Translations under genes and position numbers: made by a program
The notes under the pieces: model-generated
What the model was told of the DNA's origin: nothing
Database searches by the model: none
What the model saw: the letters and a program-made list of their open reading frames with translations, nothing else
In this document: piece after piece, positions 1-64,000 of the stretch
Layout of the letters: each line of letters starts with the position of its first letter
How positions within the stretch are numbered: the stretch's first letter is position 1
Assembly (NCBI GenBank): GCA_028534125.1
Contig: CM052816.1
Coordinates: 17,052,001 to 17,116,000, forward strand
Direction: 5' to 3'
Origin: Lama glama
Lineage: Eukaryota
Length of the DNA stretch: 64,000 nucleotides

Positions 1-76
1 TTAATCATTATAGTCTTTTTTTTTTTCCTTTCATTTGGCAGAAAAGACAGCTTTGATTTCTGGCTGCAAAAAAGAT

Positions 77-233
77 ATGAGGAAGAGCTCCTCCCCTTCC
101 TTGAGTAACTGCAACTCCGTTCTTGCTAACAAAATATTTGGAATTCCACTTGATGAGCTGCAGCAGGGAGGACATCCAGACAATGAGGTTCCGTTCATAG
201 TCCGCCACGTAGTGGACTATATTGAGGAACATG
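77..233 (+). CDS. FAM13B: FAM13B coding exon 1 (exon probably starts at 42 with 35 nt of 5'UTR)
   Basis: Polypyrimidine tract and CAG at 39-41; ATG at 77; MRKSSSPSL...DYIEEH; donor G|GTATAC at 234, phase 1. Confidence 0.95.
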
Positions 234-3200
234 GTATACATTTCCTTACTTTGAGGGCTAGCCTTTGTTTTAATAAACACAACTTATCCCTTTTTGACCT
301 TGGATTTTTTTTTTTAAGTATTCAGAGTCCAAAATACAGTGAGGAAAAACAATAGAAATTCTTTTTAACATTTTAGTGTATCTTTTACTTAAAGTCATAT
401 ACTTACAAATGCTCAGCTTAGACCATTTTTTAGTGGGAGGGGGCGATAGGAATATTTTTAATGGATACTAGGGGGTTGGATAAAACAGAATATCCTTCAG
501 GATAGAGAGAGTATGTTTTTAGATGTATTATTTGCACATGTTTAGCCATCAGGGGAGCCAAGAATGGCTTTCCAAAACTATGAATATTAAGTTGATTGGA
601 GAATGAATATTTATGGCCAGGTATTGAAGTTGAAGCTTATTTAACTTTTGCCTTGAACTAATATAGGAGGTCTGGAGCAACAAGGACTTTTTCAAGTCAA
701 TGGAAATGCTGAGACAGTGGAGTGGCTTCGGCAGAGATACGACAGTGGAGAAGAGGTGGATTTGGTTAAGGAAGCAGATGTTCCCTCAGCTATTAGTCTT
801 CTTAGGTTTTTCCTTCAAGAACTTCCTGAACCCGTTATCCCTGGCAGTTTGCATATTCACTTGATGCAGCTTTCTCAAGGTAACATAATCTGAATCTTAC
901 CAATCAGTCATTTAACATTAATTTCAAAGTTCTTACCTTTCAGAAATCTTGACATGTAAGCAGTAATTATAGTAATTCTGAGATTAATTTCTTAAGTTCC
1001 CATTTGGGGACAGATATTCTTTGGGGTTGTATTGTCTAGTTAAAGGAATGGCAATTTCTTAGATTCCTGTAGTGTTATTTACTTTTTATGATTGGTAAGC
1101 CTAAGGTATAGGATGATAAGAAGAAGGAGAAAAGGCAGGAGACAAGACAAGGAGTAGGAGGGAAAAGAAGAAAGAAAAAAATATATATATGTGGCAGAAT
1201 GTCTGATAATAGCCAGTGGTGTTGCTTAGTGGTGATGTTACTATGTTTATCCTTGGTGTGATAGAACATCCTAGCAAAAGCTAGAAGATAGCTTCATTTC
1301 TAAGTTTGGAATATACCTAAAGCTTGTTCTTAGACACCAGCCTGAAGGAATTAAAATATCATATTAGACATCAGACACTAAGCCAAGTGAAGAAAAAAAC
1401 TGATTTGTCTTTGTTGGGTTGGTTTTTCAGTGTGACTAAAAGTAGGACTTAGCTGGAATGGACAAGAAAAATATAGATAGAGGTAGGCAGAAAGGTAAAA
1501 GAACCAAGATTTGAGGAAATGCTTCTGTTCCTAGAGCTAAATGACATTCTTATGTCCATAATGCAGTGACATGTTTCATTATATAGGAAAGTTTATGAAG
1601 TCAGCATGTAATACAATTGACCCTTGAACAACACAGGTTTGAACTGTGTGAGTGCACTTATATACATATGCTTTTCAGTGAATATGTACTTCTCTACATG
1701 ATCTGCAGTTGGTTGAATTCACAGGAACCACAGATATGGAGGGCCGACTGCAAAGTTTTAAAAGGGTTTTCAATGGTGTGGAGGGTCGGTGCCCCTAACC
1801 CCTGTGTTGTTCAAGGGTCAGTTGTATTAAACATTTCTTGAATGTTTAAATTGTTTTTTTCTGGCTTTTTTTGTATTACGGAATGTTTTTAATTTTTTGA
1901 ATTGGGACTTGTAGAGAAATTCAGTGATGTTAAGAAATTATAACTACTTCCTTAATTGCTGTCATACTTGGACCTTTTATGTTTGTATCCTTAAGCAGTG
2001 TATAGTTAGAAGTGGGATTTCATTTTGAGAGTATTTATCCATCTTACTTTTTCTTAAATTTAAACATAGGCCTAAATTAGTGGATGCCTCTTATTTATGT
2101 ATGAAGGTCAACACAAGGATATCTTACGACTCTCTTACATATGTTCTCCTCTGTACAGCTAGATGATGGGGCTCACTTTGAACTTGCTATATTCTAGAAG
2201 GGTTAGCCTGATTGAGTTTTGTTCTTTTATTGTGCCACCTGGATCAAATAACAGATTTCAGAATGAAGTGTCATCAGTGTCACCTTTTTTCAAAGTATAA
2301 CTTTATTTTTTTCTCCCAACAAGTGCTACATTTTTTCAGAAGCAGTTTGCATCATTAAATATGTAATAGAACTGATGTGTTAGAGTTCTTTGAGCCCTTT
2401 TTATTCCTTTGAGACATTCTTTTTGTTTTTATAAGGCTAGAGTTCCATTTTCCCTTGTATTAGCTGAATTGTAGACAGGTCTTTAAAGTTCCAGGAATCA
2501 GATAATATTTCAATTTTGATTGAAAATTTATGAGTGAATAAGTGGATAAGATTTAATGGTAAGTCACTGCTTCTCATTGATGCTACCAGTCAGAAGCTAT
2601 TTTGTCAGTAGGATTGTCATTTTGATTGGTATTCATTTAAAAGTATGACAGTGTCATGCACTTTGTTATTTATGGAATTACGCTATATATCTTACTAATT
2701 AGTTTTATATCCTCATTCACTTGTGAAGGAATTTAAGGCATGAAAAAATGCTTGTGGCCCATAAGTCCTTTGGTGTCACGAGAAGTCCACCTTTCTCCTC
2801 CATTCCTCATTTACATAACCATTAGCATGTGTATGTATGCAACACACACACCCACATATACACTCACTTCTTTAATAGCTATGCAGATAGATGTGGCAGA
2901 CTTGAGGTGATGTTTGCATTTCTGTTATAGAATTTACTTGTTCATTCTTTAATCATTCTTTTGGGAAGCTGTCTAGGTCTTTGGACAAAGATTACACCCT
3001 CCATTTATTGTAGATAACTGTTATGTTAATATTTTGATTGACATTCACAAATACATGAGATTAGTGCTTTTAAGATCATGAAGAGAGCATTTCTGCAGTT
3101 GCATTTGAGTTAGTGTTTTTTAAAAAAGTGATTTTTGTTTTCTGTGATAGCAGGATATTGTAAAGTGCCATTTCTGGTGTGGTTGATCTTTTATATACAG

Positions 3201-6200
3201 CAGGATTTCACAGTCTTGGCATTCCTGATATTTTGGGCTGGATAATTCTCCCTTTTTTCAACTTGTGTTTTAATAATAATACTAATTTTCATAGCTCATC
3301 ATCCTTATAGCCAACTATTTTTATCCATTTCTCAATTACAGCAATTATATCATAGTTTTTGTTTTGTTTGGTTTTTTTACTTTTTTTTGGTAAACAAACT
3401 TTATTCTAGGAAGAGCAACTCATTGAGAGATGAAACTTAATATTTACATATATGTACTGTTCATTGTTTCTAAGAACAGGTTAGAGCTTTAGCTTTTTAA
3501 ACTTACATAATAATCAAAGAAATAAAGCCAACCGCAAAATAAGAATCAACAGAATGCAGTAATCCAATCATAAAGGACAGTCAAATGTGCTTACACATAT
3601 TCAATAAATCAATTTTCTAGGTTATAAATAATAAGTAGTTCATTTTTGTCCTTTTTTAGATTCCTGTAAGCGATATCATAGGGGATTTTTCTTTTTCTTT
3701 CTGGCTTACTTCACTTAGAATGATGATCTCCAGGTCCATCCAGGTTGCTGCAGATGGCATTATTTTATTCTTTTTTATGCCTGAGGAGTATTCCATTGTA
3801 TATATGTGTATGTATATATGACATATCTTCTTTATCTACTTATCTGTTTGATGGACAATTGGGTTGTTTCCTTGTCTTGGCTATTGTAAATAGTGCTGCT
3901 GTGAACATCAGGGTGCATGTGTCTTTTTGAATTATATTTTTCTCTGGGTATATGCCTAGGAATGGGATTGCTGGATCATATGGTAAGTCTATTTTTAGTT
4001 TTTTAAGGAACCTCCGTACTGTCCTCCACAGTGGCTGTACCAATTTACATTCCCACCAACAGTGTAGGGAGATTCCTTATTCTCCACACCCTCTCCACCA
4101 TTTATCATTTGTAAACTTTTTAATGATGGCCATTCTGTCTGGTGTGAGGTGAAAACTCATTGTAGTTTTGATTTGCATTTCTTTAACAATTAGTGATGTT
4201 GAGCATCTTTTCATGTGCCTTTTGGCCATCTGTCTGTCGTCTTTGGAGAGATACCTATTTAGGTCTTCTGCCCATTTTTTGATTGGGTTGCTTTTTTTTT
4301 GATATTAAGCTGTATGAGCTGTTTGCATATTTTGGAAATCAGTCCTTTGTCGGTCGCATCATTTGCAAATATTTTCTCCCATTCTGTAGTTTTTCTTTTC
4401 GTTTCTTGATGCTATCCTTAGCTCTGCAAAAATTTTTATGTTTAATTATATCCCATTTGTTTATTTTTACTTCTATTTCCATTACTCCAGGAGCTGGTTT
4501 AAAAAATACATTGCTGTGATTTATGTCCAAGAGTGTTCTGCCTATGTTTTCCTCTAGTTTTATAGTATCTGGTCTTACATTTAAGTCTTTAATCCATTTT
4601 GAGTTTATTTTTATATGTGATGTTAGAGAATGTTCTAATTTTAGTCTTTTACAGGTAGCTGTCCAGTTTTCCCAGCATCACTTGAATAATTCTTTAATAT
4701 AGGCGCTGTCCTTGAATTTTAAGATATTTAGTAGGATCCTTGGCTTCTACCTACTAGATACTACTGGTATCCCCTGTCCCCAAGTTATGACAACTGTTCA
4801 TTGTTAAATGTTATCAACCATTGGTTTAGGCCATGATAGTTTGTAATATTTATAAAAAATGTTACAATGCTTGAAAGAATTGCTGGGTCAGGGAAGACTT
4901 CTTTGATAGGTACATATGTTTTTCCTGGTTATAATTTAACTAGGAAGTAGGCTGAAAAGGAAAAAACATTTAAGCAGGTGTGTTTTATTTACACACACAT
5001 AACACACGCACAGAGAAATGCTTTTCTGCCTTAATTGAAGACTTCAGATGCAGCCTGAAAGGTGTAAATATTTTTGTGTACTAGAAATGTTCACTAACAA
5101 AAATAGAGCAACATAAACAGTATCAACTAAAAATAGTTTAGCCCACAATCTTACCACCCCATCAAGTCAAATCAAATGTTTTAGTAGTCTAGCATCAGTT
5201 ACTGTGTATTTTTTCAGCTCTTCAACTCATTTTTATTGAAACCTGGCTTTATGCTTGGTACTGTTTTAGATTCTGGGAATGCAGAGGTGAACAAAACTGT
5301 ATAAAATCTGCCATCATTGAGCTAAAGTTATAAAGCGCCTAAAAGGAGAGTTAGAAGAGAAATTGATGATAAGCAAAATAAATATGTGGGTGTATTAGAT
5401 AAGTGCTACATAGCTAGAGAGGACATTAATGTAGAATTTGTCAGTGCTGCTGTAGTCATCATATTGATAATACTAGTTGCTTGCATAAATTTTTTGAGTT
5501 GATACATGTGATTTTTCTTAAATGATCCTTTTCTGCTAAATGTAGATTGTTAAAAATTTCCATTAAATATAGGCACAGTAGTCTAAAAGATGTTAATCCA
5601 GTGATTGTTCTATTCTGTTATAAAAACAAAGTACCTGGACAGTTGGTAATACTATGAAATACAGAAGAATTGTTACTAGTTGCTTTTTATAGTTTAGGTC
5701 AAACTCATGTGACTGTAGCCTTTCCTGTATAACCTTTTCCTTTTCTTCTTAGACCTGTGTTATTTTGCAGAGATGGCCAATATCATGATCATAACTTTTT
5801 ACCAATAATATTTTTACCAAGAATTAATTTTTCAATTAATTTTAGGAACCTAAAGAAAAATACAGGCTGAAATATGATTGGATTGATTTTCACTATTGAA
5901 GCAATAAATTGCTTCATTTTGAGGGTACCTCTGTGAAATCACTTCTTCTAAGTGGGACCCTCACCAGTCAGTGGGGTTGATACAGACCTAGTTTCTGTTA
6001 ATGAAAACTCACTGACATAAACACAGGGCTTAGCTTCTGGTACCTAAAAATTCACTTGGACACAGAAACCAACATCAGCTTAGAGGAGAAAAACAAATGA
6101 GAAGTGGAATTCCTTTTTATTTAGTTCTACTAATATTGCTGAAGTTAGCTGTTCTTTTTCAGCATGTTAGAAGTAGAAAGTCACTCTAACTGTTCCTTCC

Positions 6201-9200
6201 GTGTTTTTCCATTCATTCTGATACTATTAGTTGGTTAAATTGCTTCTTATCTTTGCTTATCTGGTGGTTGGTGTTAACTGGTATTGGCCATCGCCTTTTG
6301 ACTTTTGAGAGTTGGCACTAATTTGGAAACACAGGTATAGTCATGCAGGGGACAGTATGATGAGAATTTAAAAAAATAAATTAAAGAGAATTGTGGCCAG
6401 TGAGTAATACATGAGGAAAACATCCTCCAGTGATTGAGGATTGAGTTCTTTCTCCAACTCTTCCACTCAGTCAGTGAAATGCAAAGCCCTAAGGCATTTG
6501 GCCTGTAGTAGAGGAAGTGATGAGGTTTTGAATTGTTATAGTAGAAAGGTGATGTGGGTGGAGTAATGTGAACCTGGCAAAATATCTGAGCTTTCCTTTT
6601 ACTTCATTAAAAAAAAAAACCTGTCATTATGTTTTATAGATTATAATAACGAAGATGAATTTGGAAGAAAGTTGAGGTTCCTCTTGCAACAGCTTCCACC
6701 TGTTAATTACAGTTTGTTGAAGTTTCTGTGTAGATTTTTAGCCAATGTAGCATCACATCATGAAGAAATTTGGTCTGCAAACTCTTTGGCTGCTGTCTTT
6801 GGTCCAGATGTCTTCCAGTAAGTCTTTTCACATATTTTTGTTTACTTAAAAAATAATTGATTATATGAAAAAGAATCATTGTACTATCTCCCAAGGATCA
6901 CAGGTTGCTTGATGAACCATTATCTTTTATAGTAGCTCTGATTAATTTTCCCAGCATTTCTGTGAACTGTATATAAATTAGGTAGGCTCTACAGATGGGA
7001 AAACTGAGGCCCAGTATGATGGCATAAATAGCTCAGGTTTATAAAGTGACTCATTGGTTTCTTTTAACTTTACCTGTGAATTATTTAAGAACTCTCAATT
7101 CAGTTGGGACTTTTATTCTTAGTATTTACACAGATGTGGAAGATCTGAAAGAACAAGAAATAGTGAGCAGGATAATGGCTGAACTTTTGGAAAATTACTA
7201 TGAGTTTTTTGAGAATGAAGAGGAAGAGTTTTCATCTAATGATTTGAGTTCAATTACTGAACAGGTGAGAATATTTTAAATATTCTACTTGGAGTTTTTG
7301 CCGTTGTTTTGTTTTTTTGTCTTTTGTTTTTGTTTCTTTGGGAAGAATATGCTCTTGAGGGCATGGCCCAAACTGGTGGAATTTTTAGGTACTAAACTGA
7401 AAGCAATTTCTTGGTTATTATATGTAATCATAGGTGACACATCTGTGTAGTATATGAGTGTAATATTTTTTCTGAATAACTTGTCCTCGATTTGGGTAAT
7501 AGGAAAAAGGAATTGAAGCCAGAGTATATGGTAGATTATATGGCTTTTTTGTGGTTTTTTTCCTGTTAACTTGAGCATTGTTTATTTTATAAGAATAGTG
7601 TGTTTTTTTTGTTTTTGTTTTGCAAAGAAACTGCTATCATAGGGGAATGTAGGCAAAGGTTGAGAATTAGAAAGTAGAGGGAAGGATTGAATGCAGATTT
7701 AACGCCAGCTTTTAAAATTGTTTTTTTTTTGGTTGAATTGGCAAGTAGGTATAGCAGGACAATCATTTTCATTAATGGGAAGCATTAGGAGCGTAATAGT
7801 TGAGGTTGCAGATAATGCTTTAACTCTGTGACTCTTCAATATTAAAACCTGTTTCTCAAGCAGCATTATGTTTTGTTGTTACTGCTATGCCTTCATGGTT
7901 GAGACTATAAAAGATCTTAGTTAATTTTTTCTTTATGAAGTGAGAATATTGATTCTGAGTAATTGTAATTGATTGTAAAGCCACATTAATCCACACGTCT
8001 CAGTTTTAGAATTTGTGATTTAGGTGTATGTGGGGGTTTTCTTTTGTATTTCAGTGAAATGATTTGTCAAGTAAACTTTTTATGTTAAAACCTACAATGT
8101 TATTTATGTTTTGAGCATGAAGTGGGGCTGTTACCTTTTTTTTTGACTAATTCACCTGATTAGAAAAAAATAAGGTAAAATTGACAGTGAAATGTCCTGT
8201 TCTTACCCATACTTACCCATTCCCTCTAATTGGCTTTTATGTGTTTTCCTAGAGTTTCTTTATGCAAATATAAGTAAATATTTACTCTCAGTTTTTTTTA
8301 ATGGGAAAGTAGTATACCATACATACTATTCTGCACTTTGGTTTTTTTTTTTTTAATCAGTCAGTAGTATATCTTAGATATCTTTTATTGAAATGTAGAG
8401 AACATATTCTTTTGTTTTTGCATCTGCATAGTTACTTATTGTATGAATGTAACATACAATTTATTTGTTTATCTGTAACCCACTTGGAAAGGTGATAGTA
8501 CATCCCAGTTTTCTCAGAGTAGTCCTTGTTTATATCTTTCCTGATGTAATTAGTAGCTCCCCTTTTCACTCTCAGATGTATCCAGGTTTAGATGATAAAT
8601 TATATGGTTATGCTATTTATTAATGGACGTTGGACTACTTTCCTTCATTTGCTCTTAAACGATAAAGCAGCATCTCTTGAAAGATCGTTTATCACACAGA
8701 TTTTTATTCATTCATACAGGTATTGGCTCTGATTATGTGAACTAGGAGTTCTATTTCCTGGGTCACCCGTCTTTTATTTAAAAAGGTTCTATACTATTGT
8801 GAACTTTTATAGATTAGTCTTTTAATATTTGAGGGTTATACCTTCCTTAGTTTTTAATACTTTCTTCATGCAAGCATTTTAATCTTTGATTTTTCCTTCC
8901 CTCTTTTTCTTCTTCCCTCCTTTCCTACCTTCCTTCCTCCCTCTCTCTTTTCAACTATCAGGAACTTTTAAGAAAACAGTAACAGATGCCAAATTGTAAC
9001 TTACAGTGTATAAACTGAGGATGAAATCAAATATATGTAAATATATGTATGTGAGGTATATCAAGTGGGTAGAATTTGTAGCCTGAATCAGTGATCCATG
9101 AACTTTTGGCATAATTTTTGAATGTTTCCAACTATCATATACAGTTCCTGACTAAAAACACTTGGTTAAAATAAAGAACTGACACATTTGTTCAAAATTA

Positions 9201-12200
9201 TTTTTGCTTAAAAGAAAATGACAAGAAGAGGACAAGTAGATAGATATGCCTTAAACTTTTAAGGTTTTTGATGCCCATAAAAAACCCCATCTTTGGGGAA
9301 TTCTGTGTGCCATCTTTCTTTTCTATAAATTATATTTTAGTTCAGCAGTCTGTTTTTTAAGTAAAACTAAATTACATATATACATTAAATTAAAATTTAT
9401 ATATATTAAATTAAATATATACATACGTACATTTTATATATTACATTTATACATTAAATATACACATTTAAACATTAAAATATACATTATACATTAAAAG
9501 TGTACATTTATACATTAAATATATAATATACATACATTTGTGTTGTTCATTTTCTATGTTACTAAAGTGATTTGACTTGTAAGAAACTGATGATGCAGTT
9601 TGAGTTAATGTTTTATATCTTTACTCCTCTCAACTCTGCAGGGTGTGCCATGATTATGTTTTACATTGTGGTATAATTCTCTGATATTTCTATTATCTGC
9701 AGCTTCCTTATGTAAACTGGAATATATTTATATCTCATGTGTATGGTATTTATATTTCTGTATGTTTTTAAGCATCAGAAAAATTGCCTTAAAGTATGTT
9801 GTGCTATACATTAAGTAGAATGATGATTAATTAATATCAGGAAATAATGTTGAATTCTACAGATTTGCCTGTGGTTGGAAAAGAGGATGTTAGCATGTTG
9901 AACAGAATATGCTCATTAAACAGGGTAGTACAGTGCGCTGTGAGAGACAGTGATGTATGTTAATTATCTTGGTTTGTATTGCTAATTACCAGAATCTGTT
10001 ATCTATTAATACTATATTTTTGAATTATAACTGGGTTGCAAGTAATAGAAGAACAGATTTCTGAAATTTTTTTTTTTAAAAGCAGATTTGATAACTTCAG
10101 TCTGACTTGTGAGGCTGAATTGATAAAGTTTTGAGTGAAGGTACAAAATCAGCACAATTTGGTTACCTTTTTAAGTTGGCATAACTTAAATGCTGCTAAT
10201 TTGTTATCTACATATTCAAAGAGGTGGGCAGACCTGGTCTATCCTGGCAATACTTTGATTTTTCTCTTAAATTTTGATATTTGAAGAAAGCAAAGTTTAT
10301 TTAGCACTCTCTTCTTTTGGAGTTTCATCCCATTAATGCAAGTATTTGGCTGTTAGAACCTTTTCAAGGTGTAGTCAGTTTTTGTTTTTGTTTTTGTTTT
10401 TGTTTTTGTTTTTGTTTTTGTTTTTGTTTTTTAAATAGTATGCGAGAGATGACTGGAGATGTTGAATAGGGAGTGTTTGAGAAATGACCCAGAGTAACTG
10501 GACAGGTTGTTTGTATGGAATCCTAAAATGAATGCAAGTCTAGTAAAGTGGTTTGAAGATGTAGGTGATAATTATGTTTCTTTATACGTTTGAGAAGGCA
10601 GGTAGCAGCGTTCTCCACAAGCTGGAGTCTGGAAAGCAGGCATTTCACGAGGCCCTAGAGAAGGGAATTACAGCAGTCAAAGAAAGAAGAGATGTAAGTA
10701 TGGATGAAGGTTTTCCGTAAGTGGAGTGGAGGCAGCTGTATATAAGGGCAGGTTTAGAACAACTTATGAACAGAAGAGAGTATTGATAAGCAGAAAGTCA
10801 AGTTGACAAGAAGAGGATCAAGAAGAATTTTTGAAGATAAGTGTGGAGTGAGAGAAAGAATTTTTATCTAAGTTTTAAATTTTTACTCTTACTCAAACTT
10901 ACTTAGTCACAAACTAATTTCCTCACTGCAGGAAGTTACACTGGGAGGCCTGGGAGTAGGAGTTGGGAGAAGAAAAACTCATAGGGAATAGACTGTGTTC
11001 ATGTCATGTTTTAGTTGATGATTACTGGCAGAATAACTAGAGAATGTCAGCTAATTTACATTATTGAATTGAATATAACATTCAATTTAATTGAGTATAA
11101 GGCTTTTGTAGTTACTAAGAGCTATTGACTGTAGATAACAAACTGATTTTAAAACATACGATGTACATGTTAAAGTAGTACATCTGTAGCGAAAATTTGT
11201 GGACTGAATAAAAATCATCTGTTCTCAGTTCAAATATCTATTCTTAGTTTAAATAACCATCTTAAATTTTTTTTTAATAATTCTGTTCTTGTGCCCAAGC
11301 CTTAAACACCCACAGAAATCCCTGTTTTATACTTCTGAAAACAGTATTTTCTTGCTAGTTTTTTTCTTGCTTGGATTAACAGGTATATCTTGATTAAATA
11401 CATTCTTGATTTTCACTAATTTGTTAAATACACAGATAGAGAAAGAGGATAATTTTCCATTTGGTCCACTTTAAAAACTCACCAATTATTTGAAATTTTC
11501 ACCTTTCTATATAAATCTCACCTCTCAGTTAGTAACCCTTTAAGCCAATGACTTTCAGTCTTTTTATCACTGTATATATCTGTTAGGAGATAGATGAGGG
11601 ATGGAATTTACAAGCAAAACAAATTCAGCAGAATCTGTTGCATGTGCTTTATGTATAAAGTAAATGGTTCACAAATTGAGGTCAAATTAACTATTGTAAA
11701 TATGAATTTTTAGTGACTTACTTAGTGATTGAGAGCTCCTGCTTTAGGCAGTTTGGATGGCAGTCTCTTCATTTCTAATAAAAAGTGATGTTCCATGTAG
11801 AAACTAGGATTAATGCTATATGAAATAAGGTCATTCCAGTTATAATGATAACTATTATTTATTGCTTATTATATATAAACACTGCTGAAGAGTTTTCATA
11901 TATTATTTAATACTTTCAACTAGCCCTGCGTGGTAAGTAGTATAACATCTCCATTCTATACATAGGCCTGGAGAAGTAAGTTGTCAAAGATAGGTAAGGG
12001 CACAGTAGGGATGTGAACATAGGTCTTCCTGCCTCCAAATCCTGGCTTCTAAGTACTTACTGTATTATACTTGAAAACAGGTAACCTGTACTCATTGATT
12101 AGAGTGTGGTAGAATATCATAGTGTATATACCTTTCTTCTGGTTGAAGTTTTCATTTCTGAGAGTACTCTTGCAATTCTGTTTGCCTGATGTCAGGAAAA

Positions 12201-15200
12201 ACATCCCTGTTACATATAGCAGTCAGTTTATTCTCGGCATTGCCAGTGCATTTGGCTAGAATGGACAAAAGTATAGGTTTACTACTTAGTGTTTTTAATG
12301 ACTAATATTAATTTATAAAAGATGTTAAGACCATTTATGACTGGTTTCTTCATTGGGATAGTGTAACATATTTCTCACTTGAAAATATTTGGTTGGTTTT
12401 CCTTCTCACATATTTCAGGGTCCTTTTAGTAGAGAGATTATTTGCTTATGTAACCAGTTTGATAACAGAAAATGTTTTTTAGCCTCTGCCAGAAAGAGAA
12501 TTATAACCTTGAGTTGTGCTTAATGGTCAGAACAGTGAGCTCTTCCTTATTGTAAGGTCCAGTCTCTTCATGAAATATTCAGTCTAAATCATTTAGAAGT
12601 TAGTCATCATTTTCTAAAACAGAATTAAGACCTTACAGCAAAATTTTTATGCCCTCCTTTTTTCCACACTTACTCTGTATTGAAGTCGCTTGTTCAGTGC
12701 ACTTGGAAATTGGAGAGATCAATTGAAGTCTTCTTGTAGCTATTAGATTTATAAATCTGGTTAGGAAATGAAGCTTTCTTAACATTAATTAACTACACTG
12801 TGTAGGCTTTTTCATAGTTTGGAGTCTTACTCATTCCTGGTGATGAACTAATGAAATAATTATTTCCTGCTTTAAAATGTTATGTTTGGTTTGCAGGTTT
12901 TTTCTAATATGGAAAATTTGGCAGCTATTTACTTTGTAAGAGAAATTGGTCCTAGGAAATGAAGTGAAACATAAGTTGTATTTAAAATTTTCTTAGAATT
13001 AGTATGTCTTAGATAATGTCAATTAACAGTTTCATTAAACTTTAATTCTGTTTCCTTTTATTTATATAGGTTAATGAACTTTCTGAGGAAGAAGAGGAAG
13101 ATGAAAAGCTAGAACGTATAGAAGAACTTCCAGAAGAGGGTGCAGAAAAATCATCTGACATGCCAGAGGTGGTACAATTAAGGATGACTGAAAACATCCT
13201 GGAACCAAATAGTGTTACAGCATCAACAAGGTACTATTTCAGTTGAAAGGACTTTAGTTTTTGAGCATTTCATTCTAAATGTAAATTCACTCAAGCACTA
13301 ACTCACACAGATTGTAATGGTATATGAAAGATTAGTTTGTATATGAAAAAGAAAAAGAAAATTTTAAAGAAACACTCTTGCTAAGGAGTTTTCAGTTATG
13401 AGCATTTATTCCTGTCTTTAAAAATACCACCTCTTACATATATTTATTCTTCAAGTTTATTTTTTGTTCCATTATTAGTGTACTAGTTGGGTTAGTTAAA
13501 ATTTGAGAACCTTTTGAAGTAGAGTTGCTTGAGAAAGAGTGGTTTAATTGACTGTATTTTCCAGCTTCTACACTGGAACTAGATTGAACTAGGCTATAAC
13601 GAGAGGACTTGTGATCCTTTAAGATGGTGCTGTCTACTTTTGTTCATGTATAAAGTGATATTATGTATTAGGCATACTGGGTGAACTTGGTGTATGTGGT
13701 AGGCTGGAGGCATTATCCTAGCACATAGCTGGAACCATTGGACACACTGTTAAGGAAGCTTTAGAGAATTCAAGAACTCCCTATACATAGTTCTAGGTGC
13801 TCTAGGTTTGCTGAATTCTGTGCTGCTTCTCTGTAAAGCTCCATGATTTACTAACTCTTTCTAATTAGGGGGACAGTTATTTGTTAAGGCCACTAATATT
13901 TTCCATTAAATTTGTGTTCAATAGAAAGGTGGTTAAAAAAGCAGAGGAAGTAATTAAAGAGTAAGACAGCAAAATGTCATTTAAATATAACTAGTTATTT
14001 GGGAAGGGTATTGTTCAGTGGTAAGGTGTATACTTAGCATGCACAAGGTCCTGGGTTCAATCCCCAATACCTCCATTAAAAATAATAAATAAGTAAATAG
14101 ATAAACGAACAAACCTAATACCCTTCCCCCACCCCCCAAATCTTAAAAAATAAATCTAGTAATTTAAGGGAGGAACTATTCAATGTCATTTAGGAAAATT
14201 ACAAAGTAATTGAAAATGTATACTTCTAAATACAACTGTTACATTTTTCTGTGAGCCTCTAGATTTTTATATTGTGTAGTTTCTTCAAACATGATTATAA
14301 TTATGGTATGTTAACATGTCACTCTTCTGCCCCAATTTAACTTTTTAGTTTTTAAAAATTTTATAATTTATTTTTAATTCTTATTTTTTATTGAAATGTC
14401 GATTTACAATGTTAATTTCAGGTGTACAGCAAAGCTATTCAGTTTTACATATACATATATATGTATACATACATATATTTTCAGATTCTTTTCCATTGGA
14501 GTTCATTATAAGAAATTGAAGGTAGTTCCCTATCTTTATCTTATACAATAGGTCCTTGTTGTTTATCTATTTTGTATGTGGTGATGTATATCTGTTAACC
14601 CCAAACTCCTAATCTATCCCTCCCCCAACCTTTCCCCGCTGGTAACCACAGTTTGTTTTCTTTACGAGTCTATTTCTGGTTTGTAAATAAAATTTGTATC
14701 TTTTTTCTTTAGATTCCATATATAAGCAACATCATATGATATTTGTTTTTCTCTGTCTGACTTAACTTCACTTAATTTGATAACCTCTATTGCTGAAAAT
14801 GGCATTATTTCATTCTTTTTTATGGATAAGTAGTATTCCATTGTAGCTATATACCACATCTTTTTTTATCTGTTCATCTGCCGAAGGGCATTTAGGTTGT
14901 TTCCATGTCTTGGCTATTGTAAATAGTGCTGCTGTGAACATTGGGGTGCATGTGTCTTTTTGAATTATAGTTTTCTCTGCATATATGCCCAGGAATGGGA
15001 TCTCTGGATCATATGGTAAGTCTATTTTTAGTTTTTGAAGGAATCTTCATAGTGTCCTCCATAGTGGCCATACCAATTTACATTCCCACCAACAATGTAG
15101 GAGGATTCCTATTTCTCCACACCCTCTCCAGCATTTATTATTCACAGACTTTTCAATGATGGCCATTCTCACTGGTGTGAGGGGACACCTCACTATAGTT

Positions 15201-18200
15201 TTGATTTGCATTTCTCTAACAATTAGCAATATTAAACATCATTTCATGTGCATTTTGGCCATCAGGATGTCTTCTTTGGAGAGATACCTATTTAGGTCTT
15301 CTGCCCATTTTTTGGTTGGGTTGTTTGTTTTTTGATATTAAGCTATATGAGCTGTTTGCATATTTTGGATATCAGTCTTTTGTTGGTCGAATCATTTGCA
15401 AATATTTCTTCCATTCTATAGGTTGTGATTTCATTTTGTTTATGGTGTCTTTAGCTGTGCAAGAACTTTTAAGTTTAGTTAGATCCCATCTGTTTATTTT
15501 TGCTGTTATATCCATTACTCTAGGAGCTCATCTGAAAAAAAATTGCTGTGATTTATGCCAAAGAGTGTTTTATTTGTTTTCCTCTAGGAGTTTTATAGTA
15601 CGTGGTCTTAATTTATGTCTTTAATCCACTTTGCGTTTATTTTTTTTTAATTTTTAAAACACTTTATCTTCTGTAAAATTTCTTTCATTTATTCTGAGAA
15701 GGAGTTAATTAAATTCATTTCTTTCTTTCCTTTTGAGTGGAGGTAATGGGGATTGAACTCAGGACCTTGTGCATGCTGAGCATGTGCTCTTCCAATGAGC
15801 TATACCTTTCCCCCCCATTTGGAGTTTATTTTTGTATATGGTATTAGAGAATGTTCTAACTTAATTCTTTTACATGTTAGCTGTCTGGTTTTCTCAGGAC
15901 CACTTATTGAAGAGACTGTCTTTTCTCCATTGTATGTTCTTGCCTCCTTTGTCATAGATTAATTGAGCATAAGTGTGTGGGTTTATTTCTGGACTTTCTT
16001 TCGTGTTCCATTGATATATATGTCTGTTTCTGTGCCAGTACTGTATTGTTTGATTACTGTAGCTTTGTAGTATAACCTGAAGCCAGGGAGCGTGATTCCT
16101 CCAGCTCTGTTCTTCTTTCTCAAGATTGTTTGGCTATTCGGTGTCTTTTGTGTTTCCATACAAATTTTAACATTTTTTTTTCCAGTTCTGTGAAAAATAT
16201 CATTGGTAGTTTGATAGGGATTACACTGAATCTGTAGATTGCCTTGGGTAGTATGGCCATTTTAACGATTGATTCTTCCGATCCAAGAACACGGTATATC
16301 TTTCCATCTGTTTGCATCATTTTCATTTCTTTCATCGGTGTCTTATAGTTTTCAGGGTACAGGTCCTTTGCCTCCTTAGGTAGGTTTATTCCTAGGTATT
16401 TCATTCTTTCTGATGCAATAGTAAATGGGATTGTTTGCTTAAGTTTTTTTTTTTTTTGCTATTTCGTTGTTATAGCAACTCCTTTCTTTTTTTTTCTGAT
16501 GTTTTATTAATTTTTTAAATTTTTTGAGTGACAGTCATTTTACAATGTGTCAAATTCTAGTGTAGAGCACAATTTTTCAGTTATACATGAACATATATAT
16601 ATATATATATATTCATTGTCACATTTTTTTTTTCGCTATGAGCTACCTACCACAAGATCTTGTATATATTTCCCTGTGCTATACAGTATAATCTTGTTTA
16701 TTTATTCTGCATTTTAAAATCCCAGTCTGTCCCTTCCCACCCCCGGCCCCCTTCGCAACCGCAAGTTTGTATTTTATGTCTGAATCTGTTTCTGTTTTGT
16801 ATTTATTTTATTTTACTTTTTTAGATTCCTCATATGAGCGATCTCTTATGGTATTTTTCTTTCTCTTTCTGGCTTACTTCAGTTAGAATGACATTCTCCT
16901 GGAACATCCATGTTGCTGCAAATGGCATTGTTGTCAGTTTTATGGCTGAACAGTATTCCATTGTATAAATATACCACAGCTTCTTTATCCAGTCATCTGT
17001 TGATGGACATTTAGGCTGTTTCCATGTCTTGGCTATTGTAAATAGTGCTGCTATGAACATTGGGGTGCAGGTGTCATTTTGAAGTAGGGTTCCTTCTGGG
17101 TGTATGCCCAGGAGCAAGATTCCTGGGTCATATGGTAAGTCTATTCCTAATCTTTTGAGGAATCTCTGTACTGTTTTCCACAATGACTTTCCTTGCTTCC
17201 CTCTCCCACTGTTAATGATTTAGATGTCTTCTTTTACAATTTTGTGTTTATTCTTTTTATGATTCATGGCAGTTATCTCCTTTCCAGTTATGAATTTCTC
17301 ATTTTTGTAGCATCCTGCTTCTTTTCTATTTAGAGTAGACCTGTCATTATTTCTTTTAGCATGGGTTTAGTGTTGCTAAACTCTTTCAGTTTTTGCTTGT
17401 CTGTGAAGTTCTTTATCTCTCCTTCTATTCTAAAGGATAGCCTTGCTGGATAGAGTATCCTAGGCTGCATCTTTTTTTCATTCAGGACTTTGACTGTATC
17501 TTGCCACTCTCTTCTGGCCTGTAGTATTTGTGTAGAGAAATCAGCTGAGAGCCTTATGGGTGTTCCCTTCTAACTCACTCTTTGTATTTTTCTTGCTGCC
17601 TTTAGGATCATTTCATTATCCTTGACTCCTTGACTCTGGCCATCTTGATTATGATATGTCTTGGCATGAGTCTGTTTGGGTTCTTCCTGTTTGGGACCCT
17701 CTGAGCCTCCTGTACTTGGATATCTGACTCACTTAGGTTTGGGAAGTTTTCAGTCATGATTTCTTCAAATACCTTTTCAATCCCCTTTGTTCTTTCTTCC
17801 TCTTCTGGAACCCCTATTATGTGTAGATTGGCACGCTTTATATTATCCCATAGGTCCCTTATATTGTTTTCATTGTTTTTTATTTGTTTTTCTCTCAGCT
17901 GTTCTGATTGGGTGCTTTCTGTTGTCCTGTCTTCTAGGTCATTTATTCGTTCCTCTGCATTATCTAGCCTGCTTTATACAGCCTTTAGGTCAGCTCTCAT
18001 CTCAGCAAATGAGTTTACCAATTCTACTTGGTTCTTCTTTATAGCTTCTATTTCATTTTGGACATATTTTATATCTCTAAACATTATTTCTTTTAGTTCC
18101 TTCAGTACTTCGATCACTCCTTTTTTGAAATCTTGATCTAGTAGGCCATCAATGTTTATTTCCTTGATCGTGCTTTAAGGGGATTTCTCTTGATCTTTTA

Positions 18201-21200
18201 ATTGGGAGTGGTTCCTCTGCTTCATATTGCTCTTATGTCTCTGGCTCTGTGGCTTAAGGAGTATCAGTTATCTAGTTCTCCTGGAGACGGTGTGCTCTTA
18301 ATGATTTTATTGGAGGTCTTTGTGTCTTCGCCCTGTTTTGCAAGCTCAGCTTGCTGTTTCCAGAGGCCTTCTGTTGGCACCCTTGTCTGTGCTGCTCCCA
18401 GTGGCTGTTGGCCAGCAGATCGCGCCCCTCTCCCAGCACTGGGTCACGTGCTGAGTTCTTACCCAGTGGGCAGGCAGGTCACTCCCCCTCCCGATGCTGC
18501 AGTCAGATGATGCGCTCTGGTGAGGCAGGTGGGCGGGTCATGCTCCCTCCCAGCACCTTGGTCAGGTGCTGCATTCCTGCCAGGAAGGCTAGTGGCCGCT
18601 TGCCCTCTTCTGGAGCTGGTTACTCCACTGCTCTGTGCAGCTGCCCGCTCCGCCTCGGGTTGGCGCTCTGAAGGCGAGCTCAGGGATGACCGCGGAACGG
18701 CCCCACCCCGCTCCGTGCCAAATCTCAGCTCCTTGTTTGTCTTGGTGGTGCAAGTTCTCTGAGGTGCCAGGGCAGAAAGATCCTATTTTCCTTGGGCTGT
18801 AAACAAGTCTCAGTTCTGCCTAGGAGGTTGCGGAGCCGCAGGGTGCAGATTCAGGTCTCGGCCCCGCCCCTGCCGGGGTGCTGCACACAGGAGGAGATGG
18901 CACATGTGGTTACTGGCGCCCCACCTCTGTTCTTGTGAGAAGTGCCAGTAATGGCGGCGCAGGTCTGAGGAGACAAAGGCTACGGCACCCCTCCCCCCAT
19001 GGCACACCAGCCATGTTGCTTTGCTTTTTTTCGCAACTTATGGGGGACCGAGGTCGTTCTGCTCTGTATCCCCTCCCAGTGACGGCATGCAGCACCCTGC
19101 AGTCCCTCAGGGCTGCCTCAGTGCAGCTGCCCCAGTCCTCCGCCCGACCCTGGCGGCCTGTCCCGGCTTCAGCTGCCGGCTCGCATCCCAGGCTGGGTGT
19201 CACAGGGACCCTTTGTGCCCGTTTAACTCAGTTCTATTGGTCAAGGGGTGCTCGGGGCAGATCTGAGCCTTGGAGGCTCCCCCTCCATCCCACTGGCCTC
19301 TCTGTTGGAGAGGGGAGACCCAGCAAACGAGCGCCAGTCCTCCTTTGCCGCTCCTTCCCCGTGGGATCGTCCCGCACTGTTTTGCTTTTTCTTCTTTCTT
19401 TTTTCCTTTTCTCCTACCAGGTTTTTGGCGTCTTTGTCTTTCAAAGAGGGCGATGTTCTGTCGGAGTTCGGCAGGTGCTCTGGTTGGCTGAGTAGGTCCG
19501 TAGATGTGAGTTTTGGTGTATTTGTGGGAGAGGGTGAGCTATAAGTGTCCTTCTATTCTACCATCTTGCTTCTCTCCTGCAACTCATTTCTGTATATTAA
19601 TTTTGTATCCTGCAACTTTACTGAATTAGTTGATGAGCTCTAGTTTTCTGCTAGCGTCTTTGGGATTTTCTATGTATAGTATCATGTCATCTGCAAACAG
19701 TGACAATTTTACTTCTTCTTTTCCAATTTGGATGCCTTTTATTTGTTTTTCTTCTCTGATTGCTATGGCTAGAACTTCTAAAACTATGTTGAATAAAAGT
19801 GGTGAAAATGGGCATCCCTGTCTTGTTCCTGATCTTAGAAGAAATGTTTTCAGCTGTTCACCATTAAGTATGATGTTAGCTGTGGGTTTTTCATATATGG
19901 CCTCCATTACATTATGTTCCCTCTGTGCCCACTTTCTGCAGAGGTTTTATCATAAATGGATGTTGAATTTTATCAAAAGCATTTTCTGCATCTCTAGAGA
20001 TGATCATTTGGTTTTTATTATTCAATTTGTTAACGTGATACATCATATTGATTTACGGATATTGAAAAATCTTTGCATCCCTGGGATAAATCCCACTTGA
20101 TCATGCTGTATGATCCCTTTAATGCATTGTTGGACTGATTTAACTTTTTGTTGGTGCTTTGCTTTTTTTTTTTTTTTTGGCTTTTCTTTTTTTTTTTTAA
20201 CATTTTTTATTGATTTATAATCATTTTACAATGTTGTGTCAAATTCCAGTGTTCAGCACAATTTTTCAGTCATTCGTGGACATATACACACTCATTGTCA
20301 CATTTTTTTCTCTGTGTTTTATCATAACATTTTGTGTATATTTCCCTGTGCTATACAGTGTAATCTTGTTTATCTATTCTACAATTTTGAAATCCCAGTC
20401 TATCCNNNNNNNNNNNNNNNNNNNNNNNNNNNNNNNNNNNNNNNNNNNNNNNNNNNNNNNNNNNNNNNNNNNNNNNNNNNNNNNNNNNNNNNNNNNNNNN
20501 NNNNNNNNNNNNNNNNNNNNNNNNNNNNNNNNNNNNNNNNNNNNNNNNNNNNNNNNNNNNNNNNNNNNNNNNNNNNNNNNNNNNNNNNNNNNNNNNNNNN
20601 NNNNNNNNNNNNNNNNNNNNNNNNNNNNNNNNNNNNNNNNNNNNNNNNNNNNNNNNNNNNNNNNNNNNNNNNNNNNNNNNNNNNNNNNNNNNNNNNNNNN
20701 NNNNNNNNNNNNNNNNNNNNNNNNNNNNNNNNNNNNNNNNNNNNNNNNNNNNNNNNNNNNNNNNNNNNNNNNNNNNNNNNNNNNNNNNNNNNNNNNNNNN
20801 NNNNNNNNNNNNNNNNNNNNNNNNNNNNNNNNNNNNNNNNNNNNNNNNNNNNNNNNNNNNNNNNNNNNNNNNNNNNNNNNNNNNNNNNNNNNNNNNNNNN
20901 NNNNNCCACTTGGTCATGTTGTATAATCTTTTTTATGTGTTGTTGGATTCTATTTGCTAAAATTTTGGTGAGGATTTTGGCGTCTATGTTCATCAGTGAT
21001 ATTGGCCTATAATTCTCTTTTTTTGTAGTGTCTTTGCCTGGTTTTGTTGGTGCTTTTCTATGTTTACATGGCATTCTAATTTACTTTTTGGTGGCTTTTA
21101 ACTGTATTTTGAATATCTATTAAATCATTTATAAACTGTATGTTAAAGTGTTTAACTGTATTATATATTTACTGTCATTCTTTTTTCTGAACTTTTGAGT

Positions 21201-24200
21201 TATTCTAAGTAGCTTGTCATTACTATATTGCTTCTATACAACCTTCATTCGTATGCCCTTTTTTCCTTCTTTTGACTTATTTGTATAAATTTATTAGATT
21301 CAAAGAGTGAACTTTTCTATGGCTTTTGATAAATATTTCCAGACTATTTAAAAGTCTTGGCCCAGTTTGCATTGCCATTAGCAGTGTTTTCCTGAGGACC
21401 TGAAAACAGTGAATTTAAATGGGTGTTCTTTATTTTGTTAATTTAGAATTATGCTTTCCAATAAGGTAGCCACTAGGTACATGTGGTTATTTAAATTTAA
21501 ACTTAAACCAACTAAAATTAAATAAAATCTAAAAATCACTCCCATAGGTGTACTAGCCACATTTCAAGTGCCCAGTAGTCACATGTGGTTACTGGCTACC
21601 TTATTGAACAATGCAGATGAGTAGTTCTGTCATTGCAAAAATTTCTGGATAGTACTGATTTAGAGAGGTAAATTCATTAGGTATTTTTTTTATTTACTTA
21701 CCAGCAAGGTTTAATATCGTTTCAAATGCTTGCTATTAACAGTCGTTTTTAGATGGATTCATTGGAGATTTAGTAGTAGTCAGGATTCCTTAACTGCAAG
21801 GCATAGAAACATCTTGGCTAATGGAAAGAAAAAAGGTAATTTATTAGAAGATTAATAGATACGTTGCAGAGTTGAAAGGAAAAACAGAATAATATGGCAG
21901 ATCTGGAGAATTTAGTAACGAAGTTTCATAGAAGAATCTCTTTAGCATGTGGCTATTGCTGTTAGAGTTCAACCTGTTTCCTTCCATCTGTTGTTCTGCT
22001 TAAGAGCAGGTTCCTGTGTGGTGGCAGGAGACAGGTTCTGGCCTAAAGTGGGTCATGTGTCCATTCATCTTCCAGAGTAGAGCTGCTTGTTGTAATTTAT
22101 GTGTGTACCAAGAGCAGTGGTTGGAGGGAGGAGCTGGTTTGTCCCAGAAAAATAGGACTATTACCAAAAGAAAGGGGTAGGGAATATCATGTAGCAAAAA
22201 TAGATATGTCTGTCACGGTGGTCTTCTTGATTTGGTATTGATATCTATAAATTTCAATTAATATTTATATGTTAATATTTTAGTTTTGGGTGATTGGTTG
22301 CATAATGGTAAAAAATACATTCTTTGATACCCGTCTTTGATGAAAGAGAAGTTAGGGGAGAAATATCCCTAGAAGGCACAGGGCCTCACATATTAGCAGC
22401 TCTTAATAAATTTATTTTAGGAAATTAGTGGATACTATATTGCATGAAACTAGAGATTGAAATTTTGGTGACTTAATGTTTTGTCTCTTTGAGTTTTTCT
22501 GTGAGGTAGCTGGCAAACACTTACTGGAGATATTAGGTTGCCTTTGCCTACTTTGTATATCTCATCAAAAGTAGCTGTAGGAAGTTATGTTAGAGACCTA
22601 AGGGAAGTAAACATTAAGTGACAGTTTAGCAGTTCTCAGATGTTTTAGTCTTAAGAATTATTGTTATGATAACAAATATTAGTTATGGTATAATATTTAC
22701 ATGTTATCATAGTGAAAGCACTTGTTGATTTAAACTGGCATTTCAGAAATATTCTGGTTTAGTAAGCAAACATCATCAGATGATTCTGTTTGGGTCATTT
22801 TATAGTTATGATGACTCTAGAGACCTTTGTTAATGTTGATTTTATACCTGTCCCCATTTACCATATTATATATTTTTTTTAATTGAAGTACAGTCAGTTA
22901 CAATGTGTCAGTTTATGGTGTACAGCATAATGTCCCAGTCATGCATATACATACCAATTACAATATTATAAATTAAAACAGCATACTTAAATTATTGGAA
23001 TTGAACTTTGTTGAGTTGTACTTTGGAAGACGCTTAGTTTTTGAAGCTAAACTGTAGCCACTTATGATCTAACAGCCTTTTTTAATCAATAAATGTCTCC
23101 TCCTGTATTAGTTTCAAGTCAGCAGTTCTCAAAACTTTTTGGTCTTTAGATTCCCTTACATTAAAAAAAAAAAAAAAGAAAAGATTCCCTTATACACTTA
23201 ATTTGAGGACCTCAAAGAACTTTTGTTACTGTGGGTTATATCTATTTGGTATTTACTGGGAATTAAAAATGAGAAACTTATTTTTTTGAAGTAGTAATAA
23301 AATATTACCATTGTATGTTAATGTAAAATTTTTTATCAAAAGTTACTTTTCCAAAATCTCCGAAAAATTTTTGAGTGGCATTGTTTTATGTTTTTACACA
23401 TCTCTTTAATGTCTGACTTAATACATGATAGCTAGATTCTTACATTTTCTTTGGCATTTAATTTGTTACCATATGTTATTTTGGTTGAAGTATACGAAGA
23501 AAATCTGGTGTTTTACAAGTATGCAGCTGGAAAAAAGAGGAGACTTTTTTTACCCTTTTCAGATAATTGCGGATATTTTTCTTTGACAATACACCAAAAC
23601 TCCATAAGTGGTAGTTCTTTAAAGGTTATTTGTGATGTGTAACATGAAACCATATCTGAATTTTTGAAACTCTGATCCATTGGTCTGTCTTGTACTTGAG
23701 AATCTTTTAGCCATGTTTGATTTTGTAATATGATGTACTGGTCATTTGGAAAATACTGCTTCACTGAGTTATTTGGAGCTTCCAAATAATATGTTTTGTT
23801 ATATAATATTAAAATGTATATTCTTTAATGTCACCTTTGATTGCATCAAAAATTTTTAAGTATTGAAATGCTATTGAGTTTATAGTGGAGGATAATTCTG
23901 ATTTTCCAGAATTCTAATTTTTGCTTGAAAACTCAAATTTTATCAGTACTGTCACTTGTTTTTCTCGAAGTGACTGTCTTGCTCATTTTTGAGAAAATGC
24001 CAGATAGTCAAATTGGAATAATGATAGTTTGTCTGCCTATCTTTCAAGTAAAAAATGATGTTCCATGGTAAAATTTTAGCTCTCAAACAAGACAAGCATT
24101 GTACTAAGCTATGCAGCAGAGTTGCTTTATGTGTACTTCCCATTTTGTCATACCAAATGTTAAAAAGAAGTGTACTCAAAGGCGGAGATAAAATTAATAA

Positions 24201-27120
24201 TGTGTATTGCTTCATCAAGGACTGGCTCCTTTTTGAAAAATCACAAGTGGGTAGTGATGAAGAATGCAATGGCCATGGTACAGTTTGGTACCACTTGCCT
24301 GGATTTATGCTAAAACACCAAGTAGTTTTTTTCTACCATTAGGCTTGTATCATTATGCAAATAACAGCACAGTGGAAAAAGGCAAATGTTATGAAAACAG
24401 TTCTGATCTTTTGGTTCACAGACGAAAAGAGAACCAGTGGATTAAAAATTTGTGTATGAGTTGTATTTATTGATTGGTGTATTTGTGCATCTGTTATTTC
24501 TCTACATTGTTTGCCATTATATTGTTAAGATTTCAGCTGAGTTCAGTGTGGGAAAAGTGTTGGGATTTATCGTGTGGACAGCATACGATGAACAAAAAGC
24601 AGAAGTTTTGGTTGCTTCTGAGGCTCAGTCTTACCTGTGAAGTTCATGGAAATTTTAAGATTGTTTCTGATGTGCCTTGTATCAGTAGATGGAAAAATTA
24701 TGGCTTTATATTCACAGGTTTATCTAGTATTTGGCTTTATTTAAATATACAGATGTTAGGAGAATCTTTACCTTTAAAAATTTAAAGAGAGATTGGAGAT
24801 TTCTGAAAGAGTTCTTAACTTTATTTTCCCAGTGTTTCACAATCTTTTTCCTAGGCTGTATTGGAAAGGTTTATTTTGGCTTAGGGTTAGGTAATTTTTA
24901 ATTTATATTCATGTGTGCAGAACTACACATCAAAAAACAGCTAATTGGCATTATTATAAAGTTCACTTAAAGCTGTGCTTTTAATGACTTGATAAAACTT
25001 GGACTTTAGAAAGAATGAAAAATTCGATACTCTATGTACTGTTGATGATAGAGCTTCATTTTTGTTAGTTCATTAGTTTCTGATGGTTTGATTTCAGGTG
25101 TACTGTGGGAAAGGTGGTGCAGTGATTGAGGAACAGTTTAGGGTTTTGAGATTCGTTTCCGCTTCGTTTGGATATCTTGCTATTGAAGAAATGTACCTTC
25201 AGCTGACTGTCAGAAGTGTGAGAAATGTAGTAGTAACCTTTTCCTTTAAGCCATTTAATCAAGTAGTTTGCAAAATATCTCAGTTGACATGCTTTATCAA
25301 TTCACCACATTTTCATTAGCTAGATTCCACTTAAGAGTGTAAAGAAGAGGAAAAAGTACTTTGGTCGGAGTTTCAGAAATGTTGGGTGGGAAAAAGTAGA
25401 ATTTATACTTCTGATAATAAGATAATTTTATTAAAGTAAAACATTTTTTGAAGTACCAGAGCATAATAGATATTGACAGGTTCTCTTCCTCCTTCCTGTT
25501 GCCCTAAAAATAATGCATTTGAAATTTTAAAAATTTACAGTTGTTATAAGTTATTGATTTTCTAATAGTGAGGAATCTTCCAGTTTACTCTTGTCATAGG
25601 CATACAGTATTCACAAGTTAATGCAGAAAGTTAAGAACTAGGTTTTGCTTTTGACTGGAAAGGAATATGTGACTTTGTTTTTATTTTGTTTCATAGATAC
25701 ATTTTTTGAAACTGCAGTTTTTTAAATGGTCCTTTTGGTGGGATTCTGGCATATTATCTGGAAATCATCCTAATTTTAGAGTTGAAAAATTAACCATTAA
25801 TGCTTTTCTGAAAATGTATAATGAGTGAACAGTAGTACTCTCTATTGTGCATATGTTTTAGCAATGTCATATTTGTAGTAATTCTTGATATAGTAGTGTG
25901 ATTAATGAAAACAAACATTGGTTTTTCTACTTTACATTAGGTTAGGCTTAAATATTTTTATAGGAGTTCTAGCCAAATTCAAAATTTTGTCTCCCTTTTC
26001 CTGCCTCCCACAAAGTTGCACAATACTTGGGAAGAAATTTGGGACTGTTGATTGGGTCCCTCCTTGTCAGTAGTGACTTCATGTTGCAGCCTGCTTCCTT
26101 TTAGACTGCAGCTCTGATGGCTCAGCAGTTTTTATAATCTGATCAGCATCCTTTATGGTTTTTAAAGTTGCTTTACCTGATGTTTTTGTTGAGAGATGCC
26201 ACAGTGTTCAGAATGGCTTGCAAGGCTCTGTTATACAGGTAAAGTGATCCTTATCAGATTTAATTGAAGCAGAGATTTTATTGAAGTGTTGTTTATAATA
26301 TTAAATATTTGCAAGTGGGAAATTAAATTAATAGTAGTTCCTTATGATAATTCTATCTGGATTACAGAAAAATAGTAATTGGAATAAATGGTTACAAGAT
26401 TGATTTTATGTTCTCAAGAAGATTATGTGATTTTAGGCAGATTTAAAATTAGAGTTAACAGCAGAAGGGGAAAAAGGTCAGAGAATGACAACAATCTTTA
26501 ACATTACACTTGATTGAAGCCTAAAGTATGTGTGACCTTTGTGATTTATTGTTTGTTCTTTTAATCTGGTCTTCCTTATCTGGTGGTTTAGTGAAAAAAA
26601 AATTGGTATTTTTAGGTGGTCTTTATGGCATCTGTCTATATAGTACCTAAGTAATTCGACATTTAATTTGTCACCATTTATTTTTTTGTGTGTTTTTATT
26701 GATCAGAATTTACATTCTTATGATACATATGCTGTTTTGCTTCTGCTGCAAGTATATAACTATACTGGTAAATCATTTTTTGCAGCTATAGGTGTGTGTT
26801 AGCCCTGGTTTGTACATAAGTGCTTTATTCCCCACAGAACTTGGCCAGAATCTTAAAGAATAATTAAATTCTTTGGAATCTGATAAACTAAATCAGTTCT
26901 TTGTCCTTCAGAAATTCAGAGTAAAGTTTTACAGTCACCTTTGTAGCATCATGAATGACAATCTGATTCATGAAGTACAAAATCTATTTAATTTGTTTAC
27001 TATAGTTTTTCAGAGTCAGGAGAAGGTCCTTACTGAAAGCACCTGTTTATTTGATTATCCTAGCGTATTCTTCAGGGCTGAAGAATCTTTGTAATCTAGC
27101 TTGCTGATTACTATATGTAT

Positions 27121-27163
<43 letters not shown>

Positions 27164-30100
27164 CACATATATATATATTTAATTTAATTCCAATGGCATT
27201 TAAAAGGGGTAAGAAACTGAAAGATCAAATCTTCTGCCTACCCATCCAATCTAAGACTATTAGAACTTCTGTTTGGCTCTTTTGGATGACTGGAAAATTT
27301 TATTAAAAGTTATTCTTTTGGGAGGCTAGATATAGATGTCAGCCAATATTTCTTGAATTTATTAGTATGGGTAAGACTCATCATTGATGAATGTTAAAAA
27401 TTTAAACTCTCAGGTTCTACCTGAGTGGCTTGGGGAGTGACCCAGAAATCTATTTTTTTAAAGGTTTTTTTTTTTAATACTGAGAAATCATACGTACAGA
27501 AATAGGCATGAAACAAATGTATAGCAAAACAGATTAATAAAAAGCAAATGCCTTTGTAACCGCCACCCAGATCTAGAAATAAACACTGATAGCATCCCAG
27601 TAGCTCTCACAATCCTGATCTCCTCTCTCCCCACTAAAGGTAACGACTGTGCCGACTTTTTGACGATCACTTCCTTATGTTTTTGAGCTTCATGAAAATT
27701 AAATCTGACTATATGTATATTTTTGATTCAGCTTCTTTGACTAAATACTGTATATGAGACTTATCCATGTTGTTACATATCACTGTGGTTTGTTCATTTC
27801 CTTGCTGTAAAGTATTCCATTATATGATTGTACCACAATGATCCTATTTACTGTTGGTGGGCAATTGGATTATTTTTCTCTTTGACTGTTGTGAATAACA
27901 TTGCTATGTACATTGTTGTACACAATATGTATGCACGTTTACTGTTCTTTAACTTGAGTAAATATTGACAAGTGTTTTCCATAGCGCTTATTTCAGTTTA
28001 CATTCTCAGTAACTGTGTGAACGTTCTCATTGCTTCACATCCTTGAGTATTTGTCATTTTAATAAGTTCCATCCCCTTTTCTCATGTATATTGACCAGTT
28101 CCTCCTTTTGTGAGATGGCCTGTTCAAGTTAGTTTCCTATCTTTCTGTTGGGTTATCTTTTTCTTATTGAAAAAGGAGGCTCTCTTTTAAAATGTATGTT
28201 GTGAATATATTTTTAGGCTCTCTTTTAAAATATATGCTGTGAATATATTTCCCCTATGGTGTGTTATGCCCTTTTCATATTGTGTCTTCTGATGAATAAG
28301 TCTTAAATTTTTATCAAGTTTATCATTCTCATCCTTTTGTGGTTAATGCTTTTTGTGTCTTGTTTAAGAAATCTTTTCCTAAATACACACTCCTGTATTA
28401 TCTTCTAAAAGCTGTATCATTTCATCTTCCTTATTTAGGGCTCTATCTGGTATTGATTTTTGTCTCTGATGTGTGAGAGGGGTCCAGGTTACCTATTTTA
28501 GTATGGATACCAAACTGTTGCAGCCCTCATTTCTGAGAAGACTGTTCTTTTCCTGCTTTGTTCTAAGTGGCACCTTTGTTCTAAATCAAGTGTATATGCA
28601 TGGGTCTGTTTCTATTCTTTATGTCTATTCTTGTGCCAGTACCATACTATCTTATTTACTTTTTTATGGTATTTGAAGTCTCGGATAGGGTCCAGATCTC
28701 CAATAAAATAAAACTGTCACTTCAGGAAAGGCTGATACAGGTGGTCCATGGCTTACATCCCTATTTAGGGAGTAGTAAGAAAGCTTCCACATGTCTGGTT
28801 TAAGCTTTACTGGCTTGTGTGTATAATTATAAAAACATATTTATGTAAATGTAACCATTTTGATACATGGTTGCACACATGATTTATTTACTTTTTCATG
28901 TTATATTTCCTAATCTTTGTGAATGTCAGTAATTTTAAAATTGTCCACTGACTGTGTGTAGTCTAATCCATTTTATATATTTGTTTGCTGCTATTTTTAA
29001 ACACAATTCTACAAATAAGGTAAAACTAAAAAAAAATTTTAATTGAACTATAGTTGATTTACCATATTGTTTTAGTTTCAGGTATACAGCAAAGTGATTC
29101 AGGGGTGTGCATGTGTATTCTTCAGGTTCTTTTCCATTATAGGTTACTACAAGATACTAAATATAGTCCCCTGTGCTATACAGTAAATCCTTGTTGTTTA
29201 TGTGTTTTATATAGTGAGATATATGTGTTAATTCCATACTCCTAATATATATGCCCCCACCCTCAATTTTCCCTTTGTAACCAACCATTGTTTGTTTTCT
29301 CTGTCTGTGAGTCTATTTTGGTGGGGGGAGGTAATTAGGTTTATTAATTTTTTTTGATAGAGGTACTGGGGTTTGAACCCAGGACCTCATGCATGCTAAG
29401 CATGTGCTCTGCCACTGAACTGTACCTTCCCCCTGTGAATCTTTCTGTTTTGTAAATAAGTTCATTTATATTATATTTTAGATTCCACTTAATAAGTGAT
29501 ACCATATAATACTTTTCTTTTTCTGACTTACTTGACTTAGTATGGTAATATATAGGTCCACCCATGTTGCTACAACTGGGGGTATTTCATTCTTTTTTAT
29601 GGCTGAGTAATATTTCATTGTGTGTGTGTGTATGTTTGTACACACCACATCTTCTTTATCCATTCACCTCTTGATGGACACTTAGGTTGCTTCCATGTCT
29701 TGACTGTTGCAAATAGTGCTACTGTGAACATTGGGGTGCATGTATCTTTTTGAATTAGAGTTTTTTGTCTTTTCCGGATATATGCCCAGGAGTAGGATTG
29801 CTGGATCATATGGTAAGTCTGTTTTTAGTTTTTTAAGGAACCTCCATACTGTTTTCTATAGTGGCTGCACCAATTTACATTCCCACCAATAGTGTAGGAG
29901 GGTTTCCTTTTCTTCCACATCCTCTTCAGCATTTATTATTTGTAGCCTTTTGGATGATGGCCATTTTGACTGGTGTGAGGTGATACCTCATAGTTATGAT
30001 TTGCATTTCTCTAACAATAACGTTGTTGAGCATCTTTTCATGTGTCTATTGGCTATTTGTCTGCTGTAAAATTTTAATTATAGAATCTAGATGATGGAGC

Positions 30101-32133
30101 TGAGGGTGTTTACGTACAATTTTTCAACTTTCCTGTAGTTTTGAAAATTTCCATAATAAAACGTTAGAGATATCTTCAACTAGAAACATAAGGAGGGAAT
30201 CACAGCAGGACAGTAGGAGTGGTGTGCTCACGATATAATTGGGCCCCATACCCCATGGGTGGGTGACTCACAAATTGGAGAATAATTAAAGTACAGAGGC
30301 CTTCCCACAGGAGTGCGAGTTCTGAGCCCCATATCAGGCTCCCCAGGGTTCCAGCATTGGGAGGAAGAGACCCCAGCATATACGGTTTTGAAGGCAAGAG
30401 GGGCTTAATTGCAGAAGCTCTATGGAACTGGGGAAAACACAGACTTAATTCTCTTGGGAACTGCAGACAGAAACTCGTGTGTGCCGGGACCGAGAGCAGA
30501 GGCAGTGATTTTGTAGGAACCTAGCCCAGACCTGTCTGCTGGTTTTGGAGTCTCCTGGGAGGTGGGGAGCTGCTGTGTGGCTCACCCTGGGAACATAAAA
30601 GCTGGTGGTGGACATTATGAGAGTGTTCATCTACATGAGCTTTCCTGGGGGCTGACATCTTGCTTGAGTCATTAGCTCCAAGACTTAGTCCCACCCAACA
30701 GCCTGTAGGCTTAAGGGCTGGGAAGCTTTAGGCCAAACAACATTCTGAGTGGGAACACAGCCCCACTCATCAGCATACTTCCTGACCCTGCAGTTGCTTC
30801 TGGATATGCCCCTAGACACGGCCCTTCTCAGCAGAGGGCCAGGACCAAGCTCCAGCCAGTGGGCAGGTACTGAATCCTTCTGCCAGGAAACCTGCGTAAG
30901 CCTCTAGTTCAGCCTCACCCACCAAGGGGCAGATACCAGAAGTAAGAAAACAACAATCCCACAGCCTGTGGAAGGAATCATAAATACAGGTCAGACTCCA
31001 TCCTGGGACCAGCTGGACCCTGGCTCTTGGGTGACAAGAGGGACATACACTGCTGAGATGCATAGAATGTCTCATACAGAGGGCCATTTCTCCAAGGTGG
31101 AGAAATGTAACTAACCTGCCTAAAAGTACAAATAGAAATTTAGACAAAATGAGGTGGCAGAGGAATATACTCCAGGCAAAGGCACAAGAAAAAAATCTCA
31201 GAAGAGATAAGTGATGAGGAAATAGGCAATCTACCTGAGAAAGAATTTAGAGTAATGGTTATGAAGATGATCAAAGAACTCAAGAGGAGAATAGATGCAG
31301 AGAGTGAAATTTTTAGCAAAGAGTTAGAAAATATAAAGAATGCCCAGAATTGAAGAATACAATTACTAAAATGAATAATACACTGGAAAAAACCAAGAAT
31401 AGAAGAAATGAGGCAGAAGAATGGATCAGTGAGCTAGAAGACAGATTAGTGGAAATCACTACCATAGAACAGAAAAAAGAATGAAAAGAAACAAGGATAA
31501 TTTGAGACCCCAAGGATAACATGAAGCACACTAATATTCACATTATAGGGGTCCCAGAAAGAGAAGAGAGAAAGTACCTGAGAAATTATTTGAAGAGATT
31601 ATAGCCGAAAACTTCCCTAACTTGGGAAAGAAAATAGTCACCCTAGTCCAGGAAGCACAGAGAGTCCCACACAGGATTAACCCAAAGAGGAACACATCAA
31701 GGCACGTAGTAATCAAATTGACAAAAATTAAAGATAAGGAGAAAATAATAAAATCAGCAAGAGAAAAGCAACAAATAACATACAAAGGAACTCCCATAAG
31801 ATTATCAGCTGATTTCTCAGCAGAAACTCTGCAGGCCAGAGGGAGTGGCACGATACATTTAAAGTGATGAAAGGGAAAAATTTACAACCAGGAATATTCT
31901 ACCCAGCAAGACTCTCATTCAGATTTGATGGAGAAATTAAAAGCTTCACAGATAGATAAAAGCTAAAAGAATTCACCACCAAACCAGCTTTATAATAAAT
32001 GTTCAAGAAACTTCTCTAGGTGAAACAGAAAAGGCCACAGCTAGACACAAGTAATTGTGAGGGGAGTAGGGTATGAATACAAGTTTTCCAAAATGCATTT
32101 GAAATTAAGATATCAGGAACTTGAAACAATCGT

Positions 32134-32171
<38 letters not shown>

Positions 32172-35100
32172 TGTAGTGTAACTCTGTAGTCATCAAAACA
32201 CAAGAGAACAAAAAGAAGAAAGAGGGAAAAAAAAAAACGTGCAAAAACAAATCCAAATAACAAAATGGCAATAAAAACATACGATATCAATGTCTTACGT
32301 TTGATAATTACTTTAAATATAAATGGATTAAATGCTCCAAGCAAAAGACATAGACTGGCTGAATGGATATAGAAACAACACCTGTATGTATGCAAGAGAC
32401 ACACTTCAGAGCTAGACACACATACAGGCTTAAAGTAGGGGGATGGAAAAAGATATTCCATACAAATGGAAACCGAAAGAAAGCTGGAGTAGCAATACTT
32501 ACATCAGACAATAGATTTTTAAATAAAGACTGATACAAGAGACAAGGATACTACATAATGCTTAAGGGATCAATCCAAGAAGAGGATATAACAATTTGAA
32601 ATATATACGCACCCAACACAGAAGCACCTCAGTATATAAGGCAATTGTTAACAGACATAAAAGGAGAAATCAACAATAACACAGTAATAGTGGGGACCTT
32701 AACACCACACTTACATCAATGGACAGATAATCCAGACAGAAAATCAATAAGGAAATACAGGACCTAAATAACACATTAGACCAGATGGACTTAATTGATA
32801 TCTATAGAACATTCCATCTGAAAACAACAGAAACAGAATACCATTCTTCTCAAGTGCACATGGAACATTCTCCAGAATCAACCACGTGCTGGCCCACAAA
32901 GGTAGCCTCAGCAAATTTAGGAAAATTGAAATCATACCAAGCATCTTTTCTGACCACAATGCTATAAGGTTAGAAATCAACTACAAGAAAAAAGCTTCAA
33001 AAACTGTGAACACGTGGAGGCTAAACAATATGCTACTAAACAACCAATGGATCATGGAAGAAATCAAAGAGGAAATCAAAAATTACTTTGAGACAAATGA
33101 AAATGAAAACGCAGCAACAGAAAACCTCTGGGAAGCAGCAAAAGCAGTTCAAAAAAAGGTAGTTTATAGTGATACAAGCCTACCTCAGGAAACAAGAAAA
33201 AATGTCAAATAACCTAACCTTACCAGAGCAGCTGGAGAAAGAAGAACAAAACAAACCTCAAAGTTAGTAGAAGAAAAGAAATCATAAAGATTAGAGCAGA
33301 AATAAATGAAATAGAGACTAATAAAAATAGAAAAGATCAATGAAACTAAAACCTAGTTCTTTGAAAAGATAAACAGGATTGATAAACCTTTAGTCAGACT
33401 CATCAAGGAAAAAAGGGAGAGGGCCCAAATTAATAAAATCAGAGAAGAAAAAGAAGTTACAACTGACACCACAGAAATACAAGGGATCGTAAGAGGCTAC
33501 TATGAGCAACTCTACACCAACAAAATGGATAGCCAAGAAGAAATGGACTGTTTCTTAGAAAGGTACAATTTGCCAAGACTGCCCCGTGAAGAAGTAGAAA
33601 ATATGAATAGATCAGTTACTAGTACTGAAATGAGTAATTAAAAAATTCCCAAATGAAAGTCCAGGACTAGATGGCTTCACAGGCTAATTCTGTCAAACAT
33701 TTAGAGAAGAGTTAATACCTGTCCTCCTGAAACTATTCCAAAAAATTGCAGAGGAAGGAACACTTCTGAACTCATTCCATGAGGCCACGATTATCCTGAT
33801 ACCAAAACCAGACAAAGATAACATACAAAAAAAGAAAATTATAGACCAACATCACTTATAAATATAGATGTAGAAATACTCAACAAAATACCAGCAGATT
33901 GACTCCAACAAGGCACTAAAAGGATCATACAGCTTCAAGAGGGATTTATCTCAGAGATGCAAGGATTTTTCAGTATTTGCAAATCAGTGTGATAACACCA
34001 TGTTAACAAATTGAAGAATAAAAACCATATGATCATCTCTAGAGATGCAGAATATGCTTTTGACAGAATTCAGCATCCATTTATGATAAAACCTCTGCAG
34101 AAAGTGGGCACAGAGGGAACATAATGTAATGGAGGCCATATATGAAAAACCCACAGCTAACATCGTATTTAATGGTGAAAAGCTGAAAGCATTTCCTCTA
34201 AGATCAGGAACAAGACAGGGATGCCCACTTTCAGCACTTCTTTCAACATAGTTTTAGAAGTCCTAGCCACAGCAATCAGAGAAGAAAAACAAATAAAAGG
34301 CATCCAAATTGGAAAAGAAGAAGTAAAACCTTCACTGTTTGCAGATGATGTGATACTATACATAAAAAAATCCCAAAGACACCAGCAGAAAACTACTAGA
34401 ACTCATCAGTGAATTTGGTAAAGTTGCAGGATACAAAACTAATATACAGAAATGAGTTGCATTTCTATACACTAACAACAAAACAGTAGAAAAAGAAATG
34501 AAAGAAACAACCCATTTACCGTCACATCAAAAAGAATGAAATACCTAGGAATAAACCTACCAAAGGAGGCAAAGGACCTGTACCCTGAAAACTGTAAGAC
34601 ACTGATGAAAGAAATGAAGATGACTCAAACAGATGGAAAGATATACCGTGTTCTTGGATCGGAAGAATCAGTCGTTAAAATGGCCATACTACCCAAGGCA
34701 ATCTACAGATTCAATGCAATCTCTATCAAACTACCAATGGCATTTTTCACAGAACTGGAACAAAAAAAATGTTAAAATTTATATGGAAACACAAAAGACA
34801 CCGAACAGCCAAAACAATCTTGAGAAAGAAGAACGGAGCTGAAGGAATCATGCTCCCTGGCTTCAGACTATACCACAAAGCTACCATAATCAAAACAGTA
34901 TAGTACTCGCACAAAAACAGACACATAGATCAATGGAATAGGAGAGAAAGTCCACACGCTTATGCTTAGTTAATCTATGACAAAGTCAAGAGTATACAAT
35001 GGAGAAAAGATAGTCTCTTCAATAAGTGGTTCTGAGAAAACTAGACAGCTAACATGTGAAAGAATAAAAATGAGAATATTCTTTTAACACTGTACAAAAA

Positions 35101-38100
35101 AGTAGACTCAAATGGATTAAAGACATAAATGTAAGACAGAATACTATAAAACTCCTAGAGGAAAACATAGGCAGAACACTTTGATGTAAGTTGCAGCAAT
35201 GTTTTTTTCAAATGAGCTCCTAGAATAATGGACATAATGGCAAAAATAAACAGATAGGACCTAATTAAACTTAAATGCTTTTGCTTAGCTAAGGATACCA
35301 ACAACAAAACAAAAAGACAAACTACAGAATGAAAGAAAATATATGCAAATGATGCAACCGATAAGGGACTAATTTCTAAAATACAGCTTAATATTTTAAA
35401 AAAGCAACCCTATCAAAAAATGGGCAGAAGACCTGAATAGACATTTCTTCAAAGAAGACATTCAGATTGCCAATAGGCACATGAAAAGATGTTTGATATT
35501 GCTAATTGTTAGAGAAATGCAAATCAAACTACAGTGAGATTATCACCTCACACCAGTCAGAATAACCACCATTAAAAAGTGTACAAATAATAAATGCTGG
35601 AGAAGTTGTGCTGAAAGGAACCCTCCTACACTGTTGATGGGAATGTAAATCGGTGCAGCCACTATGGAGGATAGTATGGAGATTCCTTTAAAAACTAAAA
35701 ATAGACTTACCATATGCTCCAATAATCCCATTTCTGGGCCTATATGTAGAGAAGAATATACTCTATTGACTATTAATGGACCTGGAGATCGTTATTCTAA
35801 GTGAAGTAAGCCATAAAGAGAAAGAAAAATACCATATGATATCGCTTATATGTGGAATCTAAAAAAAAGAAAAGACACGAGTAAATTTATTTATGAAACA
35901 GAAACAGGCTCACAGACACAGAAAACAAACTTATACTTACCAGGGGATAAAGAGGGTGGGAAGGGATAAATTGGGAGTTTGAAATTTGCAGAAACTACTC
36001 TATATAAAATAAAGAAGTTTATAATGTAAAGCACAGGGAACTATAATCAGTATGTTTTAGTAACCTATAATGAAAAAGAATATGAAAATGAATATATGTA
36101 CATACATAGATGTAGGATGGAAACATTATGCTGTACACCAGAAATTGACACAGCATTGTAAACTGACTGTACTTTAATAAAAAAAAAAGAATGAAAAAAT
36201 ATTGGAAGAAATAATGCTTCAGAGAACACTTTATGATATGAAATGTTTGGTAGTGGTTTTTTTTTTTTATTTAGGATATATATTGTTAGATTTGGTAGAC
36301 TCTAGATAGAGTTGCACATGTGGAATTTCTGTGTCAAAGAGCATGCATACTTTTAGGGCTGTTTAAAACACAGTGCCAAGTTGATTTCCACAAGAGTTTT
36401 ACTAATTGACCCTCTCACTGGCAACATATTAGTGTCAGTTTCATAGCCTTTGTCATTATAGCATATTAGCATCAGCAGAAAACTGTACTAATTTTATCTT
36501 AATCCTTATTTTAAATTTGCATTGCTGGTTAGGTTATTTTTCTTTTGCTTATTTGATTATTTGTTAAGTATCTTGTGTCCATCTATGTACTAGCATTTTA
36601 GTGATAATCTAATTTTTAAAAGGATGAGAAAAGTCCTCTGGAAGAATAAGTACATGACTAACAGTGACAGTGAAAAAACAGAGAGGTGATGTAAGCCCTT
36701 TGAAAAGGTAAAACATGATACAAAGCTTTGTTAACAGACTGAGGGACTAAATAGTTGAGAATTAGAACTTTTTGAGAATTTGTTGTAAGATAGAGCAAAA
36801 GTAGCAAAAGCCAGAAATCACAGATTAAATGGTGACAAGAAGGATGTTGGATTTATAACTTTTCTTCACACCATTCAACCTACTATATCATCAGTGAATT
36901 ACAGTTAGGTGTTAAAGGTAGAAATGAATGTTTCTTAATAGGTAACAAATTGTCTAAACTTAGAGAATGCAAATGTTAGGAAAATATACCAGCTTTAGCT
37001 TTTATAATGAAATAGCAACTCATAACCAAGATTAAAAATATAATCACCAGATCATTGCAGCAAAATATCAGAAAAAGATCTAATGTCTTAGTTGACATTA
37101 AATCACTCTTTGGGGAAAGCCTCATTTTTTTTTCTTCAAAAATCACTAAATATTTAACTTTCAACTCATCTGAAACTGCTAGAAATAGATGGCTACACTC
37201 TTCTTTGTGCTGCTATATGAGATATTTCTCCCCAGCTTTTCCTGATTTCTGGAATGAAAATGATTAAATGATTTCAGTTAAATGTGAAAATGTTTTTAAG
37301 TACTTTCTTTGAAGGTTTTAGCATGAAAGCATTTAGCTAAGAATAGTCCATTTATGAAAACTAGCGTAATATTAGCAGTTAAATTTTTCTTTTTAATTAG
37401 AGGTTATGTGTGCCAAATGTAAGGATGGCTTTCTTTTGTCTAATTAAGCATTTGTGCAGTTTGCTACTTGTGTGTTCGCCTAAGGGAGACCTGAAGATTG
37501 TTAAATGAATGGTAAATGGTGTTCATTTGGTTTCCTACAGAGAATCCTGAGAATATTAACGTTCATAGACCTTGTTTCTTGTGTTGGTTTCTGTTGGCAC
37601 ACTTACAGAGGCTCTTCATGAAACTAATGTAAATTTACTTTTTAAAAATGACTTATTCATAGGGTCATTGAATTATCAGAAAATGAACTCAAGTTGTATA
37701 ACCACTACCTGGGTCCCTGCTCCTGTCCCTTCTCAGTTTCCATATTCTCCCAAAGTAGCCACTATCTGACTTCAATTATTGCAGATTAGTTTTTTCTGTT
37801 ACTGAATTTTTTTCCTTTGAAGATCAACTTTATTGAGATGTATTTTTCACAGTAAAATTGCACCCATTTTATAAATGATGAACACATATACATGTATACC
37901 TGTTAACAACCATGGCATTCAAGGTAGAGACTGTTTATATAACGCCACATGCTTCTTTAAAGTAAACTCTGCCCATCCCCACAGTTTCTGGCTTCAGGCA
38001 ATCACTGATCTGCATTCTGTCATATACAGATGAATGTTACCTGTTTTAGAAAAATCTCATATAAATGGAATCTCATTGAGTAGTTTCTCTTGTGCCTGGC

Positions 38101-41100
38101 TTTTGCTTGTTGTAATGTTTTTTGAGATTCAGTTTATTGCATGTGTCAGTTGTTAATGACTTTTATTAAAAAAATATGCTATATGTATTCCATGGTAGGG
38201 ATATTCCACACTTACAAGAAATTATCAGACTGGTTTCCAAAGTGGTTGAAACGTTTTACTTTCCCACCAGCATTATTGTGAATGTTCTAGTTGCTTCACA
38301 TCCTTACCAACGCTTGACTTCTAATTTTAAACGTTTTGGAAATATCTATATCTCATTGTGGGTTTAAGTTGCACTTTTGATAACTGGGTAAAAATGAATC
38401 TGTTCTCTATGTTTTTATAAGTATTGATAAACACTGCGGTGCAGAATTTGCTAAGGAAAGTGTGTTACAGGCACAGTGAATGTGGTGGTCTGAATTTTAG
38501 TACCAAGCCTTTTCCTTTTGTAGTTTCAGAATATCCTCTGAATAGTAGCATGTACTATTACTTCTGGAAAGGCGTACAGGGCCAGTCTTGAGGCTTCCAT
38601 ACTACCCTAGATGGGTACTGTTGTTGGGCCAGTAGTCAGTTTTTTTTCCCCCTTCCAGGCTTGGAATAGGTCATTATTCCTCCAAGCGAGTGCCATGTGA
38701 AGTTGTTGGCTATACACACACAACATACATAGAGTATGTATGTTTAAGGGTCTTCTTCTGTGAAAAATAATTTCTTTAGAAAATTAGCCGTAGAACTTAG
38801 CACATGTTCTCCTGATTTTATTATTAATATAGTGTAAATGTGGCACTTTTCAGCATGTTTTGTGATCATTTAGTATGAAAAATTTTATAGCTAATTTCTT
38901 TCTTTGATTGCAGTGCCCATATATCTCCCATCAGCATCTTACCAGCCTCTGCAGAGTAAGTAGTATAACTTAGAGAAGACATTGAAAGATTAAAAAAAAA
39001 AACACTAAACGGGAAGTTAAAATCATGTATTTATTGTGCTTACTTTAGAGGAAGGATTGTACATAAAGCAGTGAAACTAATTAGTATTTTATGTACTGCA
39101 ATAGGAACCAGTGAATGTATTGCACTAATATATGAAATAAAGGTGAGCTTTTTTCAGGTGATTTTTTTTGTTTGTTCTTCTGAAATGATTGAAAAATATC
39201 AATAGATATTTTTATGAAGTTTTCTTTAAGAAGTAGATGTCACATAAAAAATATGGACAGTACCCTTAAAGTTTCTTTTATTTAGCTGAGTGCTGGTAAA
39301 TTATTTTGCTTTATAAATACAGCTTTAAAACGTCTATTTAAGGGAGGAGGATATAGCTCAAGTGGTAGAGTGCATGCTTAGCATGCACAAGGTGCTGGAT
39401 TCAATCCCCCATACCGCCTCTAAAAATAAATAAATAAACCTTATTACTTCCTTACCATCCCCAAAGTTTTATTTTTAATTAAAAAATGTCTAGTTAAATG
39501 GCTTTATATATAGTAGCGAGGAATGAGTTATTGGGACAAGTGATTATTTCTAACTCAGTAGTAATGGTAACATTATAATTGATTTATGTAATATCTATTA
39601 GGCAAATCATTTTAAAATTTAAGTCAATATCATGTATTCTTTTTATATATTTCTTTTACCACTCTAGTCTGTTTATTTAATACCATAATATTTTTTAATT
39701 GATTGTGGGTTTTAAAGTTGTGTTTATGTGACCAAATACCCAGATAGGGTGACTGCTTCTCACTAAAATGTGTTCTGTTTTGTAGCATTTTAGAAAGAAC
39801 GATTAGAGCAGCTGTGGAACAGCACCTTTTTGATCTGCAGAGCAGCATAGATCATGATCTTAAGAATTTACAACAGCAGAGTCTGGTGTGTAATAATGAA
39901 GCAGGAAGTGTTAATTGTGATGGGAAAGGATCTAATAACCAGTAAGAAACTTCTAAAATATTTTACTTTTATTTATTGTTATGAAATTGCCTTTTTATTG
40001 TATTTTTTCTTAAATAATGGGTTCTTATCTTACTTGAGGATTTCTGAAAGTCAGTGTGAAAAGTGAATTTGTACATATGTGCGTATAAATTGTATATACT
40101 TCTTAACATTGAAAACCTCATAAATATTCCATTAAGGTAGTAGACATTAAGTCCAACACACCCAGGTTTTCCTCCCTGAACACCAGATGAAATAGTGGGT
40201 TTACCTTTAGGGACTATGTTGTATGAAAAATAACTTAAGAAAAGCTAGACCTATACTTTCTGTTACAGATGTTCACACCATGAGAGACATACAGTGATCT
40301 AAACAAATAGATCATAGGGACAGCAGATTGACATCACCCTTAGTGCATATGGTCGTTGAGTGAAGTGAATAGAATCATCTTTTGCTATTTAACTTGTTAT
40401 CCCGTGCCACCAGCCTTTGCCTTTCCTGCATGCTGTTTTTTTAGGTTAGCTAGTAATAGTTGAATTTATGTAAGTTAAAAGTACCTCTGTGTACTGTATG
40501 ATGTGTGATATTACTTCACTCTTCATCTGACTTGTTACGTTTAAATGACAAAATCTTCATTTCCTTTTTGATTACCTCAGCCCTGCACTCTAAGATACGT
40601 AGGTGCCTTTCCCTGAGACCACAGTGCAATGATTTCCTAGTTCGCATTTGTCAGTTTTTGTTTGGGGACAGATCTGCAGAACAGCATAGTTCATGATCTT
40701 AAGAAAGCTGTGCCCAAATTTGGAGAATTCATAAGAGGGCCCAAAAAGCAGATGATTGGGTAGAATGATTTTGTTGTTATTTTTGTTAGGAATTAGGTTT
40801 TTAAAAGTCCAAATATGTTAAGTATACTAGACTAACTATTAAGTATGAAATGAAACTGAAAAATTAATGGATATGAAAACCAATGGTTGAAGTATGTTTA
40901 TTTTAGGAATACCATATTGTACAACTGTAGGTGTGCCATGTAGTCTGTGTGAATGGCATCACCAGCCTATGCAGCTCTATGTGATGGTCTGTTTGCTTTG
41001 AATACACGATTAGAACTAATACAAGTGGATCTATAGGGAGTATTTGGGTTGAATATGAAGGAAAGAAGTGTCTAAAAGGTGAAAATAGTCGGAAAATGGA

Positions 41101-44100
41101 TATAATATATGCAGATTCCTTGGAGTTTGCCCTTAGCTTAGCTAGAGATCCTGAAAACTTGTGCCCATGCTCTGACAGTATTCTGTAAATAACTTGTGTT
41201 CTCATTGGTAGTGGTATTGTCTTTGGAAATAAAAACCTGCAGTGCTTTACATATTCTAAATTACATAAGATGAAAAACATCTGCAGTAGAAACCTGTTCC
41301 TGTTATACCTGATGAGGTGTTGGACGCTATGGTGCATAGTGTTAGACTTGTATTTTAATCAGCAAACAGGTCATTATTATGATTTAGAGTGTGCATTCGT
41401 AAGGGAAATCATTATTTTGGCACACAAATTATTTTTAAAGCCATTTATTTGGTTTTGAAAATTTTTGAAGGGAACAAACAAGGTAGATTCCTTACAATAT
41501 AAGTTAGTGTAATATAATATATAGTATAACATAATAAAGTATAAGTTGGCAAGATAAAGGAAGTGGGTTTTTATGAAAAGAGCACATTTTCTTTGACAAG
41601 TAAAAGTTTCATATTGTTACCGATATTTATTTATTTTAAAGGCATTACATATTCACCATGTGGCCTGATCTGACTTTTTAATCTTCATTACTAGGGTTGA
41701 TATTGCTGATGATATTATTAATGCCAGTGAAAGTAACAGAGACTGTTCAGAACCTGTGGCTAGCCCTAATTTAGATAATGAAGTTATGCAGCAAGATTTT
41801 GTATTTGAAGATGAAGAAAATAACCAGGTAAGAAATTCAAAGGCTTGAAAAAAATCTGTGTTAGGTGTACTAGACGTGCAGCTTTGATTCCTTCATGAAT
41901 TCCTTTGATACCAGAAGCCATAGTTCACTATCTTTGCTGATACATGTTTGTCTTGATTATAAGTCCACAAAACATGCATTCTCTTAGTAAAGGTCAGGAA
42001 CCATGATTAGGTGGAGAAGTATATATAAAACACCTTATTTTAAAATACTTTTCTGGAAGGAGGCAAATTACGATGTCAGCTGAGGTGGTTGGTGGTATTA
42101 CGGTTGAATTTTGTTCTTTTTAAAAGCCCTACATTTCCCAGAATTTTTCCAAAGAACATAGGATCTTTTCATAATTATAGAAAACCCATAAACATCATTT
42201 AAAAATAAATTATTTTCACTGTCATAGTTTGTAGTAATATTATTTTTAAAATAACTCATTTTAATAAGTGTACAAAGTAGCATTTTTCTAAGACATGTTT
42301 CAGAGTTTAGTTTCGTTAACACTTTTTCAAATAAGATTCTTAATAAATGACATTTTCTTCATGTTTTCATTCTAAATCATAAGCTAATGTATGTATAATA
42401 AGGAATTTAGAGATTTGTATTCTGGCTTTGTGGTATGACTTTGCCCAGGTTACCCAACTTCTCTGAGTTACTCTTTGTTTTTTTATAGATAAGTGGGGGA
42501 GGGGTAATATCTATGTTAGAGGATTATTATAAATATTAAAGAAGTAAAAGTATAAAATTACTTTATAACCTGGAAAACGTTTCACAGAAGTTGAGCTGCT
42601 GCTGTTACTTTTACTGGACTTGTATATTACTTGTGTATTAATACTCTTACTTATACTGTTATATTAGATTAATCCCTTTTCATCTATTCATGGTTATTGC
42701 TTCTGTAGTTGTCTCCTTGATTTTTCCTGCATTATCAGTTTCTGCGTTATCTGCTGAATCATTCTCATCAGTGGGGTCAGTCCAATCAGTAACTTTTGCT
42801 ATTATTTTTCCCATGTTTAGGAAAAAGCCCTCTCTTGACCCTTCATCCCACTGTAGCTACCACTCTTTATCTGCTTTCCTTTATAAGTAAAATTACTTGA
42901 ATGAATTGTCTGTGTCTGTTTTAATTCCTCTCCTCATATTCTATCTTGAATCCACTCCAGGCAACTTTTTACCCTTACCATTCCTCTGAAACTGCTCTTG
43001 CCAGTCACCAGTGATGTTTGTTATACATTTTACTTGACCTAAGAGCACAATTTGATTCAATATATTACAGCTACTACCTTGATACACTTTCTTCTCTTAG
43101 CTTTCAGGATATCTTACTCTGGGTTTTTTTCCCACTTACATTATGTCTACTACCTTGATACACTTTCTTCTCTTAGCTTTCAGTATATCTTACTCTGGGG
43201 TTTTTTCCTACTTGACTGGCTATACCCTATCCCTTTGCTGATTGCTTTTCATGTTCTGAACCTCTGAACTTCGGAATGGTCAGGGCCCAGTTCTCAGATC
43301 ACTTATTTTCATTAACTCCTTTGGTAATCTGATTTAATCTCATGGTTTTAAATACTATCTGTATGCTAAAGGCTTCCTGTCCAGATCTCCTCTTGTACTT
43401 CAGATTCTTTTACGTAGCTGTTCTGCTCAACATTTCCACTTGAATGTCTTATGCACATCTTAATATCTTATAAACACTTTATAAACATCTTAACATGCAC
43501 CAAACTGTTCTTGAAATCTTGTGGACACATCTGCTCTTCCTCTTGTCTTTAAAATCTTAGTAAAGGGAAGTTTTTCCTTCCATATGCATAGATCAGAAGC
43601 TTTGGATTGGTTGCTTTCTCACTGCACATCCAGTCTGTTACTGGATGTGTTAGTTGTACCTTGAACGTTTATACAGAGTCTGACCACCTTTTACTGTTTC
43701 CATTGCCACCATGCAGGTGCAAGCCAGCATTATTTCACCTAGATTAATATAGCCTCCTGACTGATCTTATCTTTTCCTCCCTATAGCAGCCAGAGTGATC
43801 TTTTTAAAATGAAAATTATATGTCAAGTCTCATCTCAGAAATTTCCAGTGCCATCCAGGTATAAAAATACAGCAATAGGCAGTATGGAAGCATGGACTGA
43901 TAAGACAGTTATGACTGAGACAGTTCAATCTTAAGGTGCTGTATGGATTGTTGTTTGCCCAGATATTCCCATGGCTTGTTTCCTCATCTGATCCTGCAGA
44001 TCGTTCCTCAATTTTAGTTCTCAGTGAGGCCGTATCTCCTCATCACTCTGTATATATTAGTAGGCTCTCCCACTGACCTCCCCCCTTCCAGTCCCTGAAC

Positions 44101-47100
44101 TTTTTGTCTTTCTTCCCTGCCAGCTGCACCCACTCCCATAGTTCTATCACCATTGCACATATCTGTTAAATTGTTAGTTTATTTTTGTTTCCCATCATTA
44201 GACTTATAAACTTAATGAGGGCTGAGATTTTCATGTTTTATTATTATGTATTTTGTTCTGTACATTTTTAAAATATAATTTTTAAATATTTGTCTTTTGA
44301 AGAGATAGTTTCAGATAGTTAAGAAGTTATAAAAAGATAGATAGGAAATTCATCCCTTCCATCCCTAATTAATTAATCCATATTAGTTTATCCTCACCAT
44401 AATGGCATATAATAAAACTGTAAAGAAAATAGGCATGTTCTAAAAACTGCTGCAGTGAATAGCCTTGTGCATACACCATTTCACCTTGTGTAAACCTATC
44501 TTAGGATAAATTTATAGAAATAGAATTTTGGGTCATAAAGTATATGCATTTGTTATTTTATTATATATTGCCAAATGGCCCTCTGCTAAACCATTTTACA
44601 CTATCAACTAGCAATATGCCCTCACCAATAGCAGATTTTTTTTTTTTACAACCTGGTGAATGAAACTTGTAAATTGTAATTTTCACTAATATTTCTATAG
44701 AAGTGTTAAGAGCCATTTCTACTTCCAGTTGTCTATATCCTTTGCACATTTTTCTATTGGTTTGTTGGTTTTTTTCTTTTTGATTTGTAGGTACTTTTTA
44801 TTTATTAAGAAAATATTCACCCGTTTTTATGATCAGTTACAAATATTTATTTCCAGCTTGTTGTTTGTCATTTGACCACTTAAGGTAATTTTTAGCAGTA
44901 TTTAATTTTGTTACCATTTTTCTTTTTTCTTTTTTACATTTTAGATTTTATATCATTATTAGAAAGACCTTCTCTGTTATGAAATTATAAACTAATTTTA
45001 TTCGTCTTCTTTTAAAATATCCTATGGTTTAATTTCCCACATTTAAATATTTGGCCCATTTGGAATTTATCATTGTGTAAGGTATGAAGAATGGATTTAA
45101 CTCTTTTCCTAGATGTTTACCTAGTTTTTCCAGTTTATGGAATAACCTATCCTTTTCCTACTGGTTTGAAATACCACCTTTATTATGAACTAAATGCTTG
45201 TATCAGTTTGGGTGTGCTTCTCATTCATTCATCAGCATTGAATGAGAGTTCCTCTTGCTCCACATTCTTCCCAGTGTTTGGTGGTGTTAGTTTTTGGCCA
45301 TTCTAATAGTTGTGTAGTTATTGTTGTTTTAATTTGCAGTTCTCTCATGACAGAAAATGTTGAGCATCTTTTCATTTGCATATTTGCTGTCTGTATATCT
45401 TTGGTGATTTCAGGTATTTTGTCTATTTTTTTGATCGGGTTGTTTTCTGTTGAGTTTTAAGAGTTCTTTTTAGACGTTAAGTAAGTCTTTTTTTATCAGA
45501 TATGAAATATCAGGTCTTTTGCAGATTAGTATTTTTTTCAGTGTTCTATTGGACTGTGTAGAAAATATTTAGGATTTTTGTACTAATATGATGAGATTGA
45601 TCTCTAAATTTTTAAAATAGGTACAACAAGCTATGGTGATTTACACTATTTTGGAGTTGGAAACTGTCGGCAAATCAGTAGCCTGATTAGAATTCATGTC
45701 AAAATACCTAATCAATTTCAGGATTAGCAGGCCTTCATTAGTGGTACCCTGACAAATTTGCAATTATTTATGTCTTCTAGACAGTGAGAAACTACTGACA
45801 TGTAAGTACGTCTTTTCAGAAGTGGAGGCCTGGGAAACTATAGCAGACAGCTAAGAGGAGGAAATGGCTATCAATTTGACTTGTACTGTTATGAGACTCC
45901 ATCCTTTTCTTTTCCTTGTCTTTTTCTTTGTTTGAAAAAACATATACCCAGAACCTCTGGCGGGAAACAACCACTTAACATGTTTTTTTTTTTAATCCCA
46001 ATCTCTCTCTTTTTAAAATGTTTAAAAATTGAGATATAGTTGACATATTAAATTAGATTCAAGTGTATAACATTTGATATATGTATACATTTGAAATGAT
46101 CACAAGTCTAGTTAATATTCATTACCACACAGTTTAAAATTTGCGGGAGGAGATGAGACTTTTAAGATCTCTTAGCAACTTTCAAATATATNNNNNNNNN
46201 NNNNNNNNNNNNNNNNNNNNNNNNNNNNNNNNNNNNNNNNNNNNNNNNNNNNNNNNNNNNNNNNNNNNNNNNNNNNNNNNNNNNNNNNNNNCAAGTCTGT
46301 ATTCTCTGAGGATTTCATTCTTTTAAAAGGCTGAATAATATTACATTGTGTGTATATGTATATATACACGTTTTCTTTATCCATTTATCTCTTCATGGAC
46401 ACTTCAGTTGTTTTCATATATTGGCTGTTGTAAATAATGCTGCAGTGAACATGAGGGTGCACCTATATTTTTGAGTTAGCATTTTCCTTTCCTTCACATG
46501 AATACCCAGAAGTGAAATTGTCAGTAATCATATGATAGTTCTATTTTTAATTTTGTGAAAAACCTCCGTACTGTTTTCCATAGTGGCACCAATTTATATT
46601 TCCAGCAATTTACATTTCCACCCTAGTACACTAAGATTCCCTTTTTCCCACATCCTCACCAGTACTTGTTATGTCTTGTCTTTTTGATGATAGCCATCCT
46701 AACAGGTATAAGTGATGTCTCATTGTGGTTTTGATTTGCATTTTCCTGATGGTTAGTGATTTTGAGTGCCTTTTCATGTACCTGTTGGTTATCTGTACAT
46801 CCTCTTTGGGAAAATATCTATTTAGATTTTGCTAATCAAATTTCTAAAAAGATTGCCCATTTTTTAATTGTGTTACTTATTTTTTGCTGTTAAGTTTTAT
46901 GAGTTCTTTTTATATTTTGGATATTAACTTCTTAATGAGATAACATGATTTGCAAATATTTTCTCCCATTCTGTAGGTTGCCTTTTCATTTTGTTGATGG
47001 TTCCTCTGCTCAGGAAACCTCATCAGTTTTGACCTGAGTTAATTAACTCAGTGGAAGACATTGGACTAGAATGAAGTATTTTTTTTTAACATTTTTTGTA

Positions 47101-49685
47101 TTGAGTTATAGTCATTTTACAATGCTATGTCAAATTCCAGTGTAGAGCACAATTTTTAGTTATACATGAAAATACATACATTCATTGTCACATTTTTTGC
47201 TGTGTAGATTGAAGTATTTTTAATATACTCTCATATAACCTTAAAAAATTGTGAATCACTGTTATACATCTGAAACTTATATAATACTGTGCATAAATTG
47301 TACCTTAATAAAAAATATTTTAACACCTTTGTAGTCCAACTGATGGAAAAATATGAGTTGGCAGCCCATTCAAATGGAAAAGCTGTTATTAATCACAATT
47401 TTTTTTCTACTTAAGACATAGCAGAATTTTACACCATGTGTTTTTATGTCGAACTGAAAAATAAAATCAGGTTGAGGACTGCAGTTTTATCTTTCTGGGT
47501 GTAATCTGAATATTTAGATTGTTAAGTTTTATAGCTTTATTTCTGCCATCTGGTGGTTGTAAATGTTGTAAAATATATATATATATATACTTCATTAGCA
47601 AGGGTTTGCAAATGAAATGTGCAGAGAGGAGTTGGGGATATTTAGCCTATCTAAAAGAAGTAGTTAGTATACTTGAGAAAAACTAGGTGTGTAGAAATGG
47701 GAAGATTCAGGACTTAGCTGTGTGGAAACAGCAGTTATGGATGGCTAAGGAATGGGTGGATACCAAAGAAATTAATGGACATGGCCTGGCAGTAAACCCT
47801 GACACCTACTAAGACACTCATGGTATGATTGTGCTGCATCTGCTGCTCACACAAATACTGCCGCTTCCATCACCACCCACAAAGCTCTCTAGCTTACCTG
47901 AATTGAGACTAGAGTGCCTTAAACTTCCTTTTTGGAGGACCCTGATGTTTGTGTAGAAGGAAGGGGAGAAAGTATGGGCTGTTTTGTCAGCTGATACTGT
48001 AGGGGGAAAAATAGGCTCTTCTTTACCTGTGTACAAAGGATTGAATATTTTATCTAGAATGAATTCTGAGGAAGTAAAATTTCTTTAAATGATGAAGCAT
48101 ATTTACTATTATGTATTTCCCTGAGTGTGAAATTGAAGTCTGGCCATATTCTAACTTCACTCAAATAACTTTTGTTTTTCTTTGTCCTCGGGTAGCATAT
48201 GGGGCACAATTCTGCACCTGACTCTGAATTTCATCTGCCTTCTCCACTGCTTGGACTACTCTGTTGCTGTCACTGCATCTTTTTTATATTGCCGCCAATC
48301 ACCTTTTTTTTTTACCCCGAGGTGCATAAAGGACTTTATTTATGTTTTTTTAATTGAAGTATAGTTGATTTACAATGTTGTGTTAGTTTCTGGTGTACAG
48401 CATAGTGATTCAGTTTATATTTATATATATATATTCATATATATATATTCTTTTTCATTATAGGTTATTATAAATTATTGAATGTATTTCCCTTTTCTAT
48501 ACAGAAGGACCTTGTTTATCTGCTCTGTGTTTAATAGTTTGCATCTGCTAATCCCCAGCTCCCAATTTATCCTCCTCCCGCCCCTCCAGCTTTCCCCTTT
48601 TGTTAACCATAAGTTTGTTTTCTGTGTCTGTGGGTCTCTTTCTGTTTTGTAAATAAACAAAATTTTGCTTTGTCATATTTTTAGATTCCACATATAAGTG
48701 ATATCATATGATATTTGTCTTCTCTCTAAGGATTTTATTTAAATAAATATGTGTTTCTGGTTGTAAATACTCATTATTATAAAGATACTGCCTCCCTGAT
48801 TGATTTATTGCACAAAAATCTGCTCAAAATGCCAGTGAGATTTTTTTAACTTGAAAAAGTTAAATTAAATCAAGAGATTTTTTTAAAAGAAAAAAAGAAC
48901 TTTAACTGCCAAATATTAAATCATATTAGTTTTAGACGTTCCTTTTGACAAAAAGTACCATAAACAGAACTGAAAAAGAAGTGGCAAATGAGGAAAATTA
49001 TTTGCCAGATGAAGAATTAATGTAATTTCATATCCTCATATACAGATTTTGCTAGTCAAATTTCTAAAAAGATTAACACCCAGTTAGAATATATATTTAC
49101 TCAAATAAAAAAAAAACCCTTGAATTCCTACTGTTGTTCCAGGCTAGGTGCCAAGGATATAGTAGTGAACAAAACATACAAAAAAAGTTGCCTAACATGA
49201 AAAAGCAGATCATAAAAAAGAGAGGAAAAAATGAATAATACCCCTATGAAAGCATGTTTATCCTCCCTCCAATCACTTTTTTGTTTACTACTTTTCACTA
49301 TTTGTTTAGGAATTATGTTGCCTGCATTTGGCTGGAGGGTATGTGGGTATTAATTGTATCAGTCTTCATGCTTTGTTTCAATTATTTCATAGTAAAAAGA
49401 ATTATAAGTTAAGTAACAGTTGGTGATGTAGTGATATGCTTTTATAATAGAATTTTGTAATTTTTCTTGTAAGCTATTTCTTCTGATTCTCTTACAATAA
49501 CTAAGATAGGGAAGTAAATGATTGTTACTCTTATTTTTCATGAAGAGGAAAGAGTTGGGACTTGAATTTGGTTCTTTGAGTGAAACACTGAGGCTCTTTT
49601 TTTTTTATTTGAAGTATAGTTTAGTTTACAAGCTGTGTTAATTTCTGGTGTACAGCACAGTGATTCAGTTATATGTATATGTAAC

Positions 49686-49722
<37 letters not shown>

Positions 49723-52700
49723 GTATATATATACCACACATATATGCATTTAATATTCTTTTTCACTATAGACTATTACAAGATATTGAATATGGTTCCC
49801 TGTGCTATACTATAGGACATTGTCATTTATCTATTTTATATATAGTAATTAGTTTCTGCAAATCCTGAACTCCTAATTTATCCCTCCACCTACCCTTTCC
49901 CCTTTGGTAACTGTAAGTTTGTTTTCTATGTCTATGAGTCTGTTTCCATTTGATAAATAAGTTCATTTGTGTCATTTTTTTAGATTCCACATGTAAGTGA
50001 TAACATATGGTATTTTTCTTTGTCTTTCTGGCTTGCTTCACTTAGTATGACAACCTCCAGGTCTGTCCATGTTGCTACAGATGGCATTATTCTTTTTTAT
50101 GGCTGAGTAGTATTCCATTGTGTAAATATACCACATCTTCTTTATCCAGTCATCTGTCAGTGGACATTTAGGTTGCTTCCATGTCTTGGCTATTGTAAAA
50201 GTGCTGCTGTGAACATTGGGCTGTGTGTACCTTTTCCAATTAGAGTTTCTGGATATATGCCCAGGAGTGAGATTGCTAATCATATTAAGTCTATTTTTAG
50301 TTTATTGGGTTTTTTTTTTTAAGTGGAGTTACTGGGGATTGAAACCAGGACCTCGGGCATGCTAAGCATGTGCTTTACACTGAGCTATTTCCCTTCCCCT
50401 ATTTTTAGTTTTTTGAGTAATCTCCATACTGTTTGCCGTAATTGCTATACCGAACTACATTCCCACCAACGGTGTAAAAGGGTTCCCTTTTCTCTACACC
50501 CTCTCCAGCATATATCATTTTTGAATTTTTTTTCATATATTTATTTTTATTTTATTTATCATTTTTAAATTTTTCTTCCTTAATGGAGGCACTGGGGATT
50601 GAACCCAGGACTTTGTCGAGGCCAAGCACATGCTCTACCACTGAGCTATACCCCCTACCCTGTTTGTGGACTTTTTAATGTTGGCCTTTCTGACAGGTGT
50701 GAGGTGATGCTTCATTGTAGTTTTGATTTGCATTTCTCTGATAATTAGCAATATTGAGCATTTTTTCATGAGCCTTTTGGACATTTGTATGTCTTCACTG
50801 GAGAAATGTTTGTTTAGGTCTTCTGCCACTTTTTGATGGGTTTTTTTTGTTGTTGTTACTGAGTTGTATGAGCTGTTTGTGTATTCTGGAAATTAAGCCC
50901 TTGTTAGTCACATCGTTTGCAAGTATTTTCTGCCATTCCATAGGTTGTCTTTTTGTTTTGTTTTTTAGTTTCCTTTGCTGTGCAAAAGCTTGTAAGTTTA
51001 ACCAGGTCCCATTTGTTTATTTTTGCTTTTATTTCTATTGCCTTGTTAGACTGCTCTAGGAAAACATTGCTAAGATTATGTCAGAGACTGGTTTGTCTAT
51101 ATTTCTTCTAGGAGGTTTATAGTGTCTTGTAAGTCTTTAGGGCATTTTGAGTTTATTTTTGTGTATGGTATGAGGGAGTGTTCTAAGTTTCATTTTAAGT
51201 ATTGGATCTGTGTAATGGTTATTTCATGTGCTCAGAAACCTTCATATTTAAGAATGTAAAGCTATGTTCTAAAGCATAAAGGTTGCTGAAGTCTGATTTC
51301 TAGATCAGTGGTTCTCACACTTTGGACCTGAGGACCTCTCTATACTTTTAAAAATTATGGAGGATCCCCAAAAGCTTTTGTTTACATAGGTATATCTATC
51401 ATATTTAGTACATTAGAAATTAAAACTGAGCAATTAAAATGTTTGTTAATTGTCTTAAACATAATAAAATTACTCAAGATGACATAATAAGGTTGCTTTT
51501 TTTTCTTAATAAAAAACAGCTTTTTAAAAAAGTTATTTTGAGGAGTGGTGTTGCTACACTTACTTACAAATCTTATTAACATCTGTCTGACTTAATAGAA
51601 GTAAGCTGGATTCTCATATCTGCTTCTGCAGTCTGTCTTTTGCTATATGTTCTTTTGTTTAAAGTATATGAAGACAATGTAGCCTCCCAAAGATACATAG
51701 TTGGAAAAGACATGCATTTTAATAATTTTTTTCAGGTAATTACAGATTGTCTTTCATATTAAACAAAACTGCACGTGGTAGTTTCTTAAGAAGATTGAAC
51801 CTTTTACTTCAGAAGTGATCATCAAAAAACACTAAAAAGTTAACATAATTGGTAGTATTGCACAGGTCATTTGTGTTAGACTCGGTAGGTATTTTAAGGA
51901 GGAATAGGCATGGGATGATGTTACTAATTACTGAGCCCCCACTGGAAAGAGGGGAACATTCTCTTGTGTTTCTGAGGTTTGGAGTTATTATTTCAAATAT
52001 ATTTAATAAAGGGATCTGGTGAACTATATGACTCCTCTGTTACCTGGTAGGAAGTTACCAACTTGTATGTTCATGGCTGAGGAGAAAGAGAAGTAGCAGA
52101 TCGTCATTTTTAGAGGAGAGAATTCTAAAGAAGGAAAAAGAATATGATAGCAGTAGCAGTACCTATTGCCTAATAGGGTAGCAAGAAGTGCAGGCTTCTC
52201 ATTTCACACACACATGCACACACACAACTCAGGTTTTGAGGAAGATAAATTACTCTGTGAAAGAAATGCTAGCACCTATAGCTTATGAATGATGTTAAAG
52301 AGGGATATTTGACCAATTTGTAATCTAGTGTCCTAATTTAGATCAGAAACTTCCGCTCATATGTAAGTGATGGGAACTCCAGTGGTGTATTCTTTTTTCA
52401 GTCTGTAGGTATACTATTAGAGCCATGCAGTGACCGTGGTGACAGTGAAGATGGCTGTCTTGAGAGGTAAGCATTTTTTCTTGTTGTTGCTAATTAATTA
52501 CTCATTTGGAGAACTGAAGCTCTTAACAGATTTGGGGGTGAATTTTTCAGATGAATCTATCCATTATACATTTTAGATGATCTAAAAACCCAAACTTGTT
52601 TTAATGTATAAAGTACAAAGCATGTGAAATGTCCATAAGTATTCAGAGTGAATGCAGGTTCAGAGAGACATTAATAATTTGGAAAACATTCAAATGGAAG

Positions 52701-55700
52701 AACACTGCCTTCCTGTGTTAAAACTTTTGGTTGATTTGAGAACCAGTTGGGAATTTATTGATAACTTTGAAGATACCTTTCAGTGAGTTAATTCTTAGTC
52801 TTGGAACTATGGATAACTAATTGAAAGATTGTAACATATTTGTGTCAACAAATATGTACGGGATGTTTTTCTTCCGTTTCAAGCTCCCAACTCCTCCTCC
52901 GTGTGTCCCAGTATTCCGGTTCAGTTATATGCAGTTGGTGCTTGTTTATGTCCTTGGCCAGCAGTAATGGAAGGGGATCCTTAAGACAATGAGTATTTCA
53001 GCCACATATAATCTCCATAGACACTTGATAGAGTCCCTTTGAAAATAAGCTTTCTAGAATGTTTTAAAGTAGATTTTGGGTGTTGTTACTCTTTTTATGA
53101 TTCTTTAAGACATTGCCAAGAAGTGTGTTATAATTTTCTTAGGAAAGATGGTTGGATATTCTAAAAACACAGCAGTAATGAAGTTGTAGACTGGATTGTC
53201 AATACTGAGCAATCCCAAACAGCGTTACTGATTTGATGATAGCCCACTGGCAAGGATACATTTGCATTAACGCCATTGTCTCTCACATTTCTCAAATTTA
53301 GATGATTAGGTCTTTTAGTCTGTTAAGGTAAAATTTAGCTCATCCCACGATTTGCTCCCACTCTTAGTGGAGGAGGGCCTTCTCTTGCCACGAATTTTAG
53401 TTTGTTTCTCATGGTCAGCAAGAATAAGGTAATTATGTATATGAGGAGATGACTTGCCATATTTAGATCAAGACCTGTCTCTGAGTGCATACTCTGTTAT
53501 GGCAGGGTAGGAGCAGCATCGGATGTGTCATTGAAAATTGCCGTCATGTCTTTGGGGAGAAATTTCCCACAGTCAGCATATTGATAACCTGCTATGATTC
53601 TGGATGCTGTGTTGACTGGTCAAATAGGTAGAGACCATTTGTAACAGCTAGTGGTTAATTTTTCTATGGAAATAAGAGGTAAATTGAGATTTTATAAAAT
53701 TTCTTTTACCTGGTACCATTATGTTTTGAGGAAAGAGAGGTTTAGAAGTAGTAACCTTGCTTTGATTGTAATAGATCACTATCAGATTTAAAATTTAAGA
53801 CATGCTTTTAGCAAATCTTTAAAAGTAAAAAAAAAAGTCCCAGAGTTGGGGAGAAAAAGCTATTTGGTTAAAATTAATATTTATTTTACAAAATTTTCTC
53901 CATTATATGTTCAAGTCTTTTGGTTTCTGCTTATTGTGGAGTATGTTTTTCCTTTTAAAATATTTTTCTTCTTGGGATGTGGCTGTGTGTGTAGGGGGTG
54001 GTGACTGTTACTTAATTTTTCTAAACCTGAACTGATTCTGTGGATCTTTTCGGTAGTGTGTGATTTTCAGATATAGGGCTCCAAAGAATGGGCATATGTC
54101 CAGTTGCCACTTTCTTCTCTCACTTTGTAAATGCTAACTATGTGGGGAAGAGAGGAATCTAGATAAGAAATATGCAATGAGAGTATTCTATTTATTCTTA
54201 AAAGCCTAATAACTTTACCTGTATTTCTAGGAAAGAATATTTGTCATTTCACAGTGATAAATTGTCACACTTGATATTGGTAAGAATTATTTTTCTCTTA
54301 TGGTTTTTAAAATTTGACCAAGTTTAATCTACTAGTTATTGTATCTAGGCTTTAACTCTTGGGTTGAATAGGTTTAAAGGACATTTACATATAATACTTT
54401 TACCAAATGTTTTACAGTTATGCAGCCATTTGATTTGCCACTTTTGTTCATAAGAAATGTGATTATGAAAACAGTTTCCTTAAACTAGGGTCCAAACTTA
54501 GTTTTCCAGTAAGATATATTATAAAACTGCAAATTCATATTTGAAAATAGTTTGGATGGTGGGAATGGGACAGTTGATTGTACAAGCACAGTAAACTAGT
54601 GAAGACTACATGAGGATATATGCTAGTTGTCCTTAAGCTGGATGTGAAAAGCTTCTTGGTTTTGAAATACATTCTTTATTTTAAAATACAGGGTTCAAGT
54701 AGCAAGATATGTGATTTGAATGCCAACACTGAATCAGAACTGCCAGGAGGTCAAAGTGTTGGTGTTCAAGGGGAAGCAGCATGTGTCCAAATTCCACATT
54801 TAGACCTGAAGAATGTTTCTGATGGTGATAAATGGGAAGGTAATTTTACCCACACACATTATTTTCCTGATAATGTTATTTGTAATGGAAATTACCCAGA
54901 GCAGTAATGAGATTACTGCCTTTTCTGAGCAACCTTATTCATTTTTATTTGATTTGTGTAAGAGTGAGTATTTTTATTCAGATGTACTAATGAAATTATG
55001 GGGCATCTATCTCATTTAAAATGGAAGTTCTTATTTGATCCATTAACTGTGAAGATGGATGTTAAAACTGATTAAGAAAATAAAATCAAGAGTAGGCTTT
55101 TGTTACTTATTAAACCAGGTACTATCTTCCATTCTTTGAAAGTTCAGTATGTTAGGGCTTGGGGATCTCAACACTTTGCAGAAGGCTTATATATAGCTAC
55201 TTTTTATGATCAGGAATACACTAAAAAAAATTATTTTCAAGGATATTTGTAAGCAAATATAGTACCGTATTTCTGTATCTCTGTGTTAGGTTATGAAGGT
55301 ATGGGAGTAGTGTCCTAACAATTTTTACAAGGGAAAGGAATTTTAATTTTAAAATGCAAGCCACGTAGGTATATGTGTTTATTGTATTTGTCAAAACTCA
55401 GCCACGCATACTTAAGGCTTGCATTTCATTGTATATAATTTTTTTTAATCAAAAGAAGCAAAAACTAAATAATGAAACTATAGTGACTGATTTGCATGCA
55501 CAAGTGTTTAGGGGGACGTATACTGATATCTGCAGTGTACTTGGAAATCCATGAAAAAAGTAAGATGGTTAATGGGGTGGAAAATGTTATAAAGCAAGTA
55601 TAGTAAAATGTTAATGATAGAATCTAGGGGACTGGTATATGGATGTCCACTGTAAAATATGCTAAACTTTGCTGTGTATTTGTAAACTTTCAAATAAAAT

Positions 55701-58700
55701 ATTGTGGGTGAGGAGAGGAAATAAGCAGCAAATTTGGATCCAGAAGTCCTCTAGATCGAACACCTTCCTTTGTCAAGAGATAGGGAGACCACTTAGGAAT
55801 CTTAAAGTTACGTATTTGTTCACTTGGACGATGATCCCTTGGTTATCTCACCTTTGGCAAGTTAGCTGATGACATACAGTGGCAGTAACGAGAAACTGCA
55901 ATGCCAATACTTTGGACTCCTTTTGCCACCTTAAGTCTACTCACTTGATCACAATTGGAGTGTTTGTTTATTTTTAAGGTATAGCCAATTTTAAAGAAGT
56001 CCCAACCAAGTCATTGTCTTTGCTAATCTTTACTGCTGTCTCTCTACACATCCCCCACCTCTTTTTTTTTTTTTTTTTTTTTTGGTCTAGATGTTTGGCT
56101 TGCCCAGTGGCATATTATGTGTTTTAACTTAGACTTAGTCAGGAAGTTATCTTCCATTTATTTTGTTCTGGGTGATTCAGTCTGTTTGGAATTTATGAAG
56201 ATGCTCCCCAGAGTTAAGGGATACATTAGCATCCTGGTGGCAATGAATATCAAATGTCCGTTTTAGTTAGTTATCCCGGCATAGACATTGAAAAGGAATG
56301 ATGGTCAACAGGGTATCCCTTGAGCCGCAGTAGGAAAGGAGTCTCTGAAAGATGAAGCTGGGATTCTGACAAATAACTTAATGCTTCTTCCCCTTGGAGG
56401 ATGCAGATAAATAGCTCTTCACAGTCTTTGGCCTGGGTCTTGATCTTAAGTTTTAAGCATAGATGACCAATTATTTTCCATTATCAAGGAAATTGGAAGT
56501 TCTCTGTCCAGCTTCAGCTTTCTGGAGGCTTCCCCAAAGAGAACCTGACGCTGGGCTCTCTTTGTTGCCTTGCTAGAATCCACTCTTTACAGCTTTAGTA
56601 GATAGGGAAAGAAACTAACTATGGACTACTGATCCCTGATTTTCAGTGCCTGAGCTGTTCTTTTAGCTACCTGGCTCAACAGCTGTGACAAGTCCATGTA
56701 GGCTTCCTACTGGCTCCCAGGAATAAGGGTCAGTGACTTTCATAGAGCCAACAGCAGTAGACGTCTGAGTGACCTTCTCAGCCATGAACCCTGCATGTGC
56801 TTGAGAGAGTGGCTGTTAGTGGACCATGATGTTCTTTCTAATTTTGCAAACAATACAGAGATTGATTTTCTACAAGTGGGAGTTAGGATATTCAAAATAA
56901 TAGTCTTCCTTAATGGACCAATTTACTTTAGACCCTATATACCTTGAAATCAGAGATATACCCTGTTCGATGTGACTCTTAATAGAGAAGTAGGGTGACT
57001 CCAAATAGAGGCCCACCTCATTCTTCCTAAGTATGTGGTGGGTTTGGTTTTTTGTATTGTTCAAAGGATAGTCAGCAGAGTGCACTTAGCAAGCAGATAG
57101 CACATGTCTACCACCAGTATGCATTTGTAGCAGCCATCCAAAGATCTTGGCTTTTAATGGAAGTGGGCAACATCTTTTCTTCAGATTCTCTCCTGCTGGC
57201 TCTTGAGTAAAATACAGTAGGATCTTTTCAAAGAGCAAACTAAGGGAAATATCTTTCTTTCTAATCAATTATACTGAAAAGCTTCAAACAGTACCTGGTT
57301 AAGTTTCCATTTCTTCAGTTTTATGTTTGAGTTTTAGTAGAACAGCACTATTTTGAGTTTTTTGCCTTGCTTGCTGAAATGGAAATGTATGTTTGTGTTT
57401 GTTTTTAAAGTTTGGTTAGTAGTAATTTCTTTGAATAAAGTTTTTGAGCAGAATGCCTAACTAGTTTTAGGGAAATGTTTTTGGTATCTTTGGCTTTGTG
57501 TTAGTTATGTGTATGGTTTGTTCTGACTGTGCTGTGTGTTCACTTTAGTATTTTTTGCCATTTTTTTCCATTTTATTAGCGTCATGCCCTATCACTTTTC
57601 CCCTCATTGATTTCAAAACAATGCATCTGCAGAGAGATGGGGAGGGTAAGTATGGTTCACCATAGTTTAGCTTTTTTGCTTTTTTATGGTTCACTGTGTT
57701 TGCCTTTTTATTAGCCCTTCTCCTGCTATTCCCATATATCGGGAAAACTGTTCTGGGTTAAAAACAATACCCAGAAAGTATTTTGTTATTTTGTTACTTT
57801 CCTCTTTTCTTAAAATGAGATTTCTCATAAAATGTTTATTGCCAGTTACTTATTTGCTGGGAAGCAGGTACAAGGGTTCCTTTGAAAATCACTTTATTGG
57901 TGGGTTTATTGTGGGACTGCACGCTTTGTACCCAATTTTTAGCTATCAGATTGGTCTGGGCTTTAAAAACTAAATTAATTATGTTCTTAATACCCTGAAA
58001 AAATGCTTTAAATTGCTAATGCATAAAGTTAAACTAAGTTACTAAAGTAGCAATCCTTAGCTATTGTGTGAAGAAAAAGAAAACATCATTCTTGATTTTT
58101 GACACTGTCAAGCCATTTTTGCATCCTGAAATACTTAACTCATTTTTGCTACTGTTAAAAACCAGAGCATCACAGTTTTACACTGTAGTTATATATAAAG
58201 TTAATGTGTAGATGGAAAAGTTCCTCCCCGCCCCTCGACTCCAGTGATGCTTGAAGATAAGTTTGTATTTGGAGTATATTTGTGGATTCTGTGTTTATCT
58301 GTATGTGTTCTGTATGTAATCAAACCTTATTTGTTCAGAGACATCAAATATCTTAACATGGGTTCATTTGAGAACATATAGGATAACTCCAATCAAATAA
58401 ATGTGCGTATTAAGAAGGCTATCAAGTTTTGTCTTGGTAATACTGTTGGGTGTTTAATTATTAAAATGCATATTATATACAGGAATCCTGTAACAGAAAA
58501 TAACCACTGCAGTTTAATGTTAGAGGCAGAAACTGTCAGGTGAGTTAGCTGCTTGTTTGGAAATACTAGAATTCTTTTGGAATTCAAGTGCTCCTTTGGT
58601 GAGTGTTCTGTTTGGCATGCAGAATAGCTTCCACTTCCTCACAAAGCCACTTGACAGGGAGGGACGGTTTATTCACCTGGTAGCATTTGGGTAAGTTTAA

Positions 58701-61700
58701 TTCCTAACTAAGGGCTGCTGAGTGTCCACACTTTCTACATGAAGACTTTCCCCTACTTGAAGAATAATGTTTAGTAGAATTTTAAAGAGCTTGACAGTGT
58801 CCCTTCTTTCTTTGTGACTGGGTTCAGAAATTTTAAAGTATAACTCCTTATGTGAAATTAGAACTCTGGGTTGAAAAATGAAGCTCAGACAGTTTTAAAA
58901 AAACTACAGTAGACTTTATGAAGATCCTAGTATGCCATAAACGTTACAGGAACTACTACATAATGATAAAGATTTAAAGAACATATAGCTAATATTGTGA
59001 CTTTTTTTCCATGTGGAACCAAGAGACCCATGGTACTATTCTTTGTGTTTGTTTTGCAGAGCCATTTCCTGCTTTTAAGTCTTGGCAGGAAGACTCTGAG
59101 TCTGGAGAAGCTCAGCTCTCTCCACAAGCTGGAAGAATGAATCATCACCCTTTGGAAGAGGATTGTCCTCCAGTATTATCACACCGTAGTTTAGATTTTG
59201 GGCAAAGCCAGCGTTTCCTCCATGATCCAGAAACGTTGGATTCCTCATCTAAAGCACTTTCTTTTGCTAGGTATATGACTTTAATGTTCTTATGAGAGGT
59301 GACTCCTCTTACATACCTGGGTCCTTTGAGAAATTTTAATCCTCCATACCTGAAGTTGACAGCTTTCTCCCCAATTTCATGAAGACGCTTTTACAATTTT
59401 TCATTGTGGGGGCCCCTAAATTCTGAATTCATGGAGATATTTGGGGTTTGCTCTCAAATAGTCTTTTCCCCATGGTGTATTTATTCATTCATGACTGATA
59501 CATAGAACTCTGGAAGGGGAGCCACAAGTGGAGTTCACCAATCTCAAATATTTTTGTTGTCAAAACTTGAAATTATATTGGTTCTGAATGTTAACATCTT
59601 GTCTTCACTGTTTGAACACCAAAAGAGCTCTGAGCTGCTAGGTGGTGTCTTTGTTTCTTCTCTGCCTTTGCCCAAACAACTTCTGAGTGATTATAGAGTG
59701 TTTTCATCCCCTCTTGTGTTAGCTAATTTTGTGGTCTGTTAAATTATAATTTAAGTTTCTTTTTATTACCTGTTCTTTAGTGTTAGGGATTTAATTTCAC
59801 TTTAAAGATATAGTTCTTGGTAATACTATCGTGTTATGTCAGGGTAATAAGAGATACGATGTTGATAACTGGAAAATTTAACTGTTTGCCTCTTGTTTTA
59901 ATTCAGGATTCGAAGATCATCTTTTAGTTCAAAAGATGAAAAAAGAGAAGACAGAACACCATATCAGTTGGTAAAGAAACTTCAGAAAAAAATCAGACAA
60001 TTTGAGGAACAGTTTGAAAGGGAAAGAAATAGCAAGGTAAGTTTGTAGCATTGCCTGTTGTGAGGTAAATCTTTTGGAACTGGGAGGACGTACTTGGGAA
60101 TGCATTAGTCTGTTTCCTGGGAGAGACAATGAATCTGAGATGCCCAGAGAAGTAGTGATCATATAGATCTGAGATTATATAGATCATTAGTCTCCTGATT
60201 CCAGACCAGGATTCTTTCTAGTGCACCATTACATCTTTACATTTCCATTGGCAAAACAGCTTATAGAATTTTTAAAGCAAATATTTTACATTTACACACT
60301 TTAATGCTATTTCTGCTCTCTCAAAAACCACAAATTCCTAGATTGGTGGTGGGTTGGGGTGGAAGGGTGAGGTATTTAATAACTAGAACACGTGAAGTGG
60401 GAAAAGCCGTGTACTTGGAAACAGAAGACATTAAAATCTGGCTTCTGGCAGTTGCTGGACCCTACTCCAAGAGAGCTTTACTTATCTTGCCCTTTCTACT
60501 TAAAGTAAGATGAGATGAGGATTGAGCGAAATCCCTGCTGTTGGAACTGTAAAATACTCTTTGTGCATAAATTAAAATAACCATTGCTTACCCACAGAGG
60601 TTTTAATGGTTCTGTTTCTACTTTTAGAATTTCTCATCTTAATTTTATTGTGGTATTAACAAATTTGTTAAAATATTAGCTTTATGAATGACAGTGTCAT
60701 CTATGAGTAGATTTATTGTCATAGAGTTGTCTTAGGTTGGATTATCTGGAGAACATTCTGAAACAGATTTCAGTGCATGCGATTTCTGGGGGAGTGTTTA
60801 GGGGGAACAATAGCGGTAAGGAGTGAGGCCAGCAGAGTTGAGTAGAGGAGAAAGTAGACCTCTGATACAGTTTCATTCGAAGCCTCAGCAGGATTCCACA
60901 GGGTCTCAAGCTAGGATGGCTGTTCAGGATTGATCTGAATTGAGACGAGGGGGCCAGGCCTTTTTAATTCCACATCAGCCAGTCATGGGTGTGGGCTGCT
61001 CCAGAGGAGGGGTTGATGGGCCAGGCAGCTCCTTTGGGCAAATTCAAATTCCCAGAGAGGAACTTCGCACAGTCTGCAGCTGAAACACCTGGAAGCTGAG
61101 AGAGTAGGGGCTGATGAGTGCCTATTCAGTGATTCTATATTCTTAATTTTTCAGCCCTCCTACAGTGATATTACAGCCAATCCAAAGGTATTAAAATGGA
61201 TGACAGAGCTTACCAAACTGCGGAAGCAAATTAAAGGTATGAAATGTGCCGCTTTTCTAATATATTTGCATTTTAAAATATTCTTTATAATAATATGTCT
61301 GAGAGTTGTATAATTTTTAATAATTTTAAACATTGGACTCTGGCAAAAATTAGTATTTCCTTTGTTCTTTTATTACTTATGGTCAAAGTTGCAATACTGT
61401 ATTATATTCTTCCAAATGTATTTTCTGTGCTTTTATTAGTAATAGTCTTTTGAAAGGTGCTCCAGATTGTATATTCACAGATGGTATTACATTATGAAGT
61501 TTATCTGGAATATATTTAAACTATTAAGCAGTTCTGAGTTTTCTGGTTATTAAGGATTTTTGGTTGGCATTTCATCCAAGATTAGGAATATCTAATCATG
61601 ATCAACTATGTATACTACAAAGACTGAATTGTAAGCCATCTTGAATTACAAACTAGGTCTTGTGTTACTGGAGTTACAGCAGTTGCTAAGGTATATTTAC

Positions 61701-63277
61701 TTTGTGGGTGTTCAATGAGTACACTTTTTAATAATTGTTAATATTTTTAAAATCATCTTTACCAAGTATGGGTTTGTAATCTGGAGCATCACATTTTGGT
61801 TTATTCCTTTGAATTTATTCAGCAAAAATTTTAGTATGTAAGTACCAAGTACTTGAAGACGTCTGAGGTTGTATCAGTGAACAAGACAAACAGGGTCCTT
61901 ATTGTCATTGAGTTTACATTCTTGTGGCTAAATAAGTTCTCCAACTACTTAGAATTTTCCTCTACAATTGTTAAAAATTTCCTTGTTTAATACCAGTTTC
62001 CAGTCATTGGTGAAAATCATTACCTTGAATGTATTACTAATGGTTGTCATTAAATTATTAGCCTACTAACTAGTTTCCCAATTTTCTTCCACTCTGTTGC
62101 CCTACAGTGTATTCTCTGCATGGTTACCAGAATTATCTTTTTTAAAAAAACTGTGTTACTATCTTGTTCATAGCCCTTTAGTGGGCTTCCCTTACCCACT
62201 TAGAGTAAAGTCCAAACTCCTTACCCTGGCTTTCAAGGCCTTTTATATTCTGTCCTTTGCCCATTTTATCCCTTTCCTCTCTCATTTTCTCTTCCTTAAA
62301 CATGTCACTGTTTAGGGCCCTTGCCCTGGCTATTGCCTCAGTTGGTGGGGAATGCTCTTCCCCTAAATCTTCTTTGCTAGATTAGCTCCTTTTTATTCCA
62401 TGTTCAACTAGGATGTCACCATCTTAGAAAGGCCTTCTTGGTCAATTCCATCCAAAGTAGTTGCTTTTCCACAAAGCACACTCCTTTAACATTGTGGCAT
62501 CATTCTATTTTCTCTTCTGTAAAGAAGATATAAAGATAAAAGTGCTATGGGAGGAGGGTATAGCTCAAGTGGTAGAATGCATGCTTAGCATGCACAAGGT
62601 CCTGAGTTCAATCCCCAGTACCTCCTCCAAAACTAAATAAATAACTAAATCTAATTACCTCCCCCCCAAAAATAAAAAAAAAAATAGGTAAAAAGTGCTA
62701 TAAAGCATTTAGCACTCTTCGAAATTATTTTGTTTCTGAATCTGATTGCTTAGTTTTTGTTTTTTACTTCCTGAATATATGCTCTGTGAAAACAGGGACC
62801 ATGTCTGTTTACTACTGTATGCTTATCAGAGCACCTTACTTCAGTAAGTTTTCTGTGAATATTGGTTGAAAGAAAAACAGTATAGTTCTCTTGCTGTATA
62901 TAAATATTTCATGTGACCTTGAAGTATCTGACCCTTGTATATTGTTGATACATACTTTACTTTTGCACATCTCGCATCTCTTTTGACCTAGTTGTATTTT
63001 AACTAAAATCAGTATTACTGATCTGTCTTCTTGGTTCTGAAATGTAGATGCAAAACACAAAAGCTCTGATGGAGAATTTGTACCTCAGACACGTCCACGT
63101 AGTAACACTCTTCCAAAAAGCTTTGGCTCTTCTCTAGACCATGAAGATGAAGAGAATGAAGATGAATCCAGGATCATACAGAAAGAGAAGAAGCCATCTA
63201 AGGAAGCAACAGTTGAACTTATTCTGAAAAGACTGAAAGAAAAACGTGTTGAGAGATGTCTTCCAGAAGATATCAAA
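77..63277 (+). CDS. FAM13B: FAM13B multi-exon CDS, 3'-incomplete: join(77-233,667-879,6640-6817,7123-7264,13070-13230,38914-38955,39786-39941,41695-41827,52402-52466,54231-54279,54692-54839,57580-57645,59060-59270,59907-60036,61155-61236,63048-63277), 2163 nt
   Basis: The manually spliced translation [40 protein letters not shown]...[15 protein letters not shown]...[13 protein letters not shown]...ERCLPEDIK matches the mammalian FAM13B sequence as I recall it. All introns are GT-AG and the phases join without stops. Confidence 0.97.
667..879 (+). CDS. FAM13B: FAM13B coding exon 2 (RhoGAP domain)
   Basis: TAG| acceptor; [26 protein letters not shown]...LMQLSQ; donor G|GTAACA. Confidence 0.96.
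1614..1824. mobile_element. Tigger2-type non-autonomous MITE (MER8/MER28-like)
   Basis: 24-bp TIRs CAA(T/C)TGACCCTTGAACAACACAGG with 1 mismatch; TA on both flanks. Confidence 0.85.
3205..4795. mobile_element. MER20-like hAT MITE split by the L1 insertion (pieces about 3205-3249 and 4686-4795)
   Basis: 'cttggcattcctgatattttgggctggataattct' continues after the insertion as 'ataattcttt...ctgtcc...cttggcttctacctactagata...ccccaagttatgacaac', resembling the MER20 consensus. Confidence 0.7.
3250..4685 (-). mobile_element. 5'-truncated L1 (about 3635-4685) with non-L1 3' passenger sequence (3250-3634)
   Basis: ORF2 C-terminal remnant [23 protein letters not shown]...[14 protein letters not shown] (3840-4043); TSD ATAATTCT at 3242-3249 and 4686-4693. 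Confidence 0.85.
6640..6817 (+). CDS. FAM13B: FAM13B coding exon 3 (RhoGAP domain)
   Basis: TAG|; [34 protein letters not shown]...[10 protein letters not shown]; donor CA|GTAAGT. Confidence 0.96.
7123..7264 (+). CDS. FAM13B: FAM13B coding exon 4
   Basis: TAG|; [29 protein letters not shown]...ITEQ; donor CAG|GTGAGA. Confidence 0.96.
8490..8614. mobile_element. MER94-like hAT-Blackjack MITE inside an old L1 fragment
   Basis: 'ccccttttcactctcagatgtatccaggtttagatgataaattatatggttatgct' resembles the MER94 end. Confidence 0.6.
9365..9537. repeat. AT-rich low-complexity degenerate (TACATTAAA/TATA) repeat
   Basis: Recurrent 'tacatta' units are visible. Confidence 0.7.
10378..10432. repeat. (GTTTTT)n microsatellite, about 9 units
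   Basis: Read directly. Confidence 0.95.
11855..12065 (-). mobile_element. Degenerate MIR SINE
   Basis: 'atctccattctatacataggcctggagaagtaagttgtcaaag...ggatgtgaacataggtcttcctgcctccaaa' resembles the MIR core. Confidence 0.6.
13070..13230 (+). CDS. FAM13B: FAM13B coding exon 5 (acidic)
   Basis: TAG|; [24 protein letters not shown]...NSVTAST; donor AG|GTACTA, phase 2. Confidence 0.95.
14001..14150 (+). mobile_element. tRNA-derived SINE (Vic-1-like)
   Basis: Degenerate A box, 'cttagcatgcacaaggtcctgggttcaatcccc' B box, A-rich tail; degenerate TSD CTAGT(T/A)ATTT. Confidence 0.85.
15643..15815 (-). mobile_element. Vic-1-like SINE with extended 3' tail, inserted in the L1
   Basis: Reverse-complement SINE body at about 15735-15815; degenerate TSD 'ccactttgcgtttattt'/'ccatttggagtttattt'. 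Confidence 0.8.
17330..18225 (-). pseudogene. Disabled L1 ORF1p of the nested element
   Basis: [45 protein letters not shown]...[16 protein letters not shown]; at least two stops plus an 8-bp duplication (17620-17635). Without the duplication the length is 888 nt, a multiple of 3. Confidence 0.85.
18226..19578 (-). promoter_or_regulatory. L1 5'UTR internal promoter, CpG-rich
   Basis: The most GC/CpG-rich segment of the window; YY1-like CAAGATGG at 19561-19568 (minus strand). Confidence 0.75.
20161..21041 (-). mobile_element. Young 5'-truncated L1 spanning the assembly gap
   Basis: PolyT and 3'UTR before the gap; RT motif [31 protein letters not shown] after it; perfect 15-bp TSD TTTTGTTGGTGCTTT at 20146-20160 and 21042-21056. 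Confidence 0.9.
20406..20905. other. Assembly gap (500 N)
   Basis: Run of N. Confidence 1.
21445..21660. mobile_element. MER3-like hAT-Charlie MITE
   Basis: Internal inverted 'gtagccactaggtacatgtgg' / 'cacatgtggttactggctac' and 'ctagccacatttcaagtgc'. Confidence 0.8.
21777..22215. mobile_element. Degenerate MLT1 (MaLR) solo LTR
   Basis: 'tagtcaggattcct...tgcaag...agaaac...aatttattagaag' resembles a MLT1J/K end. Confidence 0.5.
22872..22954 (-). mobile_element. Very short L1 3'-end insertion
   Basis: PolyT followed by 'aattgaagtacagtcagttacaatgtgtc'; degenerate TSD 'ccatttaccatattata'/'ccaattacaatattata'. Confidence 0.75.
23120..24439 (-). mobile_element. Charlie1a-like hAT DNA transposon fossil
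   Basis: Ends CAGCAGTTCTC...GAGAACCAGTG; hAT C-terminal dimerisation-like remnant [29 protein letters not shown] (ORF 23513-23785). Confidence 0.8.
26213..26238 (+). CDS. FAM13B: Putative alternative first coding exon of a short FAM13B isoform (MACKALLY-S)
   Basis: Strong Kozak AGAATGG; donor CAG|GTAAAG; phase 2 matches exon 38914; resembles the FAM13A short-isoform N-terminus. Confidence 0.6.
27113..27178. repeat. Compound (CA)n/(TA)n microsatellite
   Basis: Read directly. Confidence 0.9.
27480..28670 (-). mobile_element. Ancient L1 (L1M/L1ME-type) fragment
   Basis: Degenerate 'gtattccattatatgattgtaccacaat', 'ttgtttaagaaatcttttcct' and 'tgcatgggtctgtttct' motifs. Confidence 0.7.
29037..30062 (-). 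mobile_element. 5'-truncated L1 3' end
   Basis: [26 protein letters not shown] remnant and 3'UTR. Confidence 0.85.
29316..29432 (-). mobile_element. Vic-1-like SINE in the L1 3'UTR
   Basis: Reverse-complement SINE; TSD CTGTGA(G/A)TCT at 29305 and 29433. Confidence 0.85.
30168..36190 (+). mobile_element. Near full-length decayed L1 (5'UTR, ORF1 about 31149-32019, ORF2 from about 32265, 3'UTR, polyA)
   Basis: ORF1 remnant [25 protein letters not shown]...[15 protein letters not shown] remnant [16 protein letters not shown] remnant [16 protein letters not shown] and polyA at about 36176-36190; many stops and an internal deletion near 35760. The 5' boundary is approximate. Confidence 0.92.
32132..32169. 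repeat. (TG)n microsatellite in the L1 inter-ORF spacer
   Basis: Read directly. Confidence 0.9.
37800..38380 (-). mobile_element. Old L1 (L1MB/MC-type) 3' fragment
   Basis: 'caggcaatcactgatctgc', 'catataaatggaatc' and 'gtttccaaagtggttg...ttcccaccagca' motifs. Confidence 0.7.
38914..38955 (+). CDS. FAM13B: FAM13B coding exon 6 (42 nt)
   Basis: CAG|; (S)[13 protein letters not shown](D); donor GA|GTAAGT. Confidence 0.93.
39342..39482 (+). mobile_element. Vic-1-like SINE
   Basis: 'atagctcaagtggtagagtgcatgcttagcatgcacaagg...ttcaatcc'; TSD AAAA(C/T)GTCTA(T/G)TTAA. Confidence 0.88.
39786..39941 (+). CDS. FAM13B: FAM13B coding exon 7
   Basis: TAG|; [31 protein letters not shown]...GSNN; donor CA|GTAAGA. 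Confidence 0.96.
41695..41827 (+). CDS. FAM13B: FAM13B coding exon 8
   Basis: TAG|; [20 protein letters not shown]...EDEENNQ; donor CAG|GTAAGA. Confidence 0.95.
42760..44260 (+). mobile_element. Degenerate L2 LINE fragment
   Basis: 'ctgaaactgctcttgcc', 'tctcatggttttaaatactatctgtatgct' and 'cagccagagtgatctttttaaaat' L2 motifs. Confidence 0.75.
44400..45500 (-). mobile_element. Ancient L1 fragments
   Basis: 'gctgcagtgaatagccttgtgcat' and 'ttgagcatcttttcatttgcatattt' motifs. Confidence 0.65.
46005..47005 (-). mobile_element. Older L1 (L1MA-type) 3' portion containing a 100-N gap at 46192-46291
   Basis: 3'UTR 'gagatatagttgacata...ctcttagcaactttcaaatata' and ORF2 tail motifs. Confidence 0.8.
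47085..47204 (-). mobile_element. Short young L1 3'-end insertion
   Basis: Same 3'UTR type as at 16520 and 20200; TSD TAGA(A/T)TGAAGTATTTTT. Confidence 0.85.
48343..48727 (-). mobile_element. L1 3'UTR insertion
   Basis: 'aattgaagtatagttgatttacaatgttgtg...'; TSD AAGGA(C/T)TTTATTTA. Confidence 0.85.
50304..50398 (-). mobile_element. Vic-1-like SINE
   Basis: Perfect TSD CTATTTTTAGTTT at 50291-50303 and 50399-50411. Confidence 0.88.
50533..50660 (-). mobile_element. Vic-1-like SINE
   Basis: 'ggggattgaacccagga...tgctctaccactgagctataccccc' with a T-rich tail. Confidence 0.85.
51306..51790 (-). mobile_element. Charlie1-like hAT fragment (homologous to 23120-23630)
   Basis: TIR CAGTGGTTCTC after 'tctagat'; parallels the 23-kb copy ('gactta','gctggattct','gtatatgaag'). 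Confidence 0.75.
52402..52466 (+). CDS. FAM13B: FAM13B coding exon 9
   Basis: CAG|; [21 protein letters not shown](R); donor AG|GTAAGC. Confidence 0.95.
54231..54279 (+). CDS. FAM13B: FAM13B coding exon 10
   Basis: TAG|; [16 protein letters not shown]; donor TG|GTAAGA. Confidence 0.93.
54692..54839 (+). CDS. FAM13B: FAM13B coding exon 11
   Basis: CAG|; [16 protein letters not shown]...VSDGDKWE; donor AG|GTAATT. Confidence 0.95.
55340..55705 (+). mobile_element. L1ME-type 3' end
   Basis: 'tttgtcaaaactcagc', 'gaatctagggg...gtccactgtaaaat' and 'aaataaaatatt' motifs. Confidence 0.7.
57580..57645 (+). CDS. FAM13B: FAM13B coding exon 12 (66 nt, symmetric phase 1-1)
   Basis: TAG|; [22 protein letters not shown]; donor GG|GTAAGT. 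Confidence 0.92.
59060..59270 (+). CDS. FAM13B: FAM13B coding exon 13
   Basis: CAG|; [26 protein letters not shown]...KALSFA(R); donor AG|GTATAT. Confidence 0.96.
59907..60036 (+). CDS. FAM13B: FAM13B coding exon 14
   Basis: CAG|; [15 protein letters not shown]...[17 protein letters not shown]; donor AAG|GTAAGT. Confidence 0.96.
60727..61110. mobile_element. MLT1 (MaLR) solo LTR
   Basis: 'tgtcttaggttggattatctggagaacattctgaaacagattt...ggagtgaggccagcagag' resembles a MLT1F/G-type end. Confidence 0.6.
61155..61236 (+). CDS. FAM13B: FAM13B coding exon 15
   Basis: CAG|; [27 protein letters not shown]; donor AG|GTATGA. Confidence 0.96.
62010..62870 (+). mobile_element. L2 3' fragment interrupted by a SINE
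   Basis: 'gtaaagtccaaactccttaccctggctttcaaggcc' and 'cagggaccatgtctg...aatattggttgaa'. Confidence 0.75.
62549..62690 (+). mobile_element. Vic-1-like SINE
   Basis: A and B boxes; perfect TSD AAAAGTGCTAT at 62538-62548 and 62691-62701. Confidence 0.9.
63048..63277 (+). CDS. FAM13B: FAM13B coding exon 16
   Basis: TAG|; [29 protein letters not shown]...ERCLPEDIK; donor AAA|GTAATC. Confidence 0.96.
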
Positions 63278-64000
63278 GTAATCTTGAGCTATAGTTTTTG
63301 CAACTAGCCTTTAGAATCCCTGAAATAATTATGATAGTGGCATAAAGATGTCTAGGTATTCTTCTGATACAGAAACATGATTATTATCAGCACAACAGAA
63401 GTACCTGAGTCATAATAAAACTAAAAAAACCTAGAATGCAATCTGTTCATTTCTGTTGGAGGTAATTAGCAAGATGAGTATGTTAAGAGCATGAAAGATA
63501 CCTGAGTTTGAATCCTGGCCTTGTATCTTAATAGTTATATGTATTGAGCTCTTAACTTATGCCAGTTCCTGGCTGATTATGTTATGCTCATTCTGCCACT
63601 GAGTCCCTTCAACAGCCATTGACTTATATGGATATGATTATGCCCATTAAAACACTAACACATTGTGGTTTTGAGGATTAACTGAATTTTGTTGAAGAAC
63701 CATTACTCAGTAAAACTTATGCCTAGGACAGTCCTGGTCAAAGCACTTGGCAACCAAGATCTTGTATCAGATAGTATTTGCTGGGAGAGTACAGAGGTAG
63801 ATGGTCTCAGGTGAACTTTTATCCAGACAATGATGAATACTGATACGCATTTCTATCTTGATAAAAGAGTACCCCTTATGATCTAAATATTAGAATCTTT
63901 CTCGCTTCAAACAGAGCTGGATTAGAAAGTCTAGTCGCTCCCTTCTCCAGTTTTTCTTGGTTTTGGTTTTATGTTATACCACCCTCCTCTTCTCCCTGCC

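Follow-up and report, generated by a model that had tools for sequence, protein, structure and literature searches.

Human FAM13A is expressed from two start sites, one of which yields short forms without the RhoGAP domain (PMC11376246, PMC13336431). The question raised by the present locus is whether its paralogue FAM13B carries a second start of the same kind inside an intron. A preliminary description of the DNA proposed such an internal promoter and first exon, in parallel with the long/short two-promoter design of FAM13A, which is indeed found in print (PMC11376246, PMC13336431, PMC8836216).

The window, meaning here the whole 64,000-nt stretch of DNA that was analysed, is on the evidence of its sequence camelid FAM13B, with most of the gene lying on the plus strand. 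The exon at 39787-39939 was 100% identical to camel and alpaca FAM13B in a protein search, and the alpaca and dromedary FAM13B proteins can be placed exon by exon from 77 to 63277 with order and phase kept. Four landmarks of the gene matter for what follows:

77..7264, plus strand: first four coding exons of the long form, containing the RhoGAP domain (residues 39-183, Pfam) and missing from the short form
13070..13230, plus strand: acidic linker exon of the long form, ending in phase 2 and using the same acceptor as the start exon, with which it would compete
38914..38955, plus strand: 42-nt optional exon, predicted splice partner of the start exon, which comes after the start peptide in 34 of 34 proteins
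39786..39941, plus strand: exon bearing the ERTIR-region motif common to FAM13A and FAM13B (protein alignment)

The phase-2 end of the acidic exon is followed by a host intron of 25.7 kb (13231-38913), the length originally given for it. The 42-nt exon is skipped by 26 of the proteins compared, and a further optional exon of ~32 residues, at about 10595-10699, is present in some long isoforms. Self-matches of the window reveal large repeated stretches that flank the start exon at about 14300-20400, 29000-30000 and 30500-36200; from their translations we take them to be LINE-1-like. A short insertion at about 39340-39435, between the 42-nt exon and the next exon, is presumably a tRNA-like SINE. 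The start exon had been placed in an apparently repeat-free island, and by self-comparison segment 23623-29036 is free of matches elsewhere in the window.

The candidate start exon is composed of the following elements:

26105..26212, plus strand: likely 5' untranslated part of the exon, with an in-frame stop at 26135-26137 and ATGs at 26117, 26155, 26180 and 26196
26213..26238, plus strand: start codon and 26-nt coding part (MACKALLY and two bases of a Ser codon)
26239..26244, plus strand: phase-2 splice donor GTAAAG, GTAAAT in the bird DNA compared with it

ATG 26213 has the strong Kozak context claimed for it, with A at -3 and G at +4, and opens eight codons reading MACKALLY, followed by AG and, at 26239, by GTAAAG. 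The in-frame ATG 26180 and the in-frame TAA 26135 lie where the preliminary description put them, as do TATAA at 26133, TGACTTCA at 26074 and CTTCCT at 26094. Not included there were an inverted CCAAT at 26051-26055, an acceptor-like AG at 26103-26104 and the further upstream ATGs 26117, 26155 and 26196. By coordinates, the proposed phase-2 join of 26213-26238 to 38914-38955 and 39786-39941 does give an open frame, and the predicted short protein, counted with the alpaca tail, is 641 residues long. One of the 502 plus-strand pairs of an ATG and a phase-2 GT in the intron, that at 26213, combines a strong Kozak context with at least 5 of 7 matches to the donor consensus, a figure that is generous since the 5/7 cut-off is the candidate's own score. 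TATAA and CTTCCT are individually weak motifs, occurring 132 and 30 times in the window. No CpG island was found, a point against an internal promoter. Rfam gave three sub-threshold matches, none of them on the candidate start exon.

The same eight-residue start is found in 34 of the 422 proteins compared, 18 RhoGAP-less and 16 long. Restricting a search to proteins 220-700 residues long gave 28 listed matches, several of which start with or soon reach MACKVLLH followed by the 42-nt exon; the other sources were a peptide-weighted search (best 120 of 1208 matches), a search of 1.84 billion representatives (best 150 of 887) and three cluster look-ups. The RhoGAP-less carriers come from 15 species (three marsupials, eight birds, two turtles and two teleosts), together with one assembly protein, and have the peptide at or close to their N-terminus. 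The long carriers, in which the exon stands in place of the acidic exon, are 15 bird entries and a coelacanth entry, and include the curated chicken protein NP_001264674.1 and coelacanth XP_014340154.1. The Pfam RhoGAP domain was found in P0052 and P0153 and not in P0125 or P0136.

In 16 distinct sequences no change is seen at M, A, C, K, L, L or the final S, in contrast to the preceding 17 positions, which vary; this comparison is of sequences with enough upstream residues, which excludes the teleosts and P0136 as they begin at M. The teleost peptide reads MACDILLQ, and the RhoGAP-less proteins of the two teleosts and P0136 open at the peptide or two residues earlier. The coelacanth sequence upstream of the peptide is unrelated to that of the other carriers. 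Only the camelid departs, by two replacements (V>A and H>Y), from a peptide unchanged from coelacanth to marsupials. When the marsupial, bird, turtle and coelacanth peptide is placed in the six frames of the window, its best position is 26213 (score 33, next 24); the teleost peptide also prefers 26213, only narrowly (23 against 22), and the variant peptide of P0136 has its best place elsewhere. Cysteine 3 is nearly invariant, P0136 being without it, and one may speculate that it could be a modification site.

A RhoGAP-less FAM13B, as had been claimed, is thus represented by peptide-bearing proteins in marsupial, bird, turtle and teleost gene models. Monodelphis X14 (XP_056667318.1), Dromiciops X4 (XP_043837900.1) and Trichosurus X3 (XP_036606556.1) have the same peptide, and the start exon is likewise matched in the RhoGAP-less FAM13B of passerines and crane (X4/X5), Mauremys, Liparis (TNN75880.1) and Knipowitschia (CAL9706441.1). 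These models share with the camelid locus the gene and, as predicted for the latter, the join to the 42-nt exon and the lack of RhoGAP; the camelid exon is the orthologue of their start exon. The non-placental models are automated predictions rather than described isoforms, and those of amniotes gain 17-106 residues through upstream in-frame ATGs, which the camelid lacks. Whether the exon is annotated had been left undecided: automatic annotation includes it outside placentals, while none of the placental matches listed bears the peptide. The vertebrate conservation of ATG, frame and donor, proposed earlier as a check, is borne out by the peptide kept in marsupials, birds, turtles, coelacanth and teleosts, donor conservation being read in DNA from a bird-like contig and a close relative only.

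This contig, L001, is the one metagenome contig (a 4.9-kb locus) that matches a degenerate pattern of the exon; a scan of genome contigs found no match. It is read as bird host DNA because it encodes the same N-terminal stretch as passerine models, and both the ATG and the phase-2 donor are kept in it. Against the whole window, blastn gives a single match, a gap-free block of 66 bases at 26046-26111 (82% identity, E 4e-12), with a local alignment score of 72 against 28-36 in 15 shuffles. The block and the signals within it are:

26046..26111, plus strand: non-coding block conserved between camelid and bird (54/66 identical), possibly a proximal promoter, or a branch point with 3' splice site, or both
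26051..26055, minus strand: inverted CCAAT box, within 11 bases identical in the bird
26074..26081, plus strand: TGACTTCA, CRE/AP-1-like, 7/8 bases kept in the bird, overlapping a branch-point-like TTCAT
26090..26104, plus strand: pyrimidine tract and AG forming a putative acceptor (pyrimidine share 0.76); the exon would begin at 26105, in frame with ATG 26213

The inverted CCAAT may be an NF-Y site, and we take TGACTTCA and the overlapping TTCAT to be CRE/AP-1-like and branch-point-like, respectively, from consensus sequences. The preliminary description had also offered TATAA and CTTCCT as nearby promoter motifs. Neither is kept in L001; TATAA 26133 was therefore rejected as a TATA box and CTTCCT as an ETS site. 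TGACTTCA fared better, since it is largely kept in the bird, if not wholly identical.

Conservation around the exon is one-sided: the 66 bases upstream are kept in the bird and the intron past the donor is not. Conservation restricted to the upstream side is expected of a first exon rather than of a regulated cassette. Between camelid and bird the coding part shows 5 silent and 2 replacement changes, whereas the 17 codons that precede ATG 26213 show about 6 silent and 17 replacement changes (Fisher p 0.07 for the contrast). As silent-heavy changes are seen only from the ATG onward, coding constraint appears to start at 26213. The camelid carries two out-of-frame ATGs upstream, the bird none, and ATG 26180 was rejected as the main start owing to its weak context and lack of conservation.

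The stretch of 17 residues just ahead of the start (L001 3119-3027, minus strand; window 26162-26212) is nearly identical in birds and turtles, where it includes an in-frame Met, largely kept in marsupials and drifted in the camelid. It may be an N-terminal extension or a constrained leader lost in placentals.

With the peptide present in proteins from marsupials to fish, and the ATG, donor and upstream block kept in the bird-like contig, the start exon is ancient and real. As to its role, the reading preferred here is given about an even chance: 26213-26238 would be the start of an ancient alternative exon served by an internal promoter at 26046-26111 and spliced to 38914, giving a RhoGAP-less protein of ~640 residues.

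The conserved block could serve another purpose, and the exon be the second of the short form rather than the first. Its branch point and 3' splice site (cut between 26104 and 26105) would then account for the block, and the promoter would lie further upstream, before an unconserved non-coding leader. This is judged unlikely. The acceptor at 26090-26104 reaches the pyrimidine share of the gene's best known acceptors; the bird has it too, and a branch-point-like motif lies about 24 bases upstream of it. Turtle model P0250 (XP_039339288.1) matches the bird DNA from the exact first base past the AG, with 0/30 forced differences right after AG 26104, whereas ahead of the AG the match falls to shuffle level. 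For the 52 upstream residues of the model, no match was found in the bird contig or the window. Read-through of adjacent DNA was rejected as the origin of these upstream residues (at least 13 forced differences per 45 bases; 11-15 in shuffles). The abrupt edge of the match suggests that P0250 is spliced in at the equivalent of 26105 from another exon. Together with the chicken form, this entry suggests that the exon is entered in more than one way: among protein models, those of turtle, chicken and coelacanth splice into the exon, while the teleost proteins and P0136 begin at the ATG. Yet the turtle evidence is a single model at the protein level, which could be an assembly or model artefact. 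Moreover, the bird contig displays no other conserved block in the 1.9 kb upstream, and the CCAAT-like 11-mer is conserved upstream of the branch region although splicing does not need it.

It is also judged unlikely that this ancient feature is now decaying or barely used in placentals, the camelid copy being a relic. No placental protein with the peptide was present among the 120, 28 and 120 listed matches of three protein searches, despite the many isoform models of alpaca, pig, horse and whale, and the peptide-weighted search does put peptide-bearing proteins first (62-85 bits, at most 51 for the rest). This absence is not proof because the matches are cluster representatives only: two short bird forms (P0404 and P0406) sat inside a long-form cluster, so placental short forms can be hidden likewise, and in this length range the human isoforms seen were 13 and 18. 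These two FAM13B isoforms (NP_001372907.1 and NP_001372927.1) are also RhoGAP-less and placental but, unlike the short form discussed here, start at internal methionines of upstream long-form exons. The camelid-specific replacements and out-of-frame ATGs would fit a relic as well. Against it, the ATG, its Kozak context, the frame and the donor are undamaged, the block aligns with the bird without indels, and most changes in the coding part are silent.

A relic would also explain why no junction was seen in contigs. None of four RNA-type contig sets, from a relative ~98% identical, has a joint or a loose end at 26238, and the donor is crossed unspliced. The check is a weak one, as contigs lose rare splice forms, three of the four sets were guessed to be RNA and exon 38914 lies outside the stretch covered. 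The contigs of this relative extend evenly over 25000-27000 and look like intronic RNA or DNA. A word share of 0.45 in RNA-type runs was accordingly rejected as the mark of an exon-sized piece, the ~98% identical relative covering the whole stretch. Contig depth is higher at 26461-26602 in X6, where one contig has a loose end at 26461. This end resembles what we take to be a library adapter and was rejected as a transcription start, being a probable library artefact. A break between two contigs near 26183-26200 (X8) has an overlap of 18 bases only and was taken as a coverage gap. The close relative has zero differences across block and exon, which is not significant (1.8 expected, P 0.17).

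A third possibility, judged improbable, is that the exon serves chiefly inside the long transcript as an alternative exon, either substituting in frame for the acidic one or acting as a poison exon that leads to nonsense-mediated decay. The 16 long proteins, curated chicken and coelacanth among them, do bear it internally. Chicken NP_001264674.1 and coelacanth XP_014340154.1 have the same exon and donor as the camelid; unlike the use proposed for the latter, they include it as an internal exon of a RhoGAP-containing protein from which the acidic exon 13070-13230 is missing. Of the 10 internal joins tested in the camelid, those from the exon that ends at 7264 to 26147 or 26168 keep the frame open, and the other 8 meet a stop within 12 codons. 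However, the pyrimidine tract of the chicken entry site is poor in the bird contig (0.41), and most other internal bird models are perhaps projections of the chicken one, to judge from their early accession numbers and shared chicken junction. Mainly internal use would also leave unexplained an invariant ATG of strong context at the edge of conservation, and the fish proteins that begin there. The camelid acceptors 26147 and 26168 (exon to 26238) are weaker and lie downstream of the in-frame stop; a chicken-like internal exon is possible from them.

That the ATG and donor arose by chance in an AT-rich intron, where short motifs are individually common, can be dismissed since peptide, donor and upstream block match other vertebrates at one and the same place.

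Under the preferred reading of an internal promoter, block 26046-26111 would drive the short transcript through the inverted CCAAT and the CRE-like motif, placed about 50 and 25 bases before 26105, with transcription probably starting near 26105-26130. Ribosomes might pass the weaker upstream ATGs by leaky scanning and initiate at 26213. Splicing of 26238 to 38914 would then yield about 641 residues lacking the RhoGAP domain and retaining the ERTIR helix motif and the C-terminal region common with the FAM13A short form. Such a protein is predicted to act as a non-GAP scaffold form, likely tissue-restricted. The exon may well be a hybrid, first in some transcripts and internal in others; in the one case it would open the short protein, in the other it would take the place of the acidic linker in the long form.

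Automated non-placental annotation already includes the exon, as does, in internal position, the curated chicken entry. Loss of an N-terminal domain through an intronic start is a common kind of mechanism. Human FAM13B, at 5q31, is an atrial-fibrillation gene. A risk locus for this disorder acts through FAM13B, for which the authors invoke mechanisms other than RhoGAP activity (PMC10714175); a term search of the main text of that paper found no discussion of FAM13B isoforms. No short or internal-promoter FAM13B is described in the literature searched, which covers few subscription papers, and PMC6456441 names FAM13B merely as a paralogue. If human FAM13B makes such a short form, measurements of expression, knockdown or knockout at gene level would blend two proteins under separate control. 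For FAM13A, separating long from short altered the reading of mouse data (PMC11376246, PMC13336431). The same questions would arise with a conserved short FAM13B, namely which form the risk enhancer controls and which form a knockout removes. To address them, the start exon supplies one exact junction and one promoter candidate. The wider proposition, that the two-start design is older than the FAM13A/FAM13B duplication and has persisted in placentals, human FAM13B using a hybrid exon for a RhoGAP-less isoform so far undescribed, is advanced only tentatively and seems rather doubtful at present.

Among the closest known systems is the short form of FAM13A. Its isoforms b-e (NP_001015045.1 and others) are RhoGAP-less products of a paralogous gene with optional exons of 14 residues, and its second start lies downstream of the RhoGAP exons and ahead of those that lead to the ERTIR motif. 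The FAM13A RhoGAP domain is coded by exons 2-5 and the curated short forms have 697, 683 and 669 residues (PMC13245938); these length steps of 14 residues match 42-nt exons, as in FAM13B. FAM13A has one further 14-residue segment ahead of the shared one, unlike FAM13B. The short start of FAM13A is near intron 7 (PMC8836216) and, by domain order, the intron position of the FAM13B start exon relative to the shared exons matches it. The two systems differ in that the FAM13A short form is well expressed and studied, mouse and rat having retained this form only (PMC11376246, PMC13336431). They differ also in that the FAM13A RhoGAP is active on RhoA (PMC11376246), while recombinant FAM13B had no GAP activity on four GTPases (PMC10714175); as long FAM13B would thus be without GAP activity, what distinguishes its two forms may be binding or location and not catalysis.

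No short FAM13A protein was among the matches listed in the protein searches. A trace of the FAM13A start exon itself is possibly found in the snake FAM13A model X4 (P0259, XP_026528432.1), whose residues 333-342, MALETVSLQS, stand directly before the matching junction. A loose pattern retrieves only P0259 and two teleost FAM13B starts from 101,284 residues in 150 proteins, a result to be read knowing that the pattern was made after seeing them. It is possible that the P0259 segment is the start exon of the FAM13A short form caught internally in a long model, like that of chicken FAM13B. Paralogy of the FAM13A and FAM13B start exons is suggested by their position, by the published accounts of FAM13A and by this one snake model, and the descent of both from a start exon that existed before the gene duplication is plausible.
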